A DNA stretch of 64,000 nucleotides, taken from NCBI GenBank assembly GCA_963748215.1, contig CAVVHS010000008.1:64001-128000 (forward strand). The letters are read 5' to 3'. Below, piece after piece: positions 1 to 64,000 of the stretch. The translations under genes and the position numbers were made by a program. This DNA comes from an uncultured Gammaproteobacteria bacterium (GTDB lineage: Bacteria; Pseudomonadota; Gammaproteobacteria; UBA9214). The stretch's first letter is position 1. Each line of letters starts with the position of its first letter. The notes under the pieces are model-generated. The model made no database searches. It was not told the DNA's origin and worked only from the letters and a program-made list of their open reading frames with translations.

Positions 1-441
1 GCGTTCGATTCCGTCATGCTGTCGACCACTTCCCCGGAAGGCATACCTGATGCCAGTTATGCACCCTGCATACTCGATGGCGAGGGTCGGTGTCACGTCC
101 TGATCAGCCAGCTTGCCCGGCATACGAAAAATCTGGAGTTACACCCGATAGCAAGCCTGATGTGGATCGAGGACAAGACATCGAGCCGAAATCCGTTCGC
201 CCGGCGCCGCCTGGTTCTTCAGTGCAACGCTGAAAATATCGAGCGTAACAGCAAGGTCTGGATCCGCATCCTGAAGCAAATGGAGGAACAGCTCGGCAAT
301 ACGGTGCAACTGCTGACCAGACTGCCGGACTTTATGCTGTTTCGTTTCGACGCCGTCGAAGGCAACTATGTACGTGGTTTTGCGCAGGCGCACCCGGTGA
401 CCGGTAACGACCTCGTCATGGCCAGACGCAGAACCCGATAA
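1..441 (+). CDS. HugZ/HutZ-like pyridoxamine 5'-phosphate oxidase family (heme utilisation) protein, probably 5'-truncated by the window edge
   Basis: Frame is open from base 1. PDASYAP, ISQLARHTKNL, FARRRL, LPDFMLF and YVRGFAQA match the HugZ split-barrel pattern. Confidence 0.8.
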   Translation, partial: AFDSVMLSTTSPEGIPDASYAPCILDGEGRCHVLISQLARHTKNLELHPIASLMWIEDKTSSRNPFARRRLVLQCNAENIERNSKVWIRILKQMEEQLGNTVQLLTRLPDFMLFRFDAVEGNYVRGFAQAHPVTGNDLVMARRRTR

Positions 442-841
442 GCCTGGCGGACCGATAGGTGCGGGGTCGGACCAACGTATGCTGTTGAAGCCACTTGGGT
501 TATCCTCCAGATTACCGCCCGTGGAACGCTTAAGCGGAGCATTTCATAGAGATTATGAGCAATCTAACGAAACTCGCCTTCGGAAGTAGCTCTGCAGCCG
601 CGGGATGCAAGCTCGCTTAGAACATGTTTTGAGTATGAATTGGCGCTTCCAAGGTGTTCTTTCGCCCCGCATTGCGAGTATTTGGATCGACCGGTCAGGT
701 TGTTGCGCTGGTCTGACCAAATGTGCGCTTCCTCGCTATCGACCTGGCGATGCGCTTCGAACCGGCATGAAAAAGCAGATTGGGAAATCCTGGCGGCCGT
801 ATCGACGTCGTCTCATGGCCAAGCCCGGAAACCCGTCACAT

Positions 842-872
842 AAAAAAACGGCGGCTGTTAGGACAGCCGCCG
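842..872 (-). terminator. Intrinsic terminator
   Basis: CGGCGGCTGT (849-858) pairs with ACAGCCGCCG (863-872); A7 at 842-848 gives a U-tract on the minus strand. Confidence 0.8.
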
Positions 873-933
873 AAGTTGGAGAAGTTTCTATGAAAGAAAC
901 TACCACACACGTCTACAGGGGAGAAAACGTGTA
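842..933 (-). ncRNA. Candidate small regulatory RNA with CU-rich loops
   Basis: Three consecutive hairpins ending in a 10-bp GC stem plus U7; -10 TAGGAT at 940-945 on the minus strand. Family not recognised. Confidence 0.55.
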
Positions 934-939
934 CCGGCA

Positions 940-974
940 ATCCTAGCGCTACAACCTTAAAATGACCTTAAAAT
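940..974 (-). promoter_or_regulatory. Promoter with OmpR-family (PmrA/QseB-like) direct-repeat box
   Basis: CCTTAAAAT occurs twice at an 11-bp period (955, 966) over the -35 region; TAGGAT -10 at 940-945. Confidence 0.5.
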
Positions 975-1172
975 CCGAAGCGACTTGCTACCGCAGGGGC
1001 AACCACGCCCATGACAGCGACGTCCACCGTGAATCTCGCTGCATGCGCCGGTCCCGCTCATTGAGGCATCGCAGAACGCTGGCAGAATCCGCCTGATCAG
1101 GTTCGGGCCGCCACAACACGTAATACCCGGCATTGGGTACTGCGTTGCGCTGGCAAAGCGATCGCGGCCTGC

Positions 1173-1646
1173 CTACTCCACCTTGATCGTGTGACGCTTC
1201 GACCTGGCGATCTTCGGCAGGGTCAGTTCGAGCATGCCGTCCTTGAAATCCACCTTGGCCTTCGAGCCGTCCACGCTGGACGGCAGCGCAACGGTGCGGC
1301 TGAAAGAACCGCGCGAGATCTCGCAACGGTAATAGTCGCCGTCCTCTTTCTTTTCCTCATGGCGGGTTTCGCCCTTGATGGTGACGCTGTCCTCGCTGAC
1401 CGAGACATCCAGATCTTTCTTGTCCACGCCGGGCACCTCGGCCTTTACCACGATTTCTGCCTCGCGGTCCATCACGTCCACCTTGGGAAGCTTGATTTCC
1501 TGCAGCGCAGGCCAGTCAGAACGCCAGGGCCGCAACCAGCTGCCGCGGAAGTACTGGTCGAGCATCTGCTCCATTTCCTCGAACGGGCTCAAGGCACGCG
1601 TTGTCCTGGCCTTCTTCAGTTCCTGTTTCTTGGATTCCTTCGCCAT
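1173..1646 (-). CDS. Hsp20/alpha-crystallin small heat-shock protein
   Basis: PKVDV...AEVPG, GSFSRTVALP and FKDGMLELTLPK motifs; GAGGAG RBS. Confidence 0.95.
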   Translation of the reverse strand: MAKESKKQELKKARTTRALSPFEEMEQMLDQYFRGSWLRPWRSDWPALQEIKLPKVDVMDREAEIVVKAEVPGVDKKDLDVSVSEDSVTIKGETRHEEKKEDGDYYRCEISRGSFSRTVALPSSVDGSKAKVDFKDGMLELTLPKIARSKRHTIKVE

Positions 1647-1750
1647 GTCCTTCTCTCCTCACTTCCGGTGATTTCACATGCGCAGTGAATTATCGGCGCA
1701 CTGCAACGTCAAAAGATAAGTTTATTCTATACCTGCCATAGAAAACGGTC

Positions 1751-1764
1751 TTGATATGCGTCAA
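1751..1764 (-). promoter_or_regulatory. FNR/Anr-type box upstream of hsp20
   Basis: TTGAT-ATGC-GTCAA; minus-strand TAGAAT at 1724-1729 gives class II spacing. Confidence 0.6.
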
Positions 1765-1902
1765 ACGGGATCAGCCGGACGCCGCAACGGTTTCGCTGGC
1801 AGCCCACCCGAAAGCGGTCATTTCCCGGCCTGCGCTTCGCGCGGGCCGCCGTGACAGGCCCTGCCGTCAAGGTGGGGGGGGTCTGGATGGAACGGAAGGA
1901 AA

Positions 1903-1978
1903 TGGTGCCGGAGATAGGAATCGAACCTACAACCGTCGCGTTACGAGTGCGCTGCTCTACCGTTGGAGCTACTCCGGC
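1903..1978 (-). tRNA. tRNA-Thr(CGT)
   Basis: Reverse complement GCCGGAGTAGCTC...CTCGTAA...GGTTCGATTCC...CCGGCACCA is a 76-nt cloverleaf with anticodon CGT and encoded CCA. Confidence 0.95.
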
Positions 1979-2022
1979 GTACTGAGGCGGGGGATTGTAC
2001 CGCGTTATGCTGCCCTGCGGGA

Positions 2023-2472
2023 TCAGTTTACCGCAGATTCATTGCGGATACGGACGATGACATCGACCCCGGCCGCCACCGTGCCGGTCGGGAGTTCCGG
2101 CAGCGCGCTGATGTCGAGCTGCTCCTGCTCGATGTCTACCAGCTCGCCGGTATCCACGTTGTAGAAATGGTGGTGATGCCGGGTGTTCGGGTCATAGAAC
2201 ACACGGGTCGGGTCCACGATCACCTCGCGCACCAGCCCGCTGCGCGCGAACAGTCCCAGCGTGTTGTACACCGTCGCCTTGGACACGCGGTCGTCGCCCG
2301 CGTTGACCTGGCGCATCACCTGGTCGGCTGAATAGTGCCCACACTGTGCAAACAGCACCCGCGCAATCATCACCCGTTGCTGGGTAGGCAGAATGCCGTG
2401 CGCCTTCAGCATATCCGTCAGTTCGACTTCAGATGAAGTAAGCAACTGTTTGTCCGTGTTTTTCATGTTCAA
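2023..2472 (-). CDS. Fur-family transcriptional regulator (Irr-like)
   Basis: TQQR, SKATVYNTL and HHHHF motifs; lacks the C-terminal CxxC pairs. Confidence 0.9.
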   Translation of the reverse strand: MNMKNTDKQLLTSSEVELTDMLKAHGILPTQQRVMIARVLFAQCGHYSADQVMRQVNAGDDRVSKATVYNTLGLFARSGLVREVIVDPTRVFYDPNTRHHHHFYNVDTGELVDIEQEQLDISALPELPTGTVAAGVDVIVRIRNESAVN

Positions 2473-2519
2473 ATTATAAGCATGGCGGCACGCCTGCGTC
2501 TATGCCGCGGGCCGCACGC

Positions 2520-3617
2520 TCAACAGGCGTAGGGGGCGAAATCGGTGAAACCGGCATGTGTCAGCACGCGGTCCGCCAGCAGCCGGGCCGATGCCGGCCC
2601 CATTACCACGCCATTGCGAAAATGCCCGGTATTCAGGTATAAGCCACTGATTTCATTGTACTTGCAAATAAACGGCACGCCATCGCGCGTACCCGGCCGC
2701 AGGCCGGCCCAGTGCCGGATCACCGGGTAGTCCGCGAGTACGGGCGCGATCCGCACGGCCTGCGCCGTCAGCAGTTCGCGTGCCTCCGGGGTGGTCGCCT
2801 TGTCGAAACCGGTGTACTCAAGCGTGCTGCCGGCCAGCACCAGCCCGTCGCGGCGCGGGATCAGGTAATAGCCGTCGGAGAGTACGATGTGCCGCAACAG
2901 ACCCGGGCGCGTCTCGAACTGGATCATCTGGCCGCGCACCGGCGTCACCGGCAATACCGGCCCCGTGCCGTGCAGCAGTTCCGCACTCCACGCCCCACCG
3001 GCGATGACGACCCGCTCCGCCGTCACCCGGCCCCGCGCGGTCTCTACCCCCTCCATGCGGCCCTGCCTGACCAGCAGTCGCTGCACGGCACTGTGTTCGT
3101 GCAGCTGCACGCCCAACTGCTCCAGCCGCACGCGCAGGGCTGCGCACAGGCGCGGATTGCGGACCTGCGCCACCGCAGGCAGCAGCAAGGCCGGCCCGCT
3201 GGCCACGGCCAGTGCCGGGTCCGCTGCCTGCACGGCGCAGGTATCCAGTGCCTGCACCTCGACCGCATGACGCTCGGCCCAGGCACTGATAGCCTTCGAC
3301 AGCGCCGTATCCAGCAACAGGAGTCCGGAGCGGATCCATTCGGGATCAATGCCGGTCTCCCGCTGCAGCTCATCCACCAGCCCCGGGTAGTCCTGCTGGC
3401 TGCGGGCGACCAGGTTCGCGACCGCATCGGGATAGTCCCACGGGGTGAGCGGCGAGAGGATACCGCCCCCCGCCCAGGACGATTCACGGCAGAGTTCGCC
3501 GCGCTCCAGCACGGCGACCGTCAGCCCCTCGCGCGCGAGGTAAAGCGCGCTCAGCAGCCCGATCAGGCCGCCGCCCGCGACGACACAATCCACACTGTTG
3601 TCGCTGCCGCTCGTCAC
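2520..3617 (-). CDS. thiO: Glycine oxidase ThiO (FAD-dependent)
   Basis: GGGLIG FAD motif, SSWAGGGILSP, PVRGQM, WAGLRP, GHFRNG; start placed at GTG 3617. Confidence 0.88.
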   Translation of the reverse strand: MTSGSDNSVDCVVAGGGLIGLLSALYLAREGLTVAVLERGELCRESSWAGGGILSPLTPWDYPDAVANLVARSQQDYPGLVDELQRETGIDPEWIRSGLLLLDTALSKAISAWAERHAVEVQALDTCAVQAADPALAVASGPALLLPAVAQVRNPRLCAALRVRLEQLGVQLHEHSAVQRLLVRQGRMEGVETARGRVTAERVVIAGGAWSAELLHGTGPVLPVTPVRGQMIQFETRPGLLRHIVLSDGYYLIPRRDGLVLAGSTLEYTGFDKATTPEARELLTAQAVRIAPVLADYPVIRHWAGLRPGTRDGVPFICKYNEISGLYLNTGHFRNGVVMGPASARLLADRVLTHAGFTDFAPYAC

Positions 3618-3865
3618 TTGTGTTGTACCTGTATGAACACCCTGGTTATGCCTGTCTGTGTCAGCCGGTTTGCGCAAGGCGGGCCGGGGCTGACTGCGCG
3701 ACAGCTGCCGCCTGCGCACGGACCTTTCCGCTGGCGGTTCGGAAAACCACTGGTCGGAAAAACGCCTCCGCCTATCTTATCGGGGATGACAACACGGCGC
3801 GAGGTTTGTACAAACAGCAGAAACCCGCGGCAGCGCGCCGCGGAACACTCGACACGACAGGCACC

Positions 3866-4372
3866 ATGCGGCAATCAGCGGATCACCGGCAACGACTCGC
3901 GCCCCTCGGAAGGGGCTTCACCCTGTTCGAGGTGATGATCGCGCTGCTGGTGCTGTCGATCGGACTGCTCGGCCTGGCCGCGCTGCAGACCAGTACGCTG
4001 CGCACCGGACAGATGGCCGACATGCGCACGCGCGCCGTGCAGGCGGCTGCGGATATGGTCGAGCGCATGCACGCCAACCCGTCCGGCACGGCCGCCGGCC
4101 AGTATGCCATCACCCGCCAGCGCGCCGCGCGGCACAGCACCGCGACCGGCACGGCCCTGGCCGACCTCGTCGACTGGCACGCCCGACTGACGCGGCTGCC
4201 CGACGGCCAGGGCGAGATCAGCCGCTGCAGCCGAAGCTGTGCAGGCATCGGTCAGCCCGCCTGGAGCGTTACGGTGTGGTGGAACGCGGCGCGTGACCCC
4301 GTCGCACGTGGCTTCCATTGCCCACCCCGCTCCGCGGCCGACCTGCGCTGTGTGCGCCTGGTACTGCGCTGA
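3866..4372 (+). CDS. pilV: Type IV pilus minor pilin PilV
   Basis: Class III prepilin site G/FTLFEV..., LSIGLLGLAALQ, ERMHAN. Confidence 0.9.
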   Translation: MRQSADHRQRLAPLGRGFTLFEVMIALLVLSIGLLGLAALQTSTLRTGQMADMRTRAVQAAADMVERMHANPSGTAAGQYAITRQRAARHSTATGTALADLVDWHARLTRLPDGQGEISRCSRSCAGIGQPAWSVTVWWNAARDPVARGFHCPPRSAADLRCVRLVLR

Positions 4373-5349
4373 TGCGGGTCCACACGCCATGCCGTGGCTT
4401 CAGCCTGGTCGAATTACTGGTTGCACTGGCCATCACACTGGTCGTGCTGGCCGGCATCGGCCGGGTGTTCATCGCAACCGGGCACAGTTACCGTCTGCAG
4501 GACAGCCTTGCGCGCCTGCAGGAAAACGCCCGCTACGCGCTCGAGACGCTGGCCACCGACCTGCGTCGCACCGGCTACCGGGGCGGCATTGCCGACCTGC
4601 ACCGCATCGAGGACCACACCCCGGCCGGGCTCGCACGGGGTCGGCGCGTGGCGCGCGATGACGGCAGCTGCAGCGGCCCGGACTGGGCATTGATGCTGGA
4701 ATACCGCGTATTCGGCAAGGACGACACGCGACGCAACTATCCTTGCCTGGCAGCGGATAAAACGCCCCGTGGCGACGTCCTGGTGGTGCGTTACATGGCA
4801 CCCTGGCAGGTGGGCGGAACAACGACACCGGTCTTTCAGCCGCGGCAGTATTACCTGCGCAGTTCGGTGTTCGCCGGCCGGCTGTTTCGAGGCGCCGACC
4901 AGGCAAGCCACGCCGTCACCGGCACGCCGGTGCGCGTCGCCGAGCTGGTCGCGCGCGCCTATTACATCCACACCGCCCCCGGCACCGGCTGTGCGCAACC
5001 AGGCACCGTTCCCGCCCTGTACCGCACGTCGCTCGCCAACGGCCGGCTGGTCGCCGGCGAGATCGCCCGTGGCGTGGAACAGTTGCAGGTGCAGTACGGT
5101 ATCGATACCAATGCCGACGGGTCGGTCGACCGCTATATCGATGCCCCGCCCGCCGGCGATACGCCCGCCTGGCGGGCGGTCGTCGCAGTGCGGTTCTGGA
5201 TCCTGCTGCGCAGCGACTGCACGGAAACGGGCCACACCGACACCGGCAGCTACCGTCTGGGCAATATCAGCCTGATACCGGCCGATGGCTACCGGCGCCA
5301 GCTGTACTCGCACACGGTCTACCTGCGCAACCCGGGTCTGCCGCCATGA
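4372..5349 (+). CDS. pilW: Type IV pilus minor pilin PilW
   Basis: G/FSLVELLVA, LQENARYA, GVEQLQVQYGID, C-terminal LRN; start overlaps the pilV stop. Confidence 0.9.
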   Translation: MRVHTPCRGFSLVELLVALAITLVVLAGIGRVFIATGHSYRLQDSLARLQENARYALETLATDLRRTGYRGGIADLHRIEDHTPAGLARGRRVARDDGSCSGPDWALMLEYRVFGKDDTRRNYPCLAADKTPRGDVLVVRYMAPWQVGGTTTPVFQPRQYYLRSSVFAGRLFRGADQASHAVTGTPVRVAELVARAYYIHTAPGTGCAQPGTVPALYRTSLANGRLVAGEIARGVEQLQVQYGIDTNADGSVDRYIDAPPAGDTPAWRAVVAVRFWILLRSDCTETGHTDTGSYRLGNISLIPADGYRRQLYSHTVYLRNPGLPP

Positions 5350-6059
5350 CACCCGACGGCACCCGTGGCGTGCACTCCGCTGCATGGCAGTCCGGCACGG
5401 CCCTGCCCGTCGCGCTGGTCTTCCTGCTGGTATCCACGCTGCTCGGTACGTTCGGCATGCACCAGTCACGGCTGGAAAATCGCATGGCCGGCAACGCGCA
5501 GTACCAGGTTCTGGCCCTGCACAATGTGGAGTACGTACTGGCTGCGGCCGAGGCGGATATCGAGGCGCAGCAGGGTAATCCATTCCACCCTGACCGCCCC
5601 GGCGATCACTATTATCCGCAGGATACGGTCGACTTCGATCGCGGCACCCCGGGCATGCAACAACCCGCCAACCGGGTATGGACCTTCGGCAGTGCGCAGG
5701 TGTCGCTGCCCGATATCGACGGTGACGGCAGTGACACTGACGGCGACGGCATCGCCGATGACGGGACCGGCCAGTACATCATCCAGGATGCCGGCATGGA
5801 ACTGACCCTGAGCGGGCAGATATCGCGTTCCGCCGCCCCGACTGCCTTGACCGGCAGCAGGATACAGGCCTTCGTGGTGACGGCGCGCAGCCGGACATCG
5901 GGTGGTGCACAGCGCATCGTGCAGAGCGTCTATCTCCGCACACCGTTGCCGGGCACACCGGGCGGCGCGACGGTCACGGTGCCACGTGCAACAGGAGCGG
6001 GTGCTGCCCTGCCGAATCCCGTCTACGGCCGGCGCAGCTGGATTGACCTGCGCGAGTGA
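5346..6059 (+). CDS. pilX: Type IV pilus minor pilin PilX
   Basis: G/TALPVALVFLL without Glu5, ENRMAGN, VQSVY, GRRSWIDL; position in the operon. Confidence 0.85.
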   Translation: MTPDGTRGVHSAAWQSGTALPVALVFLLVSTLLGTFGMHQSRLENRMAGNAQYQVLALHNVEYVLAAAEADIEAQQGNPFHPDRPGDHYYPQDTVDFDRGTPGMQQPANRVWTFGSAQVSLPDIDGDGSDTDGDGIADDGTGQYIIQDAGMELTLSGQISRSAAPTALTGSRIQAFVVTARSRTSGGAQRIVQSVYLRTPLPGTPGGATVTVPRATGAGAALPNPVYGRRSWIDLRE

Positions 6060-6502
6060 CACTGCAGCGGCCCGTTCTCCTGCCACCTCCCTGCCGGCGC
6101 GGCTTCAGCCTGCCTGAACTGCTGGCGGTAATTGCCATCCTCGGCATACTCGTCGCTATCGGCTACCCTGCCTACACCGAGCAACTCAGGCAGTCGCGGC
6201 GCGCGGAGGGTATGGGCGCACTGCTGGAGCTGGCGGCGCGCCTGGAAGGCTTCTACGCCGACCACGGCACTTACCTGGGCGCGACACTGGGCCACGGGGC
6301 CAGTGCTGTCTTTCCGACCGTCACCGTCAACGGCTATTACACGCTGGGTATCGATGCGCAGTCGGCGACCGGATACACCGTCAGCGCCACACCGACGCGA
6401 CGCACCGGGCAGCACCGCGACCGGTGCGGCAGTTTCATGCTGACCTCGCTGGGCGTGCGCTCGGTGGGCAATGCCGCCTATTACAGTCGCTGCTGGCGCT
6501 AG
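6056..6502 (+). CDS. pilE: Type IV pilus minor pilin PilE
   Basis: G/FSLPELLAV, YPAY, SRRAEG, C-terminal DRCG...CW disulfide loop. Confidence 0.9.
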   Translation: MTLQRPVLLPPPCRRGFSLPELLAVIAILGILVAIGYPAYTEQLRQSRRAEGMGALLELAARLEGFYADHGTYLGATLGHGASAVFPTVTVNGYYTLGIDAQSATGYTVSATPTRRTGQHRDRCGSFMLTSLGVRSVGNAAYYSRCWR

Positions 6503-6657
6503 TTCCTTGATCAAGCAGATATGAAATGGCCACGTAATGACACGTGAAAAACACCCCGGGGAAAACACCGATCAAGTTCACGAGATTCCTTCGCGCACCG
6601 CATCCGCTCCTACCGGTGCTGGCGCCTTGTGTGCCTGAAGGATATTGGATTTTATTT

Positions 6658-6948
6658 TTCCGTGTTCTTCCGTGGATTCCGTGGCCGTTATTTTTGTAGG
6701 GTGCACTCCGTGCACCGTTCGCCGGTGCGTAAAACGCACCCTACGCCCGGGCATTATGTTTCCGTGTTCTTCCGTGGATTCCGTGGCCGTTATTTTTTTG
6801 TAGGGTACACGCCGCGCACCGCTGCCGATGCGTAAACGCACCCCACGTCCGGGCATTATTTTCCGTGTAATTCCGTGTGCTTCCGTGGCCATTATTTTTT
6901 GCAGGGTGCACTCCGTGCACCGCTATCGGCGCGTAAAACGCACCCTAC
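6658..6948. repeat. Three tandem ~101-bp composite REP-like units
   Basis: Units start at 6658, 6760 and 6861. Each has TTCCGTG three times followed by a GTAGGGTGC...GCACCCTAC double palindrome. Confidence 0.85.
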
Positions 6949-7892
6949 TACTCCTGGTCGCGTTTCAGCTCCGACGGCAGCGAGAAGGTCACCGGCTCCT
7001 TTCTGCCCGCGGTCTCCTCGACCGTCACGGCGCCCCAGGCACGCAGCTGTTCCACAACACCGGCGACGAGCGCCTCCGGCGCGGAAGCCCCGGCGGTTAC
7101 GCCGACGGACTGCTTGCCGGCCAGCCACGCCGGCTGTATCTGGGATGCCTCGTCGATGAGGTAGGCCGGTATCCCGCTGTTCTCGCCCAGTTCGCGCAGC
7201 CGGTTGGAATTCGAGCTGTTCGGCGAACCGACCACCAGCATCACGTCGCAGCGCGCGGCCAGGTTCTTCACCGCATCCTGGCGGTTCTGGGTGGCGTAGC
7301 AGATGTCGTCCTTGCGTGGCCCCTGGATGGCGGGAAAACGCTGCCTGAGCGCATCGATCACGCGCTCGGTATCGTCGACCGACAGCGTAGTCTGGGTCAC
7401 GAAGGCCAGATCGTCCGGGTTCCGTACCGATAGCAGCCGCACGTCTTCCGGCGTCTCGACCAGGTACATCGCGCCACCGTTGCCGGTGACATACTGCCCC
7501 ATGGTGCCCTCCACCTCCGGGTGGCCCTTGTGGCCAATCAGGATGCATTCGCGCCCGGCCTCGCCGTGGCGGCTGACCTCGAGGTGCACCTTGGTCACCA
7601 GCGGACAGGTCGCATCGAACACGCGCAGCCCGCGCTGGCGGCCTTCCTCGTGCACCGTCCGCGCCACGCCGTGCGCGCTGTAGATCACGGTGCCGCCATC
7701 CGGTACCTCGTCGAGCTCGTCGACAAATACCGTGCCGCGGGCGCGCAAGCCCTCGACCACATGGCGATTGTGCACCACCTCGTGGCGTACATAGATCGGT
7801 GCGCCGAACAGTTCCAGCGCACGCTCGACGATCTCGATGGCGCGATCGACACCGGCACAGAAGCCGCGCGGATTGGCAAGCAGGATTTTCAT
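6948..7892 (-). CDS. ispH: 4-hydroxy-3-methylbut-2-enyl diphosphate reductase
   Basis: [41 protein letters not shown]. Confidence 0.97.
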
Positions 7893-8483
7893 GAGTTGTC
7901 CGGTTTGACTAACGAGTGAATTATAGGCCGTAGCGGACCGCGACTGCCAGGAAACAACCATACAGGGCAAAGGGATGCCGTGTTTTGCTCTCAACATTGT
8001 TGGCCAGTACAAAACCAGCCCGGCCTGTCCTTGTTCACCGCATCCTGTATGGCCACCTGGACTTGGCATGACCGGGTGATCCAATTCCGTCAATGAATAC
8101 AGGCCGGGTTCGGTCAGCAACAGACATATAGCGGACATCAACCACCAGCTCTGATAATGCTGAGCTGTACTTCCGGGTACGGTCATAAGTTGCGGTTCCC
8201 CGTACACAGAAATTTCTGCTGGTGCGGGGTATCTGATCGGCGACTACCAGCCAGAATCGATGGACCGCCGAACAACTAACGAATGGCCGGCTCTTGTGAT
8301 TGTTGACGTTCGGGTTCCAGTTGTAACGGGGGATCGACGAACCTGAGGTATCGATCGCGCGGTAAAACTGCCTTGGGGCGTACCACAGTAAGATGGATTA
8401 CGCAGTTTCCGAACGGTACATACACTCGTGCACTTTTTTCCTGTTTTCCAACGCAACTTCCCTTTTACCTCTGATGCAAACGC

Positions 8484-8508
8484 AAACCCCCTGTCGAGCA
8501 GGGGGTTC
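8484..8508 (-). terminator. Probable terminator hairpin downstream of the Gly/Tyr-rich gene
   Basis: AACCCCCTG-TCGAG-CAGGGGGTT stem-loop. Confidence 0.55.
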
Positions 8509-8574
8509 ATGAAGCTGAAGAACTATCCCGATCAAGCGAACGCCTATGTTGTCAGCAGGCGTCCGCAAATACTG

Positions 8575-9006
8575 TTACCTATAGCCACCCGGATTGCCGC
8601 CGTAACCACCCGGACCGCCGCCATAGCCGGGACCACCGCCATAGCCGGGACCGCCGCCATAGCCGGGACCGCCGCCATAGCCGGGACCGCCGCCATAGCC
8701 GGGACCGCCGCCATAGCCGGGACCGCCGCCATAGCCGGGACCCCCGCCATAGCCGGGACCGCCACCATAGCCGGGACCGCCACCATAGCCGGGACCACCG
8801 CCATAGCCGGGACCGCCACCATAGCCGGGACCACCACCATAGCCGGAACCACCACGATAATCATCATAACGATCATTATCATTATTACCGCCCATCCACT
8901 TGGATGGATTCATCATATTGCCCATATCCACCGCACTGGCCTGGTGCGCAAGCAGTAAGCTGGCCGCTAAAATAATTACCCTGAATTTGATGTCCTTGTT
9001 TTGCAC
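8575..9006 (-). CDS. Secreted Gly/Tyr/Pro repeat protein, sulfur-globule-protein-like
   Basis: GGAGGA RBS before GTG 9006; signal peptide ending ASA; MMNPSKWMGG then (GYGGGP)x13. Confidence 0.75.
   Translation of the reverse strand: MQNKDIKFRVIILAASLLLAHQASAVDMGNMMNPSKWMGGNNDNDRYDDYRGGSGYGGGPGYGGGPGYGGGPGYGGGPGYGGGPGYGGGPGYGGGPGYGGGPGYGGGPGYGGGPGYGGGPGYGGGPGYGGGPGGYGGNPGGYR
8611..8844. repeat. 13 x 18-bp coding tandem repeat (GYGGGP)
   Basis: GGGACCGCCGCCATAGCC unit with synonymous variation and no spacers. Confidence 0.95.
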
Positions 9007-9489
9007 TGTATCTTCCTCCGCATAAATGTAATTGCCACTGGACAAACGATGCTACCGGTCTTGCTCACGACTAATCGCAATCGTCAGCAAGGTCGCGAGC
9101 GCGATGCTCAACCAATGAGTTTTATGTGCGCTTCCATTCGAAACACTCTCCGTTCAAGCAGTCCTCGAGCGAGGATTACATGATAATTATCATCCATTCC
9201 AATCGGGTTGTCTGTTCGTTGGCGTACATATTGCCTGTTTGGTCCAAACATGGCTGCGGGTGTGTGCGCTGGAAAATGCCGCATTATGTAGCCGCCGCCT
9301 AACATTATCTTCCACGCGACTGTTTAGCGATTACTTATACAGATTCAGCCTCGAGGTCGCATTCCGGCCAATACACAATATGCAGCACTACATTTATAAT
9401 GATGACAAAAATCATTAAATCCTGACAACGCCTCGTGGCATGGATTACTGTGTATTCATTAATTAGCGGCGTTTCAAGCAGATTGGCCT

Positions 9490-11010
9490 ATGAATGCTAA
9501 AGATGCCGGTGTAGGCATACAGTTCCCCAGCACCCAAGACGGCCATCGAAGCTCCATGGCTGCCAGTAAGGCAGTATTGGCCGCCTCCGTACTAGAGCTC
9601 GACCCGGGACTAGCCGAAGCCATTCAGACAGAACCCAACTGGCATAATCACTACGGACGCTATCTCGTAGACATGGTTCGGCTCTCAGCACGCAGCGACG
9701 CCGCGGCCGTTTCCATTGCGCACAATGGCCTGACTTCAGTTCACGGATCATTCCAGTTCGTCCGCGATGGCGATCAAATGACAGTGCGAGAAGCAATGCA
9801 TCGATTCCGCGAACCGCGTATTTACACCGGCACCATCCATGGAGAGGGGGAGCGACAGAAGCACTTGCAAATACCCTACCGGGATGGATTGCTAAGCGGC
9901 GATGCCCTGAAAAACCAGGTCGATGTCTGGGCACAGAACGGCATCATGGAACCCTCTGCTGCAGAGGCCCTGCACTGCCTCAGCAACCGGAGTGATTGGC
10001 TAGACCTTCGCGATATGCACTTTGTTTTATTGGGTGCTGCGGCCGAGATTGGGCCCATCGAGATGCTTAGCCGGCTGGGCGCCAATATCGTTGCTGTAGA
10101 TAAAGACCAACCGGCTATTTGGAAGAAACTCCTGCGCATCGCTCGGGAGGAGGCTGGATTCATGCAATTTCCCTTGCGTGAACCGTTGCCTGAAGATGCG
10201 GATGACGAGAGCCTGGCCGCTGTCGCCGGTAGCGACCTGTTGACCGCGGCACCCGAGATCCGAACCTGGCTTGCGGCCCTGGATCGTGCCTTCTGCATCG
10301 GTGGCTACGCTTATATGCACGGCCAGAATCACCTGCGTGTGGAGGTGGCGATGGATGCCATCATGGATGATCTGACGTCGCAGCGCAGGGACATCGCCCT
10401 GGCATACCTCCTGACACCAACTGATGTGTACTTGATACCTGATGAGGCCGCACAGGCGGCACGCGAGGACTTTGCACAGGCAGGCATGAGTCGCCTGTGG
10501 CGCGATCCACTGAGGGTACTGACCAAGGGTCGATTGTATGCACCAAATGCCGAATATGACATTAGCGACTTGCATGGCAACCACTATGGGCTATACGACG
10601 GAGTCATACCTCTCCAGGGGCCTAACTATGCATTGGCAAAGCGTATTCAGACATGGCGTGCTCTAGCGGCCCGCACCGCAGGACACCGAGTGTCTGCCAA
10701 CGTCGCCCCTTCCACCACCACTGCCTCGGTGTTAACACGATGGGATTTTGCAGCCGCCTACGCGGGTGCTGGATACTACGGCGTAGAGACTTTCGAGCCT
10801 GCAGCCACTAATGCAATTATGGCGGCGCTGCTTATACATGACTTGCGCAATGACGATTGCCTGGCCAATCCGGCCGTGGCGTTGCCCCACCCTCTGGCGC
10901 TGTTCATGAACGAGGCAGTGCACGGTGGCGTATGGAGGATTGGACTTCAATTACGTTCGGTAATCGAAATCGCGGCTATTAGAGGACTTATTTCTCACCC
11001 GCGCAGGTAA
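9490..11010 (+). CDS. Hypothetical protein, 506 aa, with a Rossmann-like segment
   Basis: Long uninterrupted ORF. FVLLGAAAEIGP...GANIVAVD resembles a beta-alpha-beta nucleotide-binding fold; QGPNYALAKR. Confidence 0.8.
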   Translation: MNAKDAGVGIQFPSTQDGHRSSMAASKAVLAASVLELDPGLAEAIQTEPNWHNHYGRYLVDMVRLSARSDAAAVSIAHNGLTSVHGSFQFVRDGDQMTVREAMHRFREPRIYTGTIHGEGERQKHLQIPYRDGLLSGDALKNQVDVWAQNGIMEPSAAEALHCLSNRSDWLDLRDMHFVLLGAAAEIGPIEMLSRLGANIVAVDKDQPAIWKKLLRIAREEAGFMQFPLREPLPEDADDESLAAVAGSDLLTAAPEIRTWLAALDRAFCIGGYAYMHGQNHLRVEVAMDAIMDDLTSQRRDIALAYLLTPTDVYLIPDEAAQAAREDFAQAGMSRLWRDPLRVLTKGRLYAPNAEYDISDLHGNHYGLYDGVIPLQGPNYALAKRIQTWRALAARTAGHRVSANVAPSTTTASVLTRWDFAAAYAGAGYYGVETFEPAATNAIMAALLIHDLRNDDCLANPAVALPHPLALFMNEAVHGGVWRIGLQLRSVIEIAAIRGLISHPRR

Positions 11011-11105
11011 CTATGCTGATAGCTGTACGGAGGTCCGAAAAGGTCGGTTCCCGGTCACGCGTCTAATTTACTCGGTTATTCCCCCTGGAATTTCCGAGAA
11101 TGGCC

Positions 11106-11324
11106 GATAGTGTTGAAAAACTCCGTTTCCTGGCAGGTAGAGAAAATATTAGCCTGTTAAAGGTGTCACGACTCTGAACACATAGGGAGACAGTAGTTGT
11201 GGCACAATCCCTTTGCAAACAGCCTGTGGAGAACCGTGACATTCAACTGATTTTGAATATCTGATCGAAATCGATTTGAGAAGTAATCCAGACTTACAAA
11301 CTTTTCGAGTTTTTCAACACAATC
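11106..11324. mobile_element. 219-bp non-autonomous MITE with IS1182-like ends
   Basis: 18-bp IRs GATAGTGTTGAAAAACTC / GAGTTTTTCAACACAATC (1 mismatch); GGCC duplicated at 11102-11105 and 11325-11328; no ORF. Confidence 0.8.
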
Positions 11325-11352
11325 GGCCAACTCCTGACCTACAGCGCGATGG

Positions 11353-11376
11353 AAAACGGCCCCGAAGGGCCGTCTT
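11353..11376 (-). terminator. Intrinsic terminator of the VPLPA-CTERM gene
   Basis: ACGGCCC-CGAA-GGGCCGT stem preceded by an A-run. Confidence 0.7.
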
Positions 11377-11385
11377 ATAGAACTG

Positions 11386-11979
11386 TCAAGATACTTGCTT
11401 ACGTCTTGCTATCCCAACCAGTCCCATTAGGCCGGAGCCGAAGAGCCACACTGTAGCAGGCAGCGGCACTACGGAGGTGGTGACCGTCAGCGTCCAGGGT
11501 TGTGCAGGGAAAACCGTGCCGGCCGAAAGCTGGAAGTCCCAGATAGCCCCAAATGTAGTTTGGCTTAACGGCCCGGTTTCCGGCCCAAAGCTGTCAAAAA
11601 ATGACGCCGAGATGCTAGCACCCGAAGTGACGTTATTGAAGTTGTCATCAAACAGATTGGCCACATCATTGTATAAGTCAGTGGTCATGTTCTGACCAAT
11701 GTTGAAATCATCAAACGGCGCCGCAAATGACAGAACGATGCTGTCGACGATCAGATTGGCCACCTGTGTGAATCTGACTCGATCAGTTTCAGCAGGCGGC
11801 GTTGCGTTGATCGAGCCTAGGATCTGGTTGACACCTGCCATAAGGTTCACATTGGTGCTGCCAATAGCGTCCAGGTCACCGTTTACAGATTCGTCGTAGA
11901 TTGTTACCGCGAATGCAGAGCCCACCGACAAGACAAGTGCGGCACCTGTGATAGCACATGCCAAGGTTTTATAGTTCAT
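11386..11979 (-). CDS. VPLPA-CTERM (PEP-CTERM-like) exosortase-sorted surface protein
   Basis: Signal peptide ending AFA; C-terminal VPLPATVWLFGSGLMGLVGIARRK. Confidence 0.9.
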   Translation of the reverse strand: MNYKTLACAITGAALVLSVGSAFAVTIYDESVNGDLDAIGSTNVNLMAGVNQILGSINATPPAETDRVRFTQVANLIVDSIVLSFAAPFDDFNIGQNMTTDLYNDVANLFDDNFNNVTSGASISASFFDSFGPETGPLSQTTFGAIWDFQLSAGTVFPAQPWTLTVTTSVVPLPATVWLFGSGLMGLVGIARRKQVS

Positions 11980-12160
11980 TAATGATCTCTACGTGAAATT
12001 AGTTGCGGCACTGGTTTCCCAAATGCCGTGACTCTTATTCATGATGAATATCTGCAGGACTTACAGTTGTGATAATTTCGACTAATCCTGGGTTTTCTGT
12101 ATGACCGATGTCACAAATACAAACAAACCCATCCGTCAGAAGCATTAACGATAATCAAAA

Positions 12161-12209
12161 TGACCGTACCCCCGTAATCCGACCCTGCTCGGGTTCCGGG
12201 GTACGGTCA
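12161..12209. repeat. 12-bp inverted repeat TGACCGTACCCC / GGGGTACGGTCA
   Basis: Perfect IR with a 25-bp spacer; an 11-bp partial copy lies at 8175-8185. Confidence 0.6.
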
Positions 12210-12246
12210 CGCCCGCCGGCTAGACTTGGTTACTTCAACACCAATC

Positions 12247-12271
12247 AAAAGAAGCGGCCCGAAGGCCGCTC
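12247..12271 (-). terminator. Intrinsic terminator of the DUF4382 gene
   Basis: AGCGGCC-CGAA-GGCCGCT stem preceded by an A-rich run. Confidence 0.7.
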
Positions 12272-12293
12272 ATGTTGGTTGTGAAAACAGCAC

Positions 12294-13226
12294 TTAAGGT
12301 ATAATGGGCGGGAAATCGTAAACTGTATTGGCACCGGCAATAACAGTCACTGTGGCCTCGCTAAGGAAGTTGACAGTCGCACTGTCATCATCAACTACCG
12401 GATCATCTGCCATGGCATCACAGGTAAAGGCAATGTGGTAGTCTCCCTCGGATAGAAATGCGACCTTATAGTTGTATACACCGTCATCAGGAACCAGTGC
12501 CGAGGTAATTGGATCCGGGCCACCACCCGTCCCGTCTTCGTCGTCAGGCGCTCCAGCTGTGCCATCATGGAACACGTAGACAGCACCGCCGCAATTACCA
12601 CTGGCAAAGTAACCTGGATCTATGCTTCCTGATAATGTCCCAACTTCTGTGTTATCCACGATCCGAAGTGTTGGACGCAGTATATAGTCACTGCTGCCGA
12701 CCGGGTCATGCACTGACTTACGCAGATCAAAATCAATTGTGAACTCGGCCATGCCGCCAGCGGGCACAACAAAACCTCGGTTCAGCTTAAGCCCGCTTTC
12801 ATCACCACTCGGAATACGTAGCTCGTACTCCTGGCCAGCGACTACGATGTAGGAGTCACGCACGTTCTGTTTCGCGTTGACCATGAGTCTTAACCAGTTG
12901 TACTGGCCTGAGGGTAAAGTTTCATTATCGAGAATCAAGTCGGAAGTCCCGCCTGTCAACGTCATCAGGTCAATCTGACAGGATGCCGGGTCCAGGGCAC
13001 AACGGTCAGTAAAATCGAATGTGATGCGCGCCCCGCTGGCTGGCTGCAACTCCACACCATAGAACTCGACGACGACTTCGTCAGCACTGTCAACAGGGGC
13101 ATCTGTAAGTCCTAGGCTTAGCGAGCCTGTTGATGCGCCACCACCACCGCCGCCACATGCCGCAAGCAAGAACGTCAATCCGGCGGCAGACATAAGGTTG
13201 ATAAAGCTGGATCCTGCATTTCTCAT
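12294..13226 (-). CDS. DUF4382-domain lipoprotein
   Basis: Lipobox LAAC plus Gly linker; LTDAP, PSGDESGLKL, IDFDLRKS, YILRPTLR. Confidence 0.88.
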   Translation of the reverse strand: MRNAGSSFINLMSAAGLTFLLAACGGGGGGASTGSLSLGLTDAPVDSADEVVVEFYGVELQPASGARITFDFTDRCALDPASCQIDLMTLTGGTSDLILDNETLPSGQYNWLRLMVNAKQNVRDSYIVVAGQEYELRIPSGDESGLKLNRGFVVPAGGMAEFTIDFDLRKSVHDPVGSSDYILRPTLRIVDNTEVGTLSGSIDPGYFASGNCGGAVYVFHDGTAGAPDDEDGTGGGPDPITSALVPDDGVYNYKVAFLSEGDYHIAFTCDAMADDPVVDDDSATVNFLSEATVTVIAGANTVYDFPPIIP

Positions 13227-13416
13227 AAACTTTTACTCTTTCCTGGTGGTTAACTCATCAACTATCCTAGAATCAGACCAGCTTACATAGTGTGAGCTTG
13301 GCAGGATAAATGTGTGGTTATCACTTCAGACCACAGGCAGACATCCGTTGATTTCACATCGATTGTTACTTAAATACTATATGACTCGAAGCAGAGACTG
13401 CTGAAAACCGATTCGA

Positions 13417-13734
13417 TCAACAGTGTCCTTTTTTCCTGTGGCCGGGCGGGCAATGGTAGTAATAAGGCTGGCTTCTCCGAGGTGGAGCATACTCGTGATG
13501 AACTCTCTGCGGTGGATATCGATGAGTGTGCCCGTCGGTAGTAACTGCCGCTCCAACGGCTCCACCGAGCGCACCACCTAGAATGGCACCATCACGACCA
13601 CCGATCTCGTTACCAATGGCTGCGCCGGCGGCACCACCGATGCCGCCGCCGATTGCCGCGTCCAATGTTGAATTATCTGCGTTCACTTCAACAGCTATAA
13701 GCATGACTGCTAGAGCACAATATTTTATCTTCAT
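13417..13734 (-). CDS. Small secreted glycine-zipper protein
   Basis: Signal peptide; GGGIGGAAGAAIG...GGALGGAVG; C-terminal CPPGHRKKGHC. Confidence 0.85.
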   Translation of the reverse strand: MKIKYCALAVMLIAVEVNADNSTLDAAIGGGIGGAAGAAIGNEIGGRDGAILGGALGGAVGAAVTTDGHTHRYPPQRVHHEYAPPRRSQPYYYHCPPGHRKKGHC

Positions 13735-14356
13735 GGGATTAAACGTCCTGGCTTGGGTTAATTATAATTTGCATCATCTTCAATTGTTCCTGGTAATAGG
13801 GTGACCTTGATCACAGTCCAGTTCAGGTATTCGATACTGCCACATAGCTAACTTGTTACCTGTCTGTAAAAGTCTTGATTACAATTGGTCGGCCATTACC
13901 AGCATGAAGTGAGGAAACGGGTATCTTTTCATGATGCACAAGCTCATATCGACCACGTTTCGTCAAATATTACAGCATAAGGCAATTCCTATACCAATGA
14001 CTGAGATGCCATTAGAAAACACTTAGTTACACGGATCTGGTTTGATCTGGGCGAAATACTCACCCCGTAAAAAATGCCGTATGCGTCGTTGAACAAAGAC
14101 ACAAATATACATTCGATAGCTAACATGCTGATGCGGAGGAAATTAATCTGTACCTACTGGACGACATGTCGAGGTAAAGACCTATTGTCAGTAGCTATCA
14201 GCAGTGGTGGAGATAAGCGCGCCTACTGTTGAGGTAGTTCCTATTCAGATAATCGTCATGTATTGCATAACTATACAGCGCCATCAGAACTGAATGAGCA
14301 GGTCCGTTTACGACATGTACCGCGACATTCAGCCCGAAACGACGGACTTCTGATTT

Positions 14357-14405
14357 GGGTCGACTCCCGCCGATTAGCGAAAGTTTATATAAGCGTCTCA
14401 TGTAG
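14357..14405 (+). repeat. 49-bp dispersed site, copy 1
   Basis: GGGTCGACTCCCGCCGATTAGCGAAAGTTTATATAAGCGTCTCATGTAG; aligns without gaps to the copies at 17941 and 19017. Confidence 0.85.
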
Positions 14406-14561
14406 GACGGGAACCGGCCAGCTCTCGCCCTTCCCGGGCGAGATGCGAACGGTGAAAATGCAGCAATATTTGCCGTTCCCGTCATACAGCCTTTAGTTCA
14501 GAGAATGAGCTGTGATTGTCATTCATCCTTGCGCAATGCCGACATGAGACGACATGGCTCC

Positions 14562-15962
14562 TTAATTAATCAATGCCTTAGCTATCACGTCAACCGCCTT
14601 TATAAGCTCGATCCGAAAGCGGTCTGCTCCGCCCGAACCACAGAACCGTCCCAGATCAGAACAAGCAGATTCTGGCTGCACAATTTGCTGCAACCATTCA
14701 ATCCCTATTTCTTCCTTTGAGTGCCATGCATTGCTATTTGTATAAGTAAGAAAGGCATCATATAACGTTGGTTCTCTGAAGGTACCTTTAACTCGCGCAC
14801 GTACTGCAAGTTCGAAGCAATAGCCGCCCTCTTGATTGCATTGCCTAAATTGAATCCTCTGGAGAATCAACTCGAGTGCGCCATCTTGTAGTGAATATTC
14901 TTCATCACTTGCATGATTACTTAACTCGACTGCTAAAGTATTCCCAGCTTCCCTCGCTCTTTCTGCAACGCGTCTACCCAATAGATTGGGGACGTCGATA
15001 CTGTGCAATTCATTAACCAGTTGCTCTATGCAAGGACCCCAAGCCTGCTCCGCAGCGGCCACCTCAGAGGTCTCGAGTGCAGCAGCAAACGGCCAGTAAG
15101 CGAAAGCCAGCAATATCAGCCCGCCGCATCCAGGGCCATAGCAATTGCCACCATAGCGTGAGTCACCCCCCCCGAAGTAACGCTCATGCGCTTTCGCCTT
15201 CCAGTCCGGATAATCAAGGTTCTTGCCGTTTCCGGTCACAATCCTTACGGATTGCAGAAGGGATAATTCATGCTTAGATAAGGAACTTCCGTATCGGGAT
15301 ACCAGAATCTTCTCGAGTCTTCCAAATTCAGGGAAGTTCTGTATAGCAATATCAGTTGCAGCCTCAGTTTCGTCATTCAGTAATACTTCACTACTGCATG
15401 CCTTGTACTGGATATCAGCATGTCGTGTGGTACAAGAGATATGTATAGAACCTGCATAAATGATCGGTTTTTCGGGAGGAACATTAATCCAATAGCTGGG
15501 GCGGCGATTGGATCCATCTGAATCTCGCCATGTTCCTTCTGTGCCATACGGGGTATCAATGAGTATACGATAGCTCCCTGGTTCTAAAAGCAGATAGCGC
15601 CATCCCGCTTTTTGTGCCTCCTCTGACGGCGCATTATTCTTCACCACAGGTATAAACTTGGGCGGCAGAGTGGTAATTCTCACCGGTATCAGTCTAATAA
15701 ACGTACGATCCCAACCAGTCTCCCAGGCCATTATTGGTTTACCGTCATCGGTACCCGAGATACGAAACAAAACGATCGACTTAGCATTGAGCCGAACTGC
15801 AGCTGCTTCACTGGGTGTCAGTTCTCGCACCGGAATCATTGTGCAACTTGGCAATACCACCTGCACAAACAGAATGAATATCATATATATCTTGAGCGGG
15901 CGGTAGCTACCTTGTCGTACCCTGATCGTCCAGCACAATGGGGTTTTGTATTTGGAGTTCAC
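14562..15962 (-). CDS. Hypothetical Cys-containing protein, probable lipoprotein (true start may be ATG 15884)
   Basis: 466-codon ORF in AT-rich DNA; hydrophobic stretch followed by LPSC; no family recognised. Confidence 0.7.
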   Translation of the reverse strand: MNSKYKTPLCWTIRVRQGSYRPLKIYMIFILFVQVVLPSCTMIPVRELTPSEAAAVRLNAKSIVLFRISGTDDGKPIMAWETGWDRTFIRLIPVRITTLPPKFIPVVKNNAPSEEAQKAGWRYLLLEPGSYRILIDTPYGTEGTWRDSDGSNRRPSYWINVPPEKPIIYAGSIHISCTTRHADIQYKACSSEVLLNDETEAATDIAIQNFPEFGRLEKILVSRYGSSLSKHELSLLQSVRIVTGNGKNLDYPDWKAKAHERYFGGGDSRYGGNCYGPGCGGLILLAFAYWPFAAALETSEVAAAEQAWGPCIEQLVNELHSIDVPNLLGRRVAERAREAGNTLAVELSNHASDEEYSLQDGALELILQRIQFRQCNQEGGYCFELAVRARVKGTFREPTLYDAFLTYTNSNAWHSKEEIGIEWLQQIVQPESACSDLGRFCGSGGADRFRIELIKAVDVIAKALIN

Positions 15963-16264
15963 TCCGGAATCTCGTATTAGCTCAGACGTGCGCTATTGTC
16001 CCGAAAATCGTGATTCAAAATAAATCATGGCCATCATCACCATCAGCATCGACCCGGGTCAATACCAATCCAAGGCCTGAAACAGAAAGATCAGTGTAGT
16101 ATCATCAGCTTCGCGAAGAAACTCGTTATTTGGGAATTTCTGACGGTAAAAACAGGTACTTTCGTCTTGAGTAGGAAGCTGCCTACCAGAGCCCGAGCCG
16201 GCAACGGCGTCTTTCAGTGCATTTTCACCGTATAGTCCCTATTTCTGGACGGCAACTTCGGGTC

Positions 16265-17941
16265 CAGACTGTGTGAAAACTCGCTTCATTACTCATTTTG
16301 AAGCGATGCCACAGATCATAGCGCATTTTTCCATATGACCCACTGAGAGGGCGTTCCAGGTGCGAGCATTGCCGGCCTTGCGTGTAAACACTTTCACTGC
16401 CGAGAGATGCTGTGGTACTGCGAGAGCGGTAAAAACGGCCCTGATCAGGCCATCTGCATCTTCAGCATCAGTCCTTCAACACCGAATATACTCATGGCGC
16501 GTTTCAGATTGTAAGCCAGCACATGCAGGCTCATTTCCGTGCTGACATGTTTCAGCGTTTTCATCTGAAAGTGGGTGTGTCCCACCCAGGCTTTCAGCGT
16601 TCCAAAAGGATGCTCTACTGTTTGCCGACGCACCCGCATACGCTCTGGATGTTTATCAAGTCGGGCCTGGAGTCTCTCGATGACCACCTCGTGCTCCCAA
16701 CGAGTCACACGCCGCTCCTTGCCTGGCGTGCACCTGGCTTTGATCGCGCACTGCCCACACACCGAAGTCCAATAACGATAGATCTTCAGTCCATCCTGGA
16801 TTGAGCTCATATGGTTAACTAATCGCTCGCCCGCTGGACACTCGTACTCGTCGTCTTCAGGCTTATAGACAAAGTCACGTTTGTCGAAATAGCCTTTGGT
16901 CTGTTTGTTGGATGTCTGAGGCTTTGGTAAATAGGTCGTAAGCCCGGCTTCGTCGCAGGCTCGTATCTCCTCGTTGCTGAAGTAGCCACGGTCAGCTACC
17001 ACTTCGAGTTCATCGGCACCTATCGCTTCTCGCGCCTGCTCGGCCATGGGTGAGAGCTGGCTCCGGTCATGACCGACGTTCGTTACTTCGTGGGTGACAA
17101 TGATATGGTGCTTCGTATCGACCGCCGTCTGGACGTTGTAGCCGACTATCCCGGAACCACGGCCACTCGTCGCCATCGAGCGAGCATCCGGATCAGTCAG
17201 GGAAATCTGCTGATCAGGTACAGCCAGCATCTCAACTTCGAGCGCCTTTAGCCGTGCTATCTCTCCCTTCAAGATCTCAATCTTCTCCTTCAGTCGCTGC
17301 GACTTGTTTTCCGCCAACTCCGATTCTTGGCGATCAACGCTCTCCATCTCAGAGAAATACCGCGCAATGCTTTCATCAATCTGCTCGAGACGACGCTTTA
17401 ACTTCGCCTTCGTGAAATTCCGGTCACGATTGTTCACAGCCTTGAACTTGCTGCCATCGATAGCGACAAACGCATCAGTAAACAGCTCCAGTTTGCGACA
17501 GATCAGCACAAACTCCCGGCAGACCTTCTGGATGGCTTTGCTGTTATCTTTCCGAAAATCGGCAATGGTTTTGAAAGCAGGGGCTAATCGACCGGTTAAC
17601 CACATCAGCTCAACATTGCGCTGCGCCTCCCGCTCCAGACGACGGCTGGACTGAACGCGGTTCAGGTAACCGTAGATATAGATCTTGAGCAGAGTGGCAG
17701 GATGGTAGGGAGATCGCCCGGTGTCTTCAGGTACAGTTCTGAAACCGAGTGCGCCCAAATCCAGTTCATCAACAAACACATCAATGACACGAACCGGGCT
17801 GCTTTCGGCAATGTAATCATCAAGCCGCTCCGGGAATAATGTGGCTTGTGTCCTGCATTCTCCTTCAATAAAACCTGTCATTTCACGGCTTTCCTGAATG
17901 AAAGCCGTATTATATCGATTCCAGAGTTTTCACACAGTCTG
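16265..17941 (-). mobile_element. IS1182-family insertion sequence, 1677 bp
   Basis: Perfect 18-bp IRs CAGACTGTGTGAAAACTC / GAGTTTTCACACAGTCTG; GGTC target duplication at 16261-16264 and 17942-17945. Confidence 0.93.
16445..17881 (-). CDS. IS1182-family DDE transposase
   Basis: SSRRLE, FKTIADFRK, IDGSK, TDPDAR, GYNVQ, ADRGY, VEHPFG. Confidence 0.95.
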   Translation of the reverse strand: MTGFIEGECRTQATLFPERLDDYIAESSPVRVIDVFVDELDLGALGFRTVPEDTGRSPYHPATLLKIYIYGYLNRVQSSRRLEREAQRNVELMWLTGRLAPAFKTIADFRKDNSKAIQKVCREFVLICRKLELFTDAFVAIDGSKFKAVNNRDRNFTKAKLKRRLEQIDESIARYFSEMESVDRQESELAENKSQRLKEKIEILKGEIARLKALEVEMLAVPDQQISLTDPDARSMATSGRGSGIVGYNVQTAVDTKHHIIVTHEVTNVGHDRSQLSPMAEQAREAIGADELEVVADRGYFSNEEIRACDEAGLTTYLPKPQTSNKQTKGYFDKRDFVYKPEDDEYECPAGERLVNHMSSIQDGLKIYRYWTSVCGQCAIKARCTPGKERRVTRWEHEVVIERLQARLDKHPERMRVRRQTVEHPFGTLKAWVGHTHFQMKTLKHVSTEMSLHVLAYNLKRAMSIFGVEGLMLKMQMA

Positions 17942-17989
17942 GGTCGGCTCCCGTCGATTGGCGAGTTCTTATATAAGGATTTCATGTAG
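17941..17989 (+). repeat. 49-bp dispersed site, copy 2 (IS1182 insertion target)
   Basis: GGGTCGGCTCCCGTCGATTGGCGAGTTCTTATATAAGGATTTCATGTAG. Confidence 0.85.
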
Positions 17990-18370
17990 TACCGGGTTCG
18001 GACAACAGTTGCCGTTCCTTTAACGCAGTAAACTCGCTGATGCGGGTTATCTAATCGGCGACTATCGGCCAACTCCTGACCTACACGGACGACCAGCGAA
18101 GGGCAACTGTGCCGCAGAAGTTGTCGTTCCCGCCCAGTTAATGGTAATTCAGTAACCAGCCACAGACTATCCTTCCCTGGTGCAGTAATCCTGCTCCGAC
18201 TCCCTGTTAATGCAAGGAGGGATTCTTTGCGCCACTGCATACCGCCTGGATTCTCTCTTGTAGTTCCGTGTGTTTTTCACTGCTGTTTTCATTTCTCGCC
18301 TCGTTATGGCATTTTACCGCTTTAACCCGGTGTACGGATTTGGCAGACCACTTCAGTTCAAGGTGACATC

Positions 18371-18778
18371 ATGAGATATATACATACCGGTTCAGTGGCA
18401 CGTACCACCCTCATAACACTGGCCGCCATTGCGGCCTTTTTAGTGGTTGCAATCACGTTGTTGCCCAAAGGGTTTAGCAGCGACACCTCCGTTATCGGAC
18501 AGGGTTCCCATGTCGTCGTGCTTGCTCACAACAAGGAATCGATGTATAGCCTGAACCTCATGGACTCGCTGAATAAAGTTCGTTCTGAATATTCCGATCG
18601 AATTGAATTTCGAGTAGTTGATATGAACACACCGCAAGGACAAGCGTTTCTCCAGCAACAACAAGTCCGATCCGTCTCCTTACTATTTTTCGCGCCAGAC
18701 GGCACGCGGCAACGCGTCGTCAGCAACATCGATGACGAAACCGAATTGCGTGCGAGCCTGAATTCAATTTTCAATTAG
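18371..18778 (+). CDS. Membrane-anchored hypothetical protein, possibly a Cys-less thioredoxin-like fold
   Basis: AAGGTG RBS; N-terminal TM segment; IEFRVVDM...LLFFAPDG pattern. Confidence 0.7.
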   Translation: MRYIHTGSVARTTLITLAAIAAFLVVAITLLPKGFSSDTSVIGQGSHVVVLAHNKESMYSLNLMDSLNKVRSEYSDRIEFRVVDMNTPQGQAFLQQQQVRSVSLLFFAPDGTRQRVVSNIDDETELRASLNSIFN

Positions 18779-19016
18779 TCGTAAATACGACTTTCCGTCA
18801 ATAGCAGCAAGCAAAACCGGGGTCAGAACACAGTTTTCGCGTATAGCAACTTACGGGGAACCGGGTTGGGTCGATGGTTGCAGTCTAGAATCCGACCCGG
18901 GAACGGCAACTTCCAGTACTTTCCTGCCATCCCCAGGAATATCGGGAAAGACCGACCAGGGTCGTTCTTACTCGTTAAGCTCCTGATTATATAGGCAGTG
19001 GCTAAAGGTCGTAGTT

Positions 19017-19065
19017 GGGTCGACTCCTGCCGGTAAGCGAAGTCTTATATAAGGGTTTTATGCAG
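19017..19065 (+). repeat. 49-bp dispersed site, copy 3
   Basis: GGGTCGACTCCTGCCGGTAAGCGAAGTCTTATATAAGGGTTTTATGCAG. Confidence 0.85.
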
Positions 19066-19142
19066 TACCGTGATTGGTGCAAAAACGGGCCGGATATATT
19101 TTGCATACGGGCATCCTGCAGCATGGCGCCGCACCCCTCCGC

Positions 19143-20147
19143 CTACGAACACGACAACATCCGGTGCAGTACGGCCATTTGCACCAGCATCCGGTTACGA
19201 GCCTCTGCGATAACCACACTGCGCTGCCCGTCGATCACGTCATCCGTAACGGTGACGCCGCGGCGCGCCGGCAGGCAGTGCATAAAACGGCAGTCGCCGG
19301 CGGCATTCCCGAACCAGGTTTCGTCCACACACCATTTACGCAGATCGAGCTTGAACTCTTCTTCTGTGCGTTTGTTACCGTAGTGGCGCGCGGATGCCCA
19401 GGAACTTGCATAGATAATCCGGCTGCCCTGCATCGCATGGGATCGATCATCTGTCTCCGTCACCGATCCACCACCGATTGCAGCCGCACTGCGTGCCTTG
19501 TCCATGATGGCGTCCGGCAACCCGAATCCCTCCGGTCTCAATACCGTGACATCCATTCCTCGCAAGGCAGCCATATGCAGCGTTGCCGCGGGTACCGACA
19601 ATGGCAATGCTTGCGGGTGCCAGGTCCAGGCCAGCACGAACTTGCCGTTATTGGCAGGCACGCCCAGATCGTCCATGGTTTTCCAGTCGGCAAGACTCTG
19701 GCACGGGTGATTGATTGCCGACTCCATGTTGATGTACGGCACTTCGACCAGAGAGGTCAATTCACGGAATTCGCGATCAGCAAGGTCATCATCGAGATTT
19801 TCTCTTCGCGCAAACGCGCGAATGCCTATGGCATCACTGTAAGATGCAATCACAGGAACCGCCTCCCGGATATGCTCGGCCGCAGCGCCGTCCATAACGA
19901 TACCCGACCGCGATTCTATGCCATGAATCGACATGTTCGGTGAAACGACAAAGGTGCCACCCCCCATTCGGGCCATCGCCGCCTGAAACGAAATCAGCGT
20001 CCGCAACGAGGGGCTCAGGAAAAGCAGCGACAGCACCTTGCCCTCCAGCGACCGCGGTTCCGGATTTTCATGAAGCCTGCCAGCCAGCGTCAGCAGTTCG
20101 TTTATTTCAGCAACACTGAAATCCGCCAGGTCATTAAAGCATTCCAT
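19143..20147 (-). CDS. argF: N-acetyl/N-succinyl-ornithine carbamoyltransferase (ArgF' type)
   Basis: SLRT, extended MDG..EH loop, HPCQ, WHPQALP, HCLP. Confidence 0.88.
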   Translation of the reverse strand: MECFNDLADFSVAEINELLTLAGRLHENPEPRSLEGKVLSLLFLSPSLRTLISFQAAMARMGGGTFVVSPNMSIHGIESRSGIVMDGAAAEHIREAVPVIASYSDAIGIRAFARRENLDDDLADREFRELTSLVEVPYINMESAINHPCQSLADWKTMDDLGVPANNGKFVLAWTWHPQALPLSVPAATLHMAALRGMDVTVLRPEGFGLPDAIMDKARSAAAIGGGSVTETDDRSHAMQGSRIIYASSWASARHYGNKRTEEEFKLDLRKWCVDETWFGNAAGDCRFMHCLPARRGVTVTDDVIDGQRSVVIAEARNRMLVQMAVLHRMLSCS

Positions 20148-20304
20148 GTTGAATTGATTTCCTCTTCAGCCTGTTGGCAGGCTGCTGTCTACAGGAGAGT
20201 CCGGGCACATTCTGGTATCGAGGTAATCCGGCCCGGAATGGTAAAAATGTATCAGCCTCTTTTTCCGACTGGTCGCAGTTTTTTTGCGGCCTGGCGCGAG
20301 ATAG

Positions 20305-20760
20305 TTATTCCGCTTCCCCGCCCTCCGCAGGAACCACATCGATGATCTCCACGTCGAAAGTGATCACGTGCCCCGCCAGCGGGTGATTGAAATCCACTTC
20401 GACGGAATCCGCATCCAGGGACAGCACCGCGCCGCCGACCTCGTCGCCTTCCGGGGTTTCGAAGCCGACGATCACGCCCGGCTCGATGTGCATGTCCGCG
20501 GGGAACACCGAACGCGGCAGGCGGTGGATGTGGGCCGGGTCGCGCCGGCCGAAGGTCTGCTCCGGTGTCAGCTCGATGCGCTGCGTGTCGCCCGGATACA
20601 GGCCGTACAGGGCCAGCTCCAGGCCGTGCGCCAGCACGCCCTCGCCCATGGTGAAAGTGAACGGCTCGCCGTCGCCGGTGGACTCCGCAACCGTGCCGTC
20701 TTCCAGCGTCAGTGACAGGTGCAGGGTGACCGTGCTGCCCGGACTGACGTTATATCTCAT
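20305..20760 (-). CDS. fkpB: FKBP-type peptidyl-prolyl isomerase
   Basis: VDFNHPLAGH motif; directly downstream of lspA. Confidence 0.9.
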   Translation of the reverse strand: MRYNVSPGSTVTLHLSLTLEDGTVAESTGDGEPFTFTMGEGVLAHGLELALYGLYPGDTQRIELTPEQTFGRRDPAHIHRLPRSVFPADMHIEPGVIVGFETPEGDEVGGAVLSLDADSVEVDFNHPLAGHVITFDVEIIDVVPAEGGEAE

Positions 20761-21230
20761 GCCCCGGTAGACGCGTGGCGGTGACTGAACAGCGCATCCA
20801 GCACCAGCAGCGCGGCGCCGATGCTGATGGCCGAATCGGCGATGTTGAACGTCGGCCAGTGCCAGGTCTTGTAATAGACGTCGATGAAGTCGATGACATG
20901 GCCATACAGGAGACGATCGATCAGGTTGCCGATGGCGCCACCCAGGATCAGTGTCAGCGCCAGCGCCGTGCGCCACTCGCGTGCATGCAGACGCCGCAGC
21001 CAGACCAGCAACACGCCGCACACCACTACCGCCAGACCGCTGAAGAACCAGCGTTGCCAGCCCGATGCGTCGCCGAGAAAGCTGAATGCCGCGCCCGTGT
21101 TGTAGGCCTTGGTCAGGGCCAGCGACGGCAGCAGCTCGATGGGGTCATACAATGCCATGCTGCTGTCGGCCAGCAGCTTGGTGCCCTGGTCCAGCAGCAA
21201 TACCACGACGGTAATCCATAACCATTTCAC
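20757..21230 (-). CDS. lspA: Lipoprotein signal peptidase II
   Basis: DQGTK, NTGAAFS, GNLIDR, VIDFI, FNIAD; GTG start. Confidence 0.95.
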   Translation of the reverse strand: MKWLWITVVVLLLDQGTKLLADSSMALYDPIELLPSLALTKAYNTGAAFSFLGDASGWQRWFFSGLAVVVCGVLLVWLRRLHAREWRTALALTLILGGAIGNLIDRLLYGHVIDFIDVYYKTWHWPTFNIADSAISIGAALLVLDALFSHRHASTGA

Positions 21231-21249
21231 TGTCGTATGCTCCCGCCGC

Positions 21250-24098
21250 TCAGGCAAAACGGCGCTGTTCGCCGTCGCCGTCGATGTTCTCGACACAGCG
21301 CCCGCACAGCTCCGGGTGTTTTGCGTGCGTGCCGACGTCCTCGCGATGGTGCCAGCAACGTACGCACTTGGCGTGTTGCGACGGCGTGACGCGGATGCGG
21401 AAGTTCAGCCCGGCTACCTGCGCCGTGACGGCGGACTCCGGCGCCTCCTCCAGTGCGTGCACGCGTGCATAGGAGGTGATCAGCACGAAACGCAGTTCGT
21501 CGCCGATCGCGCCCAGCAGTGCGCGCGTCGGCTCGTTGGCATACAGGTCAACCTCGGCATCCAGCGACGAACCGATGTCGCCCGCCACGCGCAGTTTTTC
21601 CTGTTCCTTGCTGATGGTGTCGCGCGCGGCGATGATGCGTTCCCAGAAATCCATGCCCATGCGCCGCAGGATCTCGCCCTCGGGATAGAACGCCGGCGGC
21701 AATTCGTACCAGGTGGACAGGAACACGGACTCCGCACGCTTGCCCGGCAGGTGCTGCCAGATTTCCTCGGCGGTGAAACTCAGGATCGGCGCCAGCCAGC
21801 GCACCAGCGCCTCGGCCACGTGATACAGGGCGGTCTGCGCCGAGCGGCGCGGTATGCTGTCGCCCGGCGTGGTGTACTGGCGGTCCTTGATGATATCGAG
21901 ATAGAAGCTGCCCATGTCGATCGCACAGAAGTTGTGCACCAGCTGGTAGATGCGGTGGAACTCGTAGTTCTCGTAGGCCTGCCGCACCTGCTCCTGCAGC
22001 TTGCGCGTGCGCTCGATGGCCCAGCGGTCGAGGCACAGCATCTGCTCGGGATCGAGCAGGTGCTGCTGCCGGGTCGAAGCCGTTCAGGTTGGCCAGCAGG
22101 AAGCGCGAGGTGTTGCGCAGGCGCCGGTAGGCATCGGCGGTGCGCTTGAGTATCTCGTCCGAGACTGTCATCTCGCCGCGATAGTCGGTGGCCGCGACCC
22201 ACAGGCGCAGGATATCGGCACCGAGCGAGTTCATGACCTTCTGCGGCGCCACCACGTTGCCGCGTGACTTGGACATTTTCTGGCCCTTCGCATCCACGGT
22301 GAAGCCGTGCGTCAGCACGGTGCGATAGGGGGCGCTGCCGCGCATGGCGATCGAGGTCAGCAGGGAGGACTGGAACCAGCCGCGGTGCTGGTCGGAACCT
22401 TCCAGGTAGAGATCGGCCGGCACCGCCAGCTCCGCGCGCCGTTCCAGCACGGCGAAATGGGTGACGCCGGAATCGAACCAGACGTCCAGCGTATCGCTGA
22501 CCTTGTCGTAGTCTGCGGCGTCATCCCCGAGCAGGTCGGCCGGCTCCAGTTCGAACCAGGCATCGATGCCGGCCTGCTCGACGCGCTGCGCCACCCGCTC
22601 GATGAGACGCGCCGTATCCGGGTGCAGTTCACCGCTCTGCTTGTGCACGAACAGGGTGATCGGCACGCCCCAGGTGCGTTGCCGCGAGATGCACCAGTCC
22701 GGCCGGCCCGCGACCATGCCCTCGATGCGCGCCTTGCCCCAGTCCGGCAACCAGCGCACCTGGTCGATGGCCGCAAGCGCCGTCTCGCGCAGGCCGCCCT
22801 GCTCCATGCTGATGAACCACTGCGGGGTGGCACGGAAGATGATCGGCGTCTTGTGACGCCAGCAATGCGGGTAGCTGTGGCGCAGTATTTCCTCGTGCAG
22901 CAGCGCGCCCTTGCTCTTCAGCACCTCGATGACATGCGCATTGGCGGCGAACACGTGCTCGCCGGCGAACAGCTCGGTATCCGGCAGGAAACAGCCGTTG
23001 CCGCCGACCGGGTTGTCCACCTCGAGCCGGTAGCGGCTGCCGACCACGTAGTCGTCCTGGCCGTGTCCGGGCGCCGTGTGCACCGCGCCGGTACCGGCCT
23101 CGGTGGTCACATGATCGCCGAGGATGACCGGCACCTCGCGTGCGTAGAACGGATGCGCCAGGCTCAGGCCTTCCAGGTCGCTGCCCTTGCCGTACGCCAC
23201 CACCTGGTAGTGCTCGGCGCCGTAACGCAGCATGGCATCCTTGAGCAGGGCCTCGGCGATGACCAGTCGTTCCTTGCCCTTGCCGGTGTCGCACTGCACC
23301 ACGGCATAGTCGAGCTCCGGGTTCAGCGCCACGGCCAGGTTGGCCGGCAGCGTCCAGGGCGTGGTGGTCCAGATCACGACCGAGACCGGTCCTTCACCGG
23401 CGTGACCGTCGACATGATGACAGGCGGCCATCAGCCCGGCCTCGTTCAGCACGCGGAAGCGCACGTCGATGGCGGGTGAATCCTTGTCCTCGTATTCCAC
23501 CTCGGCCTCGGCCAGCGCCGACTGGCAGTCGGTGCACCAGTGCACCGGCTTGAAACCCTTGTGCAGGTGGCCGTTGTCGATGATCCGGCCCAGCGCGCGA
23601 ATGATGTCCGCCTCGAACCGGTAGTCCATGGTGAGGTAGGGATTGTTCCAGTCACCGAACACGCCGAGACGGATGAAATCCTTGCGCTGTCCGTCCACCT
23701 GCTTGCCGGCGTAGTCGCGGCAGGCCTTGCGGAAGGTGGACGCATCGACCTTCGCGCCGGCCTTGCCGACCTTCTTCTCGACGTTCAGTTCGATCGGCAG
23801 ACCGTGACAGTCCCAGCCCGGCACGTAGGGGGCATCGAAGCCGCTCCAGCGTCCGGCTCTTGACGATGATGTCCTTGAGCACCTTGTTGACCGCATGACC
23901 GATATGAATCTCGCCGTTGGCATAGGGCGGCCCGTCGTGCAGGATGAATTTCGGCCGGCCGTTTGCCGCGGCGCGCAGCTTGCCGTAGAGATCCATGGCT
24001 TCCCAGCGTTTGAGAAGCTCCGGCTCGCGGCTCGGCAGGTTGCCCTTCATGGGAAAGGCCGTGCTGGGAAGGTTGAGCGTATTCTTGTAATCAGGCAT
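21250..24098 (-). CDS. ileS: Isoleucine-tRNA ligase (two apparent single-base frameshifts, ~23846 and ~22067)
   Basis: [33 protein letters not shown] and the C-terminal zinc finger are spread over three consecutive ORFs. Confidence 0.95.
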
Positions 24099-24243
24099 CA
24101 CACACACCGCAGGGACGCACCAGGCGCCGAGTTATAAACCATTAATAATCCGTTGCATACCGTTTTCCGGCCAGTCGGCCGTGATTCTACCAAAACTCCC
24201 CGCCGCGGGGCCGCGCACGCATGGCATGCCCCGAAAGCCGTGC

Positions 24244-25176
24244 TCAGTCGCGGAAAAACGCCCGCGCCTGGCCGGCATCGACGAGGATCTGCTCGCGCAG
24301 GGCATCGAAGGAGTCGAAGCGCCGCTCCTCGCGCAGTTTTTTCAGGAAACTGACCTCCACGTATTTGCCGTAAATGTCTGCCTCGAAGTCGAACAGGTGC
24401 ACCTCCAGCAGCGAACGGGTGCCGTCGACCGTGGGCCGGCTGCCGACATTGGCCACCCCCTGCACCGGCGTGTCCGCTAGACCCTCGACCTCCACGGCAA
24501 ACACGCCGGCCACCGGCGAACTGGCGCGGTGCAGGAAGATATTGGCCGTCGGAAAGCCGATGGTGCGGCCGCGCTTGTCGCCGTGCGCGACGCGCCCGCT
24601 CATGGCATAGGGCCGCCCGAGCAGCAGCGATGCCGTCAACAGGTCACCGTGCGCCAGCGCCTCGCGCACGCGCGTGCTGCTGACCCGGTCATCGCCAACC
24701 CGAAAGGTACGCATGCTGGCCACTTCGAAGCCGTACTGCGCGCCGGCGTCGCGCAGGGTGGCGAAGGTTCCGGCGCGGTGTTTACCGAAACGGAAGTCAT
24801 CACCGACCACCAGGTAGCGCACACCCATGCCGTCGACCAGGATTTCGCGGATGAACACCTCGGGTGCGAGCCCCGCCAGCCGGCGGTCGAAACGCAGGCA
24901 CACCACGCGCTCGATACCGTAGCGCTGCAGCGCCTGCACTTTTTCCCGCAGCCGGGTCAGGCGCGGCGGTGCCTCCTGCGGCGTGAAGAATTCACGCGGC
25001 AGCGGCTCGAAGGTGATCAGTGCGGCCGGCAGCTGCAGGCGCCCGGCCTGCTCCCGCAACTGCCCGAGCACCGCCTGGTGACCGCGGTGCATGCCATCGA
25101 AGTTGCCGATGGTGGCGACACAGCCGCGATGTGCGGGTCGCAGGTTGTACAGGCCGCGGATGAATTCCAGAGCCAT
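24244..25176 (-). CDS. ribF: Bifunctional riboflavin kinase/FAD synthetase
   Basis: GNFDGMHRGH, VSSTRVR, GFPTAN, GSRPT, LEVHL. Confidence 0.96.
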   Translation of the reverse strand: MALEFIRGLYNLRPAHRGCVATIGNFDGMHRGHQAVLGQLREQAGRLQLPAALITFEPLPREFFTPQEAPPRLTRLREKVQALQRYGIERVVCLRFDRRLAGLAPEVFIREILVDGMGVRYLVVGDDFRFGKHRAGTFATLRDAGAQYGFEVASMRTFRVGDDRVSSTRVREALAHGDLLTASLLLGRPYAMSGRVAHGDKRGRTIGFPTANIFLHRASSPVAGVFAVEVEGLADTPVQGVANVGSRPTVDGTRSLLEVHLFDFEADIYGKYVEVSFLKKLREERRFDSFDALREQILVDAGQARAFFRD

Positions 25177-25181
25177 CGCCG

Positions 25182-26756
25182 CTAGCCGCCATGCTGCCCG
25201 TAGTGCCAGAGGCCCGCCAGCCGCACACCGGCAACACGCAGCGCCAGCAGGTAAGCTGCCGCGCCGGCCAGCACCCAGAACAACAGGCGCCAGACGCGCT
25301 CACCGGCATGCCACTGCAACCAGGCATCGATCGACGGCACGCCCCACAGCAGCAGCGCGGTCAACGCACTGCCGGCCAGCGCCAGTTGCAGCAGCAGGCG
25401 CGGCCAGCCGGCCTGCGGCGTGAATACCTGCTGCTTGCCGAGTGTCCGGTACAGCAGGCCGGCGTTGAGCCAGGCCGCCAGTGAAGTTGCCAGCGCCAGT
25501 CCGGCATGGGGGCCGGGGATACCCAGCATGACCATGGGCACGACCAGCGTGATGTTGAGCAGCATGTTGGTAAACATCGCGATTACGGCGATCCGCACCG
25601 GCGTGCGTACGTCCTTGCGTGAATAATAGGCCGGTGCGAGCACCTTGATCAGCATGAACCCCGGCAGGCCGAAGGCGAAGGCCATGAGGCTAAGGCCGGA
25701 CATGGCGACATCCGTGGCGCCGAAATCCCCGTAGTAGAACAGGGTCGCGAGCATCGGCCGCGCCAGCAGCATCAGGCCGATGGTGGCAGGCACACCGATC
25801 AGCAGCACCACGCGCAGGGCCCAGTCCAGTGTGCGCGAGAACTCCTTGCTCGAACCGTTGGCGTGGCTGCGCGACAGACTGGGCAGGATCACGGTCGAGA
25901 GCGCGATGGCGAACACGCCGAGCGGGAATTCGACCAGCCGGTCGGAGTAGTACAGCCAGCTGACGCTGCCGGCCACGAGGAACGAGGCAATCAGGGTGTC
26001 CAGCAACAGGTTGATCTGCGCCACCGAGGAACCGAAGATGCCTGGCAGCATCAGTTTCATGATGCGACGCACCCCCTCGTCACGCATGCCCCAGCGCGGC
26101 CGGGGCAGGATGCCGATGCGCTTGAGCGAGGGCAGCAGAAACAGGACCTGCAGTACGCCGGCGACGAACACGCCGACGGCCAGCGCGAACACGGGCTGCT
26201 CGAGGCGCGGTGAAACCAGCAACGCCGCCACGATGAGCACCACGTTCAGCCAGACCGGCACGAACGATGCCGCCGCGAATTTGCCGTAGGTATTCAGGAT
26301 GCCCGCGATGAAGGCCACCAGCGAGACAAACAGCAGGTAGGGAAAGGTGATACTCAGCAGTTGCGCAGCAAGCTCGAACTGCGCGGGATCGCGGTGCAGA
26401 AAGCCGGGCGCGAATATCATCACCAGCACCGGGCTGCCGAGCACGCCCAGCACGGTCAGCACTGACAGGATGCCCAGCAGGGTACCGGCCACGCGGTTGA
26501 CCAGAGCCTGCACCGTCGCCGCCGGCTGCTGCTCGCGGTATTCGGAAATGATCGGCACGAAGGCCTGCGAAAAGGCACCCTCCGCGAACAGCCGGCGCAG
26601 GAAGTTGGGGATCTTGAAGGCGACGAAGAACGCGTCCATGGCCGCGTCGGCGCCGAACAGGCGCGCGAGTACCATATCGCGCACCAGCCCGAGCACCCGC
26701 GAGACCAGCGTCATCGCGCCAACAATTGCAGTGCTTTTCAGTAACTTGCTGCTCAT
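25182..26756 (-). CDS. murJ: Lipid II flippase MurJ (MviN)
   Basis: [31 protein letters not shown]. Confidence 0.96.
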
Positions 26757-26994
26757 CTGTCAACCTGGCCAGGCCGGTGCGGAGGCGCCCGCGCAATGCC
26801 GAAACAGCCGTGCAGTATACTTGAAAAACAACGACTTACCACCCCTTGAATCGCCCGCCACGGACACCGCGGGCGCGCCCGGTTGCCGGCCCCACCCGAA
26901 AGACGCCGCTGCAGCAGCTGCCCGAATTGACAAATACGAGCCGAATCCGCATAGTACGCGGCTTTCCAGTGACCCGATTTGCAGGAGCAGTCCC

Positions 26995-27255
26995 TTGGCA
27001 AACTCACCACAAGCCATCAAGCGCGCCCGCCAGACCGAAAAGAACCGCCAGCTCAATGCCAGCCAGCGTTCGCGCATGCGTACCTCGATCAAGAAAGTGC
27101 TCGCCGCTATCAAGGCCGGCGATCGCGATGCCGCCTCGCAGGCCTACACTGCCGCCGTGCCGGTCATCGACACCGCCGCAGGCAAGGGCCTGATCCATAC
27201 CAACAAGGCCGCCCGCCACAAGAGCCGTCTGAACCAGCAGATTCGCGCGCTCTGA
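26995..27255 (+). CDS. rpsT: 30S ribosomal protein S20
   Basis: TTG start after AGGAG; [25 protein letters not shown]. Confidence 0.96.
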
Positions 27256-27275
27256 CCACGGCTATCACGCCTCGC

Positions 27276-27305
27276 AAAAAAGCCGGTCAGTGACCGGCTT
27301 TTTTT
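27276..27305. terminator. Bidirectional intrinsic terminator (rpsT/proB)
   Basis: AAAAAAGCCGGTCA-G-TGACCGGCTTTTTTT. Confidence 0.88.
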
Positions 27306-27364
27306 ATGTGCTTGACCCGCCTGTCGCAGCAGTTGGCTGCCAGCTGCATTGATCCGGATACCGG

Positions 27365-28492
27365 TTAACCGGTCAGCACCAGGTTGTCGCGGTGTATCAG
27401 TTCCGGCTCGTCCACGTAGCCCAGCAGTTCCTCGATACGGCTGCTCGGCTTGCCTATGATCCGCCGCGCGTCGACCGCGCTGTAGTTCACCAGGCCGCGC
27501 GCGATTTCCCGTTCATCATCGCCGATGCAGGCTACCAGGTCGCCGCGCTCGAACTCGCCATCAATGCGCACCACACCGACCGGCAACAGGCTGCGGCCTG
27601 CGCCGCACAGCACCTGCGTCGCGCCGGCATCGAGTTGCAGGCGGCCGCGTACCTGCAACTGCCCCGCCAGCCAGCGCTTGCGCGCCGCCAGTGGCGCGCT
27701 GGACGGATACAGGCGGGTACCGAGCGACTCGCCAGCCGCGATGCGTTGCAGGATGTTCGACTCGCGGCCCGGCGCGATCAGGGTCATGGCACCGGATCGT
27801 GCGGCACGGCGCGCGGCCCGGAGCTTGGTCTGCATGCCCCCGCGGCCCAGCGTCCCGCCACTGGCCGATGCCATGGTATCCAGCCCGGCATCCTCCGCAT
27901 CGGCCTCGGCGATCAGCCGTGCGTCCGGGTTCTTGCGCGGGTCTCCATCGTACATGCCGCCCTGGTCGGTCAGCAGGATCAGCAGGTCCGCCTCGATCAG
28001 GTTCGCGACCAGCGCCGCCAGCGTATCGTTGTCACCGAAGCGGATCTCCTCCGTGGTCACCGTGTCGTTTTCGTTGACCACCGGGATGACACCGAGACCC
28101 AGCAGGGTGCGCAGGGTACTGCGCGCGTTCAGGTGCCGCTGCCGGTCCGCGAGATCCTCGTGCGTAAGCAGCACCTGGGCGGTATGCAGGCCGAATTTCT
28201 GGAAGCGCGATTCGTAGGCCTGGACCAGTCCCATCTGGCCGACGGCCGCCGCCGCCTGCAGCTCGTGCAGTGCGTGCGGGCGGCGCTTCCAGCCCAGGCG
28301 CGTCATGCCTTCCGCGACCGCGCCGGAAGACACCAGCAGGACTTCCCGGCCAGCCTGTCGCAGGCCGGCAATCTGCTCGACCCAGCCGCTGATCGCATCG
28401 ACCGCCAGCCCCTGGCCGTCGTTGGTCAGCAGGGAACTGCCGATCTTGACGACCCAGCGCCGGCACGAAGCGGGATTGCGTTTCTCGGACAT
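27365..28492 (-). CDS. proB: Glutamate 5-kinase
   Basis: VVKIGSS, NENDTV, FGDND, GGMQTK, C-terminal PUA domain. Confidence 0.96.
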
Positions 28493-28583
28493 AGACTCGC
28501 CGCACCTGTGTACAGTGGATCAAACGCGATAGTGTTATGTTTTCAGCATTCGCACAAGTTCGTGCAGCGACCGGCCAGGCGCA

Positions 28584-29657
<1,074 letters not shown>

Positions 29658-29812
29658 TCACCATGGCTATATGATACTCCGCATCGCCGTGCACGGGAGG
29701 CGGTACCGTGCCGGAGCGGGCGCAGGAAAAGCGGGGCGGCTGAATTCGCCTTCAAGCCAGTCAAACACTGTCCGTTCCCTCCCCCGCACGCCGAACTGCC
29801 TTCATGACAAGC

Positions 29813-29838
29813 AAAAAGCCCCGCACGGGGCGGGGCTT
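29813..29838 (-). terminator. Intrinsic terminator after rpmA
   Basis: AAAAAGCCCCGC...GCGGGGCTT. Confidence 0.75.
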
Positions 29839-29860
29839 GAATGCTGCATGTCAGTACCGC

Positions 29861-30118
29861 TCAACCGGCATCGATCTCGATGAACTTGCGCTTCTTGGCG
29901 CCGCGCTGCACGAACCGTACGGTGCCGTCGCTGGTCGCGAACAGCGTATGGTCACGGCCGATCCCGACATTCTTGCCCGGATGGAAACGTGTACCGCGCT
30001 GTCGCACGAGGATATTGCCTGCCAGAACACTCTGGCCACCGAAGCGCTTGACGCCCAGACGTTTCGATTCCGAATCGCGGCCGTTTCGGGTACTGCCGCC
30101 TGCCTTTTTATGTGCCAT
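29861..30118 (-). CDS. rpmA: 50S ribosomal protein L27
   Basis: [16 protein letters not shown]. Confidence 0.98.
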
Positions 30119-30140
30119 TGCTAATGCCTCTCGCGGGAAA

Positions 30141-30452
30141 TCAGCCGGAAATACCGGTAATTTCGACCTCAGTGTAGTTCTGACGGTGTCCCATGCGTTT
30201 CATGTGATGCTTGCGGCGACGGAACTTGATGATCTCGACTTTCTTGCCGCGACCCTGCGACTTGATAGTGGCGGTGACCTTGCCGCCTGCGACAAAGGGG
30301 GTGCCGATTTTCACATCCGCGCCCTCGCCTACCATCAGTACCTGGTCGAACTCGATAGCGTCGCCGGCGCTGCCGTCCAGCGTTTCCAGCCGCAGCGTAT
30401 CACCCTGCGCCACCCGATACTGTTTACCGCCCGTCTTGATTACCGCATACAT
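30141..30452 (-). CDS. rplU: 50S ribosomal protein L21
   Basis: [16 protein letters not shown]. Confidence 0.98.
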
Positions 30453-30626
30453 TTCAGTAACTCCGGAACAAGAATACTGCATTAAAAAGGCCGCTCATTC
30501 TAATGACTGCGCCCCGGCAGGTCAATCAACTAGCATCTGGAACTGCCCGGCCAACAACGTTAGACTAGCCGTTCGACTTCAGCGCAGGCCGGGCGGGCGG
30601 CATGCCCGCATCAACCCCAGGAACAC

Positions 30627-31628
30627 ATGCTAAAATTAGTTAAAAAACAATCAAATGCATGCGATATCGCCGGCCTCAGGAGTGTCGTGACCGACGATCT
30701 GGAGCGGGTCAACGACCTTATCCGCGGCAGTCTCCACAGCGATGTGGCACTGATCAATCAGCTGTCGCACTATATTATCAACAGCGGCGGCAAGCGGCTG
30801 CGTCCCCTGCTGGTGCTGCTTTCCGCCAATGCCTGTGAATATACCGGCGACCAGCACATCAACCTGGCCGCCGTCATCGAATTCATCCATACGGCCACAT
30901 TATTGCATGATGACGTCGTGGATGCCTCCCAGTTGCGGCGCGGCAACATGACCGCAAATGCCCTCTGGGGCAACGAGGCCAGCGTCCTGGTGGGCGATTT
31001 CCTCTACTCCCGCGCCTTTGAAATGATGGTCGACGCGAATGACATGCGCATCATGGAAATCATGTCACATACGACCAACACCATTGCCGAAGGTGAGGTC
31101 CTGCAGTTGCTGAACTGCCGCGACGCGGACACCACCGAGCAGCGGTATATGGACGTTATCAGCCGCAAGACGGCTCGGCTGTTCGAGGCCGCCGCCCGCA
31201 TCGGCGCGGTACTGGGCCACCAGCCCGAGGACATGGAACAGGCACTGGCCGACTATGGCCTGCATCTGGGCATCGCTTTCCAGCTGATAGACGATGTACT
31301 CGATTACAGCGCCTCACCCGAGGATACCGGCAAAAACCTGGGCGACGACCTGGCCGAAGGCAAGCCGACCCTGCCGCTGATCCATGCCATTCACATGGGT
31401 ACCCCCAGCCAGACCAGGCTGATCCGCCGCGCCATCGAAAACGGCGGTCATGACAACATGCAGGCGGTGTGCGCAATTATTGAATCAACCGGTGCCATCC
31501 CCTACACTGCGCAGGCGGCGCAACGGGAAGCCGACCTTGCCATCGGGGCATTGACTGCCCTGCCGGAGTCAGCCTACAAGGACGCCCTGTACAGCCTCGC
31601 AGAATTCTCGGTCAACCGCAGGTACTAA
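30627..31628 (+). CDS. ispB: Octaprenyl diphosphate synthase
   Basis: [34 protein letters not shown]. Confidence 0.95.
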
Positions 31629-31632
31629 AAAG

Positions 31633-31709
<77 letters not shown>

Positions 31710-31742
31710 TTCACCGTAGATAATCGTTTTGAGGCGACCCTC

Positions 31743-32510
31743 ATGACAAGAATAATCGCCATCTTGCTGGCCCTGTCGATTCCCGCCAGCGCTCTGTGCA
31801 GCGATATGCTGCCCGCCGAGGATGACGTGCCGCACACGACCCCGTCCGTCAGCAACGACACCGACAGCATCCCCCTGTTCGATGATGCCGAATTCCAGGA
31901 AGTCTACGACCCGCTCGAACCAGTCAATCGCGGCATATTCTGGTTCAACGACAAGATGTATTTCTATGCCCTGAAACCGGTCGCCAGGGGCTTGCGCTAC
32001 ACGCCGGAACCCCTGCGGATCTCGATCAAGAATTTCTTTCTCAACCTGCAGTCGCCGGTACGCATGGTCAACGCTGCGCTGCAGGGCAAGTTTGCCGTGG
32101 CCGGTAACGAACTGACCCGCTTCGCCACCAATACCACACTCGGAATCGGCGGCATGTTCGATCCTGCCAAGGAACATTTCGGTATCAGGATGCACGACGA
32201 GGATACCGGACAGACCCTGGGGGTCTACGGCGTAGGACCCGGACCCTACCTGGTACTGCCATTCCTCGGACCATCCAACTTGCGCGATGGCATCGGACAG
32301 ATTGGCGATTCCTGGCTTGACCTGACATTTCATATCTGGGGCAAGGACAAGGACAACTACGACTACATCGGCGCTCGCGTCGCCGATGCAGTGAACAGCC
32401 TGTCCCTGGACAAGGACACCTACGAAGGCGTTAAACGGGACGCGCTCGACCCGTACCTGTATCTGCGCGACGCCCACGCACAATATCGCAGGAACCAGAT
32501 CAAGAACTAG
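31743..32510 (+). CDS. mlaA: MlaA/VacJ family outer-membrane lipid asymmetry protein
   Basis: [31 protein letters not shown]. Confidence 0.92.
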
Positions 32511-33331
32511 CCCGGATATTCGCCGTCTTCACGTTCGGCATCCTTGGTCCGCTGCCAGAATCGCTCCAGTGTCTCGAGTCCCGCACCGGCCACGTCCTGC
32601 CCCGCCGCCCGGCACAATGCCTCGACGTGTTGAAAGCGGCGCTCGAATTTCCGGTTACCGGCACGCAGCGCCGCCTCGGGATCGATACCGGCATGGCGCA
32701 ACAGATTGACGACCGCGAACAGCAAGTCACCTGATTCTTCCAACAAGGCCGCGCGATTGTCCCGCTGCCCGATCTCGGCGCGAAACTCGGCGAGCTCTTC
32801 GATTACCTTGTCCAGCACACCGCCGATGTCCGGCCAGTCGAATCCGGCGCGGGCCGCTTTCTGCTGCAATTTGTGCGCACGGGTCAGCGCCGGCAGTGCC
32901 AGCGGAATCCCCTCCAGCAAGCTGCCCGGTTCGCTTCGCTCCCTGCGCTTGTGCACTTCCCACGCCACGGTCTGGGCTTCGGCATCCTCGACAACGGCAT
33001 CGGCAAATACATGCGGATGGCGGCGCAGCATCTTGTCGACGATAGCGTCGACCACGGCCGGAAAATCAAACCAGCCGGCCTCGCTGGCTAGCCGGGCATG
33101 GAAAACGACCTGGAACAACAGGTCGCCGAGTTCGTCGCGCAGGGCTGCGGCATCGCCAGCCTCTATGGCGTCGACGACCTCGTAAGCCTCTTCGAGGGTG
33201 TACGGCGCTATGGAACGAAAATCCTGCTGCAGGTCCCACGGACATCCGCAGTCCGGATCACGCAACCGGTCCATGACGTCCAGCAATGCTGTTATGTTTT
33301 CCCGCTCAGCGGACTTGCTGACTGACATCAT
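32507..33331 (-). CDS. mazG: Nucleoside triphosphate pyrophosphohydrolase MazG
   Basis: [25 protein letters not shown]; tandem domains. Confidence 0.95.
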
Positions 33332-33459
33332 CTTCCTCCATGCGACACGCGAGGCAGTATAAGCCAGATGACGACCGCACGACGGAAGGATGGAAGGATG
33401 GGTCTGCAGGGCCGGTACGGTTTCGAGCTGCCGGCAGAAAGCGCTACGCCGGTGCTGGT

Positions 33460-34035
33460 TTACCAGCTGCGCTGCGGGCCCACGTCGACATGAATGAAAT
33501 CGGAACCCGGGTAATAACCGACCCCGCCTGCCTTGATCGACAGGGCGGCCGTATGCAGCTGCTTCAGATCGCAACCCGGCAAACGTATATCGATAGCCTT
33601 GCCCTGCATGTGGTAACTGCGCTTGGCGACGCCGGAACTCTTGTTGCGCAGCGTGGCATTCGTCGCGGGCGAGCGATAACCGGAGATAACCTCGAAGGCC
33701 TTGCGGCTGCCGACTGTTGATTGCAGCACGTACAGCAGGTCCAGCAGGTCGGTGTCAATCGGATGGATGTCACCGGAACGGTGATCGCGCAACAGGGTAT
33801 TGATATCCTGCAATTCGCTGTCGATAAAATCACCTTCGGCCCAATAGGTCGCAGCAAGATCTTCGCCGGTATGGGTATTGTGCAGGCTGAGCCTGCGTTC
33901 ATGCGCCGGTTTCGTGCCGGCAAACGCAGGGTGCACCAGCAGCGCGGTGCCGGCCAGGACTCCAATACGGAGAAAATCGCGTCGCTTGACTGACGCCAGC
34001 AACGCCTGGCGCGCTCGATCTTTTGACTCATACAT
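33460..34035 (-). CDS. YcbK/DUF882 peptidase M15 family protein with Tat signal
   Basis: RRDFL Tat motif; SGYRS, SYHMQGKAID, FIHVD. Confidence 0.93.
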   Translation of the reverse strand: MYESKDRARQALLASVKRRDFLRIGVLAGTALLVHPAFAGTKPAHERRLSLHNTHTGEDLAATYWAEGDFIDSELQDINTLLRDHRSGDIHPIDTDLLDLLYVLQSTVGSRKAFEVISGYRSPATNATLRNKSSGVAKRSYHMQGKAIDIRLPGCDLKQLHTAALSIKAGGVGYYPGSDFIHVDVGPQRSW

Positions 34036-34312
34036 ACCACTGACTCCTGCCCTAAATCAATGATAACTAGCTGTATTCAAAAGATATTATTATCGCCAGT
34101 AAAATTAGTGGATGATTATACACCAATTAACCGACAAGTAAATACCCTACTCTCTGCAAGTATTCATCCGTCATGCAAATGGTCGGGATGGAAACAGCCT
34201 CAAGACCCACAGGCTGCCATGTAGCCGGTCGGGTAACTGTGATGAGCATCACAGCCGACACGGCATTCCGGGCCACGCGTAAGCTGGCCCGGCATTTCAA
34301 CTGTCGATGCAA

Positions 34313-34771
34313 TCAATGCCTGGCGCCGCTGCGCAACGCAGAAATCACACGGTCTTCGTAATGAATGCGATCGGCTATGCACTCGCCCAGATTCGACAGG
34401 TCCATGGCCAGGAATTCGACACTGTTATCGAGCGACATCGCTTCATACTTGTCGTTGAAGCGCAGAATCGTATCCGTAGTCTCGACGATTTTCGGATAAA
34501 GCTCGTCGGCGATGGCCAGGACGGCCTTGCGACGCTCGCAGTTGTCCGCGAGATAGCGATAGAGCTGAAAGTGAGCACTCGCGGTATAGTCGATCAGTGC
34601 CTCACAAAACCGGCGCAGCGCCTTTTCCATGGAATTGTCCGGATGAAACGGCTGCCTGCCGGCCAGATCGGTCAGCAACGACAGTGTCTCGTTCCTTGCG
34701 CTCACCAGCGCAGCGAGGTTGTCACTTGAACGCTGCCGCCGATCAACGCCACCGGGGATTTGTGAACCCAT
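34313..34771 (-). CDS. Rsd/AlgQ anti-sigma-70 family regulator
   Basis: FCEALIDYTASAHFQLY, RFNDKY, EDRVI. Confidence 0.85.
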   Translation of the reverse strand: MGSQIPGGVDRRQRSSDNLAALVSARNETLSLLTDLAGRQPFHPDNSMEKALRRFCEALIDYTASAHFQLYRYLADNCERRKAVLAIADELYPKIVETTDTILRFNDKYEAMSLDNSVEFLAMDLSNLGECIADRIHYEDRVISALRSGARH

Positions 34772-35080
34772 ATATCGCTCCTGACTAGTTGATTTTTATA
34801 CTATATTTGACAATTCTTTGTACCCGCCCGGGCTCGCGGCAATCTCGGAACTTTACCCGCCAGGCAAGACACCATATCACCCTTTTCACGTGCACTTTAC
34901 CAACAAGCCAATGTAAATCAAACAGTTTTCTGGCAGTTTAGCGGGTGTTGAGTGAGGTCCACAGCGGACATCACCACCCATTCTGGTCGCTGACATATAT
35001 CCCCTTGAGGATAGAGGGATTAATATTTGCTTGTATTTCAATCCGTTAATTGATATCAGGCTGCCGAAACAACAACCCGA

Positions 35081-35105
35081 ATTCTTGACTAAAAGACTCG
35101 GTCAT
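35081..35105 (+). promoter_or_regulatory. IscR type-1-like operator
   Basis: ATTCTTGACTAAAAGACTCGGTCAT resembles ATASYYGACTRWWWYAGTCRRSTAT and lies upstream of the iscR-like gene. Confidence 0.6.
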
Positions 35106-35227
35106 TACATCATTCATATATCTGCTAAGCGGACACTATTTAACAATCCGCTTCCGCCGCCTGATAATGAATACGGTTCAGGCGTGGCGGGTATACACAA
35201 GCTGTGCCGTATTCACCGAGGTTAGTC

Positions 35228-35659
35228 ATGAAGTTATCTACCAAAGGCCGCCACGCCGTCACGGCAATGATGGAACTTGCTCTGCAACACGACAAGGGTC
35301 CCGTGACGCTTGCCGACATTTCCGCGCAGCAGTCCATTTCCATCTCCTATCTCGAGCAACTTTTCGCGCGATTGCGCCAGCACGGACTGGTGACGGGCAT
35401 GCGCGGACCTGGCGGCGGTTATTGCCTGGCACGGCCCGCCAATGAAATCACCGTTGCGAACATCCTTGCAACCGTTGACGACGTCACTCGCCGCGAGGAA
35501 ACCGCAAACACCGCGGGCGCCCAGATGTGGCTGCACCTGAGTAACAGGATCTACGACTACCTCGACAGCATCACGCTGGAGGAAGCGGTTGCATCGCACC
35601 AGAAAGATTCGAAGCAGGAACCACTGTTCGGCTCGAGGGCCCAGCAGAGCGCTGCCTGA
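35228..35659 (+). CDS. iscR: IscR-like Rrf2 regulator lacking the Cys-rich Fe-S segment
   Basis: MKLSTKGRHAVTAM, ISISYLEQLFARLR, RGPGGGY; upstream of iscU. Confidence 0.85.
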   Translation: MKLSTKGRHAVTAMMELALQHDKGPVTLADISAQQSISISYLEQLFARLRQHGLVTGMRGPGGGYCLARPANEITVANILATVDDVTRREETANTAGAQMWLHLSNRIYDYLDSITLEEAVASHQKDSKQEPLFGSRAQQSAA

Positions 35660-35712
35660 TTAATACCCCTGATTGTTGACTGTATCAATGCTTAATATTT
35701 GGAGAAACCGAA

Positions 35713-36099
35713 ATGGCATATAGTGAAAAAGTACTGGACCACTACGAGAACCCGCGAAATGTCGGCACATTCGACAAGGGTGACAAGCAGGTTGGTACTG
35801 GCATGGTCGGCGCACCGGCCTGTGGCGATGTCATGCGTCTTCAGATCAAGGTCAGCGACCAGGGTATTATCGAGGATGCGCGCTTCAAGACCTACGGCTG
35901 CGGCTCCGCCATTGCATCCAGCTCACTGCTGACTGAATGGGTCAAGGGAAAGTCGCTTGATGAAGCCCGTGCAATAAAGAACACGGATATCGCAACAGAG
36001 CTCGCCTTGCCGCCGGTCAAGATCCATTGCTCGGTGCTGGCCGAAGATGCCATCAAGGCTGCCATCGAGGACTACCAGGGCAAAACGGGGCGTGCATAG
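35713..36099 (+). CDS. iscU: Fe-S cluster scaffold IscU
   Basis: GAPACGD, YGCGSA, LPPVKIHC. Confidence 0.97.
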   Translation: MAYSEKVLDHYENPRNVGTFDKGDKQVGTGMVGAPACGDVMRLQIKVSDQGIIEDARFKTYGCGSAIASSSLLTEWVKGKSLDEARAIKNTDIATELALPPVKIHCSVLAEDAIKAAIEDYQGKTGRA

Positions 36100-36127
36100 C
36101 ACCGGTTAGCCACGCGCGATTGAAGTC

Positions 36128-36153
36128 CAGACGGGGCCTGCGGGCCCCGTTTG
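36128..36153 (+). terminator. Intrinsic terminator after iscU
   Basis: ACGGGGCC-TGCG-GGCCCCGT followed by TTGT. Confidence 0.65.
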
Positions 36154-36350
36154 TATGTCTGCAGGTATACTGACGGACATGAATGCATAGGCACTCGCTA
36201 CCGGATCCCACGGGTTTCCTGGCACCCACCATCCTGCCCGGCATCACGAAAGGGCAGCACCGACGTGGGCAACCATGGCCGTCAGTGGCGCAACGCCGGG
36301 TGCAAATGCCCGCGCCGACAGCGTACAACCGCGCTGATATACTTCGCACC

Positions 36351-37199
36351 ATGAGCAACCAGGCCAGCCACGACACCCTTACCCGCCTGTATCCGGCGCC
36401 GCATGAAAACCTGCCACTCGAAGGCCTCTATCTTAACCACCTGCTGCATATCCGCGGGCTGGATGATGCGCCTTATGTCTACAGCAATTTCATCAGCTCG
36501 CTGGATGGCCGTATTGCCGTGGGCGAGAGCGGACGCACCACGCACATCGTCCCGGCGGCAATCACCAACCCACGTGACTGGCGCCTGTACCAGGAACTGG
36601 CCGGACAGGCTGACATCCTGATCACCAGTGGCCGTTTTTTCCGGCAAAGCAGCGTCGGCGAGGCGCAGGATATCCTGCCGGTCGGTGGAGAGCCGGCATT
36701 TGCCGACATTCGCCGCTGGCGCATTGAACAGGGCCTGCAGGCACAACCCGATATCGCCATCATGAGCGGCAGCCTGGACATTCCACCCGACGCCCTGCGG
36801 CCCTACCGGAATCGCAGGTTGATAGTCGTAACCGGTGCGGACGCAGACGATAAAAAGGCGGGGATCCTGCTGGACAACGGCGTTGAAGTCATCCGTGCAG
36901 GCTCGGGTCGGCAGGTGGAAGGCAGGGCGATGGTGGATCGACTGGCTGCGGCCGGCTACCGCAGCCTATACGCCATCGCCGGACCGGCCGTATTCGGCAC
37001 GCTGTTACAGGCAAGGGTGGTAGACCGCCTGTATCTGACATTCGCCTGCACCTTGCTGGGTGGATATGTATTCGACACGCTGACCCGCGGCGAGCCACTG
37101 GTACCGGCTCTGGGCATGCAGCTGGCGAGTCTCTACCACGACATTCATGCGCCGGCCGGTGCCGGCCAGCTATTCGCGATGTTCGAACCGGGCAACTAA
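36351..37199 (+). CDS. RibD C-terminal/dihydrofolate reductase-like pyrimidine reductase family protein
   Basis: PYVYSNFISSLDGRIA, VDRLYLT. Confidence 0.82.
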   Translation: MSNQASHDTLTRLYPAPHENLPLEGLYLNHLLHIRGLDDAPYVYSNFISSLDGRIAVGESGRTTHIVPAAITNPRDWRLYQELAGQADILITSGRFFRQSSVGEAQDILPVGGEPAFADIRRWRIEQGLQAQPDIAIMSGSLDIPPDALRPYRNRRLIVVTGADADDKKAGILLDNGVEVIRAGSGRQVEGRAMVDRLAAAGYRSLYAIAGPAVFGTLLQARVVDRLYLTFACTLLGGYVFDTLTRGEPLVPALGMQLASLYHDIHAPAGAGQLFAMFEPGN

Positions 37200-37223
37200 A
37201 CGGCTCACATGCTCCACGCAGCG

Positions 37224-37643
37224 CTAGCGCTCAAGACAGGCATTTACCGCCCGCCGTATCTTGCCGAGCGGCACCGCATCACCCCGGTCGATACCCTCGC
37301 AGCGGCGCCCTTCACCGTACCAGGCACGCCGGTTGCCGGCAATTTCCGGCCAGAATGGATAGGTCCTGCATTGTACGGGGCGCACCGCATAGATACCGCA
37401 GCGCCCCTGCGCATCTAGAAAAATGCAACGATCGCCGGCACCCGCCGCCAGCACCAGCTGCCCGTCTTCGAGCCGGCGCAAATACCTGCGCCGGAACCAG
37501 GAACCCGACAGGCCTAGCTGCAGCCGGATCTGTTCCGCCTCCTGCGCGCCCAGAAACACGAAATAATCACCGGGTGTCTCGCAGCAACGACCGCAGCGGG
37601 TGCAGGAAAAATGCAGGACATGGGTTTCGAAAAACGGTTTCAC
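37224..37643 (-). CDS. YkgJ-family cysteine-cluster protein
   Basis: CTRCGRCC, CIFL, CGIYAVRPVQCRTYPFW. Confidence 0.9.
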   Translation of the reverse strand: MKPFFETHVLHFSCTRCGRCCETPGDYFVFLGAQEAEQIRLQLGLSGSWFRRRYLRRLEDGQLVLAAGAGDRCIFLDAQGRCGIYAVRPVQCRTYPFWPEIAGNRRAWYGEGRRCEGIDRGDAVPLGKIRRAVNACLER

Positions 37644-37822
37644 GACGGCAAGCTCCGGCTGGCAGGTATCGGCATCACGGCAGGCATATCACCTCGTGAC
37701 AGACAGCGTCTCTGCCCCTTTTACATCGATCGGCTGGCGCCAGCAACCCTGCCTCACAGTCAGCGGTTATGGTATGGTCGAAGCGTGTTGTTTCCTGCAT
37801 CCTGTCAGCCACAGGCACTCAC

Positions 37823-38371
37823 ATGATCTATTGCAGCAACTGTGGCCAGCCACTGGTTGAAAAAGTCCCTGAAGGCGATTCACGCACACGACATGTCTGC
37901 GAGGCGTGCGATATCGTTCACTACCAGAATCCAAAGATTGTCGCCGGCTGCCTGCCCGAGTGGAACGGCCGCCTGCTGCTGTGCCGGCGTGCTATCGAGC
38001 CCCGCTATGGCCTGTGGACACTCCCTGCCGGCTTCATGGAAAACGGCGAATCGACCGAACAGGCCGCGGCGCGCGAAACACTCGAGGAAGCCTGCGCACG
38101 GGTAGTCGACCTGAAACTGTACGGCGTCTTCAGCATTCCGCATATCAGCCAGGTCTACATGATGTTCCGTGCACAGCTGGAATCGGAAGTCTTCGGTCCG
38201 GGTGACGAGAGCCTGGAAGTGAAGCTGTTCGAGGAACACGAGATCCCCTGGGAGGCGCTGGCATTTCCGGTTGTCAAGCGTACACTTGAACGGTACTACA
38301 GCGACATCAGGAACAAGCATTTCCCGGTTTATGTGGAAAATATCATACGTCACCCGCCCCGCCCGCGGTGA
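37823..38371 (+). CDS. NUDIX hydrolase with N-terminal zinc ribbon
   Basis: CSNCG...CEAC; Nudix box GFMENGESTEQAAARETLEEA. Confidence 0.93.
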   Translation: MIYCSNCGQPLVEKVPEGDSRTRHVCEACDIVHYQNPKIVAGCLPEWNGRLLLCRRAIEPRYGLWTLPAGFMENGESTEQAAARETLEEACARVVDLKLYGVFSIPHISQVYMMFRAQLESEVFGPGDESLEVKLFEEHEIPWEALAFPVVKRTLERYYSDIRNKHFPVYVENIIRHPPRPR

Positions 38372-38396
38372 GCGGCTTTGACCACTGGAGACTGTC

Positions 38397-38975
38397 ATGA
38401 AAACGAATGCCGTTGTGTTGTTGTTTCTTGGGCTGCTGACTGCCTGGGTTCCGGCCGTTGCGAAGAACATCGGGGATGTGGCGATACCAGACACCCTTGC
38501 CCTGCCCAACAGCGAGCATGCACTGTCACTGAACGGGGCGGGAATCCGCAAGAAATTCTTCATGGATATCTACATTGGTGCCCTGTACCTGCCAGCCGTA
38601 ACGACGGACAGCAAGGCTATCCTGGCCGACTCGGGTGCCGCCAGCGTGCTGATGCATTTCGTCTACAAGGAAGTCAGCAAGGACAAGATTGTCGACGGCT
38701 GGAATGACGGTCTCCGGGAGAACCTCAGCTCGACGGAATTCCAGGCATTGTCCGGTAAACTGGAAAAATTCAATGCCCTGTTCAAGGCTGTCCGAAATGG
38801 CGATACCATACGCATCGACTACAACCCCGCCATCGGCACGGAAGTACGCATCAATGATGAATGGCGCGGTTCAGTCGAGGGCAATGACTTCTTTCGTGCC
38901 CTGCTGAAGATCTGGATCGGCGAACATCCGGTCAGCAGTTCCCTGAAAAAAGGGATGCTCGGCATACAGGACTAG
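38397..38975 (+). CDS. Chalcone isomerase-like family periplasmic protein
   Basis: Signal peptide; LNGAGIRKKFFMDIY, LLKIWIG. Confidence 0.88.
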   Translation: MKTNAVVLLFLGLLTAWVPAVAKNIGDVAIPDTLALPNSEHALSLNGAGIRKKFFMDIYIGALYLPAVTTDSKAILADSGAASVLMHFVYKEVSKDKIVDGWNDGLRENLSSTEFQALSGKLEKFNALFKAVRNGDTIRIDYNPAIGTEVRINDEWRGSVEGNDFFRALLKIWIGEHPVSSSLKKGMLGIQD

Positions 38976-38990
38976 CGCCATAGCCGGACC

Positions 38991-39947
38991 ATGCGCGGTG
39001 TTTTTCTCGATAACCACACGCTGACCGACGGCGACCTTTCCCTGGACGGGCTACGCGTCGTACTTGACGAGTTGACGTTATGTGGCAAGACAGCGCCCGC
39101 GGACGTGGCCGAAGCTATCCAGGGTGCCGCCGTCGTCATCACCAACAAAGTGGTACTCGACAGCGCGACACTGGAGTCAGCTCCCGCGCTAAGGCTCGTT
39201 TGTGTGGCCGCAACCGGCACGAACAATATCGACATGACCGCAACTGCGCGACTGGGTATCACGGTGTGTAACGTACGCGCCTACGCAACCGCATCGGTGG
39301 TCGAACACGTCTTCATGGTGATACTGGCGCTGACGCGGCGCCTGCAGTCACACCTGCAGGCCGTCAGGGAGGGCGACTGGAGCCGTGCAGACCGTTTCAG
39401 CCTGCTCGATTTCCCGTTCCGCGGACTCGCCGGGCGCACGCTGGGCATCATCGGCTATGGCGAACTCGGCCAGGCCGTGGCCGTGGCAGCCGGCGCTTTC
39501 GGTATGCAGGTACTGGTTGCACAACGTCCGGGGTCTGTCGTACAGGCGGGGCGTGTTGCAGTAACGGAGTTACTCGCCCGTTCGAATATTGTCAGCCTCC
39601 ACTGTCCGCTCACGGAACAGACCCGCAATCTCATCACAGCGAAAGAGTTCGACTGCATGCGGCACGACGCCATCCTGGTCAACACTGCGCGCGGCGGTAT
39701 CGTCAGCGAGGCCGATCTCGCGACAGCATTACGGGACGGAAGGATCGGCGGCGCCGCTGTCGATGTGCTGTCCGAAGAACCGCCTGTCAACGGCAACCCG
39801 CTGCTGGACACAGCCCTGCCGAACCTGATCGTCACGCCCCATATCGCCTGGGCGAGCATCCAGTCACGGCAAAACCTGGTCGACGCGCTGGCTGCCAACA
39901 TCCGCGCCTTCCGGCAGGGCAAGCCAGTCAATGTCGTATCGGCATGA
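38991..39947 (+). CDS. D-2-hydroxyacid dehydrogenase (glycerate dehydrogenase-like)
   Basis: ATGTNNID, GYGELG, HCPL, NTARG, TPHIAW. Confidence 0.92.
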   Translation: MRGVFLDNHTLTDGDLSLDGLRVVLDELTLCGKTAPADVAEAIQGAAVVITNKVVLDSATLESAPALRLVCVAATGTNNIDMTATARLGITVCNVRAYATASVVEHVFMVILALTRRLQSHLQAVREGDWSRADRFSLLDFPFRGLAGRTLGIIGYGELGQAVAVAAGAFGMQVLVAQRPGSVVQAGRVAVTELLARSNIVSLHCPLTEQTRNLITAKEFDCMRHDAILVNTARGGIVSEADLATALRDGRIGGAAVDVLSEEPPVNGNPLLDTALPNLIVTPHIAWASIQSRQNLVDALAANIRAFRQGKPVNVVSA

Positions 39948-39963
39948 GCATTCCCCGTCCGGC

Positions 39964-40689
39964 ATGACACTCACGCCCGGCGATATCGCCGCCAGTCTGG
40001 CGGACATCAGATCGCGAATCGGCTCTGCCGCCGCCAGGGCTGGCCGCAACCCGAAGGATATCCGCCTGATCGCGGTCTCCAAGCGCGTGCCGGCGAAATA
40101 TGTCCGCATGGCCATGGCCGCGGGGCAATTCTGCTTCGGCGAAAACACCGTGCAGGATGCGCAGACCAAGCAGGCGGTGATTGATGATCCGCGCACCGAG
40201 TGGCATTTCATCGGCCACCTGCAGACCAACAAGGCGAAGGCGATACCCGGGAGATTCGCCTGGCTGCATACGCTCGACACCCTGAAGCTGGCGAAACACC
40301 TGTCCGGTGCAGCGCTGGATGCGGGTCAAATGGTCAATGTGCTGTTACAGATCAATGTGGCGAATGACCCCGCCAAGTTCGGCCTGCCGGCCAGGCAGGT
40401 AATACCCTTCGTCGACAAGCTGCTGGAGTCGGAGCTGGCCGGTATCCGCCTGCGCGGCTTGATGACCATCGGGCGGCGGGACGCGGCGCCGGACGCACGC
40501 CAAACGGAGTTCGCCGCCCTGCGCGAACTCGCACACTGTTGCGCCGGGCGCTTCGGGAACACGCTGTTCGGCGAACTGTCCATGGGCATGAGTGAGGATT
40601 TCGAGCTGGCCATCGCCGAGGGCGCAACCATGGTCCGCGTCGGCAGTTCCATTTTCGGCGCGCGCGACCCAGCCGGCCCCGGCGCATGA
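39964..40689 (+). CDS. yggS: YggS-family PLP homeostasis protein
   Basis: AVSK, FGEN, WHFIGHLQTNK, LSMGMS, VRVGS. Confidence 0.93.
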   Translation: MTLTPGDIAASLADIRSRIGSAAARAGRNPKDIRLIAVSKRVPAKYVRMAMAAGQFCFGENTVQDAQTKQAVIDDPRTEWHFIGHLQTNKAKAIPGRFAWLHTLDTLKLAKHLSGAALDAGQMVNVLLQINVANDPAKFGLPARQVIPFVDKLLESELAGIRLRGLMTIGRRDAAPDARQTEFAALRELAHCCAGRFGNTLFGELSMGMSEDFELAIAEGATMVRVGSSIFGARDPAGPGA

Positions 40690-40835
40690 TGATGGAAATC
40701 GCATGCTGTTGTTAACAAACATCTTCGTCCAGGAAGGCCCCGACAGATAGCGACAGCAAGCTGTTCATCAATGCGCCCCAATCCAGTACAATGCGCCGGG
40801 TATTCACCGGAACACCACCGCGCGGGGGATTTTCA

Positions 40836-41333
40836 ATGGTAACGCTGGACGGCCAAACATCATTCTGGGCGATCGGGATACTGAGCTTTTTGATTGGTAT
40901 TGCACTGGGCTGGATTATTACCTACACGCTCGTCGTCCGGCATGGCCGCACCCACCAGCTGCAGTTGGAACTCGACCAGCTGAAAGACAATTTCAGGGAT
41001 TACCGCGACCAGGTCACGCACCATTTCATGCGCACCTCCGAGCTGGTGCAGGAAATGACCCAGAGTTACCGCTCGGTCTACGAACACCTCGCATCGGGGG
41101 CCCAGCACCTGTGCGGCGACCCCGAACTCGCAGCACTCAATCACCGACCGGCAAAGCCGCTGGCTGCCGGGGACGTCCCTGAAGCTCAGCCGGGTGACGA
41201 CTATGAATACGACGAGTATGCCGAGCTGTCGCGTATTCGTGATGACATAGACGAACTGCTGGGCGAAGCCCCGCGCATTTCCGACATGGATATGGACGCC
41301 GAGGACAGCGGCAACAAGCCCCTGCAGCACTAG
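40836..41333 (+). CDS. YhcB/ZapG (DUF1043) family membrane protein
   Basis: N-terminal TM segment, coiled coil, YRDQVTHHF...SY..VYEHLA. Confidence 0.85.
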   Translation: MVTLDGQTSFWAIGILSFLIGIALGWIITYTLVVRHGRTHQLQLELDQLKDNFRDYRDQVTHHFMRTSELVQEMTQSYRSVYEHLASGAQHLCGDPELAALNHRPAKPLAAGDVPEAQPGDDYEYDEYAELSRIRDDIDELLGEAPRISDMDMDAEDSGNKPLQH

Positions 41334-41336
41334 CCT

Positions 41337-41364
41337 GCATTTCTCACCACCCGGTGAGAAATGC
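41337..41364. terminator. Perfect 12-bp stem hairpin between convergent genes
   Basis: GCATTTCTCACC-ACCC-GGTGAGAAATGC. Confidence 0.55.
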
Positions 41365-41377
41365 GGACTGGCCCCGT

Positions 41378-41794
41378 TCAGTCACCGCTGACGGTCACGG
41401 TGATATCGCGCCGGTGTCCTGCCGCACGATGTTCCCATAAATAGATACCCTGCCAGGTACCGAGCTGACAGCGGCCGGATCCGACCGGGATGGTCAGGTC
41501 GGTATGTGTCAGCAGGCTGCGCACGTGCGCCGGCATGTCATCCGGCCCTTCCAGGGTATGCACAAACAGTGGATCACCGTCCGGTACCAGCCGTGACATG
41601 AACCGATCCATGTCCGCGCGCACGTCCGGATCGGCATTCTCGCAGATCACCAGCGACGCACTGGTATGCTGCAGAAACAGGTGGCAGAGCCCGGTCCCGA
41701 TCTGTGACTTCAGCACCAGTTCCTGCACCCTGTCCGTGATGTCGTAACTGCCCCGGCCGCGGGTGCCCACCTGCAGTGTAGCCTGATAGATCAC
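41378..41794 (-). CDS. yjbQ: YjbQ (UPF0047) family protein
   Basis: HTSASL, ENADP, DDMPAH, GTWQGIYLWEH. Confidence 0.93.
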   Translation of the reverse strand: MIYQATLQVGTRGRGSYDITDRVQELVLKSQIGTGLCHLFLQHTSASLVICENADPDVRADMDRFMSRLVPDGDPLFVHTLEGPDDMPAHVRSLLTHTDLTIPVGSGRCQLGTWQGIYLWEHRAAGHRRDITVTVSGD

Positions 41795-41991
41795 AGTGAC
41801 CCGTTTTCGTAGACAGCCATGATCGACAACAGCTCGGCCAGCACCAACTGGCGCTCGGCCGGGGTCAGCGGGCCGATCCCCGGGAGCTGCCGATTCGCCC
41901 GCAGGGCGTCGATGTGCTCGTAGACCTTGTCACAACCCTGTTGGCAAAGCTGTTCAACACAGCGTTCAATATCAGTCCCGGCACTCTTCAT
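41791..41991 (-). CDS. Small hypothetical protein
   Basis: Stop overlaps the yjbQ start; LCQQGC...ELLSIMAVY. Confidence 0.65.
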   Translation of the reverse strand: MKSAGTDIERCVEQLCQQGCDKVYEHIDALRANRQLPGIGPLTPAERQLVLAELLSIMAVYENGSL

Positions 41992-42154
41992 GTATCTGTT
42001 TCTCGGACCAAAACCCGGCATTTACAAGGGAATCACGTTCAGGAATTCGCACCTGGATCACAGATTCCGGGTAGCCGGTGTACTAGGCTGGAATCCGGTC
42101 ATACAACTGCGTCGGTAAATCATACCGCAGCGCAGGCCTGGTGGGGAAAACTGT

Positions 42155-42649
42155 ATGAAAACCCGGACACTCGCTATTATTTCGCTGATCACCACCTGTT
42201 GCTGGCTGCAAGGATGTGCCACATCACGCCAGCCATTCCCGGTCATGGACATGATCGCAGCCAGTGATATCCCGCCAGCCGATCCGGCCCTCGATCATTA
42301 CGTTGCCCGCGTTCCGGGCAATGTCGCAGAAACCGCAACAGTCGCACGCGCCATTACCCACATATCACTCGGCCGGGCCCGCGACCAGGCGAGCCAGCAG
42401 CTGTGCGAGGGCAGCAGGTTGATTCCCGGCGAGGTCGCGAGCGTCACCGGGCCTTTCCCGGCGGCCAACCCCGACAGCGTGGATGGCAAGCCGGTCTGGT
42501 ATTACCGCATCAGTCAGCAACCGGGCTTGCGCGGATGTGCCAAAGTGAACGAGGCACGCCTGTTCCAGGCCATGCAGAGCAACCTGCCCTTCTGGATCAG
42601 TATCGAACGCACCGGCGCACCCTACTCCGCACTTGGCATGCTGGAGTAA
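42155..42649 (+). CDS. Hypothetical lipoprotein
   Basis: Lipobox LQGC. Confidence 0.7.
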   Translation: MKTRTLAIISLITTCCWLQGCATSRQPFPVMDMIAASDIPPADPALDHYVARVPGNVAETATVARAITHISLGRARDQASQQLCEGSRLIPGEVASVTGPFPAANPDSVDGKPVWYYRISQQPGLRGCAKVNEARLFQAMQSNLPFWISIERTGAPYSALGMLE

Positions 42650-44025
42650 CCCGGGTCGCCAGCCGGCGGGGGGGGTTCGAGCCCTGCGTTGATCGGACCC
42701 ACCACGTCGCGCAGCGTGCGCTGCTGCAAACCGTCATGCAGTGCCTGACCCAGTGCTGCCATCAGCTGATTCACGGCATCCGCAGTAGTCATCTGGGCCG
42801 AACTCAGATAGTGGCTCTCGCCGGCGATGCGCACGGCGTCGAGCAATTCGGCCAGCCGAATGGTTTCGAGGTCATGCTGCGGCAGATAGACCAGGGAGTC
42901 CTCGTCCTGCCATTCGACCAGGTAACCGGTATCGACCAGTACCCGGAGTATGCGGCTGACCGGCTCGTCCGGCAGACCCAGATACTCGATCAACTGTTCC
43001 AGCCTCCAGGGCGGCTTGTCATGAAAATGATGGTAGCCGACCAGATACATGAGCTGGAGTGCCAGTTGCTCGCGCAGGCGGTTGCTGAGCACGAAACGCA
43101 CCTGGTGCAGGGTCATGAACTTGGGATTCTGCACGAAATAGCTGATCTGCGAGCCGACCAGCAGGATCAGCCAGCTCAGGTACATCCAGATCAGCAGCAA
43201 AATGAGGATCGCAAAACTGGAATAGATGGCAGCATACTTCGCCGACGAGACGATAAATTCAGCAAAACCCCAGCCGGTGACTTTCCACAACACGCCCGCG
43301 ATCACACCACCGACCAGTGCGGCGCGAAACCGGACGCGGGTGTTCGGCATGACGACATAAATGAACGTGAAGGCCAGGCAGACCAGGATATAGGGTACCA
43401 GCCAGCCGAGATATAAGAACAGGGTCCCGAGCAGCTCGACCGAGGTCAGCTTCTGGGCAATTTCCGTATCCAGGATAGTGGCGGTGAATCCGACCGCACT
43501 GAATATCAGCACCGGCCCGATGGTGATCACGCTGAGATAGTTACTGAAGCGCTGTGCCATGGGGCGCAGCCGCTCGATCTGCCAGACAAAATTGAATGCC
43601 GCCTCGATTTTCTGTACCAGTGCAATCACGGTATAGATCAGCAGCGCAAAACCGACTGAACCCAGCATGCCGACCTTCATGTTGTCGACAAAGCCGATGA
43701 TAACCCCGGTGACTTCAGCCCCGCTCGGCCCGAGTGGCTCGAGCATGATATTGAACAGGTAGTGCTCGAGGCGTTGATGATAGCCAAAGCCCTTCAGCAC
43801 CGAGAAACTGACCGCAAGCAGCGGCACCAGAGACAGCAGGGTCGTATAGACAAGACTCATGGCACGCAGATTGAGTTGTCCGCCCAGGAGTTCCCGCAAC
43901 AGCATGTGAAACACACGCAGCACGAACACCACCATCCTGCGCACGCCGGCGAGCTCACGCAGATCATCGTCCCAGACGAACGATCTCAGGGCAGCGATAT
44001 TCCTGTTCAGCAGGTATGGCATCAA
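42622..44025 (-). CDS. YihY/BrkB family membrane protein with soluble C-terminal extension
   Basis: TTLLSLVPLL, IEAAFN, YAAIYSSFA, six TM segments. Confidence 0.9.
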   Translation of the reverse strand: MMPYLLNRNIAALRSFVWDDDLRELAGVRRMVVFVLRVFHMLLRELLGGQLNLRAMSLVYTTLLSLVPLLAVSFSVLKGFGYHQRLEHYLFNIMLEPLGPSGAEVTGVIIGFVDNMKVGMLGSVGFALLIYTVIALVQKIEAAFNFVWQIERLRPMAQRFSNYLSVITIGPVLIFSAVGFTATILDTEIAQKLTSVELLGTLFLYLGWLVPYILVCLAFTFIYVVMPNTRVRFRAALVGGVIAGVLWKVTGWGFAEFIVSSAKYAAIYSSFAILILLLIWMYLSWLILLVGSQISYFVQNPKFMTLHQVRFVLSNRLREQLALQLMYLVGYHHFHDKPPWRLEQLIEYLGLPDEPVSRILRVLVDTGYLVEWQDEDSLVYLPQHDLETIRLAELLDAVRIAGESHYLSSAQMTTADAVNQLMAALGQALHDGLQQRTLRDVVGPINAGLEPPPPAGDPGYSSMPSAE

Positions 44026-44301
44026 TCGTTCCTCGTGTCACCTGTCCGCTATTGTCTACACTACTCAGCCCGGCCGCCGGGTGCCAGCCTGCCTGCTGCG
44101 GTCGCCCGGCCGGCAGTCCTGCTCCGCCGGCCCGGGATGGAAAATCCTGCAGCTACTGGCCCCCTGTCCCGGGAATTTGCCGATTTACCAGGATTATGGC
44201 CATTGCAGCGCAGGTTTTCGCCCGGCCAGGGCCGACTAAAGACACACCCCTGGTCGCCGATACCACCAGATGTATCGATATAGACCCCACGGGCGCAAGA
44301 A

Positions 44302-45801
44302 ATGAGCGAGATATCCGGCAACAAACAACGTCTCTTGATCGTTGACGACTCCAAGGTCATCCGGGTCACCGCCCGCAAGATTCTGCAGAATCACTTCGAT
44401 ACTGTCGAAGCCGTCGATGGTAACAATGCCTGGGATATCCTGACCAGCCAGGAACCGTTTACCCTGATCGTCTCCGACCTGACCATGCCCAACCTGGATG
44501 GCTTCGGCCTGCTGGAAAAGATCCGCAACTCGCACCTGCCGCATGTAAGTGATATTCCGGTCATCATAATTACCGGCGCAAATGACTCCGAGACGACCAT
44601 GCAGCGCGCTACCGCGGCCGGTGCCACCGACTTCATCGGCAAACCGTTCGATTCCGTCCACCTGCTGGCACGTACCCAGGCACATGCAAGCTCCTACTCG
44701 ATCAACAACGCGCTGACGGACGAGAATATTTCGCTTGAAGACCAGTCACTGGTCGATCCGCTGACCGGTCTGGCGAATGACACGGCCTTTATGGAACAGG
44801 GTTGCCAGCAACTGGCCTACGCGATCCGGCACGACACGGGACTGGCGCTTGCCAGCCTCGAGATCAACGATTTCAGCGACCTGGTCAAGCAGCATGACAC
44901 GGATGCCGGTGAACTGGTCATCAAGGCGGTCGGCTCGGCGCTGGCGGCGAATATACGCAAGGAAGACATGGCAGCACGCACCGGCACGGCGCGATTTGCC
45001 TTGCTGCTGCCCAGCATGAACACAGCCGGCGTCAGCAAGCTTTCCGAACGGATCACCGGGGACATCGGCAAGCATGCCGTGATTGTCGGTGGCAAGCGGG
45101 TACGGTTTACCGTAAGCATCGGGATTGCCGTGCCCGACATAAAGCCCGACACAAGCTTCGATGACCTGCTCGCCTCTGCAGGCGACAGCCTGAAACAGGC
45201 CAGAGCCAGCGGCAGCAACCGGGTAATACCGGATGAACCACATATAGATGAGGAATTGCAGGATACTGCAGAACCAGGCATGGAATGGTCGCTTGAGCCG
45301 ATCGAACAAAAGGCCTCGTTCCTCAGTCCGGAGCAGGACGAGGCCTTGCCGGACATTGAAAGTGTGGAGATCGCAACCCTGGAACCGCCCCCCGAACTGG
45401 ATGCCGATCTGGCGCTGGACACCGGTGGTATTGTGCTGGAAAGCGAGCCGGACGAGACCGACCGGATGGAACCGTTAGTCGAGGCACACTTCGACACGAC
45501 ACTGGTCACGGACACTGCCGCAGAGGAACATGAGGAAACGATTATCATCACCTCGCCTTACAGCCTGTATGATCTCGAAGAAGTGGAGATAACAAGCCCG
45601 GCAGCGGATCCGGACACCACGGCTGAAGTGGACGATCAGGTCGAGGCATATTCACCGCCGGCACCGGAGACGGCGGAATCCGCGACACAGGCCATAACGG
45701 AATCTGCAATGCTGGATGAAACCGATGACGCGGAGACTATGGAAGACCGGCCCGGGATATTGCGGCGACTGTTGCGCGCCCTGTTTGGCAGAAGGGACTA
45801 G
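44302..45801 (+). CDS. Response regulator: REC + degenerate GGDEF + acidic tail
   Basis: LIVDD, SDLTMP, GKPF; DPLTGLAN; RKED-MAART-GTARF. Confidence 0.88.
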   Translation: MSEISGNKQRLLIVDDSKVIRVTARKILQNHFDTVEAVDGNNAWDILTSQEPFTLIVSDLTMPNLDGFGLLEKIRNSHLPHVSDIPVIIITGANDSETTMQRATAAGATDFIGKPFDSVHLLARTQAHASSYSINNALTDENISLEDQSLVDPLTGLANDTAFMEQGCQQLAYAIRHDTGLALASLEINDFSDLVKQHDTDAGELVIKAVGSALAANIRKEDMAARTGTARFALLLPSMNTAGVSKLSERITGDIGKHAVIVGGKRVRFTVSIGIAVPDIKPDTSFDDLLASAGDSLKQARASGSNRVIPDEPHIDEELQDTAEPGMEWSLEPIEQKASFLSPEQDEALPDIESVEIATLEPPPELDADLALDTGGIVLESEPDETDRMEPLVEAHFDTTLVTDTAAEEHEETIIITSPYSLYDLEEVEITSPAADPDTTAEVDDQVEAYSPPAPETAESATQAITESAMLDETDDAETMEDRPGILRRLLRALFGRRD

Positions 45802-46015
45802 CGGCCACCGACAGACCCGGCCCCGAAGTATTCGAACCACCTCGACCAGCCTGTTCCGGGCTGACTGAAACTGCACCCAGGCTACCGCATTCCGGCTGTT
45901 GCTCGCATGGCAATGGCGGATGGGAGCGCAGCAACGCGGGATGGCATTTCCTGCCGCTGGCTGAATATAATCACACCCGGACAAGCCTGCGCAGCGAGCG
46001 CCTCCGGGAGCAGTC

Positions 46016-46498
46016 ATGCCATCTTTCGATATCGTCTCCGAAGTCAACATGCACGAAGTCAGCAACGCCGTGGACCAGACCAACCGCGAGGTTGGCAACC
46101 GATTCGACTTCAAGGGCACGGATTCGCGCATTGAGCACACCGATGCAGTCCTCATTGTGCATAGCGACAGTGAATTCCAGATCAGGCAGATCCTCGACAT
46201 CCTGCACCAGAGACTTGCCAGGCGTGGCGTCGATATCGCCGCGCTCGAGGAAGGCGAAGTCGAGAGTCGCGGCAACAGGGCCAACCTGGCGATAACCGTA
46301 CGCCAGGGCATCGATCAGGATACTGCCAGACAACTGATCAAGTTGGTCAAGACATCGAAACTCAGGGTCCAGGGCAGCATCCAGGGTGACAAGGTACGCA
46401 TCACCGGCAAAAACCGTGATGATTTACAGAAAACAATCAGTACCTTGCGCAATGCCGCACTGGACCTGCCACTGCAATTCAACAATTTCCGTGATTAA
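46016..46498 (+). CDS. yajQ: YajQ-family nucleotide/c-di-GMP-binding protein
   Basis: MPSFDIVS, RFDFKG, LQFNNFRD. Confidence 0.95.
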   Translation: MPSFDIVSEVNMHEVSNAVDQTNREVGNRFDFKGTDSRIEHTDAVLIVHSDSEFQIRQILDILHQRLARRGVDIAALEEGEVESRGNRANLAITVRQGIDQDTARQLIKLVKTSKLRVQGSIQGDKVRITGKNRDDLQKTISTLRNAALDLPLQFNNFRD

Positions 46499-46608
46499 TC
46501 CCTCTGCTTCCCGTACTCGCCTGGATAACCGCATCGCTGTTCAGACTTGCCGCCAAGTAGATTAGAATAGGCGACTTTTCTCAACGCACATCAGCTGGAT
46601 ACCAGCCC

Positions 46609-47148
46609 ATGACAAAATCAGATCAGACCGGCGTTTCCGGCAAGAGCAGCTTCACGAAAGAGGATTTGCTCGACTGCGGCCACGCCCGCTTGTTCGGACC
46701 CGGCAATGCCCAGCTGCCCCTGCCCCCCATGCTGATGTTCGACCGGATCGTCCAGATCAGCAACAACGGTGGCGACCACAGCAAGGGCCATATCGTCGCC
46801 GAGCTGGATGTCACGCCCGACCTGTGGTTCTTCGCCTGTCATTTCGAGAACGATCCGGTGATGCCAGGCTGCCTGGGCCTGGACGCCATGTGGCAGCTGG
46901 TCGGCTTCTATCTCGGCTGGGCCGGCAGCCCCGGGCGGGGACGCGCACTCGGCGCCGGGGAAGTCAAGTTCAGCGGCCAGGTGACACCGAAAAACAAGAT
47001 GATCACCTACCGCATCCACATGAAACGTGTCATCCAGCGCAAGCTGAACATGGGCATAGCGGATGGAGTCATGGAAGTGGACGGGCGTGTAATATACAGC
47101 GCAAGCAACTTGCGCGTTGGACTGTTTACCACCACTGACAATTTCTAG
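46609..47148 (+). CDS. fabA: 3-hydroxydecanoyl-ACP dehydratase/isomerase
   Basis: [20 protein letters not shown]. Confidence 0.96.
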
Positions 47149-47158
47149 GGTTCAGATT

Positions 47159-48379
47159 ATGCGTCGTGTAGTCATTACCGGTATCGGCATTGTTTCCAGT
47201 CTTGGCAACAACAAGGAGGATGTCAGCAACTCCCTGCGTGACGGTCGTTCGGGCATCGAGTATATCGAGGAGTACCAGGAACTTGGCTTCCGCAGCCAGG
47301 TAGCGGGTACGGTCACGATCGATACAGACGCCCTGATCGACCGCAAGCTGCGGCGTTTCATGGGCAACAGCGCCGCCTACAACTACATCGCCATGCAGGA
47401 AGCCATCGAGGACTCCGGACTGCCCGAGGACATGGTTTCCAATGACCGCACCGGCCTTATTGCCGGTTCGGGTGGCGCCTCTACCGAAAACGTGGCACTG
47501 GCAATCGATACGCTGCGCGAAAAAGGCATTCGACGGGTCGGTCCCTACATGGTGCCGCGCACCATGTCGAGCACCAATTCGGCCTGCCTGGCCACACCGT
47601 TCCGTATCCGCGGTGTTAACTACTCGATCAGCTCCGCCTGTTCCACCAGCGCGCATTGCATCGGTAACGGCTATGAACTGATTCAGTTCGACAAGCAGGA
47701 TATCGTGTTCGCGGGCGGCGGCGAGGAACTGCACTGGACGCTGACGCTTATGTTCGATGCCATGGGCGCACTGTCATCCAAGTACAACGACAGGCCGGAG
47801 ACCGCGTCCCGGCCCTATGATGCAACCCGTGATGGCTTCGTCATCGCCGGCGGCGGCGGCATGGTGGTGCTCGAGGAACTGGAACATGCGCGCGCACGCG
47901 GCGCGAAGATCTATGCTGAACTCGTTGGCTACGGCGCCACCTCCGACGGCTATGACATGGTGCAACCGTCCGGCGAAGGCGCCGTACGCTGCATGCAGCA
48001 GGCACTGTCTACGGTCAGCGAACCGGTCGACTATATCAACGCACACGGCACCAGCACCCCGGTCGGCGACATGCGTGAACTCGAAGCGGTACGCAATGTG
48101 TTTGGTGACAGGATTCCCCGGATCAATTCCACCAAGGCGCTGTCGGGGCATTCCCTGGGGGCCGCCGGCGTGCACGAGGCGATCTACTCGCTGCTCATGA
48201 TGCAGGGGGATTTCCTCTGCGCCTCGGCGAATATCACCGAAATCGACCCGCTGGGTGCGGATTTCCCGATCATCCGCGAGCGCATCGACAATGCCGGCGC
48301 CAACATCATGATGTCGAACAGTTTCGGCTTCGGCGGTACCAACGCCACCCTGGTTTTCAGGCGCTGGCAGGATAACTGA
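47159..48379 (+). CDS. fabB: Beta-ketoacyl-ACP synthase I
   Basis: SSACSTS, NAHGTST, GHSLG, NSFGFGG; follows fabA. Confidence 0.95.
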
Positions 48380-48387
48380 CGGGCGGT

Positions 48388-49470
48388 TTATTTAAAGCGC
48401 AGCGGCGCCCGTGAATCGCGCCAGCGCTGGAATGTCGCGTAATCCCGGTAGCCACCCTCGATGATGAAATCGAGCACATTCTGCAGTCGATAGAACTGCA
48501 CCACCGAATCCACGCGGATGATCTCGGCACCGTTGTCATCGAAAAATACCAGGGTCGGGGTGTAGAACAGCCGCATTTCTTCCGCCCACTTGCGGGCCGT
48601 GGTGCGCTCGCCGGCGGGCGTAATCACCGGTGTATCTTCCCAGTACGAAAGCTGCACGACTTCCAGCTGCCCGATGCGACGCCGGATCCCGGGCTCCTGC
48701 AGTGGCCCGGTGTGCAGCACGTCGCAGGCATGGCAATTGCCCTGCTCGAATATCACCAGCAGGGGGCGCTCACCGGGTATACGACTGCGATCGAGCATGT
48801 ACGGCCCGGGAATGAAGAAGGATTCCTCGCTCAGGTCGCCGGGCTCGAATACCAGCGGTACGTCCGCACGGGCGAGATAGTCACGGAACGCCTCGTTGCG
48901 ATAATGCCCATCCGCGACAAATTCCATCGCTGCGCGAAACCGGTACGGAGGATAGTAGCCACGCAGGCGCAGCGCCTCCTCGCCGTCCTGGTCATAGAAG
49001 ACGAGCGAGGGGGTAAAATTGGTTCGTTCGCGTGATGCGAACTGGTGCTCGTCGAGTACCGCCCCCTCGAGATCGGTAACGGTGTTCTGCCCATGAATAT
49101 CGATGCCGATAATGTCGAAGTGATCCTGCAGGTAGGCCCGGATATCCTCCTTCGTCAGATCCTTTTCCAGGAACTGGCGGCAGTAGGCACAGTATTTCTG
49201 CCCAAAGTAGAGAATCAGACCTGCCTTGCCCTCGTCACGAACGTCCTGCAGGTCCTCACGCAAATCGAGAAAGCTCAGCTTGAACCAGTCCGGAAAGCTC
49301 AACGGCTCTTCCAGCGGCTGATCATCGAACAGCAGGTGATCCTCCTCGGCCGCCGACAGCGACATCATCACCACCCAGAGCAACAGCACCAGCAATCGGC
49401 CTGGCGTGCGCACCAGGCCCGGGATCAGGGAGCGGTAATCAGTATTGCGCATGCTCAATAGTTTTCCCAC
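48388..49470 (-). CDS. Periplasmic tandem thioredoxin-fold protein (SoxW-like)
   Basis: Signal peptide; PDWFKLSFLDL; CAYC and CHAC; two TP cis-Pro loops. Confidence 0.82.
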   Translation of the reverse strand: MGKLLSMRNTDYRSLIPGLVRTPGRLLVLLLWVVMMSLSAAEEDHLLFDDQPLEEPLSFPDWFKLSFLDLREDLQDVRDEGKAGLILYFGQKYCAYCRQFLEKDLTKEDIRAYLQDHFDIIGIDIHGQNTVTDLEGAVLDEHQFASRERTNFTPSLVFYDQDGEEALRLRGYYPPYRFRAAMEFVADGHYRNEAFRDYLARADVPLVFEPGDLSEESFFIPGPYMLDRSRIPGERPLLVIFEQGNCHACDVLHTGPLQEPGIRRRIGQLEVVQLSYWEDTPVITPAGERTTARKWAEEMRLFYTPTLVFFDDNGAEIIRVDSVVQFYRLQNVLDFIIEGGYRDYATFQRWRDSRAPLRFK

Positions 49471-49473
49471 ATT

Positions 49474-49881
49474 TCAATTGCCCGGACGATAACTAGCGTG
49501 ACTCGTGTCGGTTTCCCATAAGGCCACCTCGACCACCGGGAAACCACTTCCGGCCAGGTACTCGAAGATCATGCGCGCGATGACCTCGGCAGTCGGGTTC
49601 TCATCCGTGACGCGCACCCGCTCGCCGGCATCCTGCAACAGCGGCAGCAGCGGATCATCACGGCATAGTAACAGCGTGTGATCGATTTCCTCGTCCAGCC
49701 AGCCCCGTGCCACCCGCTTGAGTTCGCTGAAATCCTCCACCATGCCCCGTTCATCCAGTTCATCGCTCTCCAGGGTAATCACCGCACGCGCATTGTGACC
49801 GTGCAAGTGTCTGCACTTGCCGCCATAATTTAGCAGACGATGGCCATAGCAAAAGGCAACGGATTTCATGACACGGTACAT
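49474..49881 (-). CDS. queD: 6-carboxytetrahydropterin synthase (QueD/PTPS family)
   Basis: CRHLHGHN, NPTAE, WET. Confidence 0.85.
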   Translation of the reverse strand: MYRVMKSVAFCYGHRLLNYGGKCRHLHGHNARAVITLESDELDERGMVEDFSELKRVARGWLDEEIDHTLLLCRDDPLLPLLQDAGERVRVTDENPTAEVIARMIFEYLAGSGFPVVEVALWETDTSHASYRPGN

Positions 49882-50082
49882 ACACGGACCCATATTCAGT
49901 CAGTTAGCTGGCGGATATGAATAAATACTTGCGATCATTCCGCTAACAGGGGCACTATCATGCTGGTCTGGCGCCCTGTTGTCATTTTAAGAACCCTACC
50001 CCACCATGGCTATACATATCTTCAATATTGTTATTAGAATGTTATCCATGTCGATGATTCCAAACACCTTGAACGGAACCTG

Positions 50083-50478
50083 ATGCGCGGCATGCCGACC
50101 TGGACCATCCTGGGTGGCGGCTATCAGTCGTACCTGAAAGGTGACTACGACGCTGCCTACGAGGAATGGCTGCCGCTGGCGGAGCTGGGAGACACCGAGG
50201 CCCAGTACAACATCGGCGTTATGTACGACGAAGGCGCCGGCCGGCCGCAGGATCTCGCCCTTGCCGCCGCCTGGTACCGCAAGGCCGCGCAACAGGGTTT
50301 CATGGATGCGCAAACCAACCTCGGCATGATGTACTACCATGGCCAGGGTGTTGGCCAGGACCGTGAGGAAGCGGCGAAATGGTTCCGACTGGCAGCAGAC
50401 CAGGGCGACAAAGAAGCCACCGGATACCTGCAGATACTCGAAACCACCTGCCGCGACGGGCAGAAATCCTGCGCCTGA
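50083..50478 (+). CDS. Sel1-like repeat protein
   Basis: AQYNIGVMY..G, AQTNLGMMY..G, AADQG; start uncertain. Confidence 0.82.
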   Translation: MRGMPTWTILGGGYQSYLKGDYDAAYEEWLPLAELGDTEAQYNIGVMYDEGAGRPQDLALAAAWYRKAAQQGFMDAQTNLGMMYYHGQGVGQDREEAAKWFRLAADQGDKEATGYLQILETTCRDGQKSCA

Positions 50479-50578
50479 CAGTGCCGTCGCCCGCACGCCC
50501 CATCGCATACTTTCACTATTAGTCAGATAGTTACAGAACATACCGCATGTTAGACAGCAACTCAGCAAGGGCGGCCAG

Positions 50579-51637
50579 GTGAACGAGACATCCGACACAA
50601 GCATGCCGCCGATCGTGATCGATCAGGCCTATCCGCTGCCCGGCAGCATCGGCCGACCCGACTACGAAGCCGGCGAGCGCGAGGCCCTGATCGACGAAAT
50701 CAGGGAACTGTTGCGCGAGAAGAACGCGGTACTGGTTGCGCACTACTACACGGATGAAGACCTGCAGATGATCGCCGACCTGACCGGCGGCACTGTCTCC
50801 GACTCGCTGGAGATGGCACGCTTCGGCAACCAACATCCGGCCTCGACACTGGTCGTGGCCGGGGTACGTTTCATGGGCGAGACGGCAAAGATCCTCAACC
50901 CCGAAAAGCGGGTACTGATGCCGACGCTCAGGGCGGAGTGCTCGCTGGACCTCGGCTGTCCGCCGGACAAATTCATCCCGTTCTGCGATGCCCATCCCGA
51001 CCGGACCGTGGTGGTCTACGCCAATACCTGCGCGGAGGTGAAGGCGCGCGCAGACTGGGTGGTGACATCCAGTATCGCGGTGGACGTCGCCAGGCACCTC
51101 AAGGCGCAGGGCAAGAAGATTCTCTGGGCGCCGGACCGCTACCTCGGCGACTATGTGCGTCGCATCACCGGTGCCGACATGCTGCTGTGGCAGGCAAGCT
51201 GTATCGTGCATGAACGCTTCAAGGCAGAGGCCCTGCAGAACCTGGCACGCCAGTACCCGGATGCCGCGATCCTGGTGCATCCCGAATCGCCCGAGTCGGT
51301 CATCGCCCTGGCCGACGTGGTCGGCTCCACCACGCAGCTCATCAACGCTACCCGCCGGCTGCCCAACAAGCGCTTCATCGTCGCCACCGACAACGGCATC
51401 TTCTACAAGATGAAACAGGCGTCACCGGACAAGACCTTCATGGAAGCGCCGTCGGCCGGCGAAGGCGCCACCTGCGAAAGCTGCGCCCATTGCCCGTGGA
51501 TGGCGATGAATAACCTCCGCAACCTCGCCGAGGTACTGAGAACGGGCAGCAACGAAATCCACGTCGATCCGGAGGTCGGCAGGAAGGCGCTGCGGGCGAC
51601 GCAACGGATGGTCGATTTCGTTGCCGGCAAGGGCTGA
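50579..51637 (+). CDS. nadA: Quinolinate synthase
   Basis: [27 protein letters not shown]. Confidence 0.96.
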
Positions 51638-51648
51638 ATTCCCGGCGC

Positions 51649-52674
51649 ATGCGCGGGCGGCTGAATGTTCTGCTGCTTGCGGCCAGCCTGCTGTGGGGAT
51701 GCAATCCCGCCGCTGACCCCGATACCGCCCCGCCCGTCCCGTTCGGGCCGCAGCATCTGGGGATCATCGTCAACGACAGCGACCCGCTGAGCCGGCAGAT
51801 CGCGGACTACTATTCCGCCAGGCGGCTGATACCGGCCAGGAATATCATCCACGTGCAGTTCCCTGCCGGCGACAGCGTCATGCGTCCGCAGGACTTCAGG
51901 CCGTTACGGGCACAGATCCTGCAGCAGACGCCGGAAACGGTCCAGGCCTACGTGCTGACCTGGACCGCACCCTACCGTGTCGGCTGCATGTCGATCACGA
52001 CCGCCCTGGCGGCTGGCTTCAGGAAGGAATTCTGCGCCGCGGGCTGCCAGCCCACGCAGGCCAGCCCCTATTTCGATTCGGACAGTCGCCGGCCCTATGA
52101 TGACTTCGGCTGGCGGCCGAGCATGATGCTCGCCGGCACGACCCTGTCCGATGTAAAGACCCTGATCGATCGCGGGGTGCGTGCCGACGGCACGCACCCC
52201 GCCGGTACCGGCTACCTGATGATCAGTTCCGACCGCGCCAGGAACACGCGCGCCCGTTTTTACCAGGGCATCCTGCTCATGCAGTCCGACCGCTTCAAAC
52301 TGCAAATGCTGCAACTGGACAGCCTGAAGTACCGGGACGATGTGATGTTTTACTTCACCGGCCTGGCACGGGTGCAGAATATCGATACAAATACCTTCCT
52401 GCCCGGCGCCATCGCCGATCACCTGACATCGGCTGGCGGCCAGCTCACCGACAGCTCGCAGATGAGCAGCCTGCGCTGGCTGGAAGCCGGCGCCACAGGC
52501 AGCTTTGGCAGTGTCACGGAACCGTGCAGTTTTGTGGAAAAATTTCCGCGCCCGAACGTCGTCATCGATCGCTACCTGAACGGCGAGACCCTGCTGGAAG
52601 CCTACTGGAAGAGCGTGCAATGGCCGGGACAGGGCCTGTTCATCGGCGAGCCGCTCGCCGCGCCGTTTCACTGA
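51649..52674 (+). CDS. TIGR03790-family lipoprotein
   Basis: LWGC lipobox; IADYY..RR.IP, PGAIADHLTS, GATGSFGSVTEP, IGEPL. Confidence 0.85.
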   Translation: MRGRLNVLLLAASLLWGCNPAADPDTAPPVPFGPQHLGIIVNDSDPLSRQIADYYSARRLIPARNIIHVQFPAGDSVMRPQDFRPLRAQILQQTPETVQAYVLTWTAPYRVGCMSITTALAAGFRKEFCAAGCQPTQASPYFDSDSRRPYDDFGWRPSMMLAGTTLSDVKTLIDRGVRADGTHPAGTGYLMISSDRARNTRARFYQGILLMQSDRFKLQMLQLDSLKYRDDVMFYFTGLARVQNIDTNTFLPGAIADHLTSAGGQLTDSSQMSSLRWLEAGATGSFGSVTEPCSFVEKFPRPNVVIDRYLNGETLLEAYWKSVQWPGQGLFIGEPLAAPFH

Positions 52675-52769
52675 CCAGGTTGTACCTTCGGACAATATAC
52701 AGGACCTGCCCCCGCCCTTACCCTGTTACAGTAATACCGAACAAGACCAATAAAATCAGGAGCACCGCG

Positions 52770-53129
52770 GTGTCGCAGTATAAAAATCGTTTGCACCGTC
52801 GCAAATCGAACAAAATCAAGGTTGCAAAGCCGAACACACTGTCACTGCTCATGCACATTGCCAGGGCCACCGTACTGGACGGCATGCAGTGGCCCGTTAT
52901 TTTTTCCATCGTGCTGGCATTTGCACTGTACTATTTCGATGTCACCCACCATGAAAGCCTGACCATCCTCATCGTTACTTTCATTCTCGTTTCCGGCCTG
53001 ATACGCGGCTGCAATGCCTGGCAAGGCGACCTGGTCGAGTACCAGCGACTGCTCGCGATAGCCAGGCACGAGCAACTGGACGACGCAAAACACACTATCC
53101 CGGGATACTTTCCCTCGCATCGCTACTGA
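52770..53129 (+). CDS. Hypothetical two-TM membrane protein
   Basis: AGGAG RBS before GTG 52770; two hydrophobic segments. Confidence 0.55.
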   Translation: MSQYKNRLHRRKSNKIKVAKPNTLSLLMHIARATVLDGMQWPVIFSIVLAFALYYFDVTHHESLTILIVTFILVSGLIRGCNAWQGDLVEYQRLLAIARHEQLDDAKHTIPGYFPSHRY

Positions 53130-53278
53130 CCTGCAGCCGCAAGCACAGCGGGCGAGCCCATTGCCCCGTGCGCACACATCCTGCATGCCATAATAATCCC
53201 GCATTTGGGCCATCACCCTTGCGCCTTGCCTGATATCATCTGTATTGTTGCAGCTGTGTACCAACGCGCGTTCCTGTC

Positions 53279-55458
53279 ATGCGCGAGACCGCATCGAAAT
53301 CAACCATACTGATGGAAGATCATATCCAGAAACCTTACCTGCTGCTGATCAGCATCCATGGGTTGATACGCGCCACGGACCTGGAACTCGGCCGTAACGC
53401 GGATACCGGCGGCCAGACCAAGTACGTGCTGGATCTGGCGCGCGCTCTCGCCGAGCGCGAGGACGTCGGCCAGGTCGACCTGGTTACGCGCAGGATCGTG
53501 GATACTGCGGTCAGCAGGGACTATGCACAGCCAGTGGAAGCGCTGTCAGACAAGGCACGCATCATCCGTATCGACGCCGGCCCGGAGGAATACATTCCCA
53601 AGGAGCAATTGTGGGACCATCTGGACAGCTTCATGGACAACCTGGTCAACTGGCTGAACAGCCAGCACCGCACCCCCGACCTGGTCCACAGCCACTATGC
53701 GGACGCCGGTTACGTGGGCACCCGACTGGCCAACCTGCTGGGGGTGCCACTCATCCATACCGGCCATTCGCTGGGTCGCGACAAACGCAAACGCCTGCTT
53801 GCCAGGGGCCTGTCGAGCGAGATCATCGAGCACACCTACAATATCAGACGGCGCATCGATGCCGAGGAAGAGGTACTCGCCAATGCCGACCTGGTCATCA
53901 CCAGCACCCATAATGAAATCGAGGAGCAATACGGACTCTACAATTACTACGACCCTGACCGGATGCAGGTCATACCACCCGGCACCGACCTGAAACAGTT
54001 TCACCCGCCGGCGGAAAACGAGGACATCGCCTTTGCATCCCGCCTGAAACGGTTTCTTACCCGGCCGGACAAACCGTTTATCCTGGCCCTGTCGCGTCCG
54101 GACGAACGCAAGAACATTCTCAGTCTGGTCGAGGCCTATGGCGAATCGCATGCCCTGCAGGAAGCGGCGAACCTGCTGATCGTGGCCGGCAGCCGCGAAG
54201 ACATCCGCGACATGGATACCGGTGCACGATCCGTGCTGACCAACATCCTGCTGCTGATCGACAGCTATGACCTGTACGGCCTGGTCGCACTGCCCAAGAG
54301 CCACCGCGCCGATGAGGTGCCGGACATCTATCGCCTGGTGACCACTTCAGGTGGCGTATTCATCAATCCCGCCCTGACCGAGCCGTTCGGGTTGACCCTG
54401 CTGGAGGCAGCCGCCTCGGGCCTGCCGGTCGTGGCGACCGAGAACGGCGGACCGGTGGATATCATCGCCAACTGCAACAACGGCATTCTGGTAGACCCGC
54501 TCGACAAGGCTGCCATGAGCAAGGCACTGCTTGCATTGCTCAGGGACCGCGAGGCCTGGCAACGGCCTCTCGCAACGGACTCAAGGGTGTGCGCAAGCAC
54601 TATGCCTGGGAGGCACATGCCGACAGGTACATGGAAATAGTGAGTGGTCTGCACGGCAAGAGCCGCCCGGTCGACTGGGAGCGGCCACCGCCGCGAGCTG
54701 TCCATTTCCGCGACCGTGCACTGTTTACCGACCTCGATCAGAACCTGCTCGGCAACCCGGCCGCCCTGAAGACCTTTTCCGACGTCATGCACGATAACCG
54801 CAAGTGTGTGACTTTCGGCATAGCGACCGGCCGGCGTATCGATGCCGCACTGGCCATCATCAAGAAATACCGCATACCTGCGCCGGACGTGCTGATCAGC
54901 AGTCTCGGCACGCGCATCCATTACGGCCGATCCCTGACCGAGGACAACCACTGGGCGGACCACATCGACCACCACTGGAACCCGCTGCGGGTGCGCCGCG
55001 TTATCGAACATCTGCCCGGCATCAAGCAACAGCCCAAACAGGACCAGAGCCGCTTCAAGCTGTCCTACTATTACGACGCGCAGCTGGCGCCGACTTACGA
55101 CGACGTCGTCACCCTGCTCCGCCAGAACGACCTGACCGCCAACGTGATCATCTCCTTCGGCCAGTTCCTGGACATCGTACCGTCGCGCGCATCCAAGGGT
55201 CAGGCTCTGCGTTACGTCGCACAGCGCCTGGACATACCGCTCGAGCACATCCTCGTGGCCGGTGGTTCGGGCGCAGACGAGGACATGATGCGTGGCAACA
55301 CGCTAGCGGTCGTAGTGGGCAATCGTCACCACGAGGAGCTCTCCGGACTGACCGATCAGGACCGCATCTACTTTGCCAGCCAGCCTTACGCCATGGGGAT
55401 CCTCGAGGCAATCGATCACTATGATTTCTTCAATAGCTGCGAAGTACCGGCGGACTGA
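53279..55458 (+). CDS. sps: Sucrose-phosphate synthase, GT4 + HAD domain (apparent frameshift ~54564)
   Basis: DTGGQTKYV, HSHYADA, HTGHSLG, EPFGLT; the second ORF supplies the HAD domain (FTDLDQNL). Confidence 0.93.
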
Positions 55459-56297
55459 TGCCTGAACGCCTGCTGATTTGCACCGATCTCGACCGTACCC
55501 TGCTACCGAACGGGCCGCAATCCGAATCTCCGCAAGCGCGCGAGCGCTTTGCCGGGCTGGTTGCCAACCCGCAGATCACCCTGGCCTACGTCAGCGGGCG
55601 TCATCGGGCACTGGTGGAGCAGGCCATATTCAACTACCGGTTGCCGGTACCGGATTTCGTGGTGGGGGATGTCGGCACGACCATTTACCGGGTCGGTACA
55701 GAGCAGGCCTGGGCCAGGCTGACCACGTGGGAAGAGGATTTCGCCAGTGACTGGGCAGGCAGGACACACGCCGAGCTGAAGGCGCTGCTGCATGACCTGT
55801 CCGCCCTGCAATTGCAGGAAGTCAGCAAGCAGAACGACTACAAGCTGAGTTACTACGTGCCCTTGCAAAGCGACCGCGAGGCCCTCTCGGCCATGATCCG
55901 CCACCGCTTCGGGGAATCCGGCATCAGGGCCAGCCTGATCTGGAGCATCGACGAACCGATGGGCATCGGCCTGCTGGATATCCTGCCGGAACGGGCAAGC
56001 AAGCTGCATGCCGTGGAGGCACTGATGAAACTGAACGGCTTCGACTGCAGCAACACCGTGTTCTGCGGTGACAGCGGCAACGATATCGAGGTACTGGCCA
56101 GTCCGATTCCCGCCGTGCTGGTCGCAAACGGACACGCGGATGTCAAGGAACTCGCCAGACGACTGGCCGACGAGAAGCATTGCAGCGCACAACTTTACAT
56201 CGCACAGGGCGGTTTCATGGACATGAACGGAAACTACAGTGCCGGTATACTGGAGGGCATTGCCCATTACCATCCGGACACTACCGGCTGGATGTAA
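55458..56297 (+). CDS. spp: Sucrose-phosphate phosphatase (HAD-IIB)
   Basis: DLDRT, SGR, GDSGND; coupled to sps. Confidence 0.88.
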   Translation: MPERLLICTDLDRTLLPNGPQSESPQARERFAGLVANPQITLAYVSGRHRALVEQAIFNYRLPVPDFVVGDVGTTIYRVGTEQAWARLTTWEEDFASDWAGRTHAELKALLHDLSALQLQEVSKQNDYKLSYYVPLQSDREALSAMIRHRFGESGIRASLIWSIDEPMGIGLLDILPERASKLHAVEALMKLNGFDCSNTVFCGDSGNDIEVLASPIPAVLVANGHADVKELARRLADEKHCSAQLYIAQGGFMDMNGNYSAGILEGIAHYHPDTTGWM

Positions 56298-56322
56298 CCT
56301 CCACCGCAACGGAAACGCCGGC

Positions 56323-57225
56323 ATGAGCGACCCGCAGGTCTGTATATTTGGCGAAGTACTGTTTGATCATTTTCCCGACGGCAAGCGCGTGCTGGGCGGC
56401 GCACCGTTCAATGTCGCATGGCACCTGCAGGCATTCGGCCTCGCACCGCGATTTATCAGCCGGGTCGGCGCGGATGCCGAAGGCGAGTCCGTGCTGGCCG
56501 CCATGCGCGAATGGGGCATGGACACCCGGGCAGTCCAGGTCGACGCCCACCGGCCCACAGGCCGGGTCAGCGTGCAGATCCTCGATGACGAACCGGCCTA
56601 CGATATCGTCGCCGACTGCGCCTATGATGCGATCGGGTGGCAACCGCAACAGGTACCCACCGATGCCTTCGTCTACCACGGCTCGCTCGCCATCAGGGCG
56701 CCGGAATCGCGCCAGACCCTCGACGCGATCACGCGGGCAGCTGCAGCAGGCACCATCTTCCTCGACGTCAACCTCAGGCCGCCCTGGTGGGACCATGACG
56801 AGGTCATGTCACGGATCAGGGCGGCGCACTGGGTCAAGCTCAATGCCGACGAGCTGGCCGTGCTCGCCCCGCATCGCGCCTCCGACGTCATTCACGCCGG
56901 CGAGTTTCTTGCCGAGAACAACCTGAAAGGCCTGATCCTCACCCGGGGCGCGGACGGCGCAAGCGTATTCACGGAAGACGGCGCGAGCTTCGTGGTGAAG
57001 CCGGGCGGTAAAATCAGGATTGTGGATACCGTGGGCGCCGGTGATGCCTTTACAGCGGTCACGATACTCGGGATCATCTCGGGCTGGCCGCTGCCAGTGA
57101 CGCTCGAACGGGCGCAGTCCTTTGCGTCGCAAATCGTTGGCCGGCGCGGCGCGACCGTGAACGAGCGCGACTTTTATCAACCGCTGATCCTGGCTTGGGA
57201 TCTGCCCGGACAACACACGAACTGA
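56323..57225 (+). CDS. PfkB-family fructokinase
   Basis: GGAPFNVA, DVNLR, DTVGAGDAF; within the sucrose cluster. Confidence 0.9.
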   Translation: MSDPQVCIFGEVLFDHFPDGKRVLGGAPFNVAWHLQAFGLAPRFISRVGADAEGESVLAAMREWGMDTRAVQVDAHRPTGRVSVQILDDEPAYDIVADCAYDAIGWQPQQVPTDAFVYHGSLAIRAPESRQTLDAITRAAAAGTIFLDVNLRPPWWDHDEVMSRIRAAHWVKLNADELAVLAPHRASDVIHAGEFLAENNLKGLILTRGADGASVFTEDGASFVVKPGGKIRIVDTVGAGDAFTAVTILGIISGWPLPVTLERAQSFASQIVGRRGATVNERDFYQPLILAWDLPGQHTN

Positions 57226-57228
57226 CAT

Positions 57229-59194
57229 ATGTACGAACAGGTTTCCCATTCCCTGCTGAACCGGTTGCTGGACAATCTAAGCGAAGACATCCGCAAACAG
57301 GACCTGCGCCATTTCTACCTCCGTCTCGGCGCGAATTTCTATGCGATCCATTCGCTGTTTCACCATCTCTACGGCGAGCGCGAGGACTTCGAGGCGCAGA
57401 TGCTGCGACTCGTCGAGGTGCTGGCGCACCACGACCTGGCACGCGACCCCGACCTCAGGGAACTGGATCGTCAACGCGAGGAGAATCACAACTGGTTCCT
57501 GAGCCAGGAATGGGTCGGCATGGCACTGTACTGCGACGGCTTTGCCGGCAACCTGCAGGGCCTGGAATCCAGACTCCACTACCTGCAGGAACTGGGCATC
57601 AATATGCTGCACGTGATGCCCATTCTGAAATGCCCGGTGGGCGCCAGCGACGGCGGCTATGCGATCAGCGACTTTCGCGCCCTGGACGAACGTGCCGGAA
57701 CGCTCGAGGACCTGCGCTCGGTGGCCGGTTCCCTGCGCAAGCGCAACATGCTGCTGACCCTCGACGTGGTAGTCAACCACACCTCGAATGAACACGACTG
57801 GGCGCGTGCGCGCCCGCGCCGGCGAGAAAAAATACCAGGACTACTACTACTTCTTCGACAATCGCGATATCCCCGACATGTTCGAGGAGACCATGCCCGA
57901 GATCTTCCCGGAAACCTCGCCCGGCAACTTCACCTGGGACGAGACGATGGGCAAGTGGGTGATGACGGTCTTCAACAACTACCAGTGGGACCTGAATTAC
58001 AGCAACCCGGCCGTGTTCATCGAGATGGTGGATATCATCCTGTTCTGGGCCAACCAGGGTGCGGATATCGTGCGACTGGACGCGGTCGCATTTCTGTGGA
58101 AGAAAATCGGCACCACCTGCCAGAATGAGCGCGAGGCACACCTGATCCTGCAGTTGCTGAAGGATTGCTGCCAGGTGACCGCGCGCGGCGTGCTGTTCAT
58201 CGCCGAGGCGATCGTCGCACCGGTGGAAATCGCAAAATACTTCGGCGAGGATGCCGTGATCGCAAAAGAATGCGAGATCGCCTACAACGCCACCCTCATG
58301 GCCCTGCTCTGGGATACGGTGGCCACCCATAACGCAAACCTGCTCAACATCGGTGTACGCAACCTGCCGAACAAGCTCGATCGTGCCACCTGGCTGAACT
58401 ATATCCGCTGCCACGATGATATCGGCCTGGGCTTCGACGATAACGATATCCGCCTGGCCGGTTATGACCCGCTGGCGCACCGCCGCTTTCTGGTGGACTA
58501 CTTCACGGGGGAATACGACGATTCGCCGGCACGCGGACAGCCATTCGGTCGCAACCTGAAAACGGGCGATGCGCGCATATCGGGATCACTCGCCTCGCTG
58601 GTGGGACTCGGTACGGCGCTGGAAGACGGTAATCCGGAAGGAATCGACATAGCCGTGCGCCGCATCCTGCTGCTGCACAGCGTGATCATGTCCTACGGTG
58701 GCATCCCCCTGCTTTACTACGGCGACGAGATCGGCATGCTGAATGATTGCACCTACCTGGATGATCCCGCCAAGGCCAACGACAATCGCTGGCTGCACCG
58801 CCCCCGCATCGACTGGAACAAGGCAGACATGCGCAATCAGCACGGCAGCCTGGAACAGCGCATCTTCGAAGGGCTGCAAAGAATGATCGCCGTGCGCAAG
58901 TCCATCCCGGCCTTCGCCGACTTCAACAATCGCGAGTTGCTCGATACCGGCAACCCCCACCTGTTCGTCTTCATGCGCACCGATCCGTTCCAGAGCGGAG
59001 ATAACGTACTGGTGGTGACGAACTTCGACAGCGCCCCCCAGTCACTCGACCTGATCGACCTGCGCAATCGCGGCCGCTTCGCCTACGGCCAGGTCCAGGA
59101 CCTCTGTTCCGGCGAGACCCCTTCGCTCTACAAGGACACGCTGGTCATTCCGCCCTACCGGTTTTACTGGCTGAGCGATCGACCCTCTTTCTAG
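57229..59194 (+). CDS. ams: Amylosucrase (GH13_4-like; apparent frameshift ~57805)
   Basis: SDGGYA, NHTS, QWDLNY, RLDAV, EAIV, RCHDDIG, RISGS. Confidence 0.88.
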
Positions 59195-59772
59195 CGGCGG
59201 GACGCCCGGCCCAATGGGTCGGTGAGCCCGCGACCGGGCCAGGCGCATAGCGCATACCGCGCAGATCCGCGGCGCCGAAACATCCAGCAGGGCTGACGGG
59301 TCGTTCAAAACCATCGGATTTATATGGAAAAAGAGTCGAGACCCGCCTGGGGTAACAGACTGTCGCCGTTGAACGACGCTCCATTAGTATATTTTTATAA
59401 GTCGATGTATTGCCTCTATTCGTAGCTGATCCTGATTGGCGACATCCCCGCCGCCAAACCCGCACCACACACGCGCCGCAGCCATCCCTTCTAAACGGAA
59501 ACATCGTTATATCCGCTACATTATCAGCGAGTTACGTATTGCCAAACGCCAGTGGCACCCGGCAGTGTGCGACACCGGCAGCGACCAACATGTCATGGCA
59601 ATGACATCGCCGGCCAGCCAGTAAAGTCGTCGCCACGGCGAACCGGCATCCGTCCGACACACCGCTCCACCCGACTGTTCTAACGAGGAATTTCGCTCCA
59701 ACCGGGCGCATCCGCGCATTTTGCCGCCTGGATTCTGGCTCTCTAGCCGCCTTCTCATGCAGTGAAAACAGC

Positions 59773-59787
59773 TGGCATGGTCCTTGC
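59773..59787 (+). promoter_or_regulatory. Sigma-54 promoter
   Basis: TGGCATGGTCCTTGC has GG-N10-GC spacing, ~90 bp upstream of the 59876 gene. Confidence 0.6.
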
Positions 59788-59875
59788 GTTACGAATTTGC
59801 AATCACGATCACACAACCCGCATCAGGTGCCGCAATGGCGGCGCCGATAGCTGATAAACACAGAGGCAAACGCAT

Positions 59876-60382
59876 ATGTTTTCAAAAAAACACGGTAAGT
59901 CATTGATTCGAGGTCTACTGGTAGTCAGCCTGGCCATCCTGCTGGGCGCCTGCGGCGGAGGCAGTACCGGTGTCGTGGGCGGGACAACCACGTCCAGCAC
60001 AAGCAGCACGACAGCCACGTCCCGCGCAAGCAGCACGACAGCCACGTCCAGTGTAAGCAGCACGACAGCCACGTCCAGTTCCAGTAATTCCAGCAGCCCA
60101 TCGGGAACTGCCTCGACCGGCGCCATCAGACTGTCATGGACGGCCCCGGTCGCCCGTGCCGATGGAACACCGCTATCGCTGTCAGAGATCGCCGGCTACC
60201 GTGTCCATTACGGGACGTCGTCCGGCAAATACACGAGTCACGTCAATATCACTAATGGTTCACTGCAATCCGCCACCGTGTCCGGCATACCGATCGGCAC
60301 GTATTACGTCGCCATGTCGACATACGATGCAAGCGGACTGGAAAGCAGATACTCAGCGCCTGTCGTCAAGTCAGCACTGTAA
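59876..60382 (+). CDS. Lipoprotein with Ser/Thr-rich linker and fibronectin type III domain
   Basis: LGAC lipobox; LSWTAP, GYRVHYG, YYVAM, GLES. Confidence 0.85.
   Translation: MFSKKHGKSLIRGLLVVSLAILLGACGGGSTGVVGGTTTSSTSSTTATSRASSTTATSSVSSTTATSSSSNSSSPSGTASTGAIRLSWTAPVARADGTPLSLSEIAGYRVHYGTSSGKYTSHVNITNGSLQSATVSGIPIGTYYVAMSTYDASGLESRYSAPVVKSAL
60001..60079. repeat. 3 x 27-bp coding tandem repeat (SSTTATS core)
   Basis: AAGCAGCACGACAGCCACGTCC at 60001, 60028 and 60055. Confidence 0.9.
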
Positions 60383-60608
60383 TCCCGCACCGCAGACTGT
60401 TCGTCCCCCGGACCACTAACCGGCCCGGGGTACTGCATAGCCGCGGCGCCAACCCGTCTCAAGTCCTGCCACAGCCGGACCGGGGGACGCACAACCTGTA
60501 AGCCCCCGGCATCCGGCTCAGAGTAGCCCCCTCGTCGCCCAAAGCTAGCCGGCCTGCCGGATTCAGCCCGCCAGACAGCATGCCGATACCCGCAGATAGC
60601 GGCAATCA

Positions 60609-60622
60609 TTGACCTGTATCAA
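60609..60622 (+). promoter_or_regulatory. FNR/Anr-type box upstream of ppk2
   Basis: TTGAC-CTGT-ATCAA, ending ~40 bp before the ATG. Confidence 0.6.
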
Positions 60623-60663
60623 CACAGGTTCATGGCATTCGTTATATAGAGAAGAGTTTATAT

Positions 60664-61614
60664 ATGAAGAAAATGGAACCGACCATGATCAAACATCATG
60701 CCAGCGCCCTCGCTGAACTTGCGGCAGACAGGGAAACGCCTGAGCTTGCCTCGAAAAAGGAAATCACGAGTCTCGGCAAGCAGAAGATATTCGCCGATGC
60801 CAACTACCCGTACAAGACCAAGATGGGTCGGGCTGAATACGAAGCAGCCAAGCAGGAGCTGCAGATCGAGCTGCTCAAGATGCAGGGCTGGGTCAAGGAA
60901 ACGGGCCAGCGGATTGTCATCCTTTGCGAGGGACGCGACGCGGCCGGCAAGGGCGGCACCATCAAGCGCTTCATGGAACACCTGAATCCACGCGGCGCAC
61001 GTGTAGTCGCCCTGGAAAAACCCTCGGATGAAGAGCAGGGCCAGTGGTACTTTCAGCGTTATGTCAAGCACCTTCCCACAGCGGGTGAAATCGTGCTGTT
61101 CGACCGATCCTGGTATAATCGTGCCGGCGTCGAGCGTGTCATGGGTTTTTGCTCCTCCGGCGAGTATCTCGAATTCATGCGCCAGGCGCCCGAGCTGGAG
61201 CGCATGCTGGTTCGCGCCGGAATCCATTTTTTCAAACTGTGGTTCTCGGTCAGCCGTAATGAGCAGTTCCGCCGCTTCCAGGGACGCCGTCACGACCCGC
61301 TGAAACAGTGGAAACTGAGTCCGATCGATATGGCATCGCTGGACAAATGGCAGGACTACACCGAGGCAAAAGAGGCCATGTTTTTCTACACGGACACCGC
61401 CGACGCGCCGTGGACCGTGGTCAAGTCGGATTGCAAGAAACGTGCGCGTATCAACGCCATGCGCCACGTGCTAAACAGCCTCGAGTATCCGAACAAGAAC
61501 CGCCAGATCGCCATCGCACCGGATCGCCTGATTGTCGGCTCGGCAAAGAACATCTACGAATCGGGCGAGCACTATCTGGAAAGCAGCCCCCTTGAAACGA
61601 CCAGCAAGGAATAG
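60664..61614 (+). CDS. ppk2: Polyphosphate kinase 2
   Basis: EGRDAAGKGG, FDRSWYNR, WKLSPID. Confidence 0.96.
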   Translation: MKKMEPTMIKHHASALAELAADRETPELASKKEITSLGKQKIFADANYPYKTKMGRAEYEAAKQELQIELLKMQGWVKETGQRIVILCEGRDAAGKGGTIKRFMEHLNPRGARVVALEKPSDEEQGQWYFQRYVKHLPTAGEIVLFDRSWYNRAGVERVMGFCSSGEYLEFMRQAPELERMLVRAGIHFFKLWFSVSRNEQFRRFQGRRHDPLKQWKLSPIDMASLDKWQDYTEAKEAMFFYTDTADAPWTVVKSDCKKRARINAMRHVLNSLEYPNKNRQIAIAPDRLIVGSAKNIYESGEHYLESSPLETTSKE

Positions 61615-61616
61615 TC

Positions 61617-61832
61617 ATGCACCAGTCCGAACATGCCCAGGCAATGACAGACCGCTTTCATGAACTTGTGGAACAATCCGGGGACAGCCTGCCCGAGAAC
61701 CACTACGATGAACTGAGGCTGATCATCGAGGCCGGGCTCGATACTGCACTGGCGGAGATCATGGAAAACATCGCGGACAAGCTGACAGCCATGGCGCACG
61801 ACATCCAGCACGACGCGGAATTCTTCGACTGA
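61617..61832 (+). CDS. Small acidic hypothetical protein
   Basis: AAGGA RBS; ATG 2 nt after the ppk2 stop. Confidence 0.7.
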   Translation: MHQSEHAQAMTDRFHELVEQSGDSLPENHYDELRLIIEAGLDTALAEIMENIADKLTAMAHDIQHDAEFFD

Positions 61833-62040
61833 CAGACTGGCACCGCGCTACCGGGCGTGCGGCCGGGACACCACCCGCTGATTCACATCTCATCACGATC
61901 AACCCGCTCCTGACCGGCATGAACGTGTTAAGGCCGGCAGAGGTGTGACCGTCACTGAACGGACTTTCGATCACGCGCGGTCAGACGGCCTGCGACACCG
62001 CGCCGGCTGCCTGGCGTTTACCTGGACGGATCCGGCGAGA

Positions 62041-62054
62041 TTGATGCACGTCAA
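62041..62054 (+). promoter_or_regulatory. FNR/Anr-type box upstream of moxR
   Basis: TTGAT-GCAC-GTCAA. Confidence 0.5.
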
Positions 62055-62270
62055 TACCCAAAACCTTGCAATCAGGCATAGTTTCAAGTCAATATGGCTG
62101 TGTTAATAATAAAATTGACGACCGCATCCCTACCCCACCCCGTGAAGAATGTGATATCGGGAAGTCATCCGGGCTATCAGCAAATACCCCGATGCCGGTA
62201 GCGGTAAGTCCGTATTATTCCAGGAGCGTGCACAGTGTTATTTTCCGGCAGTCAAAAAAAATATCGTAGC

Positions 62271-63226
62271 TTGGATTCCTCGTCACTGGACTGTGTCCGC
62301 GACCACCTCGCAACCCGGGTTGTCGGACAACGCAGCCTGATCGACAGCATGCTGATATGCCTCGTGAGCGAAGGCCATCTGCTGGTAGAGGGTATGCCGG
62401 GGCTGGCCAAGACCACTGCGGTAAAGGCCCTGGCGGAGGCCATCGAGGGTGACTATCACCGCATCCAGTTCACCCCCGACCTGCTGCCCTCCGATCTGAT
62501 CGGCACGGATATCTACCGTCATGAGAAGGGCGAGTTCGTATTCCGTGCCGGCCCGCTGTTTCACAACATACTGCTGGCGGACGAGGTCAACCGCGCGCCG
62601 GCCAAGGTCCAGTCGGCATTGCTGGAAGCCATGGGTGAACACCAGGTCACGGTCGGCATGAAGACCTACCAGCTGCCGGACCTGTTCATGGTGCTGGCCA
62701 CCCAGAATCCAATCGAACAGGAAGGCACTTATAACCTGCCGGAGGCCCAGCTGGACCGCTTCCTGATGCACGTCTGGGTGGATTACCCGAATCGCGAGGA
62801 AGAACTGGCCATCCTGCAGCTCGACAGCAACCAGCAGTTGACCGCACCGCCCCCCCTGCCGTGATGCTGACCCAGGCGGAACTGTTCAAGGTGCGCGCGG
62901 ATGCGGCAAAGCTCTATCTCGATCCCAAACTGAATGACTACATCGTCGACCTGGTACAGGCCAGTCGCCGGCCCGAAGCCTATGACGATAGCCTCAAGCG
63001 CTGGTGCCGGTTCGGTGCCTCGCCACGCGCCACGATTGCGCTGGCTCGCTGTGCCCGTGCACGCGCCTGGCTGGATGGCGATGAATTTGTCGCGCCGCAC
63101 CATATCCAGGCCGTGGCGCCGGACGTGCTGCGCCACCGCATCCTGTTGACCTTCGAAGGCGAAGCCGAGGGCGTCACCAGCGATCATTTCATCAAGCGTC
63201 TGCTGGAGGTCGTGGCAATACCGTGA
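62271..63226 (+). CDS. MoxR-family AAA+ ATPase (apparent frameshift in the C-run 62850-62856; start uncertain)
   Basis: GMPGLAKT, RIQFTPDLLPSD, DEVNRA, ATQNPIE, PEAQLDRF; the second ORF gives GASPRA and LRHRI. Confidence 0.92.
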
Positions 63227-63281
63227 TGGCCGGCAGGAACTTCGGGCCAGGGCACCCGTTTCAGACCACAGCAGCAACGCG

Positions 63282-64000
63282 ATGAGCCTTCACCCGCAGC
63301 TTGATGATCTGCTGGAACTCCGCCACCAGGCCCGCGCCCTGGGCGTGGCAGCCAATCACCTGGTCAATACCACCTTCAGCGGCCTGTACGCGTCGGTTTT
63401 TCGCGGCACCGGACTGGATTTCGATGAGGTCCGCGAATATCGCGAAGGCGACGATATTCGCAATATGGACTGGCTGGTCACGGCGCGTACCGACATCCCG
63501 CACCTGAAGGTTTTCCGCGAGGAACGCCAGCGCAGCGTCATCCTCTGCATCGATACCGGGCCGCATATGAGTTTCGGCACCCGCGGCACGTTCAAGTCCA
63601 TCCAGGCAGCGCGTACCGCAGCCCTCATCGGCTGGGCCGCCAGCAAACAGCACGACCGGGTCGGCGGCGTGCTGTTCGGCAATCCCGCGACCGGGTTGCG
63701 CTACTTCCGCGCCACCCCCGGCCGCCGCGGTCTGTGGCGATTGCTGCGCGGGCTCACCGAGCCCATCGAGCAAGGCGACACGGACGAATCGCAGTTGATG
63801 GCGACCCTGCAGCACCTCGACAGCGGCGCGGCCACCGGTTCGCTGATCTTCGTTATCGCACCGCTCAACCAGGTCACCGCCGGCCTGGAACGCATCCTCG
63901 GCAGTCTGAAGCAGCGCAACGACGTCGTGCTGCTGCCGGTGGACGATCCGGCCGACCGTGACCTGCCGGCCATGGGACCGGTCATCTTCTCCAATGCCGC
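63282..64000 (+). CDS. DUF58 family protein, 3'-truncated (missing from the ORF track)
   Basis: ATG 63282 reads MSLHPQLDDLL...FRGTGLDFDEVREYREGDDIRNMDW..TAR...FREER; follows moxR. Confidence 0.9.
   Translation, partial: MSLHPQLDDLLELRHQARALGVAANHLVNTTFSGLYASVFRGTGLDFDEVREYREGDDIRNMDWLVTARTDIPHLKVFREERQRSVILCIDTGPHMSFGTRGTFKSIQAARTAALIGWAASKQHDRVGGVLFGNPATGLRYFRATPGRRGLWRLLRGLTEPIEQGDTDESQLMATLQHLDSGAATGSLIFVIAPLNQVTAGLERILGSLKQRNDVVLLPVDDPADRDLPAMGPVIFSNA

Follow-up and report, generated by a model that had tools for sequence, protein, structure and literature searches.

Among described systems, integrons and integrase-less cassette clusters (CALINs) come closest to the locus reported here. 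They share same-orientation arrays of short sites between unrelated, mostly small accessory genes, array content that differs between close relatives, arrays without a nearby integrase, and a tyrosine recombinase as the likely enzyme. Unlike integron sites, however, the present sites have no folded hairpin or R/L boxes and no association with intI, and the candidate enzyme is a catalytic-domain-only protein of 211 aa, whereas IntI has an extra domain. The recombinase gene is one unit inside an array and not a fixed platform, and a module may comprise several genes, on either strand. The pdif (XerC/XerD) modules of Acinetobacter plasmids are likewise bounded by short double-stranded sites and lack a recombinase of their own. 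These modules move between replicons, and their 28-bp sites have an 11-6-11 architecture, alternate in orientation and are served by the host XerCD. The sites described here differ in being about 100 bp long and directly repeated, and by inspection of the core they do not look dif-like; XerC/XerD-like genes are present in this genome, and nothing ties them to the sites.

In the TnpI/IRS system of Tn4430 a composite site, consisting of a core and repeated accessory motifs, lies just upstream of the recombinase gene; TnpI is larger than the present recombinase and serves one transposon, with one site per element. The resemblance lies in AAYGTCCG-type repeats upstream of a GGGTCG motif ahead of a recombinase gene, and the difference in the multiplication of that motif into chromosomal arrays around cargo genes. 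TnpI/IRS is a resolution system with a tyrosine recombinase (PMC2847244). Tandem islands at tRNA genes also use direct repeats with T-arm-like sequence to partition accessory DNA, and one island in this genome belongs to that class, but the present arrays do not lie beside tRNA genes, and no tRNA 3' end is reproduced by the repeat. FimB/FimE-type recombinases are of similar size (about 200 aa), and one related genome (G029) carries its recombinase gene between inverted sites, but the match of the present recombinase to the NCBIfam family 'tyrosine-type DNA invertase' is far below the cut-off (23 bits against 222). As the sites are mainly direct repeats kilobases apart, the expected outcome would be excision or integration and not inversion.

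The window, the whole stretch of 64,000 nucleotides that was analyzed, contains an accessory island with the features below. Genome G000 is the genome to which the window belongs, other G numbers are genus or comparison genomes, and L numbers are individual loci.

7964..19088, no strand: low-GC accessory island between ispH and an OTCase-like gene (GC 0.47-0.57 against about 0.65 in the flanks)
8165..8205, + strand: core-less remnant near the left border of the island, a 5' arm fused directly to a 3' module (CTGTACTTCCG joined to GGTACGGTCATAAGTTGCGGTTCC)
14338..14482, + strand: site copy 1, composed of 5' arm, 49-nt core (from 14357) and a long 3' module ending TTGCCGTTCCCG (cmsearch 76 bits, E=4e-22)
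14562..15962, - strand: cargo of module 1, a 466-aa ORF of no Pfam family with GC 0.48 and a VLPSC lipobox-like N-terminus
16247..16264, + strand: 5' arm of copy 2 (GGACGGCAACTTCGGGTC), split from its core by an insertion sequence
16265..17941, - strand: IS5/IS1182-type insertion sequence inside the GGGTCG motif of copy 2, bounded by perfect terminal inverted repeats of 19 nt, with GGTC duplicated at the target
17941..18018, + strand: site copy 2, core and 3' module (cmsearch 56.2 bits, model positions 22-85)
18371..18778, + strand: cargo of module 2, a 135-aa ORF of no Pfam family with an N-terminal membrane helix
18959..19010, + strand: decayed tandem half-unit (GGGTCGTTCTTACTCGTTAAGC...TTATATAGG) immediately 5' of copy 3 (nhmmer E=0.0025)
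18999..19088, + strand: site copy 3, last of the array, whose 3' end is the right border of the island at about 19088 (cmsearch 64 bits)

The three repeats are genuine copies of a site of about 100 bases that borders swappable gene modules across the genus. The initial annotation had reported three same-orientation copies with 34 of 49 columns invariant, and this is borne out: the + strand copies starting at 14357, 17941 and 19017 align without gaps at that level of invariance, with pairwise identities of 38-39/49. Searched with up to 3 mismatches, the 24-nt 5' part has exactly three matches in the window, namely the three copies, and it matched none of 100 dinucleotide shuffles. The conserved unit is longer than the 49 bp first described, extending over about 103 nt from about -15 to +88 relative to GGGTCG, and the parts conserved at the level of primary sequence include a palindromic CTTATATAAG box. 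More repeats of the 3' module follow copy 2 (about 18060-18135), and the tandem layout of half-unit and site at 18959 recurs at other site copies. The 'GC-rich hairpin-like arm' of the earlier description did not hold up, the fold of the alignment having only 3 pairs and no compensatory change.

With the insertion sequence removed, about 1.9 kb separates copies 1 and 2, with the 466-aa ORF in between, and copies 2 and 3, spaced 1076 bp apart, enclose the 135-aa ORF. The ORF positions agree with the earlier claim that each pair of copies brackets one gene. Single-gene modules are not a general rule, as other arrays hold 1-5 genes between sites, zwf-gnd-like genes among them. The island is flanked by ispH (LYTB domain) and an FKBP gene (fkpB), and the accessory OTCase-like gene adjoins copy 3. 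The window presents the 3' end of one array, with two modules and four site copies (one decayed), in an 11-kb island between ispH and fkpB. Public metagenome contigs span copy 1 and both junctions of the insertion sequence, copy 2 included; among the contig records listed, none covers all of copy 3.

Profile scans of the genome and its relatives confirmed the expectation of a dispersed site family whose same-orientation arrays separate unrelated, variable modules. This genome holds 19-22 copies (19 at E<1e-3), of which 16 are in five arrays within low-GC islands, and orientation is uniform within each of the five. Outside this genome the family occurs in 34 of 36 genus genomes, which represent other species, and in 0 of 24 genomes of other families. 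Arrays of other genomes are mostly uniform in orientation, and opposite-strand copies are present in a few (L051, L056). Array orientation showed no correspondence with GC skew and site orientation no consistent match with gene strand; a replication-polar element was rejected because orientation is independent of GC skew. Many copies are near-consensus, whereas orthologous copies decay: read from the alignment, G000 and G030 share about 70% identity over the final C7-array site, compared to 91% in the adjoining flanks. A site beside one core gene is found only in the close relatives G036 and G030, and among 26 orthologous loci of other genomes the sole other match (G029) is on the opposite side of that gene. 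Arrays anchored at conserved chromosomal positions were not found in these comparisons. A few weak cases represent the only cassettes common to different arrays, and a SPOR-domain gene and its downstream site stay linked in the differing contexts of G000, G008 and G006. This distribution bears the signature of a mobile family, in a genus of uncultured sulfur bacteria (sediment sulfur oxidisers).

Breakpoints between strains were predicted to coincide with the sites, including at the fkpB-ispH locus, and several island or module breakpoints are indeed in or at sites. The nearest relative, G030, is without the window island and has 486 bp of other sequence in its place (BLAST and alignment, G030 contig C510); this comparison places the right border of the island where copy 3 terminates on its 3' side. 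At the last C7 site, homology between G000 and G030 restarts 8 nt before GGGTCG. Two further locus pairs have the 5' flank and core in common up to +60, and in one pair the common sequence runs from -46 rightwards. Other borders are of a different kind. The left border of the window island has only the core-less remnant, the borders of the C8 298-300k island consist of a 45-bp tRNA 3'-end repeat and not of sites, and neither end of the two-gene MBL+TPR module of L008 carries a site. Precise presence or absence of a single unit was not found in the G000/G030 comparisons. Among the joints listed for four public runs there were no site-to-site or circular joints, for which contigs provide a weak test. 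Contigs of three public DNA runs carry the locus as assembled, and one metatranscriptome yielded no more than a scatter of fragments (90-95% identity) that all lie off the sites.

A tyrosine recombinase acting in trans was among the enzymes originally suggested, and it emerges as the best candidate, based on a small recombinase linked to the site motif in related and distant genomes. The protein has 211 aa in the genus (about 200-212 aa in the family) and consists of the catalytic domain only, without a core-binding domain. In 3 of 5 full-length genus copies (G029, G015 and G018, with one in-frame TAG in the G015 copy) the 5' half of the site (model positions 3-52) is found ~150-190 nt upstream on the same strand. 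The G018 gene sits within an array of six same-strand site matches. At the other two full-length loci there was no site within about 1.5 kb of the recombinase.

The association extends across the Proteobacteria, where 34 of 77 loci have a GGGTCG that lies no more than 400 nt upstream of the recombinase and shares its strand, and the remaining 43 have none, while further same-strand copies often follow downstream. The distance is fixed, with 19 of the 34 motifs in one 25-nt bin against a background of 0.15 per 400 nt, and the binned motifs are preceded by an ...AAYGTCCG-N4 arm, as in the array sites. An HMM built from the distant motifs only identified 11 more copies in recombinase loci, 9 of them on the recombinase strand and 0.2-4.8 kb away, and its sole match in the whole genome was an array site (C9:215185-215230, E=7e-4). 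Burkholderiales versions of the motif are palindromic (GGGTCG-N5-CGACCC). The link between motif and recombinase gene is directly observed, as are the site family, its arrays and their variability. The recombinase is a solitary gene with varied neighbors and no conserved neighbor genes. Its family is present on 353 plasmid records and among thousands of metagenome proteins, and its hosts include rhizobia, Burkholderiales and enterobacteria, on plasmids and chromosomes. Literature searches found no published description of this recombinase-site system, and the small recombinase family is apparently widespread and undescribed.

This genome has no match to the cognate recombinase at E<=1e-10. The best tblastn match is a XerD-like gene (28% identity), and PF00589 matches are restricted to Xer-like genes, a broken intI and two short fragments. 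Without a copy of the recombinase, the arrays of this genome are orphans; many site-rich genus genomes also lack the recombinase, most of them fragmented MAGs.

The reading we prefer, though we would put its chances at no better than even, is that the sites are double-stranded recombination (att/res-like) sites of these ~200-212-aa catalytic-domain-only tyrosine recombinases and that the array described here is an orphan. Two directly repeated sites would recombine to free the enclosed genes as a one-site circle, and in the reverse reaction the circle would insert at any other site with its orientation kept. Such reactions would build arrays in which all sites share one direction, independent of how the cargo genes are oriented. 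Orphan arrays would either be frozen or become movable only on arrival of the recombinase with a plasmid or island. We infer that the recombinase would cut and join these sites, with a predicted crossover within or close to GGGTCGAC...TTATATAAG. Alternatively, the upstream motif may serve as operator or leader of the recombinase gene itself and not as a substrate, and the site lacks an evident pair of inverted binding arms flanking a 6-8 bp spacer. More tentatively, and with greater doubt than we attach to the recombination sites themselves, the arrays may be the stores of an integron-like capture system that operates on double-stranded sites of ~100 bp. The enzyme of such a system would be pan-proteobacterial, plasmid-borne, catalytic-domain-only and itself a cassette, this genus and similar lineages would maintain large orphan arrays, reshuffled only on visits of the enzyme, and GGGTCGAC would be the point of strand exchange.

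Several features of the genus could also arise if the sites were scars, the leftover ends of a tiny recombinase-only unit (or a MITE-like derivative) that inserted repeatedly in variable islands and lost its gene, the modules being whatever lay between insertions. Fragments and pseudogenes of the recombinase turn up widely in the genus (G014, G031, G013, G033, G016, G015, G001), many site copies are truncated or tandem half-units, the recombinase and flanking motifs form a ~0.9 kb unit at some distant loci (e.g., L126), and the islands are rich in other mobile DNA. We nevertheless consider scars unlikely. Random repeated insertion would not yield the uniform orientation of all five arrays in G000, no recombinase remnant was detected anywhere in that genome, and the SPOR-domain gene keeps its downstream site across three genomic contexts. 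The conservation of primary sequence, palindromic box included, would also suit a functional intergenic sequence (promoter, operator, insulator, nucleoid-protein site or homology anchor) that travels with accessory genes, with modules swapped by homologous recombination between ~100-bp repeats. Repeats of 100 bp can sustain homologous exchange without a dedicated enzyme, which fits this genome, and by eye the gene reads away from the 5' side at roughly two thirds of the sites. This reading is slightly less likely still, as orientation relative to genes is reversed between the C7 array and the C8 16-22k and C9 arrays, orthologous copies diverge more rapidly than the sequence beside them, different species do not retain the site at orthologous positions, and no Rfam family matches. 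A promoter was rejected because, by inspection, the site has no sigma-70-type spacing on either strand and no sigma-54 or ECF spacing, and its orientation to genes is inconsistent.

The 5' arm together with GGGTCGACTCCCGCCG is similar to the variable-arm/T-arm/acceptor part of the tRNA-Leu, tRNA-Ser and tmRNA of this genome (14/16 identical to tmRNA), and some site copies read GGTTCGACTCCC. Combined with the one site-carrying island that is flanked by a true 45-bp tRNA 3' repeat, this would be expected of att copies from a tRNA or tmRNA 3' end and tandem accretion of islands by a tRNA-targeting integrase. It is very unlikely that this accounts for the repeats, since the match is short with one T-loop base missing and no tRNA gene adjoins any array (the window tRNAs are at 1903 and 31633). 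A tRNA-linked integrase was rejected, as a tRNA gene was within about 6 kb of the recombinase at only 1 of 42 loci and was not adjacent. The least credible explanation, to which we assign almost no weight, is that of integron attC sites in CALINs served by the IntI of this genome. The arrays do look like cassette arrays, and an integron-integrase gene is present (443.7 bits against a cut-off of 265), but it has an in-frame TGA and is a pseudogene. Around intI in seven genomes (G000, G002, G007, G021, G028, G029, G031) there were 0 site matches at E<=1 in 233,730 bases, with no site copy within 20 kb of the gene, and sites are abundant in genomes without an intI match (G023, G018, G017). As the initial annotation had held, these are not attC sites: 0 of 46 units have the RYYYAAC/GTTRRRY end pair on either strand, and the attC/CALIN reading was rejected on the lack of a hairpin, a box pair and an association with intI.

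An attC-like outer stem formed by the 5' and 3' arms was dropped, with at least 9 of 10 matches in 3/46 units against 0/46 in the control; mean complementarity of the arms is 7.2 of 10, compared to 6.85 for shuffled arms. The RNAalifold consensus has 3 pairs without compensatory change, leaving no conserved hairpin, and DNA folds of single copies are mutually inconsistent. The proposal of ssDNA or hairpin processing is not supported by these results. An HUH/IS91 enzyme, offered alongside it, fares no better, with no match to the Zn_Tnp_IS91 domain in G000; IS91-type domains occur in only two of the Pfam-scanned loci, as a fragment in L050 and a Y2_Tnp gene in L116. By inspection of the core the sites do not look dif-like, in that the CTTATATAAG half-sites are in the opposite order to the inner ATAA/TTAT of dif arms and without a spacer. 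A MITE or other non-autonomous transposon finds no support, with arm complementarity not above control, uniform orientation in arrays and no precise empty sites in the G000/G030 comparisons. A structured RNA or riboswitch was likewise rejected for want of an Rfam match and a consensus fold. Only two tRNAs in the window reach the Rfam gathering score, and the sole match at E<=5 within 14200-19300 is to a sub-threshold snoRNA model.

If the preferred reading is true, site-bounded gene cassettes would not be peculiar to integrons, and the accessory islands of these uncultured sediment bacteria, which oxidise sulfur, would be shaped by another system that pairs a far smaller enzyme with ordinary double-stranded sites. 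By way of the recombinase family, the reach of this system would extend to plasmids and chromosomes of rhizobia, Burkholderiales, enterobacteria and others. The site and small recombinase would together make an easy marker in searches for mobile cargo, and the minimal recombinase could possibly be useful as a tool. The window alone is a more modest finding of one orphan array.

The IS1182 element previously noted as interrupting that array is real, as seen in its terminal inverted repeats, target duplication and DDE transposase. The transposase ORF (16445-17881) encodes 478 aa with DUF772, DDE_Tnp_1 and DDE_Tnp_1_6 domains, and the element is single-copy in the assembly. Counting this element, three genomes have each received a different mobile element inside one 5-nt stretch of the GGGTCGAC motif; in G017 it is a group II intron, and in G028 it is of IS3 type. 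Strand exchange at GGGTCGAC would account for the insertion of introns and IS elements at that point, and the three landings fit a spot that is frequently opened or cut.

The initial annotation had proposed three direct 49-bp copies with 34 invariant columns, and both claims hold for the window: all three copies lie on the forward strand, and their alignment is gap-free. A query of the 24 nt at the 5' end, with up to three mismatches allowed, matches only these copies in the 64 kb, and 100 shuffles yielded none. The array and its surroundings comprise the following features.

7964-19088: low-GC island of 11 kb holding the array
14357 (start), + strand: site copy 1, gap-free alignment with copies 2 and 3
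16265-17941: insertion sequence encoding a DDE transposase of 478 aa, its terminal inverted repeats perfect over 19 nt, with a duplication of GGTC
17941 (start), + strand: site copy 2, cut from its own 5' arm by the insertion sequence
18959-19010: decayed tandem half-unit
19017 (start), + strand: site copy 3, gap-free alignment with copies 1 and 2

The insertion sequence landed within the GGGTCG of copy 2. Once it is removed, each interval holds a single gene, as had been noted: a 466-aa lipoprotein-like ORF (- strand) between copies 1 and 2, and a 135-aa ORF (+ strand) between copies 2 and 3. The island is neighbored by ispH on one side and by an accessory OTCase-like gene and an FKBP gene on the other. 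The OTCase-like gene adjoins copy 3 (19143-20147, - strand), is present, by the criterion E<=1e-60, in eight of the 37 genus genomes, frequently at the end of a contig, and together with the island splits the fkpB-ispH pair.

The limits of the unit, taken from an alignment of 46 copies from eight genomes, extend beyond the 49 bp first noted, with conservation reaching from roughly position -15 to +88, counted from GGGTCG, and the consensus CTGAAcGTCcG-N4-GGGTCGnCTCCCGcCgTTTAGCGAAATCTTATATAAGcgtcTcgTGTAGGaCCGGGaTCGGcCaG-N-GcCgTTC. Many copies are preceded by a tandem half-unit or have a doubled 3' module. The genome under study carries 19 copies at E<1e-3 in a whole-genome profile search (22 by a sequence-only covariance model); of the 19, 16 fall into five arrays with a spacing of 1-5 kb. 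Orientation is uniform inside each array and GC is lowered around every one. Across the genus, 34 of the other 36 species genomes carry the family, again mostly as same-strand arrays (opposite-strand copies occur in loci L051 and L056), and none of 24 genomes from other families of the class does.

Two other repeats were noted. The 3' module, TCGGnCAnnnGTTGCCGTTCC, is also found alone (window 18020-18135; contig C8 301500-301700 and 295600-295700; contig C7 345300-345450), commonly as a pair flanking a CCCGCTGATGCGGG hairpin, behind a further conserved block (...CTCGTGCGCGGTCGATTTCTAGTAGCAG...); these solitary modules are a second family of island repeats with one module in common with the sites. 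A different, high-copy repeat of ~110-130 nt (window about 6650-6950; L012 8566-8693; L009 16742-16943; L010 2675-2793) exceeds 25 copies in G036 and G027 and has at least 12 in the nearest relative, G030. In sediment metagenomes its contig depth sums to 800-2000, and internal indel variants are numerous. It looks MITE-like and bears no relation to the sites.

Differences between the closest relatives fall exactly in site-bearing regions. G030, with flanks 93-96% identical, has 486 bp in place of the whole window island, and homology restarts ~71 nt past the start of copy 3, which is its end. The C7 array spans 9.2 kb with four sites in the genome under study versus 2.8 kb with two sites in G030, homology restarting 8 nt before the GGGTCG of the common last site. 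At the C8 16-22k array the genome under study has an extra gene, where in G030 tandem site fragments directly abut the shared flank. Across genomes, two locus pairs match over the 5' flank and on to +60 of the site, a single pair is alike throughout from -46 rightwards, and a SPOR-domain gene and its downstream site stay linked in three genomes. Some borders are not sites: at its left edge the window island has only a core-less site remnant, and an indel of two genes lacks sites at both ends. That the sites are a conserved intergenic functional element or a plain homology anchor is improbable: orthologous copies lose similarity more quickly than the coding sequence flanking them, and their chromosomal position is not kept from one species to another. 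Combined with the breakpoints, this pattern is that of a mobile-DNA family rather than a conserved regulatory site. GC skew does not predict site orientation, and orientation relative to gene direction is reversed between arrays, so that a replication-polar and a transcription-linked element were both dropped.

A candidate enzyme came from a relative, G029, where a 212-aa tyrosine recombinase gene lies directly behind a diverged site copy. In locus L051 of this genome (contig C2, 15432-16696) the gene sits between two inverted sites, a layout that would invert rather than excise it. The protein aligns with the catalytic domain of XerD only (residues 124-283 of 1a0p) and scores far under the cut-offs of every named NCBIfam recombinase family. 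Besides many fragments, the genus has five full-length copies, one of which contains an in-frame TAG; three of the five have the 5' half of a site on their own strand, 150-190 nt upstream, and in G018 the gene forms one unit within a run of six same-strand site matches.

This small recombinase belongs to a very large family (at least 8000 candidates at E<=1e-10, the best 120 mostly from short contigs). Confirmed loci in species genomes number 552, in hosts that include rhizobia, Burkholderiales, methanotrophs and Pseudomonas; the 80 loci retained show 62-76% identity. A further 353 plasmid records, those of E. coli and Klebsiella among them, carry the gene, whose neighbors differ every time. 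Among 77 distant loci, 34 have GGGTCG within 400 nt upstream on the same strand (background 0.15 per 400 nt), 19 of them in a single 25-nt bin, preceded by an AAYGTCCG-N4 arm identical to that of the array sites. A profile built from the distant motifs only found 11 more copies in those loci, nine of which share the strand of the recombinase at a distance of 0.2-4.8 kb, and its single match in the whole genome under study is one array site. With this upstream enrichment and profile match, the motif-enzyme link holds well beyond the genus. A literature search found no published description of such a recombinase-site system.

Anatomy, distribution, breakpoints and motif-gene linkage are demonstrated; as a mechanism we propose that the sites would be double-stranded substrates of the small-recombinase family. 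Genes enclosed by two direct sites could then be excised as a circle bearing a single site, and integration of the circle at another site would keep its orientation, which would leave arrays uniform in site direction and mixed in gene direction. A recombinase gene preceded by a site would itself be a module of this kind, and the arrays of the genome under study, in which no small-recombinase homolog was found, would be orphan stores. Alternatively, the sites may be scars of repeated insertion by a tiny recombinase-only unit; fragments of the gene are common, but the uniform orientation and the lack of any recombinase remnant in this genome make that reading unlikely.

The initial annotation had suggested sites stacking gene modules, served in trans by a tyrosine recombinase and/or an HUH (IS91-like) enzyme. 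This is supported in part: recombination-site arrays and a tyrosine recombinase acting in trans fit the evidence, and the arrays are tentatively placed with cassette systems based on site-specific recombination. The hairpin and ssDNA part did not stand, the alignment yielding three pairs and no compensatory change, nor did the HUH enzyme, as the genome has no match to the IS91 zinc-binding domain. Its full tyrosine recombinase genes are three only, two Xer-like and a broken intI. An origin as att repeats of tRNA genes is very unlikely, given that the likeness is a short T-arm-like one and tRNA context is absent. Least probable, to the point of being barely credible, are attC sites or CALIN elements: none of the 46 units has RYYYAAC...GTTRRRY ends, in agreement with the earlier observation, and the suspected outer stem pairs no better than shuffled controls. 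The integrase gene (C2:97400-98338, locus L001; TIGR02249, 443.7 bits) contains an in-frame TGA, and no attC-like array adjoins it. Of the 37 genus genomes, 18 have an IntI score above the cut-off, several with stops; the surroundings of intI in seven genomes, 233,730 bases in all, contain no site copy, and 10-14 sites are present even in genomes without an intI match. A known RNA was also dropped, with only two tRNAs in the window reaching the Rfam gathering score, nothing credible near the sites and no consensus structure in the alignment.

In keeping with the proposed mechanism, three different mobile elements in three genomes are inserted inside one 5-nt stretch of GGGTCGAC. The window insertion sequence lies at GGGTC^; the other two are as follows.

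L057 (G017:C36), about 4397-4885, in the site's orientation: group II intron fragment of ~490 nt (Rfam RF02003, D1-D4 model, 109.9 bits)
L049 (G028:C10), about 8560-9990: IS3-type element (rve and HTH_Tnp_1 ORFs), directly after GGGTCGAC of another site

The intron fragment sits at GGGT^CGAC, and its intron-free counterpart is at L053 (G012:C39) 4241/4242 in a locus otherwise 97-98% identical. The clustered insertions could mean that GGGTCGAC is often melted or nicked, but chance or the elements' target preferences would also account for them.

Between two sites of locus L006 (C8), 7295-9908 holds 6-phosphogluconate-dehydrogenase-like and glucose-6-phosphate dehydrogenase genes (GC 0.56-0.58), central-metabolism genes as island cargo that are missing from G030 at that locus. 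In L011 (C5), two 213-aa DUF4124 ORFs (6050-6691 and 10688-11329), 97.7% identical and 4.6 kb apart, mark a recent segmental duplication in a low-GC island adjoining a solitary site. The C8 298-300k island, with two sites inside, is a classical tRNA-gene island.

L007 (C8), 3654-3698 and 12255-12299: 45-bp direct repeat of the 3' part of a tRNA gene, bounding an 8.5-kb island

This island is precisely missing from G030 and contains, besides the two sites, an IS, an Hcp-PEP-CTERM fusion, a TetR gene and a class II FBP aldolase-Dabb fusion.
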